Of a stretch of DNA of 64,000 nucleotides, positions 1 through 64,000 are shown piece after piece. The stretch is from NCBI GenBank assembly GCA_002269645.1, contig NIVC01002164.1, forward strand, positions 62,001-126,000, given 5' to 3'. The position numbers were made by a program, and so were the translations under genes. Within the stretch, counting starts at the first letter, position 1, and each line of letters starts with the position of its first letter. The DNA is from Macrostomum lignano. Its lineage: Eukaryota. The notes beneath the pieces are model-generated. The model was given only the letters and a program-made list of their open reading frames with translations, made no database searches and was not told the origin of the DNA.

Positions 1-300
1 TACAAATTTAAAGGTAGACAAATTGCCAACCTAACATAGTGGCTAAAATATTAGTGCAAGGTCATTTTGTCTACTAGCAAACAAAAAGATTTTTAAAAAA
101 AAATAAAAATGAAAGTATAGCTAAATAGCTTGTAAAGCTAATTTAAAAAAATTTATTTTACGAGTTATGCAAAACCAAAATGAGTTTAATAATACCATGT
201 CTTTTTTAGCAAGCATAATTTTGTTTCTTGAAATCTTTTAAAGAAAAATAATATAAATTTTAAATTTCTATTGAGAAAAGAAAAGTTATAAGCTATGGAC

Positions 301-479
301 CAGGGACTACTCAAACACCGGGACGGGAAACTAAAATTTTTTATGAGGCTGGCTGGCAATTATTTGTATTAGAGAGATGCTGTGTTACTTTGTTGTCTAT
401 GGTTATTTTCTACTGCTGATAAAAGACCAGCCTCGTAAAAAATTCCTAGTTTCCCATCCCAGTATTTGAGTAGTCCCTG
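301..479. mobile_element. hAT-type MITE (179 bp)
   Basis: About 52-bp imperfect TIRs starting CAGGGACTACTCAAA and ending TTTGAGTAGTCCCTG. Exact 8-bp flanking duplication CTATGGAC at 293-300 and 480-487. An 8-bp TSD and CAGGG ends are typical of hAT. Confidence 0.85.
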
Positions 480-1589
480 CTATGGACTTACAAATATTAA
501 AGGCAAAGTTTATGGTTGAATTTTTAAATATGATTAGCTGGCTATTATGAACCTTATCCAATGATGATAATGCATTTGCTGTCCCTGTTGCAATGCTTAC
601 TTATTATATAAACAAAAATTTAATACATGAGTATAGCCTATCTATAGGTCAATGTTTGGGTTTGGGTCACTTGGAAAAAATCAATATTTTTTTATACATG
701 CTTGTGCTTCTAATGTAATGAGTTCTTGATCTTTACTACTACTATAAATACTTTTTAAGATAGAAAGATATTTGTTTTCAATATTATATGTACTGGAATC
801 ATGTTTTAGTCTTATTATTCTGTAGTAGACAAAATGACTACATTGTATTTTTGCAAACAAAAGAATAGCAGACAAACTAGCAGCAAACAAAAATACCATT
901 GACCAAAATATTAATACATAGCCATCTAACAAATAGGCCTAGGCCTAAAGAGTTAAAGTCAATTTAATAAATAGGTAACAAACCTTTAACTGCACTTTAA
1001 AAAATCAGAAAAAAATTGTAGTGATTTAAAAAAGTAGTCTTAATTGCCACCAGGTTCTTTTATTATATAGAGAAAATTCTTTTATAGCAAGTTCAGTAAT
1101 TATTAAAGTATGTAGGCCTAGCATTGTGTCAATGAAATAAAAGCGTTTATAAATAAAGTTGCTAAAACTACAATACTTTGTTGAAACATTATTTGCCTAA
1201 ACATTACTTTGCCAAAATGTTGCATAGCCATAGTAAAGTAGGGCTACACTTAAGTCTAAACTATGTACGTACTAAAGAGATAGGCATAAAGAAGCTTCAA
1301 ATTCTTGCTACATTTTTGATTGCTACTAATTTTTTGCTAGATTTCTTATCATAGCTGATAGACATCTTGCAGTAGAGTTTTATTGTCCAACCAAATTTGC
1401 TTCATAACATTTCTAATTCCAACCTAATCAACTAGACCATGAAACTAATGAGTGCCTTGGCTTTATATGATCATAAAATGAAATTGATATCTCTTTCAGT
1501 TTTGTCCTACATCCTATGATCATCTTGTGGTAGGGCGCACTACCACGTTTGGAACAGGTGACCTCACCGCAATGACTCTCGCGTTCTGT

Positions 1590-1780
1590 GTCACCCGTTG
1601 CGCCGTCCCATGTCCCATCCCTCGCCCCATCTTTTGCCGTCGCGCGTAATTTTTTTGTTATTCTCATTCCCGGCTTTGTTGTCGTCCGTTGCCCCATCCT
1701 TCGCCCCATCTCCTGCCCCATCCTTCGCCCCATCTCCTGCCCCATCCTTCGCCTTCCTGCCCCATCTGCTGCTCCATCCC
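1590..1780. repeat. Degenerate 12/24-bp pyrimidine-rich tandem repeat (GCCCCATCCTTC-like)
   Basis: TGCCCCATCCTTCGCCCCATCTCC reiterated at about 1689-1762; it generates the overlapping low-complexity ORFs at 1428-1952. Confidence 0.75.
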
Positions 1781-2751
1781 CGTCCGGATGACATCGCCCC
1801 ACTATTTATTAAGGCCATTTCGGGCCGCAAGTTTTCATCTTTCCTTTCCCCTGCCTCCTACTTGTTCGTTTTCCGTTCCGTTCCGCTTCGTGAACCCTCG
1901 TGTACTCGTCTGTTTAGTGTTTAATTTCCTGTTGTGCACGAAGTTAAATTAGTACTTATTTAGTCTCGATCTACTAGTTTGTTCAGTTAGTCGTCCCACC
2001 CGGCACCGGCCGAGGATCAATCGTCTGAATTTAACTTTATTTTGCCAATTTACGCCTGCTAGTACAACATCAATAAATAATATTAATTAACTAATAATTA
2101 AGTCTATCTCGTTAACGAAGCCCATAATAGTTATCTTGAGTCATTTGCCCGTGGGGCGTTAAACAACCGAATCGATCTCAACTCTAAGCGAGCTCTGAGA
2201 TCCCAGCGTTCCGTAATACGGATCAAATTACGGTGGTGGCAGCGCTACTCTACTGACAGTAATCAGTACGACAATTCCAAAGCAGATTTACGGTGTCAAG
2301 ACCAATTGAGTCTACGGATCTGAACGACCGGGCCGCTATACGACCGCTCCGCTACGATTACAACTACCCTCCCCCCGGACTTGAGAACCCGGCTGTCGGA
2401 GTAAAACAGGAGAAGAAATTTCGTTGTGATTCGTCTGCGCGTTTTTCCGGTTTTATTCGTGCGAACTCAACGCCGGCGGCAATTCAAACGAGGAATCCGC
2501 CCCACCTCACTGGTGTCAGCAAATTCAAAAACAACCGTTCTAAGAAAGTTCTTCTCCACCCCCACCTCAATCTTATAACAATTTTCCTATTTAAATGACC
2601 ACTATAACAAAAGTGAATATATAGGATCCATTGAGTCCATTCTTGGTTTTGCTTGCACTACATGTCTACATTATGTCTTTTTTCGTTTTTGGTGTTAAAG
2701 CTAATGAGAAAAATCGAAAGTAAATATCTTTTTTTAAACTAATTATCTTTA

Positions 2752-5294
2752 ACGTAATTATTTCCCGATTGACATTCAGATTTACATTCAAATTTTAACA
2801 AAGCCGCTGTAACTTTTCTTTACTTGAACGAAACGCTTTAAATTTTTACAAAAACTTTGACGCAATCAAGAAAAAAAACCACGTAAAATATCTCAGCATT
2901 TAAAAATAGACTGTACAAATTATTCACATATAAAGTTTGTTCCTATCTCCTTAGTGTATTATTATGCAACTCAACAAAACGGCTTAAAATACACGCAGAG
3001 CTACGAAACTTTATTTTTCTCTTGACGCACGCGAGATGCGTTGGCAAGTCAAAAATCAGCACCCTAGCTTAAAGCCTGTACGAGTTATTCACCTGCAAAC
3101 TGTGTTCCTATCTCCGTAGTGTATTTTGGGGGTCCAGCTTGACATTCGCTGACAGACACTTCTACTCAACGCAGAGCTACGAAACTTTATTTTTCTCTTG
3201 ACGCACGCGAGATGCGTTGGCAAGTCAAAAATCAGCACCCTAGCTTAAAGCCTGTACGAGTTATTCACCTGCAAACTGTGTTCCTATCTCCGTAGTGTAT
3301 TTTGGGGGTCCAGCTTGACATTCGCTGACAGACACTTCTACTCAACGCAGAGCTACGAAACTTTATTTTTCTCTTGACGCACGCGAGATGCGTTGGCAAG
3401 TCAAAAATCAGCACCCTAGCTTAAAGCCTGTACGAGTTATTCACCTGCAAACTGTGTTCCTATCTCCGTAGTGTATTTTGGGGGTCCAGCTTGACATTCG
3501 CTGACAGACACTTCTACTCAACGCAGAGCTACGAAACTTTATTTTTCTCTTTACGCATGCGAGATGCGTTGGCAAGTCAAAAATCAGCACCCTAGCTTAA
3601 AGTCTGTACGAGTTATTCACCTGCAAACTGTGTTCCTATCTCCGTAGTGTATTTTGGGGGTCCAGCTTGACATTCGCTGACAGACACTTCTACTCAACGC
3701 AGAGCTACGAAACTTTATTTTTCTCTTGACGCACGCGAGATGCGTTGGCAAGTCAAAAATCAGCACCCTAGCTTAAAGCCTGTATGAGTTATTCCAGTAT
3801 TAGAGACTGTACGAGATTACAGTCAGGGAATTCATCTAATGGGAAACATATGACGGGATAGAAAATTCACAAATTCGGCTCTGGTCATATAGCTGGGTCA
3901 CCCACCTGAGCCTTAAAAATAATTTCTGTACGGACCCCCTGCCACACATCCCTTAATGAGCACGCATCGCATCATTTTTACGCTGCTTTAGTGGGGTCCT
4001 CATGATCGGGAGTTGTTTGAGCCATCTGGTGAAGCCCGGAAGTCGAAAACGGGACTCATTGGGAGTCTGCTACACCATGCAGCCATGCAGAAGACTTTTT
4101 AAACAGTGGATCCTCTTTCTGGGTAGCCGAACAGCTGGCTGTGACTGCCATGTAATGGCAGTTCTTTTGCTCCTAGGTCATTATGCCTACGACCCAGATT
4201 GCTTTCGCCAACGATATCCTGAGCGCCGCTTCGTTGATACACAGCTTCCTAAAAGCCTCAACGCTAATCTTTACACATCTCTACCTGCTGAGGAAAATGT
4301 TAGAACAGAGCCTCGTCAAGAGCATAGTTCAGGGGCAAAGGCTGCCAAACAAACATCATCAAGAAGTTCAGAGCCGCAGCCTCTCTGTGGACTAAGAAAT
4401 AGCGGAGCAGACTGCTATGCCAATTCTGCCATTCAGCTTCTTTACTGGATGGAGCAGAACGGCCCATTAATGAGACGGGACATAGCTAGCGACTTGCAAA
4501 GATCTCTACCGCTGCTTTTTCATCAAATGCTAGCTCTTAAAAATACTTCTGCCGCAGAAGTACAAGGAATTATCAGGCGCATCTTGCCCGGCAGATTTGC
4601 TGCTGGTGAGAAGCTCTGCTTTAAGCTAGGGTGCTGATTTTTGACTTGCCAACGCATCTCGCGTGCGTCAAGAGAAAAATAAAGTTTCGTAGCTCTGCGT
4701 TGAGTAGAAGTGTCTGTCAGCGAATGTCAAGCTGGACCCCCAAAATACACTACGGAGATAGGAACACAGTTTGCAGGTGAATAACTCGTACAGGCTTTAA
4801 GCTAGGGTGCTGATTTTTGACTTGCCAACGCATCTCGCATGCGTAAAGAGAAAAATAAAGTTTCGTAGCTCTGCGTTGAGTAGAAGTGTCTGTCAGCGAA
4901 TGTCAAGCTGGACCCCCAAAATACACTACGGAGATAGGAACACAGTTTGCAGGTGAATAACTCGTACAGGCTTTAAGCTAGGGTGCTGATTTTTGACTTG
5001 CCAACGCATCTCGCGTGCGTCAAGAGAAAAATAAAGTTTCGTAGCTCTGCGTGTATTTTAAGCTGTTTTGTTGAGTTGCATAATAATACACTAAGGAGAT
5101 AGGAACAAACTTTATGTGTGAATAATTTGTACAGTCTATTTTTAAAATGCTGAGATATTTTACGTGGTTTTTTTTCTTGATTGCGTCAAAGTTTTTGTAA
5201 AAATTTAAAGCGTTTCGTTCAAGTAAAGAAAAGTTACAGCGGCTTTGTTAAAATTTGAATGTAAATCTGAATGTCAATCGGGAAATGAATACGT
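2752..5294. mobile_element. Foldback-type DNA transposon (long TIRs built of 176-bp tandem units, 9-bp TSD), deletion derivative
   Basis: Left arm 2752-~3790 and right arm ~4617-5294 are reverse complements. Each has a ~245-bp outer segment plus 176-bp units (about 4.5 left, 2.4 right). Termini are ACGT...ACGT; the exact 9-bp direct repeat TTATCTTTA lies at 2743-2751 and 5295-5303. Confidence 0.88.
4002..4637 (+). pseudogene. Truncated ORF inside the foldback element: SWIM-like zinc-finger remnant followed by a USP (peptidase C19) Cys-box
   Basis: GSRTAGCDCHVMAVLLLLGH resembles the GxRxxGxCxH SWIM-like C-terminus of some DNA transposases. GLRNSGADCYANSAIQLL matches the USP Cys box GLxNxGNTCYxNSxLQxL. 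The ORF runs into the right arm at ~4617 and has no His box. Confidence 0.6.
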
Positions 5295-5809
5295 TTATCT
5301 TTAATAATTTTAACTTTATCAGAAACAGTAAACAATTTACTTTATCAAAAACAGTAAACAACAATGATTAGGCCTATTACGTTTATAAAACGTATACTTT
5401 TGGAAAAAAAATTGACACTGCGTTTCGAAGAAATTTATTCTTCGAAATTTATTAATTTATTGAAATGTTTAATTTCAATAAATTATCGTTATTAGAGGGA
5501 AAAGCTCGAGAGTTGGACAAAGTCCGAGAGTTGAGCGGACAATATGCACTTAATAAGGACGATAGACAGATGGGTAGGCAGGCAAGCAGAATATTGAAAA
5601 TAAAAGCTTAACTGTGTAAAAAGCCTAAGTACTAATTAAAACGATCGACTACAAGCATCAAAGGAGCATTTTAACTAAGTTGCAATCTAACAAGCATTCG
5701 ATTGTTTGTTTGCAGTATATTGTACGCCTTGGCGTCTTTAGCATTAGATAAAATCCCTAAATTGAATTGTTGTGCACAGAAACAGTAAACTGTACCTAAT
5801 CAAATGGTC

Positions 5810-8413
5810 CTAATGATAGTAAAACGAAATTCTTGGAAAGCGCATGGTGACATTAAAAACGCCCCATATTTTGGCCTGATTCTCCGGGTATCCCAGGTGC
5901 ATAAACCGGTGAAATGCGATAGTGTTGGTTGTTGACTCTTCACGCTTCCAGGACTGTGTGCGAAGAATTCTGCGGCAGATTCTGAACGACATGGATCGCC
6001 TGCCCCGCGGTCGCTTTCGCCTTCTGCCATTCACGATACCTACAAAAAATACAAAAAAATCATGTCAACAGTATCAATCACTTCATTGATTTGTCAGCAG
6101 TTACCTTTAAATTTTACGCTTTTAAATTGTTTGGCAAAGGTTTGCAAAGTACATGTAGCGTTACAGTAATAACAAAAGTATATATAGCGACTCAAGTGAA
6201 TCAAAAGTTCTAATTTATAGAAAAGGTCACGTTTTTTATTAAAGTTTGATAAATCGGTCAATTGTTAAATTTTTAGATAAAATACAAGATATGTATTTCC
6301 GTGCATTCTGACAGGTTTTTACTAAGGTAGCTAGACAAGTAGGTTAGGTGCTTACGTAGATAAGGTAGTTAGGAAGGGAGTTTAGTCAGTTAGGTTAGAT
6401 ATGCTTTGAAAAAATTTCAGACAAAAGCTCACCTCCGAACCGGGCCCTGCAGATCCTCCCCAGATCAGCTCGTGACTCAACAAAACCAGAGAAGAAATCC
6501 CAGCCAAGCAGAACCACGTTTTCATTGCTGTTCATCCCGGGCTGCGGCTGGCGTCGCAGCTGCCACTCTCTGTAGGCTTCGGTGAGCATCCCCGGCCCCG
6601 TGGCCACATATGCACTGGTCGCTTTCGGCTTTCCACCGCCACCACCGCCAGCCAACTGGTCGCCTTCATCGGCACCAGCTTGCATCCGCCGCGCCACGAA
6701 AGCGAAGAACGGATGCCCAGGCACCGAGCCCATGGCGCTGTTCATCGCCGCCAGCCGGGTCTGCCAGATCACGGCTGTCTGGTCGGTGCGTTCCCGGTCC
6801 AGAAAGGCAGTGTAGTTGGCCAGGGTTGGGTAGAACGGCTGCACACACTCGATGTCCAAGTCGATGTACACTCCTGAGGGTGGAGAATTCTGCTACTTCG
6901 TTTGCGAATCCTCAAAAAGGGGCGTCGCCACAAGGAGGTCAGGTTTGCGGCGCGGCTCGGAGTCAGCCATGGAGGTGCGGAGGGCCTTCTGCAGCGTGTT
7001 ATTCGCTAAGGAAGAAAGAGGCTCGTCGGGTTGTTGTTGGTGGAGGCATTGGCAGACGAAATTCTGGATATCTCCATTGTCAAGGCCACTGAAGGGGGCA
7101 GAGTTCCTGTGGCCTGTGAGGGTCCTGGTGATGTCCTGGGTGTCTTTGCTGATCTGCGTAGACTTTCGGAGCTGTCTTGGGGATATACGAGACTGCCACT
7201 CGGAATTGGCGGCAGTTAAGACCTTTTATTGTGAGTGTCAGCCCAGTCCATTCAATCTGACGGTTAGTGATCGTGCTGGGGATCGGAACCAGAGAGGGTC
7301 AGGACCCGACAGACAGCTGGAGCTTCGACCAGAGAGTCGGCCAGCTCGTTGCCCGGGAAACCGAGCACCAGACGGATTGCTGTGGGCCCTAACGAAACAG
7401 CGACGCCCCTTGGCCTCAGGAGACCCCTGTTGTGTATTAAACGCTTTTTGACTCTGTTTTACATTTATATTGTTAAATGGAGCATGCTGCTCGTGATGTT
7501 TGGATAATAGCTAATTGACTTTGAGATGACGCCAATCGCACGGTAAGAATCATTGCGCTTGATGCGTCATCACGGTTCTAAGGAAATTTACACAAACGAA
7601 GCACGCGCGACTACCTCCCAGATGATGCAAGATCAGGTATCTGGCAGCGTCAGACCGCATCAGGTCGGTAGAGTAGGCCTCGAACAGCTTAGTCATGTCC
7701 GGATAGTGCAAGCGGATCAGCTGTCTGACGTCGGAATCCCGCCACAGGTAGACAGTCCAGCCGGGATTGAAGTGCAGGCATGAGCTGATCAGCGGCGAAT
7801 AGTTTGAGAAAACTTCGGCGCTCCTGAATACATAGTGCAGCAGCTTGGGAATGCGGCCACCATCCGTGATGGGTGCGGGTGGCTGCAGCCGCTGCTGCTT
7901 GCAGAAACCGGCCGGTCTCTTGTGGGTTGATAAATAGAGTCAGGGGAAAATGTTGAAGGAAAAATTATTCGCAAATGGGCTGTGGGCACCAAGGCGCAAC
8001 GCCTTCATCAACATCATCCCACAACCAGCGCTGACTCCAGTGAGCACACGCAAGCGCGTGAATACTGTACACAGGCGCTCACTCACTCACACGCTCTCAC
8101 AGGGTGTTCGACGTCCTTCTGACTTTCTAATCGTCAGCCCGCGGTCAATTTTCGTACACAACCGAACCAGAGTTCGCGGCACGAGAGTCAAGACGCGTTT
8201 ACCCCCAAAGCCACTCTGCCCAACTCATCCTGAGGGAATCGTGACACAGGCAAGCCTAGCCTCAGGGTCTAGGAACTTTAAAGACGTCAAAGTACTTACA
8301 AGAAACAGAAAAAGCAACGCCAGCAGAAGCAGCAGCAGAGCAGAGAAGGACGCGCAGCAGCCAGGCTTGATGCGGCTGGCCGAGTAGTGCAGGAAGCGGA
8401 GCGAGCGCGTCAT
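5810..8413 (-). CDS. GT32-family (Gly_transf_sug, DXD) glycosyltransferase, SUR1/OCH1-like, type II membrane, about 362 aa
   Basis: Four exons joined in phase with GT-AG sites: 8413-8300, 7918-7615, 6873-6433, 6039-5810 (1089 nt). Signal anchor ALLLLLLALLFLFL, then IPKLLHYVF, RSDAARYLILHHLGGVYIDLD (DXD), NSAMGSVPGHPFF, ATGPGML and a C-terminal AFHRFMHLGY. Confidence 0.88.
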
Positions 8414-8694
8414 CGGGCTTAAATAATTGATCTGCCAGCCTCTGCAGGCACGTTCGCGGGACTGATGTAGCATCTTGGTACCTCCGGTTGGTGCGCAAAG
8501 CTTTTTGCTTTATACAGTAAGGATCAGGCCCCCAGCCCGTGTGCTGGATTAATTATTAACTAACCAGGCACCCGGTTTTAAAAAAAGAATTATAAAAAGT
8601 TTAAGAAATTTTTAGGACAGTCGGCACGAAGTCTTCCTTTTCAGGAAAATAAAACTGAAATAATCTATCAGTCTGATCAATAAACCTACTAATA

Positions 8695-10032
8695 CTAGGG
8701 TCGTCAGAAAAGTTATGTGTATTAGAGAATAGCTCAGCTCTATGAATAGCTGAAGAGTTGGGGTTTTAGCCATAGATATATACATATATAAAGAGTCGCT
8801 AGCTTCAGTTTTAGAGCACCATATCATTTCTAGCCAAAATAGCAGTAATTTTTCAACCACACCCATGGCGCATTCCGTCCCGCGAGAGACTTTTTCTAAA
8901 CGCGACAATCGAGCGATCATATTGAGTTTCATGTCCTTCAGGGGCGTTCAGCAACCGAGATTTTTGAAGAAATGCGGCAGACCATAGGAGACTTTTGCCC
9001 ATCTTACGATTCGCCGCTGGGCTATTGCCATTCGCAACGGTAAAGAAGACCTCGACGACAAGCCACGCAGTGGACGACCAACGAGTGCTCGGACTGACAG
9101 CCTGGTGAGTCAGGTGGAGGCAGCCGTGCTGCAGGACCGGAGACTGACCACCAGGCAGCTGGCTGATGCCATAGGGGTGTCCCACGACTCAGTCCACAAG
9201 ATCCTGACCGAGGACCTTGGGATGCGCAAGGTCTGTGCCAAGTGGGTGCCGCATCTGCTCACTGACGATCAGCAGGCTCGGCGGGTCGCCATGTGCGCAT
9301 CCAACCTGCAGCGGTGTCGGTGGGAGGGCACGGCGTTCTTGCAGAGGATCGTTGCCTGCGACGAAACCTTGTCGCATTCTTGGGAGGCGGAGTTGAAGCG
9401 GCAGAGAGCCAAATGGTGCAGGCCAGGTTCTCCGCGACCTCAAAAGGCCATCCGGAGCATCGGCCAGCTGAAGGTCATGCACGTGACTTTCTTCGACCGG
9501 AGGGTCTGTTGTTCAATCAGCCTGTGCCAGTGGGGCAGACGGTCAATGGTGATTTCTACCTGTCGGTTCTGGTGAAAGTTCGGCGTGCCATTCGGGACAA
9601 AAGGCCTGCACTTCACGCGGCTGGCCCGATTCTGCTTCACGACAACGCAGCCCCGCACCGAAAGCAAAGCGTGCTGGCTACGATCGAGTCGTGGGGGTGG
9701 GAAATTCTTCCGCATCCGCCTTATTCCCCGGACTTAAGTCCATGCGACTTTTTCCTCTTCCCTCGCATCAAGGAGTCGATGCGAGGCCAGCGTTTCAGCA
9801 CAGAGGAAGACGTGAATCAGGCCTACAAGGCTGGCATTGCCGCCGTGACGAACAATGGCATGACTACAGGCATTGACGGGCTGGTGCGGCGTTGGGAGAA
9901 GTGTATTGAAGCTGAGGGCTCATACTTTGAGTGAATAGATGTTAAGGAAGACATTTGTAACTTTTCATGTTTCTACTGTTTATCGTTCTCAAGTTATTAC
10001 AATATACACAGAACTTTTCTGACAACCCTGAG
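8695..10032 (+). mobile_element. Mariner (Tc1/mariner, D,D34D) element with frameshifted transposase
   Basis: Imperfect ~28-bp TIRs (CTAGGGTCGTCAGAAAAGTT at 8695; reverse complement near 10003-10032) with TA on the left. Transposase ~8866-9934 has WVPHLL, ACDET and HDNAAPH...YSPDLSPCD with 34 residues between the last two Asp. Several frameshifts. Confidence 0.93.
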
Positions 10033-11174
10033 CCCACAGAGGACCACTAGTATCTGATCTGATCTGCATTTTTGAGTGCATTCAGATTAAGTCCACACAT
10101 ACTAAATGTCTAAGATCTGTAAATCTGTAACGATTGAACAATTAGGCTTTTCTGCTCGAGCAGGCAAAGCTGAATTTTGAGCATTGTTTTAGAAACAAAC
10201 AATTTATTGCAGACAGACGCTCAAAAACCGTGGGGAAGAACTTCAGCATTCGACACCCAGTTTAAAAGGTTCCCACACACCCTCTGAGCACTGTTGAGCG
10301 TCTCCATGACTCAGAGTGCAATTATTTTTTTAACCGGTTGAGCAAAGCGACCAGAGGCACTATACGGGAAATGAGTTTCCATTTCCTGAAGGTGCACCTC
10401 TAGCCACCGCCTTGAGTCCCACCTTAGTTTATTTTTGCTCTCAAATCACGCGACAGGCTGTTATTGTTTGGCAAGCAATCGGGAAATTCCACACCTATTT
10501 TCTGCTCCTAGCTTCAAGTTTTACCCTTTTTTGAAGAGAAGCTTTCCCAAGAATGTCCTGCGGCAGGATGAGAAATAATAGCTAACAGACAGAGAACTAA
10601 GGAAGAGAGCGGGATGTGTTCCTGCTCAACTTGGGATTGCCCCTGCGGGCAAATTCCGAAGGGCTCGCACATGCGAGCCCGAGATGAGCTCTCACTGGGT
10701 GCTGGAAAGCCTCAAAAAAGCAACATTGGCAAAGTTTTCGAGGCATGCAACCAGACAGACAGGCGAGAGAGCAAAAATGAGGCGTTCTGATTTTTGAGAA
10801 GATCGCAATCAGGTTGACTATGCAGGGGACGGCAGGGCCGCTGATATTCTTGTCTCGCCGATGACATTTTAAAGCATTTTGGCTGATGGCTGATGGCCAA
10901 TTTTCAGGGCGCCCCGCCTCGCTCCGGCAATCAGCTGCCGGATGAAGGTTGCTGAGGGGGCGAATTCGCTTCTGCAGATCTGTCAACAAGGCTGTTTGGC
11001 AACTGGCCCGAAATGTTTACCGCCGTTATCTTAAGCCGGCTATTTCTGGAAAGTCGCGATTTCTGCCGGGTCCCGAGCTTACGCATCCGGGACCGACTTA
11101 GCCGCCATCAAAATCTCCAGCTGATAATAGAAACTGTGCCGTATGCTTTTGCACAGATTTTAGCTCAGTTCATG

Positions 11175-11999
11175 ACAGCCTGACTACATGGCAGCCTGAC
11201 CACATGACAGCCTGACTACATGACAGCCTGACTACATGACAGCCTGACTACATGACAGCCTGACTACATGACAGCCTGACTACATGACAGCCTGACTACA
11301 TGACAGCCTGACTACATGACAGCCTGACTACATGACAGCAGCCTGACTACATGACAGCCTGACTACATGACAGCCTGACTACATGACAGCCTGACTACAT
11401 GACAGCCTGACTACATGACAGCCTGACTACATGACAGCCTGACTACATGACAGCCTGACTACATGACAGCCTGACTACATGACAGCCTGACTACATGACA
11501 GCCTGACTACATGACAGCCTGACTACATGACAGCCTGACTACATGACAGCCTGACTACATGACAGCCTGACTACATGACAGCCTGACTACATGACAGCCT
11601 GACTACATGACAGCCTGACTACATGACAGCCTGACTACATGACAGCCTGACTACATGACAGCCTGACTACATGACAGCCTGACTACATGACAGCCTGACT
11701 ACATGACAGCCTGACTACATGACAGCCTGACTACATGACAGCCTGACTACATGACAGCCTGACTACATGACAGCCTGACTACATGACAGCCTGACTACAT
11801 GACAGCCTGACTACATGACAGCCTGACTACATGACAGCCTGACTACATGACAGCCTGACTACATGACAGCCTGACTACATGACAGCCTGACTACATGACA
11901 GCCTGACTACATGACAGCCTGACTACATGACAGCCTGACTACATGACAGCCTGACTACATGACAGCCTGACTACATGACAGCCTGACTACATGACAGCC
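11175..11999. repeat. Homogeneous 16-bp minisatellite (CCTGACTACATGACAG)n, about 50 copies
   Basis: Directly visible, nearly invariant array. Confidence 0.97.
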
Positions 12000-12361
12000 A
12001 ATTTCATCTCGGAGCGGTATTGAAGTGAAGCCCCTCTCCCATGTGGACATCAACCTCATCTGGCAACTCATTACAGGAACTGAGGCCTCAATACGCCTCC
12101 GTGTGGGCGCATATAAATTTTCTGAAGCCAAGCGCTGACCTTTGCAATTCAGCTTCCTCTATCTCGCATTATCTTCATCTCTTTCGGTGTGCCGCTCGTT
12201 GCAAGTCATTTCTTGGAAAGGCGCTAATGATTGCTTTAATCTTAGGGTGCGTATCTTAGTTATAGTTTCACAGATTAAGTATAATTTGCAGTCGCACATG
12301 GAAAAATACCATCTATTAGCTTAAAATATTTAAAAAGTTATTTATAGCATCCAAAAGCGCA

Positions 12362-12622
12362 ATTTATAATAATATAATAATAATAATAATTGATTACACC
12401 TGCCCCAATGGGCAGATGTGCAACCGACAGCTCAGCCGCAGCCATTGCGCGGCGCATCTGAAGACTGGGGGGTCGCCACACACAGTTACCCCAGCTGGGT
12501 GAACTGAAGCAATGCAGAGTTAAGTGTCTTGCTCAAGGACACAAATTGTTCCGATGGGATCGGGAATCGAACCCCCGACCGTCAAGTCGTGAGTCTGACG
12601 CTCTAACCACCAGGCTGCACCC
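12362..12622 (-). mobile_element. tRNA-derived SINE with CORE-like central domain
   Basis: On the minus strand: A-box-like TGGTGGTTAGAGC, B-box GGTTCGATTCCC, central GTGTCCTTGAGCAAGACACTTAAC (similar to the MIR/CORE motif) and a (TTA)n-like 3' tail at ~12362-12390. Confidence 0.8.
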
Positions 12623-13469
12623 TGGCTCATCCGCTGGACTTTATGCAGCCTGGAAATGACACTCACTTTTGAAGCTGGCAAAAGACTACACAGCTCTTTA
12701 TAAAGTTCTTGTGGTACTATATAAGATTGCATTGCAGGTTTGCTCAGACTAAAATAATAATCATAATATTAACATAATTATTAAAGAGTTGCTTGTACAG
12801 TTGGGTTTTAAATAGTTTAGCAATGAGCTGACTTAATTATCTGATGAATTCCAGATGGCTGCATCTGCCACAGAATTGATTTCATGCAACTTTCAAAACT
12901 CAACCTAACCTTAACCTTAGCCCGGGAGTTTTGTTAAAATTTAATGGGGAAATCCCCAATGGAGTCTTGATTTGCATCTATAATCTGCGCAGCCATTTCC
13001 ATCGCAAAGTCACGAGGCTAAAAAAACGAGAAAAGCGAAAACTCGAACTCGAATTTCTCTGACAGACGCGGTGGAATTCAGTTTTGCCGCATAAGTTTTA
13101 CAGGAAATTTGTGCATTAACTTAGGAATTTCGGTCCAAAACGATTTAAAATGGTACACGGGGTTTATTTGTTAGTCTGTTAATTTTTTACGCTCGCTCGA
13201 TTATCTCATTTAGAGGCGAAACAACAAAAATGGTTATAATTTGCTGATGGACCAACAACAAAAGCGATTGTGTAGAGTATAAGCACAGAGAGCAGCATTT
13301 TGAGTAGATTAGGATTTCAATAAAAAGTATTTCATTTTGAGGTCCTCGCTGACCATCAGTTTTCAATAGAGACATTTCCAACGCTTTTATAAGTAGTTGA
13401 TTAAAAAAGTCGCAGTAGCGGGAGTCACATGCGGATCAGATATCAGTGAGTTGGAGGAGTCTAAGAATT

Positions 13470-13670
13470 TTTTGAGTCGTAGAGTCGGATGAGTCATAGA
13501 ATCAGATGAGTCATAGAATCAGATGAGTCACAGAATCGTATGAGTCATAGAATCATGTGGGGCCTAGAATCAGATGAGTCACAGAATCGTATGAGTCATA
13601 GAATCATGTGAGGCCTAGAATCAGACGAGGCATTGAATAGGATGAGTCGCAGAATTTAGTGAGTAACAAA
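13470..13670. repeat. Degenerate GAGTCATAGAATC-type tandem repeat just 3' of the GPCR
   Basis: Reiterated GATGAGTCA(T/C)AGAATC motifs. Confidence 0.7.
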
Positions 13671-13756
13671 GTCGCATAATTGAAGTTCATTGAGTTGTGA
13701 GTAAAAACTAGAAATATCCTTTTCTCCTCATCCTCAGCTTGCCAGAGCCAAGTAAC

Positions 13757-16700
13757 TCATGGCTCCACAGGCAGCATTGGAATGCTGGGATCGGCAGCCT
13801 CAGTCTTGAGCGAAGCCTTCTGCGGCTGCGGCTGCTGCTGCAGCATCCCGGCGCCTCTGTTGCTGGCCAGGCTGTCGAACCGCCTTCCGGGCCCTCCCAG
13901 AGCTGCGGCACCTCCGTCGCCGCTTTTCCGGCCGAAGCAGCGCCGAAACGTCAGCCGGAACTGGTGCCGGAAGTTGCTGCTGAACACGGTGTACAGCAGC
14001 GGGTTCACAGCGGAATTGGCGTACACCATCGCCATGGTGATCACCTGGGCGCTGTCCCGCCGGATGGGATGGAAGTCGATGATGTTGAACAGGACCTCCA
14101 GCAGCTTGGACAGGTAGCACACAAAGTACACGGCAACGCAGGCGATCAGCATCTTCACCACCTGCTTGCGCCCGGCCGTGCTGCTCGCTTCGTTGTTTTT
14201 CCTCGGCTGGCTCTGGTCTCGGCCAGGCCCGCCGCCCTGACCGCCGCCGCCGCCGCCGAACAGGGCGAGGGTCATCCGCCTGTACAGCACGATCTGCAGG
14301 CCCAGCGGCAGGAAGTAGAAAAGGCAGATCTCGGCGGCGCCGACCCACTTCATCGCGGCCTCGTGCTCCTGCCTGGTGGCGCCGTACTTGGCGAAGCAGC
14401 GCAGCCGGCCGCCCGGCGACTGCGGCACCACGGCGAGGAAGGCGAGGCTCTGGCTGGCCAGGGCGAGGCCGAGCAGCCAGCAGGCCAGGATGCTCAGCAG
14501 GGCGCGGCGGCGGGAGAACAGCAGGTGGGCGCGCATCGGGTGCACGATGGCCACGTAGCTGCGGGTGCGGTGGGCCGGACCTGCATGTACTGGCTGACAC
14601 CGCCTCTGACACCCCACACCGGTCACTAGCTGTGTCACTGACTCCCCACACCGGTCACTTGCTGCGTCACTGACACCCCACACCGGTCACTTGCTGTGTC
14701 ACTGACACCCCACACCGGTCACTTGCTGTGTCACTGACTCTCCACACCGGTCACTTGCTGCGTCACTGACACCCCACACTGTTCACTTGCTGTGTCACTG
14801 ACACCCCACACTGGTCACTTGCTGGGTCACTGACACCTCACGCTGGTTACTTGTTGGGTCACTGACACCCCACACTGGTCACTTGTTGGGTCACTGACAC
14901 CCCACACTGGTCACTTGCTGGGTCACTGACACCTCACACTGGTTACTTGTTGAGTCACTGAACCCCACACTGGTCACTTGCTGGGTCACTGACACCTCAC
15001 ACTGGTTACTTGTTGAGTCACTGACACCCCACACTGGTCACTTGCTGGGTCACTGACACCTCACACTGGTTACTTGTTGGGTCACTGACACCCCACACTG
15101 GTCACTTGCTGGGTCACTGATACCCCACACTGGTCACTTGCTGTGTCACTGACACCCCACACTGGTCACTTGCTGGGTCACTGTTACCCCACACTGGTCA
15201 CTTGCTGTGTCACTGATACCCCACACCGGTCACTTGCTGTGTCACTGACACCCCACACTGGTCACTTGCTGGGTCACTGATACCCCACACCGGTCACTTG
15301 CTGTGTCACTGACACCCCACACTGGTCACTTGCTGGGTCACTGATACCCCACACTGGTCACTTGCTGGGTCACTGATACCCCACACTGGTCACTTGCTGT
15401 GTCACTGATACCCCACACCGGTCACTTGTTGTGTCACTGACACCCCACCCATCGTTGCCTAGATCGAGATCACGCTTATTTTCGTAGGACTTTTTCTTAT
15501 CTATTTTAATAATGACACTCAACTGCTACAGAGAAATAGCTAAACAATGTTCAGCAGAATCTGTCAGCAAACTTGAATTTTCTAAAAGTTCCAGGAAACG
15601 AAAGGAAAAGAAAACCCAGGACATCCGTTGCAACTTTTGCTGAAGACAGAAAGCCCCCAGTCTGTCAGCGCTCTGCTTCCGCCAGCTCAAGCAGAGCTGA
15701 CAGTTCGTCCTCGTGACTCCCAACCCACCCTTTCTGCAGCACAGAATCTCCGCCAGTCTGGTGCGTGGGATCTGCTTGGCTGCCTAATGGGACTTCTGCG
15801 GCCCTCCTTTTCCTTTTTCCCCAAAGCCGAAGCATAAATACATATCTATTCTCAAGTAAGGATTCTGCACCAATGACTCAACTCGATTGCCTGGATTCTC
15901 TAAATAATTGATAAACTGCCCATACTCATTCTCAATGATTTACGCTCTACACTGATTCCCATATTCATTTTGAGAGCATTGTTCGGGGTAGATGTTCCTC
16001 AACTCCTTCGAGTACTACTCAGCTGAAAACAAGTTCCTGAGCGTAGGGAGCCCCATTTTCCGGAGACTTCGGAGCCTGACTAATGGATTGGCGAACTGCC
16101 GCCAGAATCCGCCAGATAGAGGAGGGTTCTGGCCTGGCCCTGTAAGATTTCAACTTCCTGATGGTCTCTGCTGGCTCCGCTCGAATTTCAAATCCCGAAC
16201 TTCTCCCCAGGGACTGTGAGATTTTGGCGGAGAAAAGCCGGAGCTCCGATTTCTACTCGTCTTCTTAAACTTTTCTCGGTCGGGAAGGGGACATTGCGAG
16301 ATTGTTCCTCGTTTTCTTGAAGCTCTGGCTTCTTGCAAGGCTGTTTTAGCAGCTCAGATCAAACGTCAATGCATGTAGCAATGAATGTTGGACTGAGTTT
16401 TAAATGAGTCTTAGATGATTTGACCAGATGAGGCCAGATGAGACACTGGAGAAGGCCTTCCAAGAACTCCGTGACATGATGTACGAGCTACGGTCGGAGC
16501 GCATGTCTTCGGCCTTTTTTATTCTGAACTGGGAAAGCTTCAAGGATATCAAAAGAATCTTTTCGATCTCGGTTGCCGAGCGGGGAGCGGAGCCGCTGTG
16601 TTTTTTATCAGCCGATGGGGCAGCGCAGGGGAGGCTGCAGAGGAAGCCATCAGGCTGATGAATTATTGACTGGCGATTCTAGCTGCAACACAGAATCAAT

Positions 16701-17711
16701 TTGCTGAATTGACCTGTCCGACTTAAGCTTGTCGGTCCAGAGCTGACTGCGGCGCTTGCAAAAAAAGCTGGGACTACAGTTAATCCAGGGCGTCGCTTCC
16801 GGTTCACCCGAATCCGTCAAATCCGTCAGGTGCCACCGAGGTGCGAACCCCGCTTCCTTATCTGAAGCTTCCGGATTTAAATGGCCTTCACTGGCTGTTG
16901 TAGGCCAACTGCTGTCAGGGACTGCTGTCAGGGACTGCTGTCAGGGACTGCTGTCAGGGGGACTGCTGTCAGGGACTGCTGTCAGGGACTGCTATCAGGG
17001 ACTGCTGTCAGAGACTGCTGTCAGGGACACTGCTGTCAGGGACACTGCTGTCAATGACTGCTGTCAGGGACTGCTGTCAATGACTGCTGTCAGGGACTGC
17101 TGTCAGGGACTGCTGTCAGGGACTGCTGTCAGGGACTGCTGTCAGGGACTGCTGTCAGGGATTGCTGTCAGGGACTGCTGTGCAAGCTAATAGATTCACG
17201 CACACGAAGGCCAACCACCAAGGCACATAGATTGTATAATGAGAACATCAGGGCGCTGTACCCCCTGTGAGCATGTGCCTGTGTGAGGGCTCATGGGTCA
17301 TAGAAATAGCATTACTGCTTGAGTTAAAGTTCCCCTACAAACTCACCGCTCCACACAGACGATGGTGAGAGTGATGACAGAGGCATACAGCGCTGTTGTC
17401 ATGGCGAACCGCTGCGCCTTGCACAGCGCCAGCCCCAGCAGCCACTCCTCGGACAGGAGGTGCAGCACAATCTGCCAGACCGCCAGCAGCAGGGACAACA
17501 GGTCGGCGGCAGCCAGGTTCAGAATGTACAGATTGGTGACGCTCGCCCGCATTCGCCGATCGATGAGCACCGTGATGATCACCAGGCTGTTTCCGAACAG
17601 GCCGACGGCCACAATCAGCAGGTAGACAGCCGTGGCGGCCACCTTGCCGCTGCTCATGGCCTGGCTGTGCAGCGCAGCTCCGCCCGACAGGCTCGAGTTC
17701 GACTCCATCAT
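13757..17711 (-). CDS. Class A (rhodopsin-like) GPCR, neuropeptide-receptor type, about 388 aa
   Basis: Exon 1 17711-17347 (GN in TM1, TNLYILNLAAADLL, extracellular Cys, ends VE-CG|GT). Exon 2 14558-13757 begins C TAC to give ERYVAIVHP; it contains the TM5 FYFLP, RKQVVKMLI and NSAVNPLLY motifs. Phases match. Confidence 0.92.
14590..15450. repeat. 32-bp minisatellite (CACTGACACCCCACAC(C/T)GGTCACTTGCTGTGT)n in the GPCR intron
   Basis: 32-bp period measured (14669 vs 14701); the array starts ~30 bp from the acceptor site. Confidence 0.95.
16905..17180. repeat. 13-bp tandem repeat (GACTGCTGTCAGG)n
   Basis: Directly visible in the GPCR intron. Confidence 0.93.
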
Positions 17712-17934
17712 CGGAGCCGGTGCAGTTGCGTTGCTGGATCTTACTGCGGCAGGCTAATTTAAGCTTCTCTCTTCGCGTGACTTTTTCCTTGCCCATCGGC
17801 TCTGCCTTGGCTTTTTGAGGAATGGGGCAAGGGTTGAAGGAATTTCTGCCGACCAATGGTCGATCAGTTCGGCACTCGGCACTCCAATAAAGACTCAGAA
17901 TTCGACTGGGATTGCTGGATATGCGAGCTGGCCT

Positions 17935-18765
17935 TCACACCAGCTTCCTGACCAGCTTCCTGACCAGCTTCCTGACCAGCTTTCTGACTGGCTTTCTGAC
18001 CAGCTTCCTGACCAGCTTCCTGACTGGCTTTCTGACTGGCTTTCTGACTGGCTTTCACACCAGCTTCCACACCAGCTTCCACACCAGCTTCCACACCAGC
18101 TTCCTGACTGGCTTCCACACCAGCTTCATGACTGGCTTTCACACAAGCTTCCACACCAGCTTCCTGACCAGCTTCCACACCAGCTTCCTGACCAACTTCC
18201 ACACCAGCTTCCTGACCAGCTTCTTGACCAGCTTCCTGACCAGCTTCTTGACCAGCTTCCTGACCAGCTTCTTGACCAGCTTCCACATCAGCTTCCTGAC
18301 CAGCTTCCACACCAGTTTCGGCACCAGCTTCCTAACTGGCTTCCACACCAGCTTCCACACCAGCTTCTTAACTGGCTTCCACACCAGCTTCCACACCAGC
18401 TTCCTAACTGGCTTTCACACCAGCTTCCTAACTGGCTTCCACACCAGCTTCCACACCAGCTTCTTAACTGGCTTTCACACCAGCTTTCCCACCAGCTTCC
18501 ACACCAGCTTCCACACCAGCTTCTTAACTGGCTTTCACACCAGCTTTCCCACCAGCTTCCACACCAGCTTCCACACCAGCTTCTTAACTGGCTTCCACAC
18601 CAGCTTCCACACCAGCTTCCACACCAGCTTCTTAACTGGCTTTCACACCAGCTTTCCCACCAGCTTCCACACCAGCTTTTTAACTGGCTTTCACACCAGC
18701 TTTCCCACCAGCTTCCACACCAGCTTCCGCACCATGCAGCTTACTAACTGGCTTCCACACCAGCT
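17935..18765. repeat. 12-bp tandem repeat (CCAGCTTCC(ACA/TGA))n
   Basis: Visible array upstream of the GPCR; source of the spurious ORFs at 17815-18769. Confidence 0.95.
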
Positions 18766-19394
18766 ATAGTAGGAAGGTAGACATTGTGGAGAATCGTGCA
18801 ATGAAGTATGAGTGCTACATCGGGACGCAGCGAAGAAGCTACAAGAGAACATGAAGGACGGTAGCTGCACCCGCCTACTGGTCGCACTCTGATAGAACAG
18901 GAAAAGCTGACCTCGCAATAACAGAAGTATTCAATCCTATTTATTATTACGAAAAGACGAAGAATCTGTAGAACATTTACGACATTCGGATGTTGTTTAA
19001 AGCTATTTAAAGGCTTCCAAAGGGTGCTAATTACCACTTGGGGAGGGGGCGGAGCGTCCAATTCCTTACCGTCAGGCCATCAATAAAAGTGACATAATAA
19101 CTGTGATCAGTGCATTGGGTTCGTCGAATGAAGGACAGAAAATGAACAACCGCATCTTTGCCCCTTCTGTTGTGTCGGTCCGAGCTTCTCGAGTGTGCTT
19201 TTTCTTCTTCAAGGGCTTCGGGGGCCCGACGCATCACGTGCTCGAAACATAGCCTCCTCAAGCAGAGTGAAAGGGCGCTGCACTCGAAGTTCGTGCAAAT
19301 TTTACTGAAATACCCGTGAAAGTTGCGAAGTGCATTAGTGAGATTGGGTACTTCTGGGTACTTCCAAGTCTTCAAGTACTAAAGGAAACACTAC

Positions 19395-20200
19395 AACACA
19401 AAAACACTAAAACACAGGCACTAAAGGACTAAAACGCCGGCACTAAAGGACTAAGACACAAGCACTAAAGGACTAAAACACAGGCACTAAAGGACTAAGA
19501 CACAAGCACTAAAGGACTAAAACACAGGCACTAAAGGACTAAGACACAAGCACTAAAGGACTAAAACACAGGCACTAAAGGACTAAGACACAAGCACTAA
19601 AGGACTAAAACACAGGCACTAAAGGACTAAAACACAGGCACCAAAGGACTATAACACAGGCACTAAAGGACTAAGACACAAGCACTAAAGGACTAAGACA
19701 CAAGCACTAAAGGACTAAAACACAGGCACTAAAGGACTAAGACACAAGCACTAAAGGACTAAAACACAGGCACTAAAGGACTAAGACACAAGCACTAAAG
19801 GACTAGAAAATCGGCACTAAATACTTAAACACCGGCACTAAAGGACTAGAAAACCGGCACTAAAGGACTAAAACACCGGCATTAAATACTTAAACACAGG
19901 CACTAAAGGACTAGAAAACCGGCACTAAAGGACTAAAACACCGGCATTAAAATACTAAAGCACTAAAGGACTAAAACATCGGCATTAAAATACTAAAGCA
20001 CTAAAGGACTAAAACACCGGGATTAAAATACTAAAGCACTAAAGGACTAAAACATCGGCATTAAAATACTAAAACACTAAAGGACTAAAACACCGGGATT
20101 AAAATACTAAAGCACTAAAGGACTAAAACATCGGCATTAAAATACTAAAACACTAAAGGACTAAAACACCGGGATTAAAATACTAAAGCACTAAAGGACT
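19395..20200. repeat. 22-bp tandem repeat (GCACTAAAGGACTAA(A/G)ACACA(G/A)) with higher-order variants
   Basis: 22-bp period (19441, 19463, 19485). Two variants alternate in the first half; a longer compound unit appears after ~19900. Confidence 0.93.
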
Positions 20201-21084
20201 AGAAGGCAAGCAGATTCTTGTTACCGAGGAAGGTATGAGTACATGTAGTCACGTTGCTTCATAGTTGATCTCCAAGGACTTGACAGAGATGGGTTGCTTT
20301 CACAAACGCAAAATTTCACAACCGCTAAACCACAGCAGCAACCCACCAGAGAGTCTGAATTATTAGCACAGTTTAATACCTGAAAATACACTAGCTACGA
20401 GCTTATTGTCGGATGGGGGCAAAAAACGTTTTACTCGTAGATAAAATGAAGCGGCATATCTAGTAGTCATCCCAACATTAAACTCGCGCAGCTGGGCTTT
20501 AATTTCAATTGATATGCTCAAAATTCAAATTTTTGTGCGGAAAAGACTGAAAAATTACCTATCTTCGAAACTTTCTCCCAAGAAAATGATCAAGATTTTA
20601 TGCTTAAGCCAGGATGTCAACAGATACACGTCATGAAAAATTATTTACTCGCACAACCGCAAACCGGCTCAAATCCGCTGCCATGCCAAGATAACGGAGG
20701 CCATTCATCAACAAGCTTGTTGATGAAGCAGCTTAGGATTAGGATTAGGATTAGATCGAATGTGTCGTCATAATACTAATCCCTGAACTGCTGAATTAAT
20801 CTCTATCTGATGGGCAGGTTCTCGACTACCGAACATGATTCTCAACCTGTGCGGTTGTTGAACGAGCAGATCAAGTCCGTGGCGTCGCTTAAAGATACGC
20901 GATTATCAATTGAGCTGGCTTAAAACCATTAGCCTCCCGCGTCTATTTTTGCTCAACCCCGTAGCCTCCCGTAGCAGCTCTGCTGCCATTGATTTAAAAG
21001 CTGAAAACTTCTGCTAGAAATTTATTTCACCCCCACTCCCTCCCATAACTTGCTGTAAAAAATGGAAACATTAATAGGCATCAG

Positions 21085-22280
21085 TAGGAAGTAGTGTGAT
21101 GGGGTGAAAATATCGGTCGAAGTTGCTTGCAAGCTTCTGCTTGCAGCAGCCCGAGGATTGTAATATTCCTGCACGAAAACGAGTGCGTCAATGGCAAAAG
21201 CACGAGTGCGCGAAGCGCACGAGTGCATTTTGCCATAGACGCACGAGTTTGCGTGTAGGAAAATCATTGTCTTTTGACCATAGACAAAGTCATTCCTGCA
21301 CGGTTTTCGAGAAACGTTAAGAAGAGATGAAAATTGAGTGGAGAGTTTATATAAAAGTGTATAAAGCTTATTGACTATGGCGTCTGTAATCGAATCGGCT
21401 CTGAATCCTCCATAAATTGATTTTCGCTACGCTACGGTGTCTGGATTAAGTGGCGACGAAATGTTTATTGAAAGTGTGTTCAGCATTGTGTGCGACCTAC
21501 AGTTGTTACGGAGCTGCATGAAGCTGGCTTTTCTGTCGAAAAAATTGCGAAGGTGACAGGTCACAAGGCGAGCAATTCTTTATTCTTAGTAAGTTTATTG
21601 ACACATGGACAAGGAATTTATTAAACACCACCTCTATTCACAGAATAGCGCGTCGGTAGAACGATACATCCGGAGAGGCAAGAAGAGGGACTCGATCATG
21701 GCAGGGATGAGTGATCAGCTGACAGTCGCTCTAGCTGGAACTATGCCGGCACCAAGTTCTACATTGAGCGAAGCTCCTGCAAGGGCTGTTGCGACTACCG
21801 ACCCGTGCGGATCAGCGTCAATGTCAACTGTCAAGAAGTCACTGGTTGTTGAAGAATCGACCACCACACTTGTAGCAGCCCCCACTAAGCGGATGAAGAT
21901 TTTGGCAAACGGCGAAACGAATGTTGTGCAGTTTATTTTCGAGTAAATGCCGAGAGGGGTGTGAGTAGGTCTATAGACTCATTAACTGTTTCCCTAGTTC
22001 CACTTATTATCCTTTTTGTTCTTCCATATTGTTATTGATTACATATTCAGTTGCTTCTAAAAAAACTGTTAAATCGTGCAGGAATGAAGTCATTCCTGCA
22101 CGATAAGCTAACGTATGTCAAGTGATTTCTACCATAGACACAGACATTCCTGCACGATAATAAATCGAAAAAATCATTCCTGCACGCTGTGGTCAAACGA
22201 CAATGTGCCGTCTCGGCCCGAGGAAGCATAGACATATTTCTATTGGGTCATACTTCGCGGGCCGCATCACTTCCTTTCGG
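21085..22280 (+). mobile_element. Crypton-like (tyrosine recombinase) transposon remnant 1
   Basis: 21484 onward reads HCVRPTVVTELHEAGFSVEKIAKVTGHK, then a 76-nt intron (21568-21643), then NSASVERYI...VVQFIFE* (21946). This is the HxxR...GH...Y recombinase C-terminus. An ~80-bp imperfect palindrome lies at 21171-21250, with repeated TCATTCCTGCACG motifs near both ends. The N-terminal part is missing and the boundaries are approximate. Confidence 0.72.
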
Positions 22281-22429
22281 CCCGCTCCTAGATGCAGGGC
22301 TAAGCAAAGTATGCAGTTTTCGATATACCATCTTTACCATAGACTATAATCCCGAGCCGAATCGCTGTCTCTGCCCGGAGCGTGGCTGAGTGCAAAAACT
22401 GGGGTGGGGGGCTTCGCCCCCACATTTTA

Positions 22430-23188
22430 ACCATAGATAAAATCAACCAGAGTCTGACTGCAGTTAAGTAGTGGATATCAGAATTCTTTTCATTCTGAAT
22501 TTAGCTTCGTTTTTTGTCAACCTGCTGAGCTAGAGAAAAATGATCAATTTGTCAAGAATTGCGACTGGAGATATCTAGACTCCGGACTTGACACTCTATG
22601 GATGAAATCAAGGCTGTAACAGGTCAGTGTTCAGTTGTTTTTGTAGTGTGCTAAGTTATAGATTATAGCATCACTCTAAAGAAACCGATTTTTTGTAGGT
22701 CATCGCCGCGATGAATCCGTCAATCGATACACCAAGCGCATCTCTGAGAAGAGAAAGATCCAGGTTTCTCGCAGTATCACGGAAGCATTGCACTCAGAGT
22801 CGAAGATGTCGAAGGTGGTTTCAATGGAGCACCGCCAGACGGAGTACAATGAGCCTGGCCCGTCGCGCAACCCAATAGCTACTCTGGAGAAGGATGGAGC
22901 TAAAATTAGCTTCTTCTTGTAGGAGACAAGCGGTGAATGGAAGCAAGATGTGAACCTGTAACGGACAATGAATTTTGCTAGCAATGTATGTGACAATTAT
23001 TGATACATTTAATGGTTATTTGATACAACTTTTAAGTATACGTTAATTACGAGTACATATGTTATACTCAATCGTTCTGGCAAAAGTTTGGCCATAGACT
23101 AGGCTCACATATCTTCATTTCGGCCCGTGATGTGGCCTGCGAAATCTAGACACAATATAATTCTAACTACACCCGCTGTCTATGGCCA
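22430..23188 (+). mobile_element. Crypton-like (tyrosine recombinase) transposon remnant 2
   Basis: RYLDSG-(5-nt insertion)-HSMDEIKAVT G, then a GT-AG intron 22623-22698, then HRRDESVNRYTKRISEKRK...KISFFL* (22922). TGGCCATAGAC inverted pair at 23089-23188. Boundaries approximate. Confidence 0.65.
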
Positions 23189-23544
23189 GCAGATCGAGTC
23201 AGAGCCAGCTAAAAATAGCTACCAGCCATGCTTCCAGAAGCAGCCAAGGACTGGTGTGAGAGCTTTACATAGACAAACCGAAGTCACTTTTTTGCCATAA
23301 ACAGATATTGCTTCGTATATCCATCTCATTTATTATGCGTAGTGTAAAGAGATGACACAAAGTATTGCAAGCATAGAAATTTCTACGTAAGTGATTGCCA
23401 TAGACAATAAGATTTGGGTTTTCAAAGGGATGAATGCAATACAGTATTGCATATATGTTCTCTTCCTGTGAAATGAGGATAAACCAATCAAAAATATTTT
23501 TCATCAATATTCCACAAATATAATTTTTCAAACTATATTCTACA

Positions 23545-25414
23545 ATGCAAACTGGCAATCCAACCCTTCAAAATTTGGGCTTGGATAGCGACTCAGATGA
23601 CGAATCATACGTGACTGCATCTGGTACCAGTGGAGGCTCCTCTGATGAGCAGAGTGACCTTGAGGAGGTCCAGATTGTGAATCCGCCAGACAACATCGAA
23701 GATAACTGGCATGATACCACTCCGGAAACGGATCATCGGCCCAACCCACTTCCCGAGTTTCTCGGCTTGCCTGGTCTGCATCCGGATTTTCTTGTGCCGG
23801 ACAACATCGAAAATGGTGTGGCTGCCATCCTTGGTCAGTTTCTTCCCGACAGTCTGCTGCAAAGTTTGTGCGACTGGACAAACGCCAGATCAGACAGAGC
23901 TGTCACGCAAATTCAACAAGAAAACGGAGAGCTGCCATGGAAGCTCCTAAATTGGAAGCCATGCAACTTGAATGAAATGAAGAAGTTTATCGGAATTCTG
24001 CTGCACATGGGAGTAGTGCAGAAGCCAGATATTAGCATGTATTGGTCAAGCGATCTTATGTATCATCAGGACTTCTTCCACCATGAGTCATGTCTGTCGC
24101 GTAACAGGTTTCAGCTCACCATGACCTGGTTTCGCTGCTACGATTGCACGGATGTGAACGAAGCTGATCCGCTTTGCAAGATCAGACCTTTTTTGAACAT
24201 ATTTCTGTTGACGAGTCATTGCTATTTTACAAAGGTAGGCTCCACTTTCTTCAGTACATGCCAAACAAAAAGGCAAAGCTCGGCATCAAGCTGTATTGTC
24301 TAGCCGAATCGAACAGCGGCTATTTGTGGAACTTTCTGATCCACTCCACTGCGGCCCAAAACAACCGGTTGGAACTTTCTGATCCACTCCACTGCGGCCC
24401 AAAACAACCGGTTGGAACTTTCTGATCCACTCCACTGCGGCCCAAAACAACCGGTTGGAACTTTCTGATCCACTCCACTGCGGCCCAAAACAACCGGTTG
24501 GAACTTTCTGATCCACTCCACTGCGGCCCGAAACAACCTGTTCGGCCAGGATGCGCAGCAGCTGTCGCTCTCGGAACGCATTGTCGTAGAACTGTCTCGG
24601 GATATCTTGGACCTCGGGCACAGGATCTTTTGTGACACCTGGTTTTGCTCGGCATGGCTCGCCGACTGGTTGCTCCAGAGAATCTCTGTTGACAGGCACA
24701 GTGCGAGCACAACGCGGCGTTCCCACGGCTCTGAAGCAGCAGTTGTTGCACCCACCATCCAACGCCTTTTCTAGGCGTGGGGATCTGCTTGCTGTGAAGA
24801 TTGTGGATCGGCGAGCCTCTGGCCTAAAGACCGTGTACATGCTAGACAGTGCCGGCTCGGCCAACTGTGTGCAAGTTACAAGGGTTCAGCGAGGCGGTCA
24901 GGAGCAGCAACTGCTGAAGTCTCAGACAGCTCTAGACTACAATCACAGCATGGGAGGAGTGGACAGGATGGACGCTAGTTGTGAGCCCTACAAGACAAGT
25001 AGAAGAACGCAGAAGTGGTTTTTCAAGCTGGCCTCCTATCTCTTGCTGCAACTTGTTCGCAACTCCTTTATTGCCTGTAAGCACATTGGCGGTTCCCGCA
25101 TGTTCTTGCACTATTTAGAAGCATGTCAGCGAATTTTAGTCTGCGATACCGGCGTTGGGCGCTTGCCAGGGGAAGGCTCCCCCAGCAGCAGCAGCAGCAG
25201 CAGCAGCACCTCGAGCAAAATGTTGCTGCTGCGCTGCATCTGCCAACGCGCTTGCCAGCTACTGCCACACAGCGACACCCAACAATGCACTGTAGAATTT
25301 GCAGCAATGCTGGCCTGCAGAAAGCGAACTGCCTTTCTCTGCGCCGCTTGCAACGGGCAGCCAAGCTTGTGCCTTGAGCCGTGCTTCAGAGCATGGCACG
25401 AGGCCCAAAACTAA
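23545..25414 (+). mobile_element. Decayed piggyBac-family (PGBD, DDE_Tnp_1_7) transposase
   Basis: Acidic N-terminus, NEMKKFIGILLHMG, LSRNRF, ISVDES (D1), GIKLYCLAES, HRIFCDTWF (D2), TGTVR, YNHSMGGVDRMD (D3) and a C-terminal CRIC...CAAC..LCLEPCFRAWH Cys-rich domain. At least three frameshifts plus an internal tandem amplification. TTAA/TIR ends not found. Confidence 0.9.
24328..24538. repeat. 43-bp tandem amplification (5 copies) inside the piggyBac transposase
   Basis: GGAACTTTCTGATCCACTCCACTGCGGCCCAAAACAACCGGTT at 24328, 24371, 24414, 24457 and 24500. Confidence 0.95.
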
Positions 25415-26619
25415 AAGCACATGCTGATGGAGTATGCTGGAACAAGCTACTTGACACTGTGATTCATATGATTAGCTTCCTTTGTCGTTTATTTTCATGT
25501 TTTTTTATATACTATCATGCTGTTTTCTCTCTACTTCTGACAATGCTGTATTTTATACAGTTATGTTGTTGTTTGCTTCTAATTTGTTGCTTCTAATAGT
25601 ATACTACTCGTCTTGTTATATCTAAGATTGTTAAATAAAATAAAAGTCACGTGATTCTAAAACCAACTCTTTGTTCAATTCCCTAATTTTTCATCCAAGT
25701 TTAATTTCCAATTAACGAAACAATTTTTGCGGCAGCTCTACTGCCGACTGCGGGAGACTAAAGGGGTGCTGGGGTAGGAAGTCTGTTTGCCATAGACGCA
25801 GAAATTCCGTAATCACGGGAGGGAGTCGGGGTGAGCTTGCGGAAGCAGAGCTGCCACTGGGAAATGAATGGTTACACACCGTTCGCTGCAGCGTGCAACA
25901 ACAGACGGATTGAAGAGCTGAGCTGCTGCACTTCTGTTGTTGCAGAAAGGCAATTAAAAACACCTGAAAGAAGACCGAAAGAGAGCTTTAACAGAATTCT
26001 GCTCTGAAAGATGCCGCTAAATTGAGTGCTCACTCATCACGGGGGAGGGCTCGGGACTCGGTCAACTGGAAGGGCTAATCAAAGGAGAAGCTGGTTGAGA
26101 GAGCTTCAGAAACACCTGGCCCACAAATTACGTACCTTCCGTAAAAAAGAAAACTGCTAACTGATTCAAGTAATAAGTTTTCTGTTTGTTTACCTCAAAA
26201 CGGTGCAAATTTTCTGATGCTACTACTTAACAGTATAGTGTGAATACTGTTGTAATGAAACAGTAAAAAAAGTTTAACATTTTTTAAACATTTTAGATGC
26301 ATAAATTTTCCAGAACGGCGCTGAGTAGTCTTCTGTATTAAACTATTCTTTATTTTACAAGATGTTTTCTGAAACAGTTTCTGAAAAGTTTCTGAAGCTG
26401 CAAAAATCGTGTTTGGCTTTCTAAAAGCAGACCCTTGAATTTGCATCAAATTTACCGACTCCAGATTGCCCCAATAATCGAAATTATTTATATAGAAATT
26501 AGTTTTAGACTGAGGATTGCGGGGAAACTTGAAAGACAAAGAAACTTGAAAGACAAAGAAACTTGAAAGACGTAAGCATAGAGAGCACGAGAGAAAAGGG
26601 GTGACGCCCCACCCAGCCA

Positions 26620-26876
26620 CATAGGCGTAGTGAACGTTTCAAAAACTGGGGGGGGCAGGTTCAGTGACGGATTTAGGGGCGGGGGCCGCACAGGGCGCAC
26701 GCCCCCGTCGAGTTAGATTTTTTTATATAGAAAATGCACATTATAATGTACCAATTATTTTCAGAATCCATCTTGTCAGCACTCATTTTATAAAGTGCCG
26801 CAGGCACTCATTTTAGCGCCGCAGGCACTCATTTTAGCGCCGCAGGCACTGCCCCCCCCCATTCCTACGCCTTATG
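26620..26876. mobile_element. hAT-type MITE (257 bp)
   Basis: Ends CATAGGCGTAG ... CTACGCCTTATG; exact 8-bp TSD CCCAGCCA at 26612-26619 and 26877-26884. Confidence 0.82.
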
Positions 26877-26917
26877 CCCAGCCAGGCCGATAAACAGTTA
26901 AGCTAACTGCTTACCTC

Positions 26918-27112
26918 TTACTGCTCTCATTGGCCGAGCTAGATTGGGCCTGCCCCACACCCCCGGCTGAGCTTCGTCCGTCTGACTTCGACCTCTTTCC
27001 TTACTGCTCTCTTATTGGCTGAGCTAGATTGGGCCTGCCCCACACCCCCGGCTGAGCTTCGTCCGTCTGACTTCGACCTCTTTCCTTACTGCTCTCTTAT
27101 TGGCTGAGCTAG
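26918..27112. repeat. About 85-bp tandem duplication (2.3 copies)
   Basis: TTACTGCTCTC... recurs at 26918, 27001 and 27086. Confidence 0.88.
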
Positions 27113-27717
27113 AAGTTTCGTCCTTCGTGCATTCACTTGTGTACATCGAGACAAATGCTTGATGTTCATTCCTAACCCCATATGCTCCTGAGGCCACAAA
27201 GGCCCTCAGGAAGGAAAGGAAATTTTAGCTGGACCATAATTTTAGCGACACTGCGCAGACAAACTACTGAAAAAAAGAGTAGACGCCGTACTCTTTCACA
27301 ACTTTTATTGCGAGCTCGTGATCATAGAGTCACCTGATTTCCTTGAGCGAACAAATAGAATACAGAGCGAGAGTCAGGAGCGGCTGGGGTTTATTTTAAA
27401 TGAAGTAAAATTTAATAGCTATTTAAAAAAATAACGCAATTAAGCATAATTACTCCAATTTTCCATTGAGCTGGCTGCAAAGTGTTTGAGAAATGCTTGA
27501 GTACAATGGAACAATACAGTGCCCGTCTCCAACAGTTGACGTGGGCGTAAATCGTTTTAATTGCTTTAAGGCTTTCAATTACGTCTGGTTCCATTTTCAT
27601 TATCCTGCATTTATAACTTAACAGCACTTAGAATTAAGTGCAGTTTTTTTACTTTGGAAGTCGGAAATACCTTCGATTTTAGCTCAATGGCTGCAGACTG
27701 CAAGACGGTATAAACAG

Positions 27718-28315
27718 CATAGCAGACAGTAGATAGCAGACAGTAGATAGTAGACAGTAGATAGCAGACAGTAGATAGCAGACAGTAGATAGCAGACAGT
27801 AGATAGCAGACAGTAGATAGCAGACAGTAGATAGCAGACAGTAGATAGCAGACAGTAGATAGCAGACAGTAGATAGCAGACAGTAGATAGCAGACAGTAG
27901 ATAGCAGACAGTAGATAGCAGACAGTAGATAGTAGACAGTAGATAGCAGACAGTAGATAGCAGACAGTAGATAGCAGACAGTAGATAGCAGACAGTAGAT
28001 AGCAGACAGTAGATAGCAGACAGTAGATAGTAGACAGTAGATAGCAGACAGTAGATAGCAGACAGTAGATAGCAGACAGTAGATAGTAGACAGTAGATAG
28101 CAGACAGTAGATAGCAGACAGTAGATAGCAGACAGTAGATAGCAGACAGTAGATAGCAGACAGTAGATAGCAGACAGTAGATAGCAGACAGTAGATAGCA
28201 GACAGTAGATAGCAGACAGTAGATAGCAGACAGTAGATAGCAGACAGTAGATAGCAGACAGTAGATAGCAGACAGTAGATAGCAGACAGTAGATAGCAGA
28301 CAGTAGATAGCAGAA
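27718..28315. repeat. 14-bp minisatellite (AGATAGCAGACAGT)n
   Basis: Directly visible; source of the spurious ORF 27684-28433. Confidence 0.97.
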
Positions 28316-29216
28316 GGTGAATACAGTGAAAATTTACTAAGTGAATGGGATGCCAGATGAAGCGCACTATTATTGAGTTCGGAAGCTTAAAAGCTCTTTC
28401 ATTCATTTCATCAGGTGATATGATTAGTTGCAAATTCTCATAATTTAGCTCTGTCTTTTAAAAGTAACTGTTCTCATAGCCTGCTTCCAGTGCCGAAATC
28501 CCCCTGCAAGCAAGCTAAAGCCAGTAATATTGGTCTTTTAATCAATTGCTTCGTTAATTTACAATCCCCAGTTAGCCTCCCCCTGCTGAGACACATCCGC
28601 ATGCAGTCCAGCTGAGCAGCCCGGGCAGCCCACCTGTTGAGCGAATCCTGCAGCCGGAGGCAACCCAGCCGTCCAATCAGGGTCTCGAGAGGAGGCGACA
28701 CGTTTAGCCTAAAAGCTTGGCAACTGGCGGGGTTCTCAGCAGCTACTTTGCTCCGACCGAGGCTCTGGTCTGATCTGTTATACAAAAAACTCGATTTTCA
28801 AGCAGCACCTGATCTCCGCAATGTCACTCGGCATCAACAGGTAATCCATTGCTTAAGACAAATCGAACTTATCGTAAAACACGAGTTTTTTTAAGTCCGA
28901 AGCTTGCAAACTGTTTCAGAGTGTTGATCTGCACACCGCTACTGGCTGGCCTTCTCCTGACATGCTGCATTCTGACTGTTCACCTGGGTGAGCTGCTGGG
29001 CAGGGACTGATGGATGAACTCATTACAGCCCTACCAATCTGGAGTCGGGTTTCACCCGCAACTCGATCTCTCGCTCGCAATAAGCGACCATCTTGAACGC
29101 GAAATCGTGCTCAAAAATCATTTGCCGAGTTCAGGGAAAGGGGGGCGCCTGGCACTGAGCCGGTCAAAGCACTGCTCTCCACCACGTTTTGTTGTGTCGG
29201 AGCAATACAGCGAGAA

Positions 29217-29502
29217 TTTAATAATTTCAGAAACTGCGGAGGCTGCCCCGAACCCTCGGGCTCGCTCGAACTCGCAGGGGGATCGGCTGGAGGGTGAGGA
29301 GCGGCTCCTGATCTGTGCGGTTGCTGGGGTCTTTGTTTTATCGTGCTTCTGTACAGAACCCCCACCCCGATATTGGCAGATCTGATCGAACTTGAGAATG
29401 AGCAGAGCTCGAATTCGCAGCAATCGGATGGGTGAGGCGAATCAATCAAATTTATCGATCTGACTCGATCAACAAACCAATCAGTCCAAATGGTTTGATC
29501 AG

Positions 29503-29558
<56 letters not shown>

Positions 29559-29564
29559 CCAATT

Positions 29565-29618
<54 letters not shown>

Positions 29619-29664
29619 CCAATTAATCAATCAATCCATCAATCAATCAATCAATCAATCAATT

Positions 29665-29700
<36 letters not shown>

Positions 29701-29716
29701 CATCAATCAACCAATT

Positions 29717-29811
<95 letters not shown>

Positions 29812-29816
29812 TATTT

Positions 29817-29861
<45 letters not shown>

Positions 29862-29961
29862 CCGCACCGGCATCCGCAGCTCCGATGAGTCGATGGCAGA
29901 GCTGATGCAGAAGCTGAGTCGTCTCGACCACCTGAGCAAGCGGTTCGTCACTGACTGGTAG
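29217..29961 (+). CDS. Putative 3'-terminal exons of an unidentified plus-strand gene
   Basis: Phase-compatible GT-AG exons ~29231-29293, ~29356-29430 and 29880-29961 read ...TPTPILADLIELENEQSSNSQQSDG|SDESMAELMQKLSRLDHLSKRFVTDW*. No family recognised and no upstream structure established. Confidence 0.35.
29503..29860. repeat. (AATC)n microsatellite
   Basis: Directly visible. Confidence 0.98.
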
Positions 29962-30374
29962 CCGCGAGAGACGCTCACCAGTGCTGACGAATAATTTGAA
30001 AAATTCAAACACGGAACGTCACACAGTGTCTCAAACGAGAGACTACCCAGTCACAATTCCGCTCTCCCAGAGTTCGACTTTCACATTGAGAGCAAAATAA
30101 AATCCAAGTAGAGTTTCAGACTTGTCAACCTGCACACAATTAAAATCACGTCTTTATTATTAGTTATTTTGTTTATTTGATTTCGAAGAAATTCAATTTT
30201 GACTAAGGAGGCAAGTAAAACTGAGAGGCAAACTGAGGGACTGCGGGGCGATTCTGACAACAGCGAAGAAACATCAGTCAGTTTACCTGAGCTTGGCTTG
30301 CTTAACAACTTGTGTAGTAAAATTGACTGGTTAATATTGACCAAGTCTCTGTGTTGATCTTGATAATCTTATTG

Positions 30375-32210
30375 TTTATCTCAGTTGTTCTCATAGTTTA
30401 TCTCAACTGTTCTCGTAGTTTATCTCAGTTGTTCTCATAGTTCATCTCAACTGTTCTCATAGTTTATCTCAACTGTTCTCGTAGTTTATCTCAGTTGTTC
30501 TCATAGTTCATCTCAACTGTTCTCGTAGTTTATCTCAGTTGTTCTCATAGTTCATCTCAACTGTTCTCGTAGTTTATCTCAGTTGTTCTCATAGTTCATC
30601 TCAACTGTTCTCGTAGTTTATCTCAACTGTTCTCGTAGTTTATCTCAACTGTTCTCATAGTTTATCTCAACTGTTCTCATAGTTCATCTCAACTGTTCTC
30701 ATACTTTATCTCAACTGTTCTCATAGTTTATCTCAACTGTTCTCATACTTTTTCTCAACTGTTCTCATAGTTTATCTCAACTGTTCTCATAGTTTATCTC
30801 AACTGTTCTCGTAGTTCATCTCAACTGTTCTCGTAGTTTATCTCAACTGTTCTCATAGTTTATCTCAACTGTTCTCATAGTTCATCTCAACTGTTCTCGT
30901 AGTTTATCTCAACTGTTCTCATAGTTCATCTCAACTGTTCTCGTAGTTTATCTCAACTGTTCTCATACTTTATCTCAACTGTTCTCATACTTTATCTCAA
31001 CTGTTCTCATAGTTTATCTCAACTGTTCTCATAGTTTATCTCAACTGTTCTCGTAGTTCATCTCAACTGTTCTCGTAGTTTATCTCAACTGTTCTCATAG
31101 TTTATCTCAACTGTTCTCATAGTTTATCTCAACTGTTCTCGTAGTTTATCTCAACTGTTCTCATAGTTTATCTCAACTGTTCTCATAGTTTATCTCAACT
31201 GTTCTCATACTTTATCTCAACTATTCTCATAGTTTATCTCAACTGTTCTCATAGTTTATCTCAACTGTTCTCGTAGTTTATCTCAACTGTTCTCATAGTT
31301 TATCTCAACTGTTCTCATAGTTTATCTCAACTGTTCTCGTAGTTCATCTCAACTGTTCTCGTAGTTTATCTCAACTGTTCTCATAGTTTATCTCAACTGT
31401 TCTCATAGTTTATCTCAACTGTTCTCGTAGTTTATCTCAACTGTTCTCATACTTTATCTCAACTGTTCTCATAGTTTATCTCAACTGTTCTCATACTTTA
31501 TCTCAACTATTCTCATAGTTTATCTCAACTGTTCTCATAGTTTATCTCAACTGTTCTCGTAGTTTATCTCAACTGTTCTCATAGTTTATCTCAACTGTTC
31601 TCATAGTTTATCTCAACTGTTCTCGTAGTTCATCTCAACTGTTCTCGTAGTTTATCTCAACTGTTCTCGTAGTTTATCTCAACTGTTCTCATAGTTTATC
31701 TCAACTGTTCTCGTAGTTTATCTCAACTGTTCTCATACTTTATCTCAACTGTTCTCATACTTTATCTCAACTGTTCTCATACTTTATCACAACTGTTCTC
31801 ATATTTCAACTGTTCTCATACTTTATCACAACTGTTCTCATATTTCAACTGTTCTCATAATTTATCTCAAATGTTCTCATACTTTATCTCAACTGTTCTC
31901 ATACTTTATCTCAACTGTTCTCATATTTCAACTGTTCTCATACTTTATCACAACTGTTCTCATATTTCAACTGTTCTCATACTTTATCACAACTGTTCTC
32001 ATATTTCAACTGTTCTCATAATTTATCTCAACTGTTCTCATACTTTATCACAACTGTTCTCATATTTCAACTGTTCTCATACTTTATCACAACTGTTCTC
32101 ATATTTCAACTGTTCTCATACTTTATCTCAAATGTTCTCATACTTTATCTCAACTGTTCTCATAATTTATCTCAACTGTTCTCATAGTTTATCTGAGCTG
32201 TTCTCATAGT
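30375..32210. repeat. 22-bp minisatellite (AGTTTATCTCAACTGTTCTCAT)n, about 80 copies
   Basis: 22-bp period (30601 vs 30623); the unit degenerates toward the 3' end. Confidence 0.97.
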
Positions 32211-32289
32211 TTTGGTCTCAGTCACTCTGTTTCATTTCCTTTCAGCAGCAATCCCAAAAAACTGTTTCCAACCAAGTCGAGTCATCAAA

Positions 32290-38150
<5,861 letters not shown>

Positions 38151-38664
38151 ACATACCGACAGGAAGAGTAAGAGGCAGTCTCTCTTTGGAAGAAATCAGT
38201 ATAATTTTTGTCTTGTCAGCAAATCCCTGATAAATACCTGCTGGTCGGTTTGATAGGCGGGTCCGCTGCCGCAGCCACCCGGCAGCTGAGTTACTCACTC
38301 AGGGCTCCTGCATTAATTTTTCATGCCGGGGAGGTCATGGCAGGGCAGCCGCACAGCCCCCTGTATTAGTTCCTCAGCAGCCCCAGAGACCATTCTGAGC
38401 GCAGGGCGTTGGCATCCCCTGATCTATTATTTATGCAGGAACCCAGCCCGGGCCAATCAAACTGCTCTTCAGATTCTTTTATAGGTTCCTCATCGGCCGA
38501 TCAAAGTTCTTAATTACTGTTGAAGGGATCCTGACGAGCCTCTGCATTGGAACCCCGTCTGGATGTTTCTCTTTTCGAGGTTCAAGCAGCTTCTCAAGCA
38601 AATTGCAGCTCGGCGACGCAACAAAAAAGTACATTGGATTCTTAAAACCCCAACTTATGCATTA

Positions 38665-39970
38665 ATGTACATCCCCACTCAATCCGATTCCACTTTGACC
38701 AGGCAGACCGCAATGTACATCCCCACTCAATCCGATTCCACTCTGACCAGGCAGACCGCAATGTACATCCCCACTCAATCCGATTCCACTCTGACCAGGC
38801 AGACCGCAATGTACATCCCCACTCAATCCGATTCCACTCTGACCAGGCAGACCGCAATGTACATCCCCACTCAATCCGATTCCACTCTGACCAGGCAGAC
38901 CGCAATGTACATCCCCACTCAATCCGATTCCACTCTGACCAGGCAGACCGCAATGTACATCCCCGCTCAATCCGATTCCACTCTGACCAGGCAGACCGCA
39001 ATGTACATCCCCACTCAATCCGATTCCACTCTGACCAGGCAGACCGCAATGTACATCCCCGCTCAATCCGATTCCACTCTGACCAGGCAGACCGCAATGT
39101 ACATCCCCACTCAATCCGATTCCACTCTGACCAGGCAGACCGCAATGTACATCCCCACTCAATCCGATTCCACTCTGACCAGGCAGACCGACCGCAATGT
39201 ACATCCCCACTCAATCCGATTCCACTCTGACCAGGCAGACCGCAATGTACATCCCCACTCAATCCGATTCCACTCTGACCAGGCAGACCGCAATGTACAT
39301 CTCCGCTCAATCCGATTCCACTCTGGCCAGGCAGACCGACCGCAATGTACATCCCCACTCAATCCGATTCCACTCTGACCAGGCAGACCGCAATGTACAT
39401 CCCCACTCAATCAGATTCCACTCTGGCCAGGCAGACCGACCGCAATGTACATCCCCACTCAATCCGATTCCACTCTGGCCAGGCAGACCGACCGCAATGT
39501 ACATCCCCACTCAATCCGATTCCACTCTGGCCAGGCAGACCGACCGCAATGTACATCCCCACTCAATCCGATTCCACTCTGACGAGGCAGACCGACCGCA
39601 ATGTACATTCCCACTCAATCCGATTCCACTCTGACCAGGCAGACCGCAATGTACATCCCCACTCAATCCGATTCCACTCTGACCAGGCAGACCGCAATGT
39701 ACATCCCCACTCAATCCGATTTCACTCTGACCAGGCAGACCGCAATGTACATCCCCACTCAATCCGATTCCACTCTGACCAGGCAGACCGCAATGTACAT
39801 CACCACTCAATCCGATTCCACTCTGACCAGGCAGACCGCAATGTACATCCCCACTCAATCCGATTCCACTCTGACCAGGCAGACCGCAATGTACATCCCC
39901 ACTCAATCCGATTCCACTCTGACCAGGCAGACCGCAATGTACATCCCCACTCAATCCGATTCCACTCTGT
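38665..39970. repeat. 48-bp minisatellite (ATGTACATCCCCACTCAATCCGATTCCACTCTGACCAGGCAGACCGCA)n
   Basis: About 27 copies, some with a 4-bp CCGA insertion; source of many spurious ORFs. Confidence 0.97.
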
Positions 39971-40299
39971 AAACTATTTACGCAGTTTGTGTCACGGCGG
40001 CAGAATTGGGAGCCCAAGTGGGTTGCTCCAAGCCAGCGATAAGATAATATATAGGATTTCTTGGGACGAGGGCTAAGACTTAATCAGTTGTTATTCCTGC
40101 AGATTTTCTCTCAAGAATTCGGACACGGCTGTGACGGCTGCATCAAAACTTTTGTTGCTGAGTAAGTTAGTGCTCAGGCAGTATCATTATTGAAAAAATA
40201 AGACATGAAAAATTTTAATCCTACAATACTGACTGCCAATTGCCCTTGGAACTTTTGTTTACTAAAACAAAATATCTATTAAGACCCCCGTGCAATATC

Positions 40300-40590
40300 T
40301 TGTACGACTACACCCTTAAGCCTTGTACACCCTTAAGCCTTGTACACCCTGCAGGCCTTGTACACCCTGCAGGCCTCGTACACCCCTTGTACACCCTGCA
40401 GACCTTGTACACCCCTGATACACCTTGCAGGCCTTCTACACCCCTAGTACACCCTTAAGCCTTGTACACCCTGCAGGCCTTGTACACCCTGCAAGTCTTG
40501 TACACCCTGCAGGCCGTCTACACTCTGCAGAGTGTACACCCTGCAAGCAGTGTACACCCTGCAAGCAGTGTACACCCTGCAAGTACTGCA
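40300..40590. repeat. Degenerate 18-bp repeat (TTGTACACCCTGCAGGCC)n
   Basis: Directly visible. Confidence 0.88.
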
Positions 40591-42166
40591 AACCTTTTCG
40601 AGCAAAATTGATCATTGCTTTTTGAATTCCAAAGTATTTTAACAATTAAATAGATGATTTGCTGGGAGAAAAATATTATTTATTTATGATTTGCTATAGT
40701 GAGGGAAATATTCAAAAAACACAGAAAAGATAAAAAAGCAGAATCAAAACAGCAGATCCCTCTAGGACGATCTCGGCCCAGAATAATCTCGGAATGATTG
40801 CCATTTCAAAACACCACCTGATGCGCAGAAAATATTTTTAAAAGCATGAAGATAGCAATGGCTCATTGAGTAGCTTTTTAACTGCTAGCCAGAATTTTCC
40901 ACCACAGGAGTTGCTTGAGCTCAGGAGGGTTCTTGAGCAGGCTATTAAATTGAACTTTTGAATTGAGCATTGCAGGAATTCAACTATTTTCAGGCCCTTT
41001 CATCGGTAAAATGTTTTTGGTCTGTCGATTTTGTTTGTATAATCAACCTTTTACTCGTATCCTGATGATAAAAATCAGTGAAATTTCAGAGCTGCCGTGT
41101 ATTCTTATCACACTACTTACTTGAAAAAATTAGTAGTCTATTGCGGATGTTATAAAAAAGCGAATTTTTAATGTACTCGTAAATCCGAACAGATGAAACA
41201 GACTGAAAACTGAGGCCTGCCTCTCTCCGCCCCTTTCATCCCCGTGAGCCGCCTCATCAACATTAGTTCAATCCCAGCCTCCGCGCCCCGACTTCTGGCA
41301 AAGATGCCGCCCTCTGAGAATTGCTCTCTGAGAAGAGCTGAGGCTTGAAAATTAGCCTTCTTAGATGTGAGGACGAGCGGCGATAAGGGGGAGATTCCGG
41401 GTGAGCGATGGGAGTCCGGGTTGTGAGGGGAAGACTGTCTGTAGGGGAAAATTAATTGGGGAGCTAACTAGCTTAAGATCCCCCAGTTGGGTCTGAAAAA
41501 AAGAAGGCAGGCAGCGGCTTCGGGTGGACTAGAATGAGTAGGATCGCATCTGCTCGGGGGGGGGGGCGCTGGTGCACTCGGGAGTGAATTTCCGACTCAT
41601 CCGCCACAGATTCCCTCTGAATCATCGACTCGCCAGAGTAAAAGGCCTGTCTCTCTGAGCGCTACGACATTTCCCAGCTCAGGTTGCTAAGGGTCGGCTG
41701 GGAAACTACCTCAGGGTTCGCTGCTTCTCCCGGGTGTCGCATTCGAAGTCCATTTCCATCTTCGGAATTCTTACCTGCTTTGTATTTATCGGAGCAGAGC
41801 CAAGCTCCGCCCTCCCCTTGCCCGGCCCGAGTACCCGGCAGTGTCTCATTACCCGAGCCGCATGCCAGCTCGGGGATCTGTCCTGAGCTCCCCTCGGGTC
41901 TCCGTGCCCCCCCTCAGCCAATGCATGCAGGCCTGCCGGGATGGCAACCTCAGCCCGCTCAGAGCGGAGTTTAAAAATAAATTCCCCCCTTAACAACCCC
42001 TGCGCTCGGCTCCATCCATCAACAGATTCCTTGCTTTCTAAAGCACCAGCCTTAGCGTCTGCATCCCGTCACCCTCTGCCTCATCGACAGGGCGGCCACT
42101 CAAGGAGATTTTTCTATAAAAAACACAGCTTTGCGGAGACAAAACGCCTCGGTGCAGTCAGCAGCC

Positions 42167-43583
42167 ATGGCCAGCTTCATCGCCAAACAGCTGGTGGGAA
42201 AACAGATGGAGTCTGTCAAAGGTGAGATGGATAACTGAGCTCCCCAATTCACTCACTGAGTCCGCAACTCACTCACTGAGTCCGCAACTCACTCACTGAG
42301 CTCCCCAAATCACTCACTGAGCTCCCCAACTCACTCACTGAGTTGTCAACTAACTCACTGAGTCCCCAACTCACTCACTGAGTCCGCAACTCACTCACTG
42401 AGCTCCCCAATTCACTCACTGAGTCCCCAACTCACTCACTGAGCTCCCCAACTCACTCACTGAGTCCCCAACTCACTCACTGAGTCCCCAACTCACTCAC
42501 TGAGTCCCCAATTCACTCACTGAGTTCCCAATTCACTCACTGAGTTCCCAATTCACTCACTGAGTCCCCAACTGTCCCCGTGGCAGGCAAGATGACCGGC
42601 GGTGACGAGACGAGCGCGGAGGACGCGGAGCGCCTGGCGGAGCAGCGGGCGGCGATCGCGGAGGCGCTGGCAGAGGAGAAGCGAAAGCGGGAGGAGAAGC
42701 ACCGCAGAATGGAGGCTGAGAGGGAGGAGATGCGGCAGGGGATTCGGGAGAAGGTGAGAGGCGGCAGGTCAGGAGCGGCTGCGGCTCATAGCCAAACCAA
42801 CTCGTGCTCTGATTGGGAAATTCACAGCAACAGGGCTCACTAAGCTGTTTTTAGGGGGAATTATCGAAAAAGGGGAATTATCGGGAAGGGGAATTATCCA
42901 GAAAAAGGGGAATTTTTTAGAAATGAGGAATTATCGGGAAGGGGAATCATCGGGAAGGGGAATTATCGGGAGGGGGGATTATCGGGAAGGGAAATTATCG
43001 GGAAGGGGAATCATCGGGAAGGGGAATCATCGGGAAGGGGAATCATCGGAAAGGGGAATTATCGGGAAGGGAATTATCGGGAAGGGGGAATTATCGGGAA
43101 GGGGGAATTATCGGGAAGGGGAATTATCGGGAAGGGGAATTATCGGGAAGGGGAATTATCGGGAAGGGGGAATTATCAGGAAGGGGAATTATCAGGAGGG
43201 TGGATTATCGTGAAGGAGAATTATTGGGAAGGGGAATTATCGGGAGGGGCAATTCTCTGTGGAAGGGAATTATCATGGAAGATAAAATCTGACAAGAAAA
43301 AATTCAAATATTCCTCGTCCCTCCCGCCGAGCAGTACAACATTCCCAAGAAGGCGGACCCGCAGCATTTCGGCGACGGTGACGAGCACTTTTTCGGCGGC
43401 GCAGCGGGCCGCCTCGGCCGGAAGCGGAAAACGGCAGAGGAGCTGGCGGCCGAGCGGGACCCGGCCGAGGACAACCTGGCCTCCTTCCTGCCCGAGGGCG
43501 TCGTGCGGGACACCGTGCGGTCCGTGGCCGGCGTGCCGCAGAGGGTCCTGGCTGATGCGCAGGACAAGTGCGCGATCCAGTGA
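42167..43583 (+). CDS. cplx: Complexin (synaphin), 156 aa, C-terminal CAAX
   Basis: Exons 42167-42221, 42587-42753 and 43335-43583 (471 nt, phases match): MASFIAKQLVGKQMESVK|GKM...EEKRKREEKHRRMEAEREEMRQGIREK|YNIPKK...GRKRKTAEELAAE...DKCAIQ*. Confidence 0.93.
42235..42572. repeat. 20-bp repeat (CTCACTCACTGAGTCCCCAA)n filling complexin intron 1
   Basis: Directly visible. Confidence 0.93.
42855..43275. repeat. About 17-bp repeat (GGGAATTATCGGGAAG)n in complexin intron 2
   Basis: Directly visible. Confidence 0.9.
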
Positions 43584-43866
43584 CGCTGGCGCTGTTTGAG
43601 TGACGCTGGCGCTATTTGAGTGACGCTAGCGCTATTTGAGTGACGCTGGCGCTATTTGAGTGACGCTGGCGCCAATTGAGTGACGCTGGCGCCAATTGAG
43701 TGACGCTGGCGCCAATTGAGTGACGCTGGCGCCAATTGAGTGACGCTGGCGCCAATTGAGTGACGCTGGCGCCAATTGAGTGACGCTGGCGCCAATTGAG
43801 TGACGCTGGCGCCAATTGAGTGACGCTGGCGCCAATTGAGTGACGCTAGCGCCATTCAGTGACGCT
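43581..43866. repeat. 20-bp repeat (TGACGCTGGCGCCAATTGAG)n beginning at the complexin stop codon
   Basis: About 14 copies; the first TGA is the stop codon. Confidence 0.95.
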
Positions 43867-44364
43867 TTCTCTATGTTTGTTGGGAAAACGCAGAAAATAA
43901 TTTGGAAACGCAACGAGGGGACGGGTCCACCCCAGAAGTCGACAAAGGATATTTCCTCCCTGCTCCAATCGGCAGAATTTTGCAAATTGCACAAATTGCA
44001 TCACCCCAAGGCCAGCTGGCAACTGCAGCAGGTGTGCAAGGAGAAGTGAGCCAACACTCGATAGCGGATAAAATTCTGCTTTGAGTTTGCGTGCTTGCTG
44101 AGGAATTCGCTGCTCAAATAGAAATGGGGGGGGGGCATCGTTCTGTTTGCACCTGCGATAGCAGCTATTGAGTTTCCGTGTTCTCTGTTTCAATTGAGGA
44201 TTTGGGACGGCAGATTCAATTGAGGATGGCAGGTGGCTTCCCTGCCCCTGCTGTGCAAGGGAATTCAGATCGCTTTTCTGAACCGACAGGGAAATGCTTC
44301 TGAGCAGACTGGGGGATTCGGGATCTGTGTTAGGCTGCTTGGGATTTTGAATATTGGATTCTAG

Positions 44365-45151
44365 GTAGGGTGCTCCTCTGAGTTGGGTAGGGTGCTCATA
44401 TGAGTTGGGTAGGGTGCTCATCTGAGTTGGGTAGGATGCTCATCTGAGTTGGGTAGGGTGCTCATCTGAGTTGGATAGGGTGCTCATCTGAGTTGGATAG
44501 GGTGCTCATCTGAGTTGGGTAGGGTGCTCATCTGAGTTGGGTAGGGTGCTCATCTGAGTTGGGTAGGGTGTTCCTCTGAGTTGGGTAGGGTGCTCATCTG
44601 AGTTGGGTAGGGTGTTCCTCTGAGTTGGGTAGGGTGCTCATCTGAGTTGGGTAGGGTGCTCATCTGAGTTGGGTAGGGTGCTCATCTGAGTTGGGTAGGG
44701 TGCTCCTCTGAGTTGGGTAGGGTGCTCATCTGAGTTGGGTAGGGTGCTCATCTGAGTTGGGTAGGGTGCTCATCTGAGTTGGGTAGGGTGCTCATCTGAG
44801 TTGGGTAGGGTGCTCATCTGAGTTGGGTAGGGTGCTCATCTGAGTTGGGTAGGGTGCTCCTCTGAGTTGGGTAGGGTGTTCATCTGAGTTGGGTAGGGTG
44901 CTCATCTGAGTTGGGTAGGGTGTTCCTCTGAGTTGGGTAGGGTGCTCATCTGAGTTGGGTAGGGTGTTCCTCTGAGTTGGGTAGGGTGCTCATCTGAGTT
45001 GGGTAGGGTGCTCATCTGAGGTGGGTAGGGTGCTCATCTGAGTTGGGTAGGGTGCTCATCTGAGTTGGGTAGGGTGCTCATCTGAGTTGGGTAGGGTGCT
45101 CCTCTGAGTTGGGTAGGGTGCTCATCTGAGTTGGGTAGGGTGCTCATCTGA
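44365..45151. repeat. 22-bp G-rich minisatellite (GAGTTGGGTAGGGTGCTCATCT)n
   Basis: 22-bp period (44521 vs 44543), about 35 copies. Confidence 0.97.
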
Positions 45152-45959
45152 GTGCAATTGAAACTTATAAAATGTGATTACATTTATAAGAAAAAATTAT
45201 TCAATTCATTTTGTGCACCCAGAAAAACTGAATCGTTTGTACCTTTTGTGTATTTTTCCCGTCAATGTCAGACCATCCCCTCAGACTTAACGCACTGTGA
45301 GCAGCTCCCAGCTTTACCTTCCCCATCATCATCACATTTGCTATTATCTGTCTCGTGCTACTTTCCATTTGCACTTCTCCGTATGCTGATACAGCAGCCT
45401 GCAGTCCCTGAGTTTGAAATTCGTTTTCAGCTCATATATGCTTAAGCATTAAAATATAAAGCAAGGTCACAAGTGAAGGTCAAATAGAGTAATATATTAA
45501 TTTAATCCTTTTTGCTTCTTTTTTTAATTCAAAATTCTCAATCTGGGATTATACGGGGCTCAAGGCTGGAAAAGGAGGATTGCGGCTGTCTGGCCGACCC
45601 TGCGCAGCCCCTGTTGCTGCCGCCGGCTCTGGACAGAAGTGCCGAGAGCTCGCTTGGATATCTCCTTATCTAGTTCATCAGTCTGATTGATTGGGACTTC
45701 TTTGTTTCTGGCCCGCTCACTCTGAGCATCACCTCTTTCTGTCACTAAATTTGATGAAGCGGCGACGGGGGGGGGGGTCGGGCAGCCACGTGATTCGCAG
45801 ATTATATCGGCTTTATCAGAGCGCCATCAGCCCATTAATTACTCCGGTAAGGCCTAAGTGCAAGATGCTGAATGAGATTGAGGCTAAACAACTGTAGTCA
45901 CGAGTCGCCAATGCTCATTTTCTAGCTAATTGAATGTTAGGACACTTTGCACTTTTGTG

Positions 45960-46510
45960 CTATTCAGTCAGTGCCGAACTTGCTACTGAAAGTAGGCAAC
46001 TGCGATCGGGGCGTGTTCGCAGGAGATATGAAATCTCCTGCGAAAGGGAGTTCCGGTGGTGTCCGCAGTGCGGTCCCCCTCCGGAGAGTCCAGGAGGTGG
46101 ATGGTCGCTCGCCCAGTAGCCCTTAGGTAGCGGACGGACGAGCTGGCAGAGATTCTCGGACATGAAAACGTCGGAGAGGTCCGGGTTTGTGCCGAGGGAG
46201 GTGAGCCTGTCCTGAGTAAAGGCGATGATGAAGGTGAAGATTCACAGATGAAGTGCTCCGCATTCTCGACACCAGAGAGGCAGAATGGGCATTCCTCGCT
46301 ACGGATTTTTCCCTGGAGGTGACGATGCCTGGCAAAGCAGCCATCTACCGAGAGGGCCATGGTCACCGCCCTGATGTCCCTGCGGTAGAGTTCAAGCAGT
46401 GCCCGTTGCTGATGTCACCACAGGCTTGCCTGGGGCAGTCTTTCGTTCTGAGGACTGTCCTGTAGTCCGAGGCGGCGCTGCTCCATGTGGTGACGCCGAG
46501 ACCTGGACGC
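45960..46510 (-). mobile_element. 3' fragment of a non-LTR retrotransposon (post-RNase H CCHC-type tail, R1/LOA/I-like), decayed
   Basis: The minus strand reads LLELYRRDIRAVTMALS(VD)GCFARH...EECPFCLSGVENAEHFIC. This resembles the LLxLxRxxLRxxTxxLTGH...CxxC..E..EHxxxxC C-terminus of LINE ORF2. Confidence 0.7.
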
Positions 46511-47549
46511 GCACTCAAACACAAGCTTTTTTTCGCAGCCATAAGCTACATTGAAGCAGGGCTGATTTCCCTGTTCTGAGCAGCCTGTCTGAAAGATGCG
46601 ACTCGAGTCTTAAAAAACCAAGAAAGTCATTGTGACATCGAAGCAGTATTCAATAATGTATATTTAATAAACTGATAGATAGAGACGGATAGACGGATTT
46701 GAAAAGGCCAAAATGTGTAAGAGCGCAGAGTTGGGAGACAGGGTGGGTGCCACAGCAAACGGGTTCAGTGGGTCCTACTGCAATCATAAGTAGCAGGGTA
46801 GTCAGTAGCTCACACAGCGAAACCATGCGCGGGAGATACTACTACTGCCATACTAGTAGTACAATAGCAGGCCAGAAGAGAGAGTTAATATGATATTTCA
46901 ATTTGAATCGGCTGTACAAGTGCTCCATCGGATATGTAAAAATCACCCAATTTAGCTATTACGGAAAAATTGTTGAAAAATATCAATCAATAAATCAATA
47001 AAAATATCGATAAAAATCTGCTAATTAGATATTAAAATCGGAGGCGATTATTAAAAACAATCAATACGGATTAAAACAAGAAAAACTTTGCTTATTTTCT
47101 CAAGCCCATCTCAGCCAGAAGATGAATCAGGCAGGCAGCGGGGATTCTGTGCGCGGGGAGTCAATCAGAAACAAAATATTTCAATTAATTTGAGTTTAAA
47201 TTTGCATAAGTATCGTGTTTTGGCATTTGATTAAGCAAAAATAATAGGCACATAAAAAGACAGTTGTGATTTCTCTTGCACTCAGCAAAATAACTACGAC
47301 CGTAAACATTCTAACAAAGTTTAGTAAAGCTTCATTCGTATCAAAAATCCTGGTTTTGCTTAGCTTTTGCAATCTAGGAAAAATGTCCAGCTCTACTTTA
47401 GATGCTAGATATTTGTCAAAACTATTCAAAATCGATTTGTCATAAACACCAAATCAGAAATAGGCACGGATTTAAAATTAAGAATTTGCATGCTTGCGCT
47501 GCAAAAGTTGCTCAAGTCTACAGCAGTGCACAGACGAAGCTCTCGGGTC

Positions 47550-50500
47550 TCAGCGCCTCTCCGGCCGGATGAAGCCCTTGTTGGTGGTGGACGCGTACAG
47601 CAGGTCATCGCGCGATATCTCGTTGAAGCTGAGCACCCGGTGGCCCTCCTCGTTGTAGAAGCAGACGGCCGGATTGCGCAGCTTCAGTCGCTTGGTGGCG
47701 GCCGCCAGCAGGGCCTCCAGCGAGTCGCCAAAGACGCTCTCCGGCTCGCCGACCGCTCGCCCGTTCTCGAAGACGCGGACGCGCCGACTGTCGTAGATCG
47801 GCACCAGCGGTGGCGACGGCTTCGCGTTGGCGCCGTGCAGCGGCGGCCCGAACGGGTCCACGCCGACCAGGGGGTGGCTGCGCGCCTGCACGTGGAAGTT
47901 GGTGGCGCCGGGGCCGTACTGGCGCTTGGCGCGGCCCCAGTTGGCTTTGATCTCCACGGTCTCCAGCGCCGACCCGGGTGGCTGGAAGGGCTCGCCGCTG
48001 GACACGCAAAGTAGCTGGTCCCGGCTCAGCTGCCCGATGTCGTGTACGTCTTTGCCGTCGAGGCAGAAGAGAATCTTGGCCGGCTTTCGCAAGCCCAGTC
48101 GAGTTGTCGCCGTGTCCAGAACCTGGTGGATGGTCTCAGCCCAGACTGTCGTTGCCGTCTTCGGATCCTCGCCGTTGACAAACACGCGCAGCCGGAGCAT
48201 GCTGGACTGTCGGTACAGCTGCCTGTCGAAGTCGAACGCGGGACGGCGTGGCTGAGACTGCTTGGCTGCGTGCTTCTCCCGGATCTTCGCCTCCTTGCCC
48301 TCCAGCTCGCTTATCTCGCGTTCAACCATCACTTCCTCGCCTTTGGGCGTCTGCCAGCCGCCCTCAACGACTACCGGGTTCTGGGGGTCGGTGGTTGACC
48401 GAAACGTGCCCGGCTCCTGGGCCTGCAGTCGGCGGCCCTGCATCATCTTGAGTATGTGCTTGTCGGCATCCTTGCTGTTGAGAACCTGGCGCAGGTCCTT
48501 GCGTTGTTGAGCCATCTTGCGGAATTCTCTGTGAGCCTGGTGCAGCGGCACGAAGGCCTCTCCAGTGGAGGCCCAGAGCTCGACGACAACTTCATGTGGG
48601 TCTGGCGCTGGTTGCTCGTCCTTCAGCACCGCGGATTCGGCCTGAAGCGACTCTGCAGCATCTGCTGCTGGATCAGCGCCGGCCTCCTCCGCTGTATTAG
48701 AGTCAGCAGGGGCAGCCGCCTCGCTTGGCATCGCCTGAGCTTCTCTCAACTCGCCAGCATCTCCGCTTTCGTCATCATTGTCCACCTCGATGTCGATGGA
48801 CACGGTGATGCTGATCTCCACGTGCAACGACGCGTGGGTTCTCTGGCCCTTCGGCTTCGCGGCCGACTTTTTGTACCAGGCGTAGTCGGCCGCGATCTTG
48901 GTGGAGTTGACGAACTCCTCGTGCTCCTCGCGGACCAGCGTGTCCAGGGGAACGTAGCTCGTGGCCAGCACCGTCTCCTCCGGCATTCGGACCAGGTCGA
49001 ACTTCATCAGGCTGAACTTCTCCTTAAAGAACCGGCGCAGAATCGGCAGCTCTGATTTGAGTTGAATCTCGCGCTTCTCGCCCTCGAACGCTTCCTCGTT
49101 GATGAACGGGTCTGTGCAAATCGTCTGACCGAAGATGCTGTACCGCACAATCATTTCGGTGTCCCCCGAGTCGAGTCTCTCCTGCGGTAGGATCTCGTCC
49201 AGGAAGTTAATGGAGTAGAGACTAATGGACATTGTGTAGGCAGTTGGCGTTGTAAAGTTTGAGCCAATCACGAAATATTTCTGCTTGAGTCTGGGCTCCA
49301 AACTGTCGCGTCTACTGATGACAGACTTCTCGGGACTGCGGGGCGAATTCTCTGGTGTTGGGTCGACCTTAGGAGTCCCTGACTTTTCCACCTCGTCTCG
49401 AATTTCGTCCATCTCCGGCTGCAGGCGGCCTTCTTCGATTTCCTTCTGCCGCCTACGCACCTGCTCAGCGTGAGTGGCGCACCAGCTGCGCAGGTCGTCC
49501 AAGTCCAGCACCGGGGTTCCGTCTTCCAGGTAGAGCTTGCGCACCGCCCAGGAAATGCGCAGCTTTGAAGCGCACTGGTCCATGATGCCCTGCAGGCTGG
49601 TGCCGTAGACCGGCACGGGCTTGCACAGCCGGCCTTCGCCGTTGCGATAAGCCAGGACGCGGATCGGCCGAGGAGTTTGTGCTTCGGACAGGCGGTTAGA
49701 AATGGCCTTGACCGACAGCTTGTTCCGCTGCACCTGGATCTCATCCTCCCAGCGCTTCAGCGTGGCCTTGTCCTCTCCTTCAGCCAGGTCAATCTTATCG
49801 TTGAGTACTGCAAAGGAGCCACGCTCCTTCAGTCCGAGCTCGTTGGCCCTGCCAAACGCGCAGGCAAAGTCCGTCCGGGCGCCCGGGGCGATCTTTTGGA
49901 GCTTGTACTTTCCGCGGAGAGACTTGGCACAGGAGACGCACACTGAGCATTTCTTAACTCGTGACTCCTGTTGCCTGGTCTCCAGGTAGGCTATGTAACC
50001 CGGCTGATCGAGGCTCTCGCCCTTAACGGTGCTCACATAGTAGGTGCAGCAGCCAGACTGGTTCGCCGAGGTAACGGCGACGTCCAAAGCGCTTGTCGCA
50101 AAGCAGCAGATGGTCGACCGCTGGCTGTCAACGGAGAACAGCTGGTGAGCCCGACCGAACTGATATGCCTTCAGCGGCTGCACAGTCAGCATGGAAGACT
50201 CGATGTCGACTGTCTCAGATGAGAATCGTGTCACAGTGGGCAGCTTGACTGTGAGAACATTACCTGGCCGGTACTTCAGAGCGATTGAGCCGTTGTTATT
50301 CAGCTGCCAGCGCTGGAATAAATTGTCTGGCGCCCGCTTTTCCAGTGACACTTCAAGGACGCGAGCGTCTGGGCTGGCAGCGGCAGTCAGGACGAGATTG
50401 GAATTTTCTCTAGCCGAGATGAACCCGTCTTCCAGAACAAACTGCTTCAGACTCAAACTCTTGTTTTGACGATGTTTTTTCGCCGGCGCCGGGTCTGGCG

Positions 50501-53500
50501 CCTGCCGTTCAGCGCTATCATCAGCGCTTTGATCCAAGTCGTTGTTCACAATTCTCTCCCACGGCCACTTCAGACCGTCGCGTCTCACCTTCTCAGCGTC
50601 ACTGCGGCGGCAGGCCCGCTGGTGAGCAGTGAGTCCTTCGTCCTCCTCTTCATCCTCATCCTCGTTGCTGGAATCAAAGTTCGCATCTGGCGGGCTCTCC
50701 GACTCTTGGAGCTGCTTCGCGCGGCGCTCTCGCTTGGTCAGCAGGTCCCGGGACACGCCGAGCTTCGAGCCGGCGGTCAAACTTTCGGCTGTGATCACCA
50801 GTGCCGCAGTTTGCTTCAAGGCCACGAAGCTGCGAATCTTGTCAACATCTTCAGCTAGCTTGACGAGCATCGATCGGGCTTCCAGCTGCTGCTTCGAGTA
50901 CTTCGGATCCGACCACGGCTCGCCAACGGAGACGTACAGTTTTTGGTCTTTTTCAAGCTTCTCCAATGATTCGTGCTCAATTCCATTCTCATCGAACAGT
51001 CGCCTTGCCGCAGAGGACAGGCCGAGGAGGTTGGTGCAGCACTCCAGGAAGATCTTGAACTCCACCTGCTGCACAGTCATCTCTGAGCAATGGGGAACGT
51101 GAATGTAGTCATCAACTACAAATGAATCCGTCTCTTCCTGACTGCTTGCTGCCTGATGCTTCCGGCTACCCTTTTTCTTGCCCTGCTTCTTCTGCTTCTT
51201 CATGTTGGTCATGTCCGGGGCTGTGACGAACACGCCGAACTGCTCCTTTCTCTCGCCGTTTTTCAAGCAAAAGAATCGTTTTGGGCTCTCAGTCTCTGGC
51301 TTGAACTCTTTGAGCGGAGGAGCGAAAGCCAGCATGTGGCACTCCAGCGGCCAGTCAAGATCCTCAATCAGGTCACCATTCTTGTCAGTTGGCCAGAGTA
51401 GAGCCAGTTTGCTCCATTTGGGATCCTTGTGCTTTTCAGACTTCTCATTGCCCTCGCCGGCCTTCCTCCAGGTGCTAAAGTTTTCGAACTTGCTAAGGCG
51501 CAGGCCGAATCGTTGGTACTTATCCAGCTGCTCCCGCAACTTGCCGCTCACATCGTCACGTGACGAAAGGGGCTCACAGGCGGCTAGCATGTTGCGATAG
51601 TTCAAGCTGGATTCATACAGCTCATTCTTGGGCCTTGTGTGGGGTTCGTCCAACAAGCCACCCAGGTACGTAAGCACAAAACCTGGCTCCATCTGGGAGT
51701 AAATCAGTCCATCTCTGCCGAACTCCCACTTTTGCGCGGCCGGAACTCGGTCTTCTTCCAGAGGAGTGAACTGAACGAGCCGGCCTCTCATGGTCGCACC
51801 CTGCAAGTCGGTCTGAATCTCTGCATCGACCAAGGTCAGAGCGATTTTGAAATTCTTCAGGGTAATCTGGCCACTCTTGTGCACAACCCAGATCTGAGAA
51901 ACGCCCGCTCGAGGCCACACCGGCCACACGTGCTTCGCCTTGTCGCCACCGTCACCAGCGTTTGGAGCCTCTTTTGGCTGTCGCTGCGTCCCAACTACGG
52001 GCTCCACGAACAGGCAGAGTTGCCTATTCTTTGAGTTCGTCAGGAAGCAACCATCGTCTGGCACAGATTCCTCTGGTAGCTTCTCCTCTTCCTGAGGCTC
52101 TTCCTCCTCTTCGTTCCTCGGCTCCGGCTCGGGCAGAAGGTGCTGCTCGATGTTGTCTGGAACGCCGAGCTGCGCTCGCCAGGTTGTCTTCTCATCGATC
52201 TGCGGCATCTCGGATCGAACGATGGCAAACCTGCGGTCTCCTTTCTTCCACTCGGTCACCTTGCTGATCTCGGCCTGTAGGCAGTAGGTGAACGGGTCAA
52301 TCCAGTCTTCGCCGTGAGAAATCCAGATTTGTTGCTCCTGCTCAATTGTCATGGCATCCGTGATCTCAGTTCCAGTCTTAGTGAACACCCGCCGAACAAG
52401 AATGCCCTTTGACTTGCTGCTCTTGTGGGCTAGCAGAGAATTAGCTGATAAGCTGTCCAGAAAGCGTTGAAAAATTATCTGCCTGCGGTTTTTGTCTTTC
52501 TTAAGACCACGCGACGCCTCGTGAATGTTAAAGAATGCGTTGACAGGATTGGAGTCCGTGCCATTCATGAACACGATCACTCGAAGACCTGGGCTGCCAG
52601 ACACCAGAGAGTGGTTCTCTGGAAGAGCCCTAATGTGCTTCATTGTAAATTTGCTTCCCTCTTCTTGCTCATTTTTTGCTTCTGGCTCAACGTACTCGAG
52701 CATGAGCTCGTGATTCTCCAGGAAAGCATTGTACTGCCTGATCTTGTCGCCCTCTTTGTCCAACTCCGACTGAATTTCGTCGTCGGTCATCGACAGAATC
52801 TTTTTATCGGTCAGCTTCTTGTCCTTAGCCAGAGACTCTCTGTCATCCGAGTTGTAGACCAATTTGAGCTGGCTTCGATAGTCTCGGGACAATTTCCTCT
52901 TTTGTTTTACGAATCGAATAACGTCCCGGAGGTATTCCTCGACTCCCATTGGGCTGATGTCCTCGCCCTTGCTGGCCCACACAGGTCCCAAAAGGGGAGT
53001 GCCATGAGAATTATTCAGCAGAGGATCAATTTCAGGAATGTCTGCCTCAATATTCTCTACTTCAACTCCATCATTTAAAAGAATTCGCTTGATGTGCTGA
53101 CCAAAGTTGAACTTCAGCGTACAGTTGTACTTGAGTTCGTCAAGATTCGAAACATTGGCTAGTATTTCGATTCCGTTGATTCCTTTTCCATTAGGAAAGA
53201 TGAGTATTCTCCTGCGAGTCGCCTGTTCACTCAAGCCGCGTGGGGTCGACACGGGTCTGGTTGCTTCTCTCTCCCTGTCACTGGGCAGATTGATGCCGTT
53301 CAGAGTCCATTGGACATCAGCTCCCAAATTGAGTCTCTTCTCTAGTAGTTTTGCTGGGTCTTTAAAAGCTTCGCCAACGGAGACATATATTTCAGTTCCT
53401 CTTGGAATTGTTGCAGTTCTCGGAACTTCTTTTCCAGAACTCAAGAACAGCTTCCTAGCAGCACTAGATAATCTGAGCTTTTTGGTACACTGTTCAAGCA

Positions 53501-54005
53501 GCTTTTCAAAATTTGGCGCCGAAACACGAGCACTTTTGCTTCTATCACCGTTTATAAAGGCAGTGACGACATAAACGGAAGGAACTTGCAAGTATGCTGG
53601 AACGCTGGACTTAGTTCTTCTGCTCCTTGAATGGGAGCTTCGACGTTGGCTCCCGTGGGTTAAATCTGCTTCGTTGATTTCCTCACTGTCGATGCTTTTG
53701 TTTCTTGTCCTTTGTTTTGACTCACCTTCGGTTAATCCGTTTCCAGCGACTGAAAGACGAGTCTTCCGTTGAATACCTGTCGGACCTGAAGATCTTGATC
53801 TCGCACTGTTGCACTTACGATCTTTAGGGTCTTGACTACTGTCCGACTGGCGTGGCAGAAGCCCTCGATGCGTTGCTAGGATGTTTGTATGCTTTAGCGG
53901 AAGCTTATACGGCGATGAGTCACATTGTTTGACTATGGTCTGACTTGTAGAAAGTTCCTTAATGTATTGCGTAAGGAGAAGGTCATCGATCGTCCTTGTT
54001 CCCAT
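47550..54005 (-). CDS. DCDC1: Doublecortin-domain and ricin-B lectin repeat protein, DCDC1(DCDC5)-like, 2151 aa, single uninterrupted ORF
   Basis: About seven DCX-like units (e.g. VTAFING...LEQCTKKLRLSSAARKLF...YVSVGE.FKDP, repeated) interleaved with ricin-type QxW motifs (SQIWVVH, AQKWEFG, FQRWQLN). This architecture matches DCDC1. A 6.45-kb stop-free ORF. Confidence 0.85.
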   Translation of the reverse strand: MGTRTIDDLLLTQYIKELSTSQTIVKQCDSSPYKLPLKHTNILATHRGLLPRQSDSSQDPKDRKCNSARSRSSGPTGIQRKTRLSVAGNGLTEGESKQRTRNKSIDSEEINEADLTHGSQRRSSHSRSRRTKSSVPAYLQVPSVYVVTAFINGDRSKSARVSAPNFEKLLEQCTKKLRLSSAARKLFLSSGKEVPRTATIPRGTEIYVSVGEAFKDPAKLLEKRLNLGADVQWTLNGINLPSDREREATRPVSTPRGLSEQATRRRILIFPNGKGINGIEILANVSNLDELKYNCTLKFNFGQHIKRILLNDGVEVENIEADIPEIDPLLNNSHGTPLLGPVWASKGEDISPMGVEEYLRDVIRFVKQKRKLSRDYRSQLKLVYNSDDRESLAKDKKLTDKKILSMTDDEIQSELDKEGDKIRQYNAFLENHELMLEYVEPEAKNEQEEGSKFTMKHIRALPENHSLVSGSPGLRVIVFMNGTDSNPVNAFFNIHEASRGLKKDKNRRQIIFQRFLDSLSANSLLAHKSSKSKGILVRRVFTKTGTEITDAMTIEQEQQIWISHGEDWIDPFTYCLQAEISKVTEWKKGDRRFAIVRSEMPQIDEKTTWRAQLGVPDNIEQHLLPEPEPRNEEEEEPQEEEKLPEESVPDDGCFLTNSKNRQLCLFVEPVVGTQRQPKEAPNAGDGGDKAKHVWPVWPRAGVSQIWVVHKSGQITLKNFKIALTLVDAEIQTDLQGATMRGRLVQFTPLEEDRVPAAQKWEFGRDGLIYSQMEPGFVLTYLGGLLDEPHTRPKNELYESSLNYRNMLAACEPLSSRDDVSGKLREQLDKYQRFGLRLSKFENFSTWRKAGEGNEKSEKHKDPKWSKLALLWPTDKNGDLIEDLDWPLECHMLAFAPPLKEFKPETESPKRFFCLKNGERKEQFGVFVTAPDMTNMKKQKKQGKKKGSRKHQAASSQEETDSFVVDDYIHVPHCSEMTVQQVEFKIFLECCTNLLGLSSAARRLFDENGIEHESLEKLEKDQKLYVSVGEPWSDPKYSKQQLEARSMLVKLAEDVDKIRSFVALKQTAALVITAESLTAGSKLGVSRDLLTKRERRAKQLQESESPPDANFDSSNEDEDEEEDEGLTAHQRACRRSDAEKVRRDGLKWPWERIVNNDLDQSADDSAERQAPDPAPAKKHRQNKSLSLKQFVLEDGFISARENSNLVLTAAASPDARVLEVSLEKRAPDNLFQRWQLNNNGSIALKYRPGNVLTVKLPTVTRFSSETVDIESSMLTVQPLKAYQFGRAHQLFSVDSQRSTICCFATSALDVAVTSANQSGCCTYYVSTVKGESLDQPGYIAYLETRQQESRVKKCSVCVSCAKSLRGKYKLQKIAPGARTDFACAFGRANELGLKERGSFAVLNDKIDLAEGEDKATLKRWEDEIQVQRNKLSVKAISNRLSEAQTPRPIRVLAYRNGEGRLCKPVPVYGTSLQGIMDQCASKLRISWAVRKLYLEDGTPVLDLDDLRSWCATHAEQVRRRQKEIEEGRLQPEMDEIRDEVEKSGTPKVDPTPENSPRSPEKSVISRRDSLEPRLKQKYFVIGSNFTTPTAYTMSISLYSINFLDEILPQERLDSGDTEMIVRYSIFGQTICTDPFINEEAFEGEKREIQLKSELPILRRFFKEKFSLMKFDLVRMPEETVLATSYVPLDTLVREEHEEFVNSTKIAADYAWYKKSAAKPKGQRTHASLHVEISITVSIDIEVDNDDESGDAGELREAQAMPSEAAAPADSNTAEEAGADPAADAAESLQAESAVLKDEQPAPDPHEVVVELWASTGEAFVPLHQAHREFRKMAQQRKDLRQVLNSKDADKHILKMMQGRRLQAQEPGTFRSTTDPQNPVVVEGGWQTPKGEEVMVEREISELEGKEAKIREKHAAKQSQPRRPAFDFDRQLYRQSSMLRLRVFVNGEDPKTATTVWAETIHQVLDTATTRLGLRKPAKILFCLDGKDVHDIGQLSRDQLLCVSSGEPFQPPGSALETVEIKANWGRAKRQYGPGATNFHVQARSHPLVGVDPFGPPLHGANAKPSPPLVPIYDSRRVRVFENGRAVGEPESVFGDSLEALLAAATKRLKLRNPAVCFYNEEGHRVLSFNEISRDDLLYASTTNKGFIRPERR

Positions 54006-55589
54006 TAGGACATGCTAGTTGTCATAACTTCAAGCAAATATCTTCTCACAGATTGTTTTGGTGAGAAAAATAAGTTAATGATGCTGATTGTTTGAACTTT
54101 GAAGATAGTAGGAACATCGTAGCAACAGTCCTTTACACAAAAAAGATATGCATATTATTTATATATTTTTTATTTACCCTTTTCTTGATTTATATCACTA
54201 AAAAACGTATTTTTCTTATGTCTTTAACGAAAACTTGTTCTTCTGAGTAAAAAACAAAAGTTCAAACCGTTCGGCGATTCTGTGAAAGTAGGTTCTGTGA
54301 AACTTCGTTATGATCGTTTCGAGACTACACTACGCCTACGGTATAGTGAGCTTAACAGTTATAACTGATTATTTGACACGGCACTCTCTAGCAAAGCTAT
54401 ACTGGTTTCTTTAGAGTTAAGACGAATTTTTTCGGCTTCAAGGATGCTGATAGCATGTAGCTCAGTAGATTGAATATAAAAAATATTTGTTAGTAGGCCC
54501 TATGCAAATTATAAAAACATTCATAGTATTTTCTATGATGAAGTTTGATGCATAGAATTTTTATCATATGTTTTATATTAAAATAACTGACATCTAGCCC
54601 TTCCTTTATTCTTAGTCTTTTTAATCTTAGCATTGTTTTTACAATTGCTTGATTAATTATATATTTCTGAGTCTTAGCAGCCTTTTACCTCCTTAATAGT
54701 TATTTTACTTTTTTCCTAGATAAATTATAGAATAATTTGTGAATATAGAAATGAGCTTGAAGTTTTAATGAATAATTTTAATGAATAATGTCATATGATT
54801 AATGAAATTTAATGAATTAGATCAAATTGTAGTAATTCAAGTTTTAAAAATCTATTTTACATTTTATAAACTAATCTTATTGGTAATTATTGAAGTATAA
54901 ATATAAATAATTAATAATTAAGATATTAGTTTAATAGGCCCTATATTATTTAGCTATTTATAATATTTTCTAAATACTAAAAATGGTCTATTGGTATCTA
55001 TCTAGGTATTCAATCAGTTTTAGAAAAATGGCTCAACCAATTTTCTTCAAACTTGCATTGTTTGATTAGAAATTTTTTCGTGATGGTACATGCAACGTGG
55101 CTAAGAAATTGCTCAATGCTAAAGGGATTAAATATTTAAAAACATGCTTTTTTTGCAAAGGTCAAGCAGCTCTTTTGACTTGAAATGCATTGTAAGAATG
55201 CTAGAAAAAAAACTGACTGGTTGAATTATGATTCCAAAATAGATTGCAATATAATAGCCTTTTTATTTATCGTCTGTATACTGGCTGAATTTTGACAGTG
55301 AATTGAATTGTGTTACAGCATTGAGTGTGGAAGCATAGCACAGTACTTGATTTATATTACATAACCATTTTGTTAACTTTAATGTCATAACTGCTTAATG
55401 TGACTTTTACTCTATTTGACTTGGTATGAATGTTGAATTATATAAGTGCTACAAATTCACTGATAATAACTTCAATGAGAGCTAGCCTAGAGCTGAACAG
55501 ACTGGACTGCTAATGCAGCAACCTGGGTTCAAATCTTAGTTGTGTATATAAAGTGTATAAAAGTAGTGAAATTTTCTTTTTATGAGCTT

Positions 55590-56240
55590 AATAAACCAAG
55601 GATTACTGCACTTGATTGACCAAGGATTACTGCACTTGATAAACCAAGGATTATGTTGGGCCTGGTGCGTGAGGTTGGGGTATGCTTTTACTCTATGTAT
55701 TGTTTGTGTTTTTAACTCTGTGCGTGTACTCATGGTCCATGGCTCACTCTTTGCACGTCTCTGCTCTATCGTGATTTTAATGTACATTGTTGGTGTTTTA
55801 GCCCTGGGATGGGATGGGGGTGGCTACTATTGAACCTCGCTTATAATAAATTGTATCGTTGGTTGTTGGTGCTCTTGGCACTTTTGTCTTGTCTTGCATA
55901 CTCTCAGCTCATGACTTGTTCATTTCAACAGATTATGTACTTGATAAACTAAGAGTTACTGCACTTGATAAACACATACGCAACCTTGGGAATCACTCGG
56001 CCATTTCTATTGGCAACACACACATGTAAGTCGCTATTGGCGAAGAGCAGTCACGTGACTACTATTCCATCCAAGAGCAGTCACGTGACTACTATTCCGT
56101 CCAATAGCAACTTACATGTGTGTGTTGTCAATAGAAATGGCCGGGTGAATCCCTAGGTTGCGCCCAAGCATGTTGATAAACCAAGGATTACTTTGCTTGA
56201 TAAGCCAAGGATTACTGCACTTGATTGACCAAGGATTGCA
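55590..56240. repeat. Dispersed direct repeats AAACCAAGGATTACTGCACTTGAT flanking the palindromic MITE
   Basis: The motif recurs at ~55590-55650, ~55940-55970 and ~56175-56235. Confidence 0.75.
55979..56162. mobile_element. Palindromic MITE-like element, copy 1 (central 30-bp tandem duplication)
   Basis: About 60-bp inverted arms CGCAACCTTGGGA...GCTATTGG / CCAATAGC...CCTAGGTTGCG; GTCACGTGAC at 56050 and 56080. No clean TSD. Confidence 0.75.
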
Positions 56241-56329
56241 CTACCTAAGAAAGTGCTTATTGAATTATTAATTGAAATATTTGCACTAGCTACTTGCTGT
56301 CTAGTGAATGCTTGCTATCTAAAGGATAC

Positions 56330-56620
56330 TTGCTATTGTATTTAGGGGGTGTGCTTACTATCGGGGGATGCTTGCTCTCAAGGGGGTGTACTTGCTATTT
56401 GGGAGAGAGAGAGGTACTAGCTATGTGCATCTATATGTAAAGGATTCTTTCTATCCAGGGATGCTTGCTATTTAGGGGTGCTTGATATTTGCAGGATGCT
56501 TGCTATCTATGTGGGGGGGGGTGCTTGCTATCTGGGGGATGCTTGGTATTTAGGGGGATGCTTGCTATCTGGGGGGATGCTTGCTTTCTTGGTTATGTTT
56601 TCTATTTAGAGGGAATGTCT
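56330..56620. repeat. Degenerate TGCTTGCTAT(C/T)...GGGG repeat
   Basis: Reiterated TGCTTGCTAT motif followed by G-runs. Confidence 0.7.
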
Positions 56621-57227
56621 GTTATCTTTGTGAAAGCTTTATTTTGTCGTCTTTGTTAATTTTAGAAAAAAAGAGATTCATAGCAAACCATAGCCCATGA
56701 AAATTTTACTTGAATGTGGTGATTTTTAAAACTTAAGAAGGAACTGGTTCTTAAGAAAATGCGCTTTTTAATTTTTCCATTTTTTCCTTGCTTACTAGGT
56801 GCCCTGAAGGGGGGCACTAGATTGCTAGTATTTTCTAAATTTTTTTTATTAACTTGTCATTTTTAATGATGATATAAAAACATTTTTAGTATTTTGAGCC
56901 AGGTATTGAAAGATTTTTATACTTTTAAAATTAAGTTTTAAACAAATTTTATACATCTATAATATTAGCAATTAAATATCTAAAACATTTTTAGGGCAAT
57001 ATACAGTTTTTAACTATTTGAAAACTTTCTAGGTTCTTAACAAGTTGTAATCAGATTATTGCAAATATATGGCTTCTATTCAGCTAATATATTTTGTATA
57101 GTGCTTCATTTCTTACAGAAAATCTGAACCTCTATTTGTTTTATAGAATATTCTTATAGAAGATCTTTAACTGAATAGCTGAACACCAAATTTTAGTCAG
57201 ATAAGCTACTCTTCTTGTCATGCTTTG

Positions 57228-57381
57228 GCGCAACCTTGGGATTCGCTCGGCCGTTTCTATTGGCAACACACATGTAAGTCGCTATTGGACGGAATAGTAG
57301 TCACGTGACTGCTCTCAGCCAATAGCGACTTACATGTATCTGTTGCCAATAGAAGCGGCTGGGTGATTCCTAAGGTTGCGC
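57228..57381. mobile_element. Palindromic MITE-like element, copy 2 (opposite orientation), about 70 bp upstream of the ARL6IP1 ATG
   Basis: Same arms as copy 1, with the asymmetric centre and flanks inverted. Confidence 0.75.
57300..57309. promoter_or_regulatory. Perfect CLEAR-type E-box GTCACGTGAC, flanked by CCAAT/ATTGG boxes
   Basis: Exact 10-bp palindrome ~143 bp before the ARL6IP1 ATG; function untested. Confidence 0.4.
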
Positions 57382-57451
57382 ATGTATGCGTTCGTGTTCT
57401 GTATAAAATACTTCTAGTAGTATATCAACGTTTTAATGCTTGCTGCACCAG

Positions 57452-58554
57452 ATGCAGTCATCCAACAGTGAGCAGACTCAGCTGCAGGTTCGCGAGTCCC
57501 GCGCTAGCCAGTTCGCAGTCGCGCTGCAGCCCTGGCGCCACGTGCTGGTCCGCGCCGATGCCGTGCTGCACTGGGAGCGGCCTCTGGCATTCGGCTGCCT
57601 GCTGGCCGGCCTCACCCTCGCCTTCGCCCTGATGGCGGTGGCCCGGCCCGCCCCGCTGGCCTGCCTGACCCTCCTGTGCCTGCTGGCCGTGACCGCCGAT
57701 TTCGCCGTGCCGAAACTCCTGGCCCCATTGCTGCTGGGAGAGTCCTGGACCGAGGCTGACCAGGTGAGCTGGGCGTCTGGGGCTGCGCCCGCTCAGATCA
57801 TGCCCGATTTGAAATCGTGTACAATTTGAAATCATGTACAATTTAAAATCATGTACAATTTAAAATCATGTACAATTTGAAATCATGTACAATTTAAAAT
57901 CATGCCCAATTTGAAATCATGTACCATTTGAAATCATGTACCATTTGAAATCATGTACAATTTGAAATCATGTACAATTTGAAATCATGTACAATTTGAA
58001 ATCATGTACCATTTGAAATCATGTACAATTTGAAATCATGTACAATTTAAAATCATGCCCAATTGGAAATCATGTACCATTTGAAATCATGTACAATTTG
58101 AAATCATGTAAAACTTGAAATCATATACAACTTAAAATCATATACAATCTGAAATCATACCTTGCTTAAAATCCACCCCAGCTTTAGAGTAATGTTTCTC
58201 TTGCCCGCTGAGTCCTTGCAGCATCCGCAGTCTGCATCACTGAGAACCCGTGCCGCCCCCTCACTCCCGCAGGCCTGCTACACCGCCGTCTGTCGCCGCC
58301 TGTCGGCCCGGGGCGACTCCCTCGCCGCCGCCATTCGCCGAATTTTCGCCATTCGGCGGTATCGTCCGCGCGCTTTTGCACTTGGCGCCGGCGCCGCCCT
58401 GCTAGCCGTGGCGCTGATCGGCGCCAGCGTCAGCGGCCTCCTGCTGGGCTACGTGGCGGCGCTCGGCGCCCTTCTGTGGCCCGGCGTCTCGCGCTACGGC
58501 CTGCTGCGCCGGGCGCTGAGCGACCTGCGCCACAGCGCCGGCGGCGGAAAATAA
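57452..58554 (+). CDS. ARL6IP1: ARL6IP1 (ER-shaping, reticulon-homology protein), 197 aa
   Basis: Exons 57452-57763 and 58273-58554, phase 0. LQPWRHVLVRADAVLHWERP...ADFAVPKL...WTEADQ aligns by eye with human LQGWGEVMLMADKVLRWER...ADYLVPIL...WTTEQQ; the second hairpin ends LLWPGVSRYG (human LLLPGLNQHG). Confidence 0.9.
57808..58160. repeat. 17-bp repeat (TTTGAAATCATGTACAA)n in the ARL6IP1 intron
   Basis: Directly visible. Confidence 0.95.
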
Positions 58555-59894
58555 GTGCTACCGCTGTTTAGATGGCGAGGCAATCTGGCTAGTAACTAAA
58601 TGCAAATTTACTCCCGCTGTTTACCTTAGCAACAGAATTTAATTACCGAATACTTTAATATTATAGCTTCAACTTTCCTACCTGCACGATAGCAAATTAA
58701 TTAATCAGCTTTTGTAAAATAATGCAAAAATACTTGCCCGCTCTTATCAATTTCATAATCTTCTACTAAAATTCTGCATATTCAGTTTTTTGGTTCTGTT
58801 ATTTACTGATATCATATATAAAATGTATGCTTTGCTACTTTGAGTATTATAGAAACTTTTCGTGCGCCTAATTTTATTTTTTACTGCGCTGCTTTTTTTA
58901 GCCTAGCTAGCTAGATGCGCATGCCTTTGCCTCATTTTTAATATGCCCTTTATGTGTTTTATATTCCTTTCACTTCTTATTGCGATAAGAAATACACAGA
59001 TAAAGTTGTTGGCTATATATCGGCGCTTCAAATATTCGAACTTATACTACAGATGTCAAAATGCAGAGATGCGCACAGATTTTAATACCATTATTTGGGA
59101 ATTGTGCAAGGCGACAGTCGAGGTCTGACTTGCCTGACCTCTGAGCTCGCATCAGCATATGCTCATGCAGGGTGTACATTGTACAGCGGCGCTGACATAG
59201 GCATCGTCAGCATACATGCGCAATGCCCGGCCGGCTTGCGAGGAGCCCAGCCAAGCCAATGTAAGTCGCAAAAATGCCCACCAAAATATAGACGGAGTAC
59301 TAATTAGATGACGAAGCATTTTGGCTCAAATGTACAGTTGAAGTTACTCCCGCCGTTTACCCAAAATTTTGTATATATTTTTGTCGTAGATAAGTCGCAT
59401 GGCCAGTGTAAATCAGGGGGTTGCGCGTGTATGATCTTCAGGGATATACACTCCCTGTGCATGGCTTGGGGCTTGGGTTTGAAGGCTGTGAATCAGGAAC
59501 TTAGTTACTTAGGGATTTTAGCCGGAGGGTCTGTTCCTCAGCCCCCCTGTAATCCTAAAGGGTAACTTTCATGGAACGGTGCCATGTCGTTTGACTCGAT
59601 TTGAATCACAGCAATAAAAACTCTGTGTATTTTTCTTATTCTAGTGAAATCGACTAGTAAAATCCATTTGACAAAATCACGTTATTTTACGAGCGTACAT
59701 GTACGGTATATAAATGTAAACATCTGAACACAAAACACGTGCTCACTGAAATGGTCCAGCAGATTCACTCTGTAGCGCTTTCGAGGGATTTGTTGTATGA
59801 CATGGACTTGCGTTAAGCATGCTTAATTCGCTTGTCAACTGATCATCAATTTGACAGAATTTGCATGAATTTGAAATTTAATGTGAATTTTTTT

Positions 59895-60345
59895 AACAAA
59901 TTCCCTTCTGCAGGATTGTGGGGCATCCGGTTCCTCATTTCTTAGAATATCCAAGCTAATTCTCTTCTGCAGGACTGTGGGGCATCCGGTTCCTCATTTC
60001 TTAGAATATCCAAGCTAATTCTCTTTGCAGGACTGCGGCACCACATCAGGTTCCTCATTTCTTAGGATATCCAATCTGATTCCCTTCTGCAGGATTGTGG
60101 GGCATCCGGTTCCTCATTTCTTAGAATATCCAAGCTAATTCTCTTTGCAGGACTGCGGCACCACATCAGGTTCCTCATTTCTTAGGATATCCAATCTGAT
60201 TCCCTTCTGCAGGACTGTGGGGCACCCGGTTCCTCATTTCTTAGGACATCCAATCTGATTCCCTTCTGCAGGACTGTGGGGCACCAGGTTCCTCATTTCT
60301 TAGGACATCCAATCTGATTCCCTTCTGCAGGACTGTGGGACCACT
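59895..60345. repeat. About 60-bp tandem repeat with a 120-bp higher-order period
   Basis: The lines starting at 60001 and 60121 are identical; two unit variants alternate. Confidence 0.92.
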
Positions 60346-60426
60346 TCCGGTTCGAGAATGATTGAATCGTCTCTTCTATTGTCAGTTCCGGTTTTGATGC
60401 GATATCTCTGCTTTTATTTACAATCG

Positions 60427-61990
60427 TCACGTCCGGAACCTCAGATGGCCGCCGGCCACAGCCCTGGCCAGGTCGTCCGTGAAAAACGGCAGCCGGCGCA
60501 GCTCGGCCACCGTCCGGTTTTTCACACCACCCTGGCAGGTGCCGAACAGGAAGTGCCGGCTCTGGCACACCGGCCGGCTGACCAGCTGGAAGCAGGGCAT
60601 TCGAAGTGTCTCGAAGAACATTTTGACGGCAAACTGGGCGGTGGCGGACATCTGGGCGGCCTGCTTCAGGCAGAAGTAGAACCTGCGGGGGCCACGGCCG
60701 CGGGTTCTAGAGAAGGTTCAGAATCTTGCATGCCCTGCTAGAGGCGGCGGCAACGAGACCGAGAGAGGGGGGAGAAAGAATGAATTAATTGGGAGAGGGA
60801 GAAATGTTGGGAGAAGCACAGGTGGAGAGAGGACGAAGGGAGAAACAAGCGAGATGGGAGAATGGAGAAACTGAGGGGAGGGGGAGAGGGGAGAAACAGA
60901 GAGGGGGAAGGAGAAACAGGGAGGGGGGAGGAGAAACAGAGGGGGGAAGGAGAAACAGAGAGGGGGGAGGAGAAACAGAGGGGGGAGAAGAAACAGAGAG
61001 GGGGAAGGAGAAACAGAGAGGGGAAGAGAAACAGAGAGGGGGAAGGAGAAACAGAGAGGGGGAAGGAGAAACAGAGGGGGGGAAGGAGAAACAGAGAGGG
61101 GAAGGAGAAACAGAGAGGGGGAAGGAGAAACAGAGAGGGGGAAGGAGAAACAGAGGGGGAAGGAGAAACAGAGAGGGGGAAGGAGAAACAGAGAGGGGAA
61201 GGAGAAACAGAGAGGGGGAAGGAGAAACAGAGAGGGGGAAGGAGAAACAGAGAGGGGAAGGAGAAACAGAGAGGGGAAGGAGAAACAGAGAGGGGAAGGA
61301 GAAACAGAGAGGGGGAAGGAGAAACAGAGAGGGGGAAGGAGAAACAGAGAGGGGAAGGAGAAACAGAGAGGGGGAAGGAGAAACAGAGAGGGGGAAGGAG
61401 AAACAGAGAGGGGGACGGAAGAAACAGAGGGAGAGGGAGAGGGGACAAGGTAGAGATCAGGTAGAATCGTGCTGTTTCGCAACAACAGCTGAGAAGGCTG
61501 AACTCACTTAACGTCGCACTCGCACTCAGACAGTGTAGTCAAAAAAGGATTTTTCAATCCATAGCGAGTCTGCAGCGCGGTGATGGAGTGCGGGCAGGTG
61601 TCGTGGTCTCGGCAACATTTGTCTGTTTCGTACTCGCTGCCCAAGTTCTCATAGCTGGTTGCCACGTTGCCTGCCGAGCAGTTTTATTGCGGGAATTTAA
61701 AACAGCTACTAGGATTCATGTTTCACGAGATCCTTGCTCAGAAACGGGCTTGCCTCGCCACTGACGAGCAACAAAATGCATGGAAATAATATGACTACCT
61801 TTGCCGCACCATTTGGTGCGGGGATGATGAAGACGCTGGCCGTTTCGTTGCTCTTTGGGTCCGCGTATTTCTTCTCCTGCAGCTTGGAATTGCTTCTACT
61901 AGGAGAAGCTGGGATTGCTGGAGAGAACTGGCAAGAATTAAGCAATACTAGAAGTACCATAGCCGCTATCTGCTCCATCTCGAAAGACAT
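60427..61990 (-). CDS. Group III (bee-venom-type) secreted phospholipase A2; one apparent -1 nt frameshift at ~61819
   Basis: Exons 61990-61799, 61670-61508 and 60682-60427. With one G restored it reads: signal peptide...FIIPGTKWCGK|GNVAT...TDKCCRDHDTCP...ECECDVK|FYFCLKQ...MFFETLRMPCFQL. The Ca-loop WCGxG and catalytic His-Asp are intact. Confidence 0.85.
60790..61445. repeat. Purine-rich 20-22-bp repeat (GGAAGGAGAAACAGAGAGGG)n in PLA2 intron 2
   Basis: Directly visible; source of the spurious ORFs at 60718-61511. Confidence 0.95.
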
Positions 61991-63330
61991 TCAGATTGTT
62001 TTTCGAAAATACAAGTATACAGTAGACGCGAGTCCTTGTCTCAAAGTCCCTTCAGAGTTTCGAGACGAGTGTTGAGCGCAGAGTTAGCGATTACTCGTAT
62101 TTTATATTTCTATGCCTTGCCTTGTACGAGTTTTTTAGCTGCATAGTCTTGCCCCAACTGCAGCTGCCGACTGAGGTTTGGAGCTATAGTAAGTGAGAAA
62201 TATAATTTATTCCTGTGCAAGTCTCCAACCCCAATTCTGAATAGATATTCTTTTTTCAAAAAAGAGCTGCCATACACAGCAGCGGAACGCAGGACTTTTG
62301 AGAACTCTTTTTTATTATACCTTGGCGTGTGAAGCGAGAAGGCAATTCTGAGAACACTCCTTCAATAGGAGTGTCGGATAGCCATGCAAGCTCAAAGGGC
62401 AGGGAGAGGTGTGCCGTCTGTGTGCGAGAGCACCGAACAAGACCTCTCAAGTTCGATCGAGGTGGCGCGACTGCAACTGCGCGCTGGAGGATAGGTTTGT
62501 CAAATGTAATAAATTATGCAAGACTGCGGGCTCACAGTCGCGACTGTGAGTACGCCTGGTGCTTTGTACTCTTAGGCGGTTATGTACGAGTATTTGCAGT
62601 TTCGGATCATACGGTCCCAACGAGCGAAAATTACGAGAATTTGATTTCACCGGAAGACCAACTGTATTCAAATTTTCAAGTCATAATTCATATTTAATTT
62701 AAAAAAACTACTCGCATACACTAATCTGTCTACTAGCAGCAAGTAGCCATGCTGACATCTTGCTTACATTTGACTTTTTTAAGAATAAGACTGTTTTAAA
62801 GTATGATAAGTAAATCAGTCAGTCAACGAGCTTAAATTAATGAAGTACAGTTTAGTAAAGGTAGAGCTGGGCAGTGATTGAAACAATGTTGATGTCAGCA
62901 AACGCTATATTTTATAAATAAGAAAAAACGAGTCAATAAAAGGTGGAGAAGCGCAGTGAACTATGTTGAACAGAAATCCGCTCAGTAAATAAAAATCAAT
63001 TCAATATTTCCTAGCACGGAGTAGCTATGCATATCGGGTACTTATTGCTGGAGCAGTTGGTATCAGCCTACATTTTTGGTCATTCCAAATATATAAAAAC
63101 TTAACACGGTATAAACAAATAGAAAACACATACTTAACGATTTGAGTCCAGGTTAATAACAGAAGCGGTTAAAATGAAGATTGACGCTAAATAAGACGCA
63201 TAGGAGATCAGCAGGGCAGTAAGCAATACGTGTTGCCTGTTACCTCGTAAATGGCTTTAGATTGTAAAATATCATCATAAATGGTAAAAACCGCTCATTA
63301 AATACTCGCAGATGATGCCATTTCCTGTCA

Positions 63331-63933
63331 TCAATCGTCTTCGGCCTTCGATTCGCTCTTTTTATCGTCCGTCTCCTCATCCGAATCTGTTGACTTCTTG
63401 GTCTTTGTTTCTGGCTCTTCTTCCTTCTCCTCAGACTCTTTGTCCTTCTCCTCAGACTCTTTGTCCTTCTCCTCAGACTCTTTGTCCTTCTCCTCAGACT
63501 CTTTGTCCTTCTCCTCAGACTCTTTGTCCTTCTCCTCAGACTCTTTGTCCTTCTCCTCAGACTCTTTGTCCTTCTCCTCAGACTCTTTGTCCTTCTCCTC
63601 AGATTTTTTGTCCTTCTCCTCGGACTCTTTGTCCTTCTTCTCAGACTCTTTGTCCTTCTCCTCGGACTCTTTGTCTTTCTCATCAGACTCTCTGTCTTTC
63701 ATGTCGGTGTCTTTGACCTTATCAGAATTCTTATCCTCAGCTTCCGCTTCTTTATCCTTCTCCTCCTCTTCATCATTTTCTTCGGACTCTTTGTCCTTCT
63801 TATCCGACTCTTTGTTTTTCTCACCAGTCTTTGAACCCTCGTCGCCATCCTCCTTCTCTTCCTTCTCCTTGTCTCCGCCTTTGTCCACCTCTTTTTTATC
63901 GTCCCTCTGTTCTTGGTCTTCGATTTTCTCGCT
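63331..63933 (-). CDS. Terminal exon encoding an Asp/Glu/Lys-rich tail with KDKESEE heptad repeats; gene continues beyond the window
   Basis: Polypyrimidine tract plus AG at 63935-63934, then 201 codons in phase 0 to a stop at 63331. The unique flanks are also D/E/K-rich in the same frame as the 21-bp repeat (63425-63690). Confidence 0.6.
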   Translation of the reverse strand, partial: SEKIEDQEQRDDKKEVDKGGDKEKEEKEDGDEGSKTGEKNKESDKKDKESEENDEEEEKDKEAEAEDKNSDKVKDTDMKDRESDEKDKESEEKDKESEKKDKESEEKDKKSEEKDKESEEKDKESEEKDKESEEKDKESEEKDKESEEKDKESEEKDKESEEKDKESEEKEEEPETKTKKSTDSDEETDDKKSESKAEDD

Positions 63934-64000
63934 CTAAAAAAGAAGGAAAAATCAGGCCTGAGATGAGGCAAGGAACCAGGGAGAGAACGGCACTACAATC

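What the first reader, a model, noticed from the sequence alone, without database searches (positions are those of the whole stretch)
48790..49250. CEP120-like C2 domain apparently inserted into a DCDC1-like protein
Between the fifth and sixth DCX-like units the ORF reads YTMSISLYSINFLDEILP...MIVRYSIFGQTICTDPF...FEGEKREIQLKSELPILRRFF...VLATSYVPLDTLV...VEISITVSID. From memory this parallels the CEP120 second C2 domain (DUF3668): FIMSVTIAFATQLEQLIP...FFYYSLLGNDVTNEPF...[21 protein letters not shown]...LGSTEIPLTGLL...VGVSVAL. I do not recall a C2 domain in vertebrate DCDC1. A DCX + ricin + centriolar C2 fusion would be a new microtubule/centriole-binding architecture, plausible in a multiciliated animal.
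Basis: partly seen in the sequence, partly recalled or inferred. Interest (0 to 1): 0.7.

Follow-up and report, generated by a model that had tools for sequence, protein, structure and literature searches.

The report
CEP120-type C2 domain inside flatworm DCDC1
A flatworm (Macrostomum lignano) version of the microtubule-binding protein DCDC1 carries a domain otherwise known from the centriole protein CEP120, placed inside a loop of one of its doublecortin domains; four orthologues from other phyla lack it, so it is a real but lineage-restricted domain gain.

Summary
Residues 1574-1736 of an uninterrupted 2151-aa ORF (window 47550..54005, minus strand) match Pfam PF12416 (DUF3668, "Cep120 protein") at E=3.3e-13 and 50.6 bits (cut-off 26), covering profile positions 9-172 of 176. 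The only solved structures they match are CEP120 C2B (6EWG/H/I).

The host protein is a DCDC1/DCDC5 orthologue with seven DCX or ubiquitin-like units and two weak ricin-like trefoils. The window comes from Macrostomum lignano assembly Mlig_3_7.

The placozoan orthologue and three mollusc orthologues have no such domain. At the same position they have only a 100-255-aa acidic, low-complexity loop.

The C2 domain is not simply between DCX units 5 and 6. It is nested inside unit 5, before that unit's last strand.

A diverged M. lignano paralogue has the same arrangement. There the C2 is the best-conserved stretch (dN 0.20, against 0.64-0.68 in the flanking linkers), so it has been kept by selection.

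The C2 fold could not be modelled (pLDDT about 30). Function is inferred only: a docking module on flexible tethers attached to a microtubule-binding scaffold. I rate it a new variant of a known kind, of moderate interest.

The parts
47550..54005 (-). Uninterrupted 2151-aa ORF (stop codon included): the Macrostomum lignano DCDC1/DCDC5 orthologue.
   Evidence: ORF. PF24478 DCX2_DCDC1 at 7.8e-64 in 6 stretches, PF25510 Ubiquitin_DCDC1 at 5e-39, PF03607 DCX at 1.6e-17; 27-30% identical and collinear with Trichoplax and mollusc DCDC1-like proteins; source assembly GCA_002269645.1 (NIVC01) is M. lignano.
48798..49286 (-). CEP120 C2B-type C2 domain (PF12416/DUF3668), residues 1574-1736. This is the finding.
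   Evidence: E=3.3e-13, 50.6 bits, profile 9-172 of 176. (only PDB matches are CEP120 C2B 6EWG/H/I). (PF12416 positions 10-104 correspond to the O. niloticus C2B fragment). (lowest dN of the long regions compared between paralogues).
49491..49667 (-). First part of DCX unit 5, residues 1447-1505 (IRVLAYRNGEG...LYLEDGTPVLDLDDL).
   Evidence: alone it matches PF24478 profile positions 14-73 only (28.1 bits); beta-beta-alpha-beta-beta at pLDDT about 80; best structural matches are doublecortin domains.
49287..49490 (-). N-side linker, residues 1506-1573: charged, partly helical, poorly conserved.
   Evidence: low-complexity segments; 33% identity between paralogues, dN 0.68; low pLDDT after a helix.
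48594..48797 (-). C-side linker, residues 1737-1804: acidic and Ala-rich, low complexity.
   Evidence: residues 1726-1800 flagged as low complexity; 27% identity, half of the columns gapped, dN 0.64.
48540..48593 (-). Last strand of DCX unit 5, residues 1805-1822 (VVVELWASTGEAFVP).
   Evidence: joining it to the first part extends the PF24478 match to profile positions 14-101 of 105 and raises the score from 28.1 to 37.5 bits; strand at residues 1807-1813, pLDDT about 85; aligned with the conserved VWVSSG motif of orthologues.
52938..53577 (-). DCX units 1 and 2, about residues 144-356.
   Evidence: DCX best stretch at residues 163-196, DCX2_DCDC1 best stretch at residues 261-356.
52299..52589 (-). 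DCX unit 3 (Ubiquitin_DCDC1), residues 473-569.
   Evidence: PF25510 at 5e-39, best stretch residues 473-569, profile 1-94 of 95.
49986..50465 (-). Second ricin-type beta-trefoil-like region, residues 1181-1340. Only sub-threshold in this protein.
   Evidence: Ricin_B_lectin is the top hit but at E=0.073; the equivalent region aligns with Trichoplax residues 1133-1224 (weak ricin hit) and is a significant ricin hit in Gigantopelta (1.1e-09).
51606..52010 (-). First ricin-type beta-trefoil-like region, residues 666-800. Sub-threshold.
   Evidence: E=0.09; oyster orthologues have significant Ricin_B_lectin at residues 727-809.
47586..48200 (-). DCX units 6 and 7, about residues 1936-2140.
   Evidence: KHA-like/DCX-type hit at residues 2094-2137; TUG-UBL1 at residues 1955-1985. 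(alignments with Trichoplax and with the paralogue).

Best explanation
The segment is a genuine, diverged member of the CEP120 C2B-type C2 domain family (Pfam PF12416). It sits in the long, otherwise disordered loop that precedes the last beta-strand of the fifth doublecortin-like domain of the M. lignano DCDC1/DCDC5 orthologue.

Shown:
- the domain match;
- the nested position;
- its absence from placozoan and mollusc orthologues;
- its presence and preferential conservation in a second, anciently diverged M. lignano paralogue.

Inferred:
- The domain was gained in the flatworm lineage before the paralogues split, by insertion into a loop that tolerates length variation.
- It works as a protein-protein docking module, held on two flexible tethers of roughly 65 residues that project from a microtubule-bound array of DCX domains.
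- It thereby adds a partner to the DCDC1 scaffold. By analogy with CEP120 C2B, that partner is probably a distal-centriole or ciliogenesis factor.
- It is unlikely to bind tubulin or calcium itself.
For: - Domain identity: PF12416 at E=3.3e-13, 50.6 bits against cut-off 26, near full-length; the paralogue's copy at E=8.5e-9; the only PDB matches are CEP120 C2B; PF12416 corresponds to C2B (PMC5990496).
- Core residues: the positions aligned to human V194 and A199 are hydrophobic, I1594 and I1599, and I/M in the paralogue.
- Host identity.
- Absence elsewhere: no PF12416 hit at E<=10 in four orthologues. The equivalent stretch is N/D/E/Q-rich low complexity in Trichoplax and about 100 acidic residues in molluscs.
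- Nesting: the PF24478 match extends from profile 14-73 to 14-101 when the two flanks are joined. AlphaFold places a confident strand at residues 1807-1813.
- Not an assembly chimera: the CDS is identical on two contigs with different flanks, and a paralogue on a third contig has the same order.
- Selection: for the C2, dN 0.20 and dS about 1.2. For the linkers, dN 0.64-0.68. Identity is 68% in the C2, 27-33% in the linkers, and 47-52% in the two long paralogue alignments.
- Function by analogy: CEP120 C2B is a monomeric beads-on-a-string module. Its proximity partners are CEP350, centrobin, CP110, TALPID3 and KIF24, and tubulin binding belongs to C2A (PMC5990496). DCDC5 binds dynein and Rab8 (PMC4756281).
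Against: - The beta-sandwich fold could not be confirmed. Both AlphaFold runs gave pLDDT of roughly 25-35 for this stretch, because no alignment depth was available.
- The match to the solved C2B sequence covers only the first 90 or so residues.
- Only four non-flatworm orthologues from two phyla were seen. Vertebrates, other flatworms and other spiralians were not tested, so ancestral presence with repeated loss is not excluded.
- There is no expression, localisation or binding data.
- The paralogue carries at least two frame breaks.
- Alternative splicing that removes the insert cannot be excluded.
Confidence: 0.6

Rival explanations
1. The C2B-like domain is ancestral to DCDC1. It has decayed into the disordered loop seen in Placozoa and Mollusca, so M. 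lignano retains an old architecture rather than having gained a new one.
For: Every orthologue examined has a long insert at exactly this point in DCX unit 5: about 255 residues in Trichoplax and about 100 in molluscs. These could be remnants. Only two other phyla were sampled.
Against: No residual PF12416 signal at E<=10 in any of the four. Their loops are compositionally disordered, with no alignable blocks. Molluscs and flatworms are both spiralians (established phylogeny), so this reading needs at least two independent complete losses against one gain. Literature on human DCDC5 lists only DCX and ricin-like domains.
Confidence: 0.12
2. The domain is a C2 fold, but it acts as a membrane or lipid-binding module. 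It would tether the DCX scaffold to Rab8-type vesicles or to the ciliary membrane, rather than acting as a protein docking site.
For: C2 domains are often membrane binders (PMC5990496). Vertebrate DCDC5 is linked to dynein-dependent transport of Rab8 vesicles.
Against: No match to the classical Ca2+/phospholipid C2 family at E<=10; only PF12416 and one noise hit appear. The closest relative, CEP120 C2B, has proximity partners that are proteins, and no lipid binding was found for it in the paper read.
Confidence: 0.15
3. The stretch is not part of the mature protein. It would be a retained or alternatively spliced segment, or the locus would be a non-functional retrocopy, so the fusion is only apparent.
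For: The whole gene is one 6.4-kb ORF without introns, which is unusual for DCDC1 (human DCDC5 has 29 exons). The paralogue has frame breaks. No transcript data are available here.
Against: The reading frame is open for 2151 codons, in two identical copies. The C2 codons show strong purifying selection at the protein level (dN/dS about 0.17), stronger than the adjoining DCX unit. GC3 of the C2 (0.82) matches the neighbouring coding parts.
Confidence: 0.08
4. The similarity to CEP120 arises by chance or from composition, and the segment is merely an ordered patch in a linker.
For: The fold was not confirmed by modelling. phmmer against 1.8 billion representatives found no relative other than the protein itself.
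Against: A curated-threshold Pfam match over 164 of 176 positions, reproduced in the paralogue. Specific shared motifs with C2B: LDEILP against LEQLVP, YSIFGQ..TDPF against YSLLGN..SEPF, FEGEKR against FEPERA. The threshold needs roughly 45 bits, which CEP120 itself would not reach.
Confidence: 0.03

Closest known systems
CEP120 second C2 domain (C2B; Pfam PF12416/DUF3668; PDB 6EWG, 6EWH, 6EWI)
   Same: Sequence family: above the Pfam cut-off over almost the whole model, and about 30% identity to O. niloticus C2B over the first 90 residues. The core positions equivalent to the ciliopathy residues V194 and A199 are hydrophobic. In both proteins the domain is flanked by long flexible linkers.
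   Different: The host protein is not CEP120: there is no C2A, no C2C and no coiled coil. The score is much lower than for a true CEP120 C2B (50.6 bits over 164 residues, against 161 bits for a 95-residue C2B fragment). It is nested within another domain rather than being one bead in a C2 array.
DCDC1/DCDC5 (doublecortin domain-containing protein 1) of Trichoplax, molluscs and human
   Same: The same order of DCX-like, ubiquitin-like and ricin-type trefoil units. PF24478 and PF25510 are both present. Alignment is collinear over more than 1400 residues. All have a long insert in the last loop of DCX unit 5.
   Different: In the four orthologues examined the loop is disordered filler. Here it carries a folded C2B-type domain. 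The M. lignano gene is a single ORF without introns, and its ricin-type signal is sub-threshold.
Classical Ca2+/phospholipid-binding C2 domains (Pfam PF00168, synaptotagmin/PKC type)
   Same: Presumably the same beta-sandwich superfold, by way of CEP120 C2B (described as PLC-delta1-like topology II in PMC5990496).
   Different: No detectable match at E<=10, and so no evidence for calcium-binding loops.

Membership tests
CEP120 C2B-type domain (Pfam PF12416, DUF3668) | Scores above the curated Pfam gathering threshold over most of the model. | tested here: met
   50.6 bits against a cut-off of 26, E=3.3e-13, profile positions 9-172 of 176. The paralogue's copy scores 36.2 bits.
CEP120 C2B-type domain (Pfam PF12416, DUF3668) | Direct sequence similarity to a solved CEP120 C2B structure. 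| tested here: met
   6EWH/6EWG/6EWI at E=3e-4, and nothing else at E<=10 with the single sequence. The same holds with the two-paralogue profile. The alignment covers only the first 90 or so residues.
CEP120 C2B-type domain (Pfam PF12416, DUF3668) | Eight-stranded C2 beta-sandwich fold. | tested here: inconclusive
   AlphaFold without alignment depth gave pLDDT 32, and about 25-35 for this stretch within the larger construct.
CEP120 C2B-type domain (Pfam PF12416, DUF3668) | Hydrophobic core residues at the positions of human V194 and A199. | tested here: met
   I1594 and I1599 in the window protein, I and M in the paralogue, read from the alignments. Residue roles are taken from PMC5990496.
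CEP120 protein (whole-protein orthologue) | Three N-terminal C2 domains followed by a coiled coil. | tested here: not met
   The host has a DCDC1 architecture and a single PF12416 stretch. Membership is therefore at domain level only.
DCDC1/DCDC5 orthologues | DCDC1-specific Pfam families PF24478 and PF25510, plus DCX. | tested here: met
   7.8e-64, 5e-39 and 1.6e-17 respectively.
DCDC1/DCDC5 orthologues | Collinear full-length similarity to proteins named DCDC1 or DCDC5. | tested here: met
   Trichoplax DCDC5 at E=3e-121 (two-sequence BLASTP alignment, 1e-116). Gigantopelta, Crassostrea and Saccostrea DCDC1-like at about 1e-296 or better.
DCDC1/DCDC5 orthologues | Ricin-type beta-trefoil domain(s) between DCX units. 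| tested here: inconclusive
   Ricin_B_lectin is the top hit in both regions, but only at E=0.07-0.09. The aligned regions are significant in molluscs, at 1e-9 to 1e-11.
DCDC1/DCDC5 orthologues | Microtubule, dynein or Rab8 binding. | not testable with these tools
   Known only from the vertebrate literature.
Classical Ca2+-dependent C2 (PF00168) | Match to the family profile and its calcium-binding loops. | tested here: not met
   No hit at E<=10.

The most novel reading that the evidence does not exclude
The CEP120 C2B-type domain is a portable recognition module for one specific distal-centriole or basal-body ligand. Macrostomum has captured it into DCDC1 to send a large microtubule-bundling DCX scaffold to the basal bodies of its multiciliated epidermis. 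This would be the first occurrence of the domain outside CEP120 in the searches made here, and a natural experiment that could identify the still-unknown ligand of the ciliopathy-mutated C2B domain.
Probability: 0.2. Interest if true: 0.65.

Novelty: new variant of a known kind. Interest (0 to 1): 0.42.

Why it matters
CEP120 C2B is the domain hit by the Joubert syndrome (V194A) and Jeune syndrome (A199P) mutations, yet its direct ligand is still unknown (PMC5990496). A second, independent host protein for the same domain type, kept under selection and attached to a microtubule-binding scaffold, offers a comparison for finding what this domain recognises.

It is also a clean example of domain gain by insertion into a disordered loop inside another domain. 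M. lignano has established transgenesis (PMC5730564), so localisation and deletion tests are practical. If the gain proves restricted to one flatworm lineage, the wider significance is modest.

Tried and rejected
1. Word-indexed homologue search with the 182-aa segment: nothing found.
2. Exhaustive phmmer of the segment against 1.84 billion representatives: only the protein itself, plus a 34-residue match to a 5421-aa protein with Cys-rich tandem repeats. I judged that match spurious. The library-wide threshold is too strict to see CEP120 itself.
3. Full-length homologue search: swamped by low-complexity words, returning only the protein itself and Trichoplax. A query with low complexity removed recovered three molluscs and the paralogue, but no vertebrate or other flatworm.
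4. AlphaFold on the segment alone: unusable, pLDDT 32. The 406-residue construct resolved DCX unit 5 but not the C2. Foldseek on that model returned only weak doublecortin, CIDE-N and ubiquitin-like matches for the DCX part, which says nothing about the C2.
5. Metagenome contig scan for relatives of the C2: none.
6. Literature searches for DCDC1 with C2 domain, for DUF3668, and for DCDC1 with cilia: nothing relevant.
7. GC3 of the insert gives no sign of recent foreign origin.
Full report
**The observation**

The window carries one very long open reading frame on the minus strand, 47550..54005, of 2151 codons. It is by far the longest ORF in the 64 kb.

Pfam assigns the protein to the DCDC1 family:
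- DCX2_DCDC1 (PF24478): 7.8e-64, six stretches.
- Ubiquitin_DCDC1 (PF25510): 5e-39.
- DCX (PF03607): 1.6e-17.
- PF12416 (DUF3668, "Cep120 protein"): residues 1574-1736, E=3.3e-11.

On the 182-residue segment alone, the PF12416 hit is E=3.3e-13 and 50.6 bits against a curated cut-off of 26. It covers profile positions 9-172 of 176, and no other C2 family appears even at E<=10.

Against all PDB sequences, the only matches are three chains of CEP120 (6EWG, 6EWH, 6EWI) at about 3e-4. The paper that deposited them identifies them as wild-type and mutant C2B of Oreochromis niloticus CEP120 (PMC5990496).

The aligned C2B fragment maps to PF12416 positions 10-104 at 4e-47, so PF12416 is the C2B domain.

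**Source**

The exact protein is encoded on two contigs of GCA_002269645.1, accession prefix NIVC01. NIVC00000000 is the Mlig_3_7 assembly of the flatworm Macrostomum lignano.

The window is identical to the locus on NIVC01002164.1. The other contig has an identical coding sequence but different flanks.

**Is the domain a general feature of DCDC1?**

Two homologue searches returned four orthologues from other phyla:
- Trichoplax sp. H2 "DCDC5" (1924 aa).
- DCDC1-like proteins of Gigantopelta aegis (1943 aa), Crassostrea virginica (1903 aa) and Saccostrea echinata (1898 aa).

None has PF12416, either in the precomputed annotation or in my scans at E<=10. All are collinear with the flatworm protein on both sides of the segment.

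At the equivalent position, Trichoplax has about 255 residues of N/D/E/Q-rich low complexity. The molluscs have about 100 acidic residues.

The one paper found that describes human DCDC5 lists only DCX and ricin-like domains (PMC3106376). Searches for DCDC1 with "C2 domain" and for DUF3668 found nothing relevant.

This is the main gap.

**Where exactly the domain sits**

The conserved motif that follows the insert, VVVELWASTGEAF (VWVSSG in orthologues), is the last strand of a DCX-type unit, not the beginning of the next unit.

- The first part of unit 5 (residues 1440-1512) alone matches PF24478 positions 14-73 at 28.1 bits.
- Joined to residues 1803-1840, it matches positions 14-101 of 105 at 37.5 bits.

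An AlphaFold model of residues 1440-1845, built with the orthologue alignment, gave these features:
- beta-beta-alpha-beta-beta for residues 1448-1501, at pLDDT about 80;
- a confident strand at residues 1807-1813, at pLDDT about 85;
- everything in between at low confidence.

Its best structural matches are doublecortin domains, though weakly.

So the C2 domain is nested in the last loop of DCX unit 5. It is held by a charged linker of about 68 residues on one side and an acidic, Ala-rich linker of about 68 residues on the other.

**Evidence that it is real and maintained**

A diverged paralogue lies on a third contig (NIVC01000281.1, locus L003). Its gene model (P0007, 1175 aa) stops early, but tblastn shows that the rest of the gene follows in the same order, including the C2. 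That copy hits PF12416 on its own at 8.5e-9.

| Region compared between paralogues | Amino-acid identity | dN | dS |
|---|---|---|---|
| C2 domain | 68% | 0.20 | about 1.2 |
| First part of DCX unit 5 | 60% | 0.34 | about 1.5 |
| Flanking linkers | 27-33% | 0.64-0.68 | saturated |

The two long tblastn alignments between the paralogues are 47% and 52% identical.

The arrangement therefore predates an old duplication, and the C2 is the most constrained of the long stretches compared. Three loci with the same order exclude an assembly chimera.

The residues aligned to the inward-pointing ciliopathy positions of CEP120 C2B (human V194 and A199) are isoleucines here, and I and M in the paralogue.

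**What could not be shown**

The C2 fold itself could not be shown.

An exhaustive phmmer of the segment against 1.84 billion representatives found only the protein itself and one spurious repeat match. A metagenome scan also found nothing. The domain thus has no close relatives in those collections, but the thresholds are too strict to detect CEP120-level similarity.

**Mechanism (inferred)**

- In vertebrates, DCDC5 binds cytoplasmic dynein and Rab8, and it acts in late cytokinesis (PMC4756281). DCX domains bind microtubules (established knowledge).
- The three C2 domains of CEP120 behave as independent beads on a string.
- In CEP120, C2A binds tubulin.
- C2B does not appear to bind tubulin. 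Its proximity partners are CEP350, centrobin, CP110, TALPID3 and KIF24, with no confirmed direct ligand.

The most likely reading is that the flatworm protein is a microtubule-bound DCX scaffold. It displays a C2B-type protein-docking module on flexible tethers, and so gains a centriole-related or cilium-related partner.

A membrane-binding role is a weaker alternative, since there is no match to classical Ca2+/lipid C2 domains.

**Evolution**

Molluscs and flatworms are both spiralians. One gain in the flatworm lineage, into a loop that already tolerated 100-255 residues of filler, is therefore more parsimonious than complete losses in both Placozoa and Mollusca.

The sampling is thin, and ancestral presence is not excluded.

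The score gap with a true C2B (50.6 bits over 164 residues, against 161 bits over 95) shows that this is not a recent copy of a conventional CEP120.

**Verdict**

1. The domain is nested within unit 5, not between units 5 and 6.
2. It resembles the C2 of CEP120 that does not bind tubulin.
3. The ricin-type signal is only sub-threshold in this protein.

This is a new variant of known kinds: a known domain in a known family, in a new and nested combination. It is of moderate interest, mainly as a handle on the unknown ligand of CEP120 C2B and as a tractable case in a transgenic flatworm model.

Noticed in passing
window 47550-54005 (-): The whole 2151-codon DCDC1-like gene is a single ORF without introns, whereas human DCDC5 has 29 exons (PMC3106376). 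The paralogue on L003 is also essentially collinear. This suggests a retrogene origin or wholesale intron loss in this lineage.
   Followed up: no
window 47550-54005 (-): GC3 rises steadily along the gene, from 0.43 (codons 1-140) to 0.85 (codons 1807-2151). The two linkers flanking the C2 are lower (0.50-0.64) than the C2 itself (0.82).
   Followed up: partly
L003 13400-16100 (NIVC01000281.1): The diverged paralogue changes reading frame near 13500 and near 15600, and has an unalignable gap at 15700-16040. Its deposited gene model (P0007) therefore ends at 1175 aa. These could be real frameshifts (a decaying copy), small introns, or long-read indel errors.
   Followed up: partly
L001 vs L002 (= window): Two contigs carry a 6456-bp coding sequence with zero differences, but their 3-kb flanks do not match position for position. 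This is consistent with a very recent duplication or gene conversion.
   Followed up: partly
window 28000-35930: A dense block of tandem arrays: a 22-bp unit x85 at 30367-32212; 17/26-bp units at 32780-34144; 14-bp, 11-bp and 21-bp units; and ATCA and TAGA microsatellites. These explain the extreme skews seen.
   Followed up: partly
window 23545-25414 (+) and 9293-9934 (+): Split ORFs of a piggyBac-type transposase (DDE_Tnp_1_7, 1e-18 and 1e-10, with the zinc finger), and a weak mariner/DDE_3-like remnant. These are probably decayed transposons.
   Followed up: no
window 13757-14683 (-): An ORF matching the C-terminal two thirds of a rhodopsin-family 7TM receptor (7tm_1, 6.9e-22). It is probably one exon of a GPCR gene.
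   Followed up: no
window 34000-40100: A GC-rich stretch (0.53-0.63) with several 220-305-aa ORFs on both strands. These have no Pfam match or only sub-threshold ones. Their nature is not determined.
   Followed up: no
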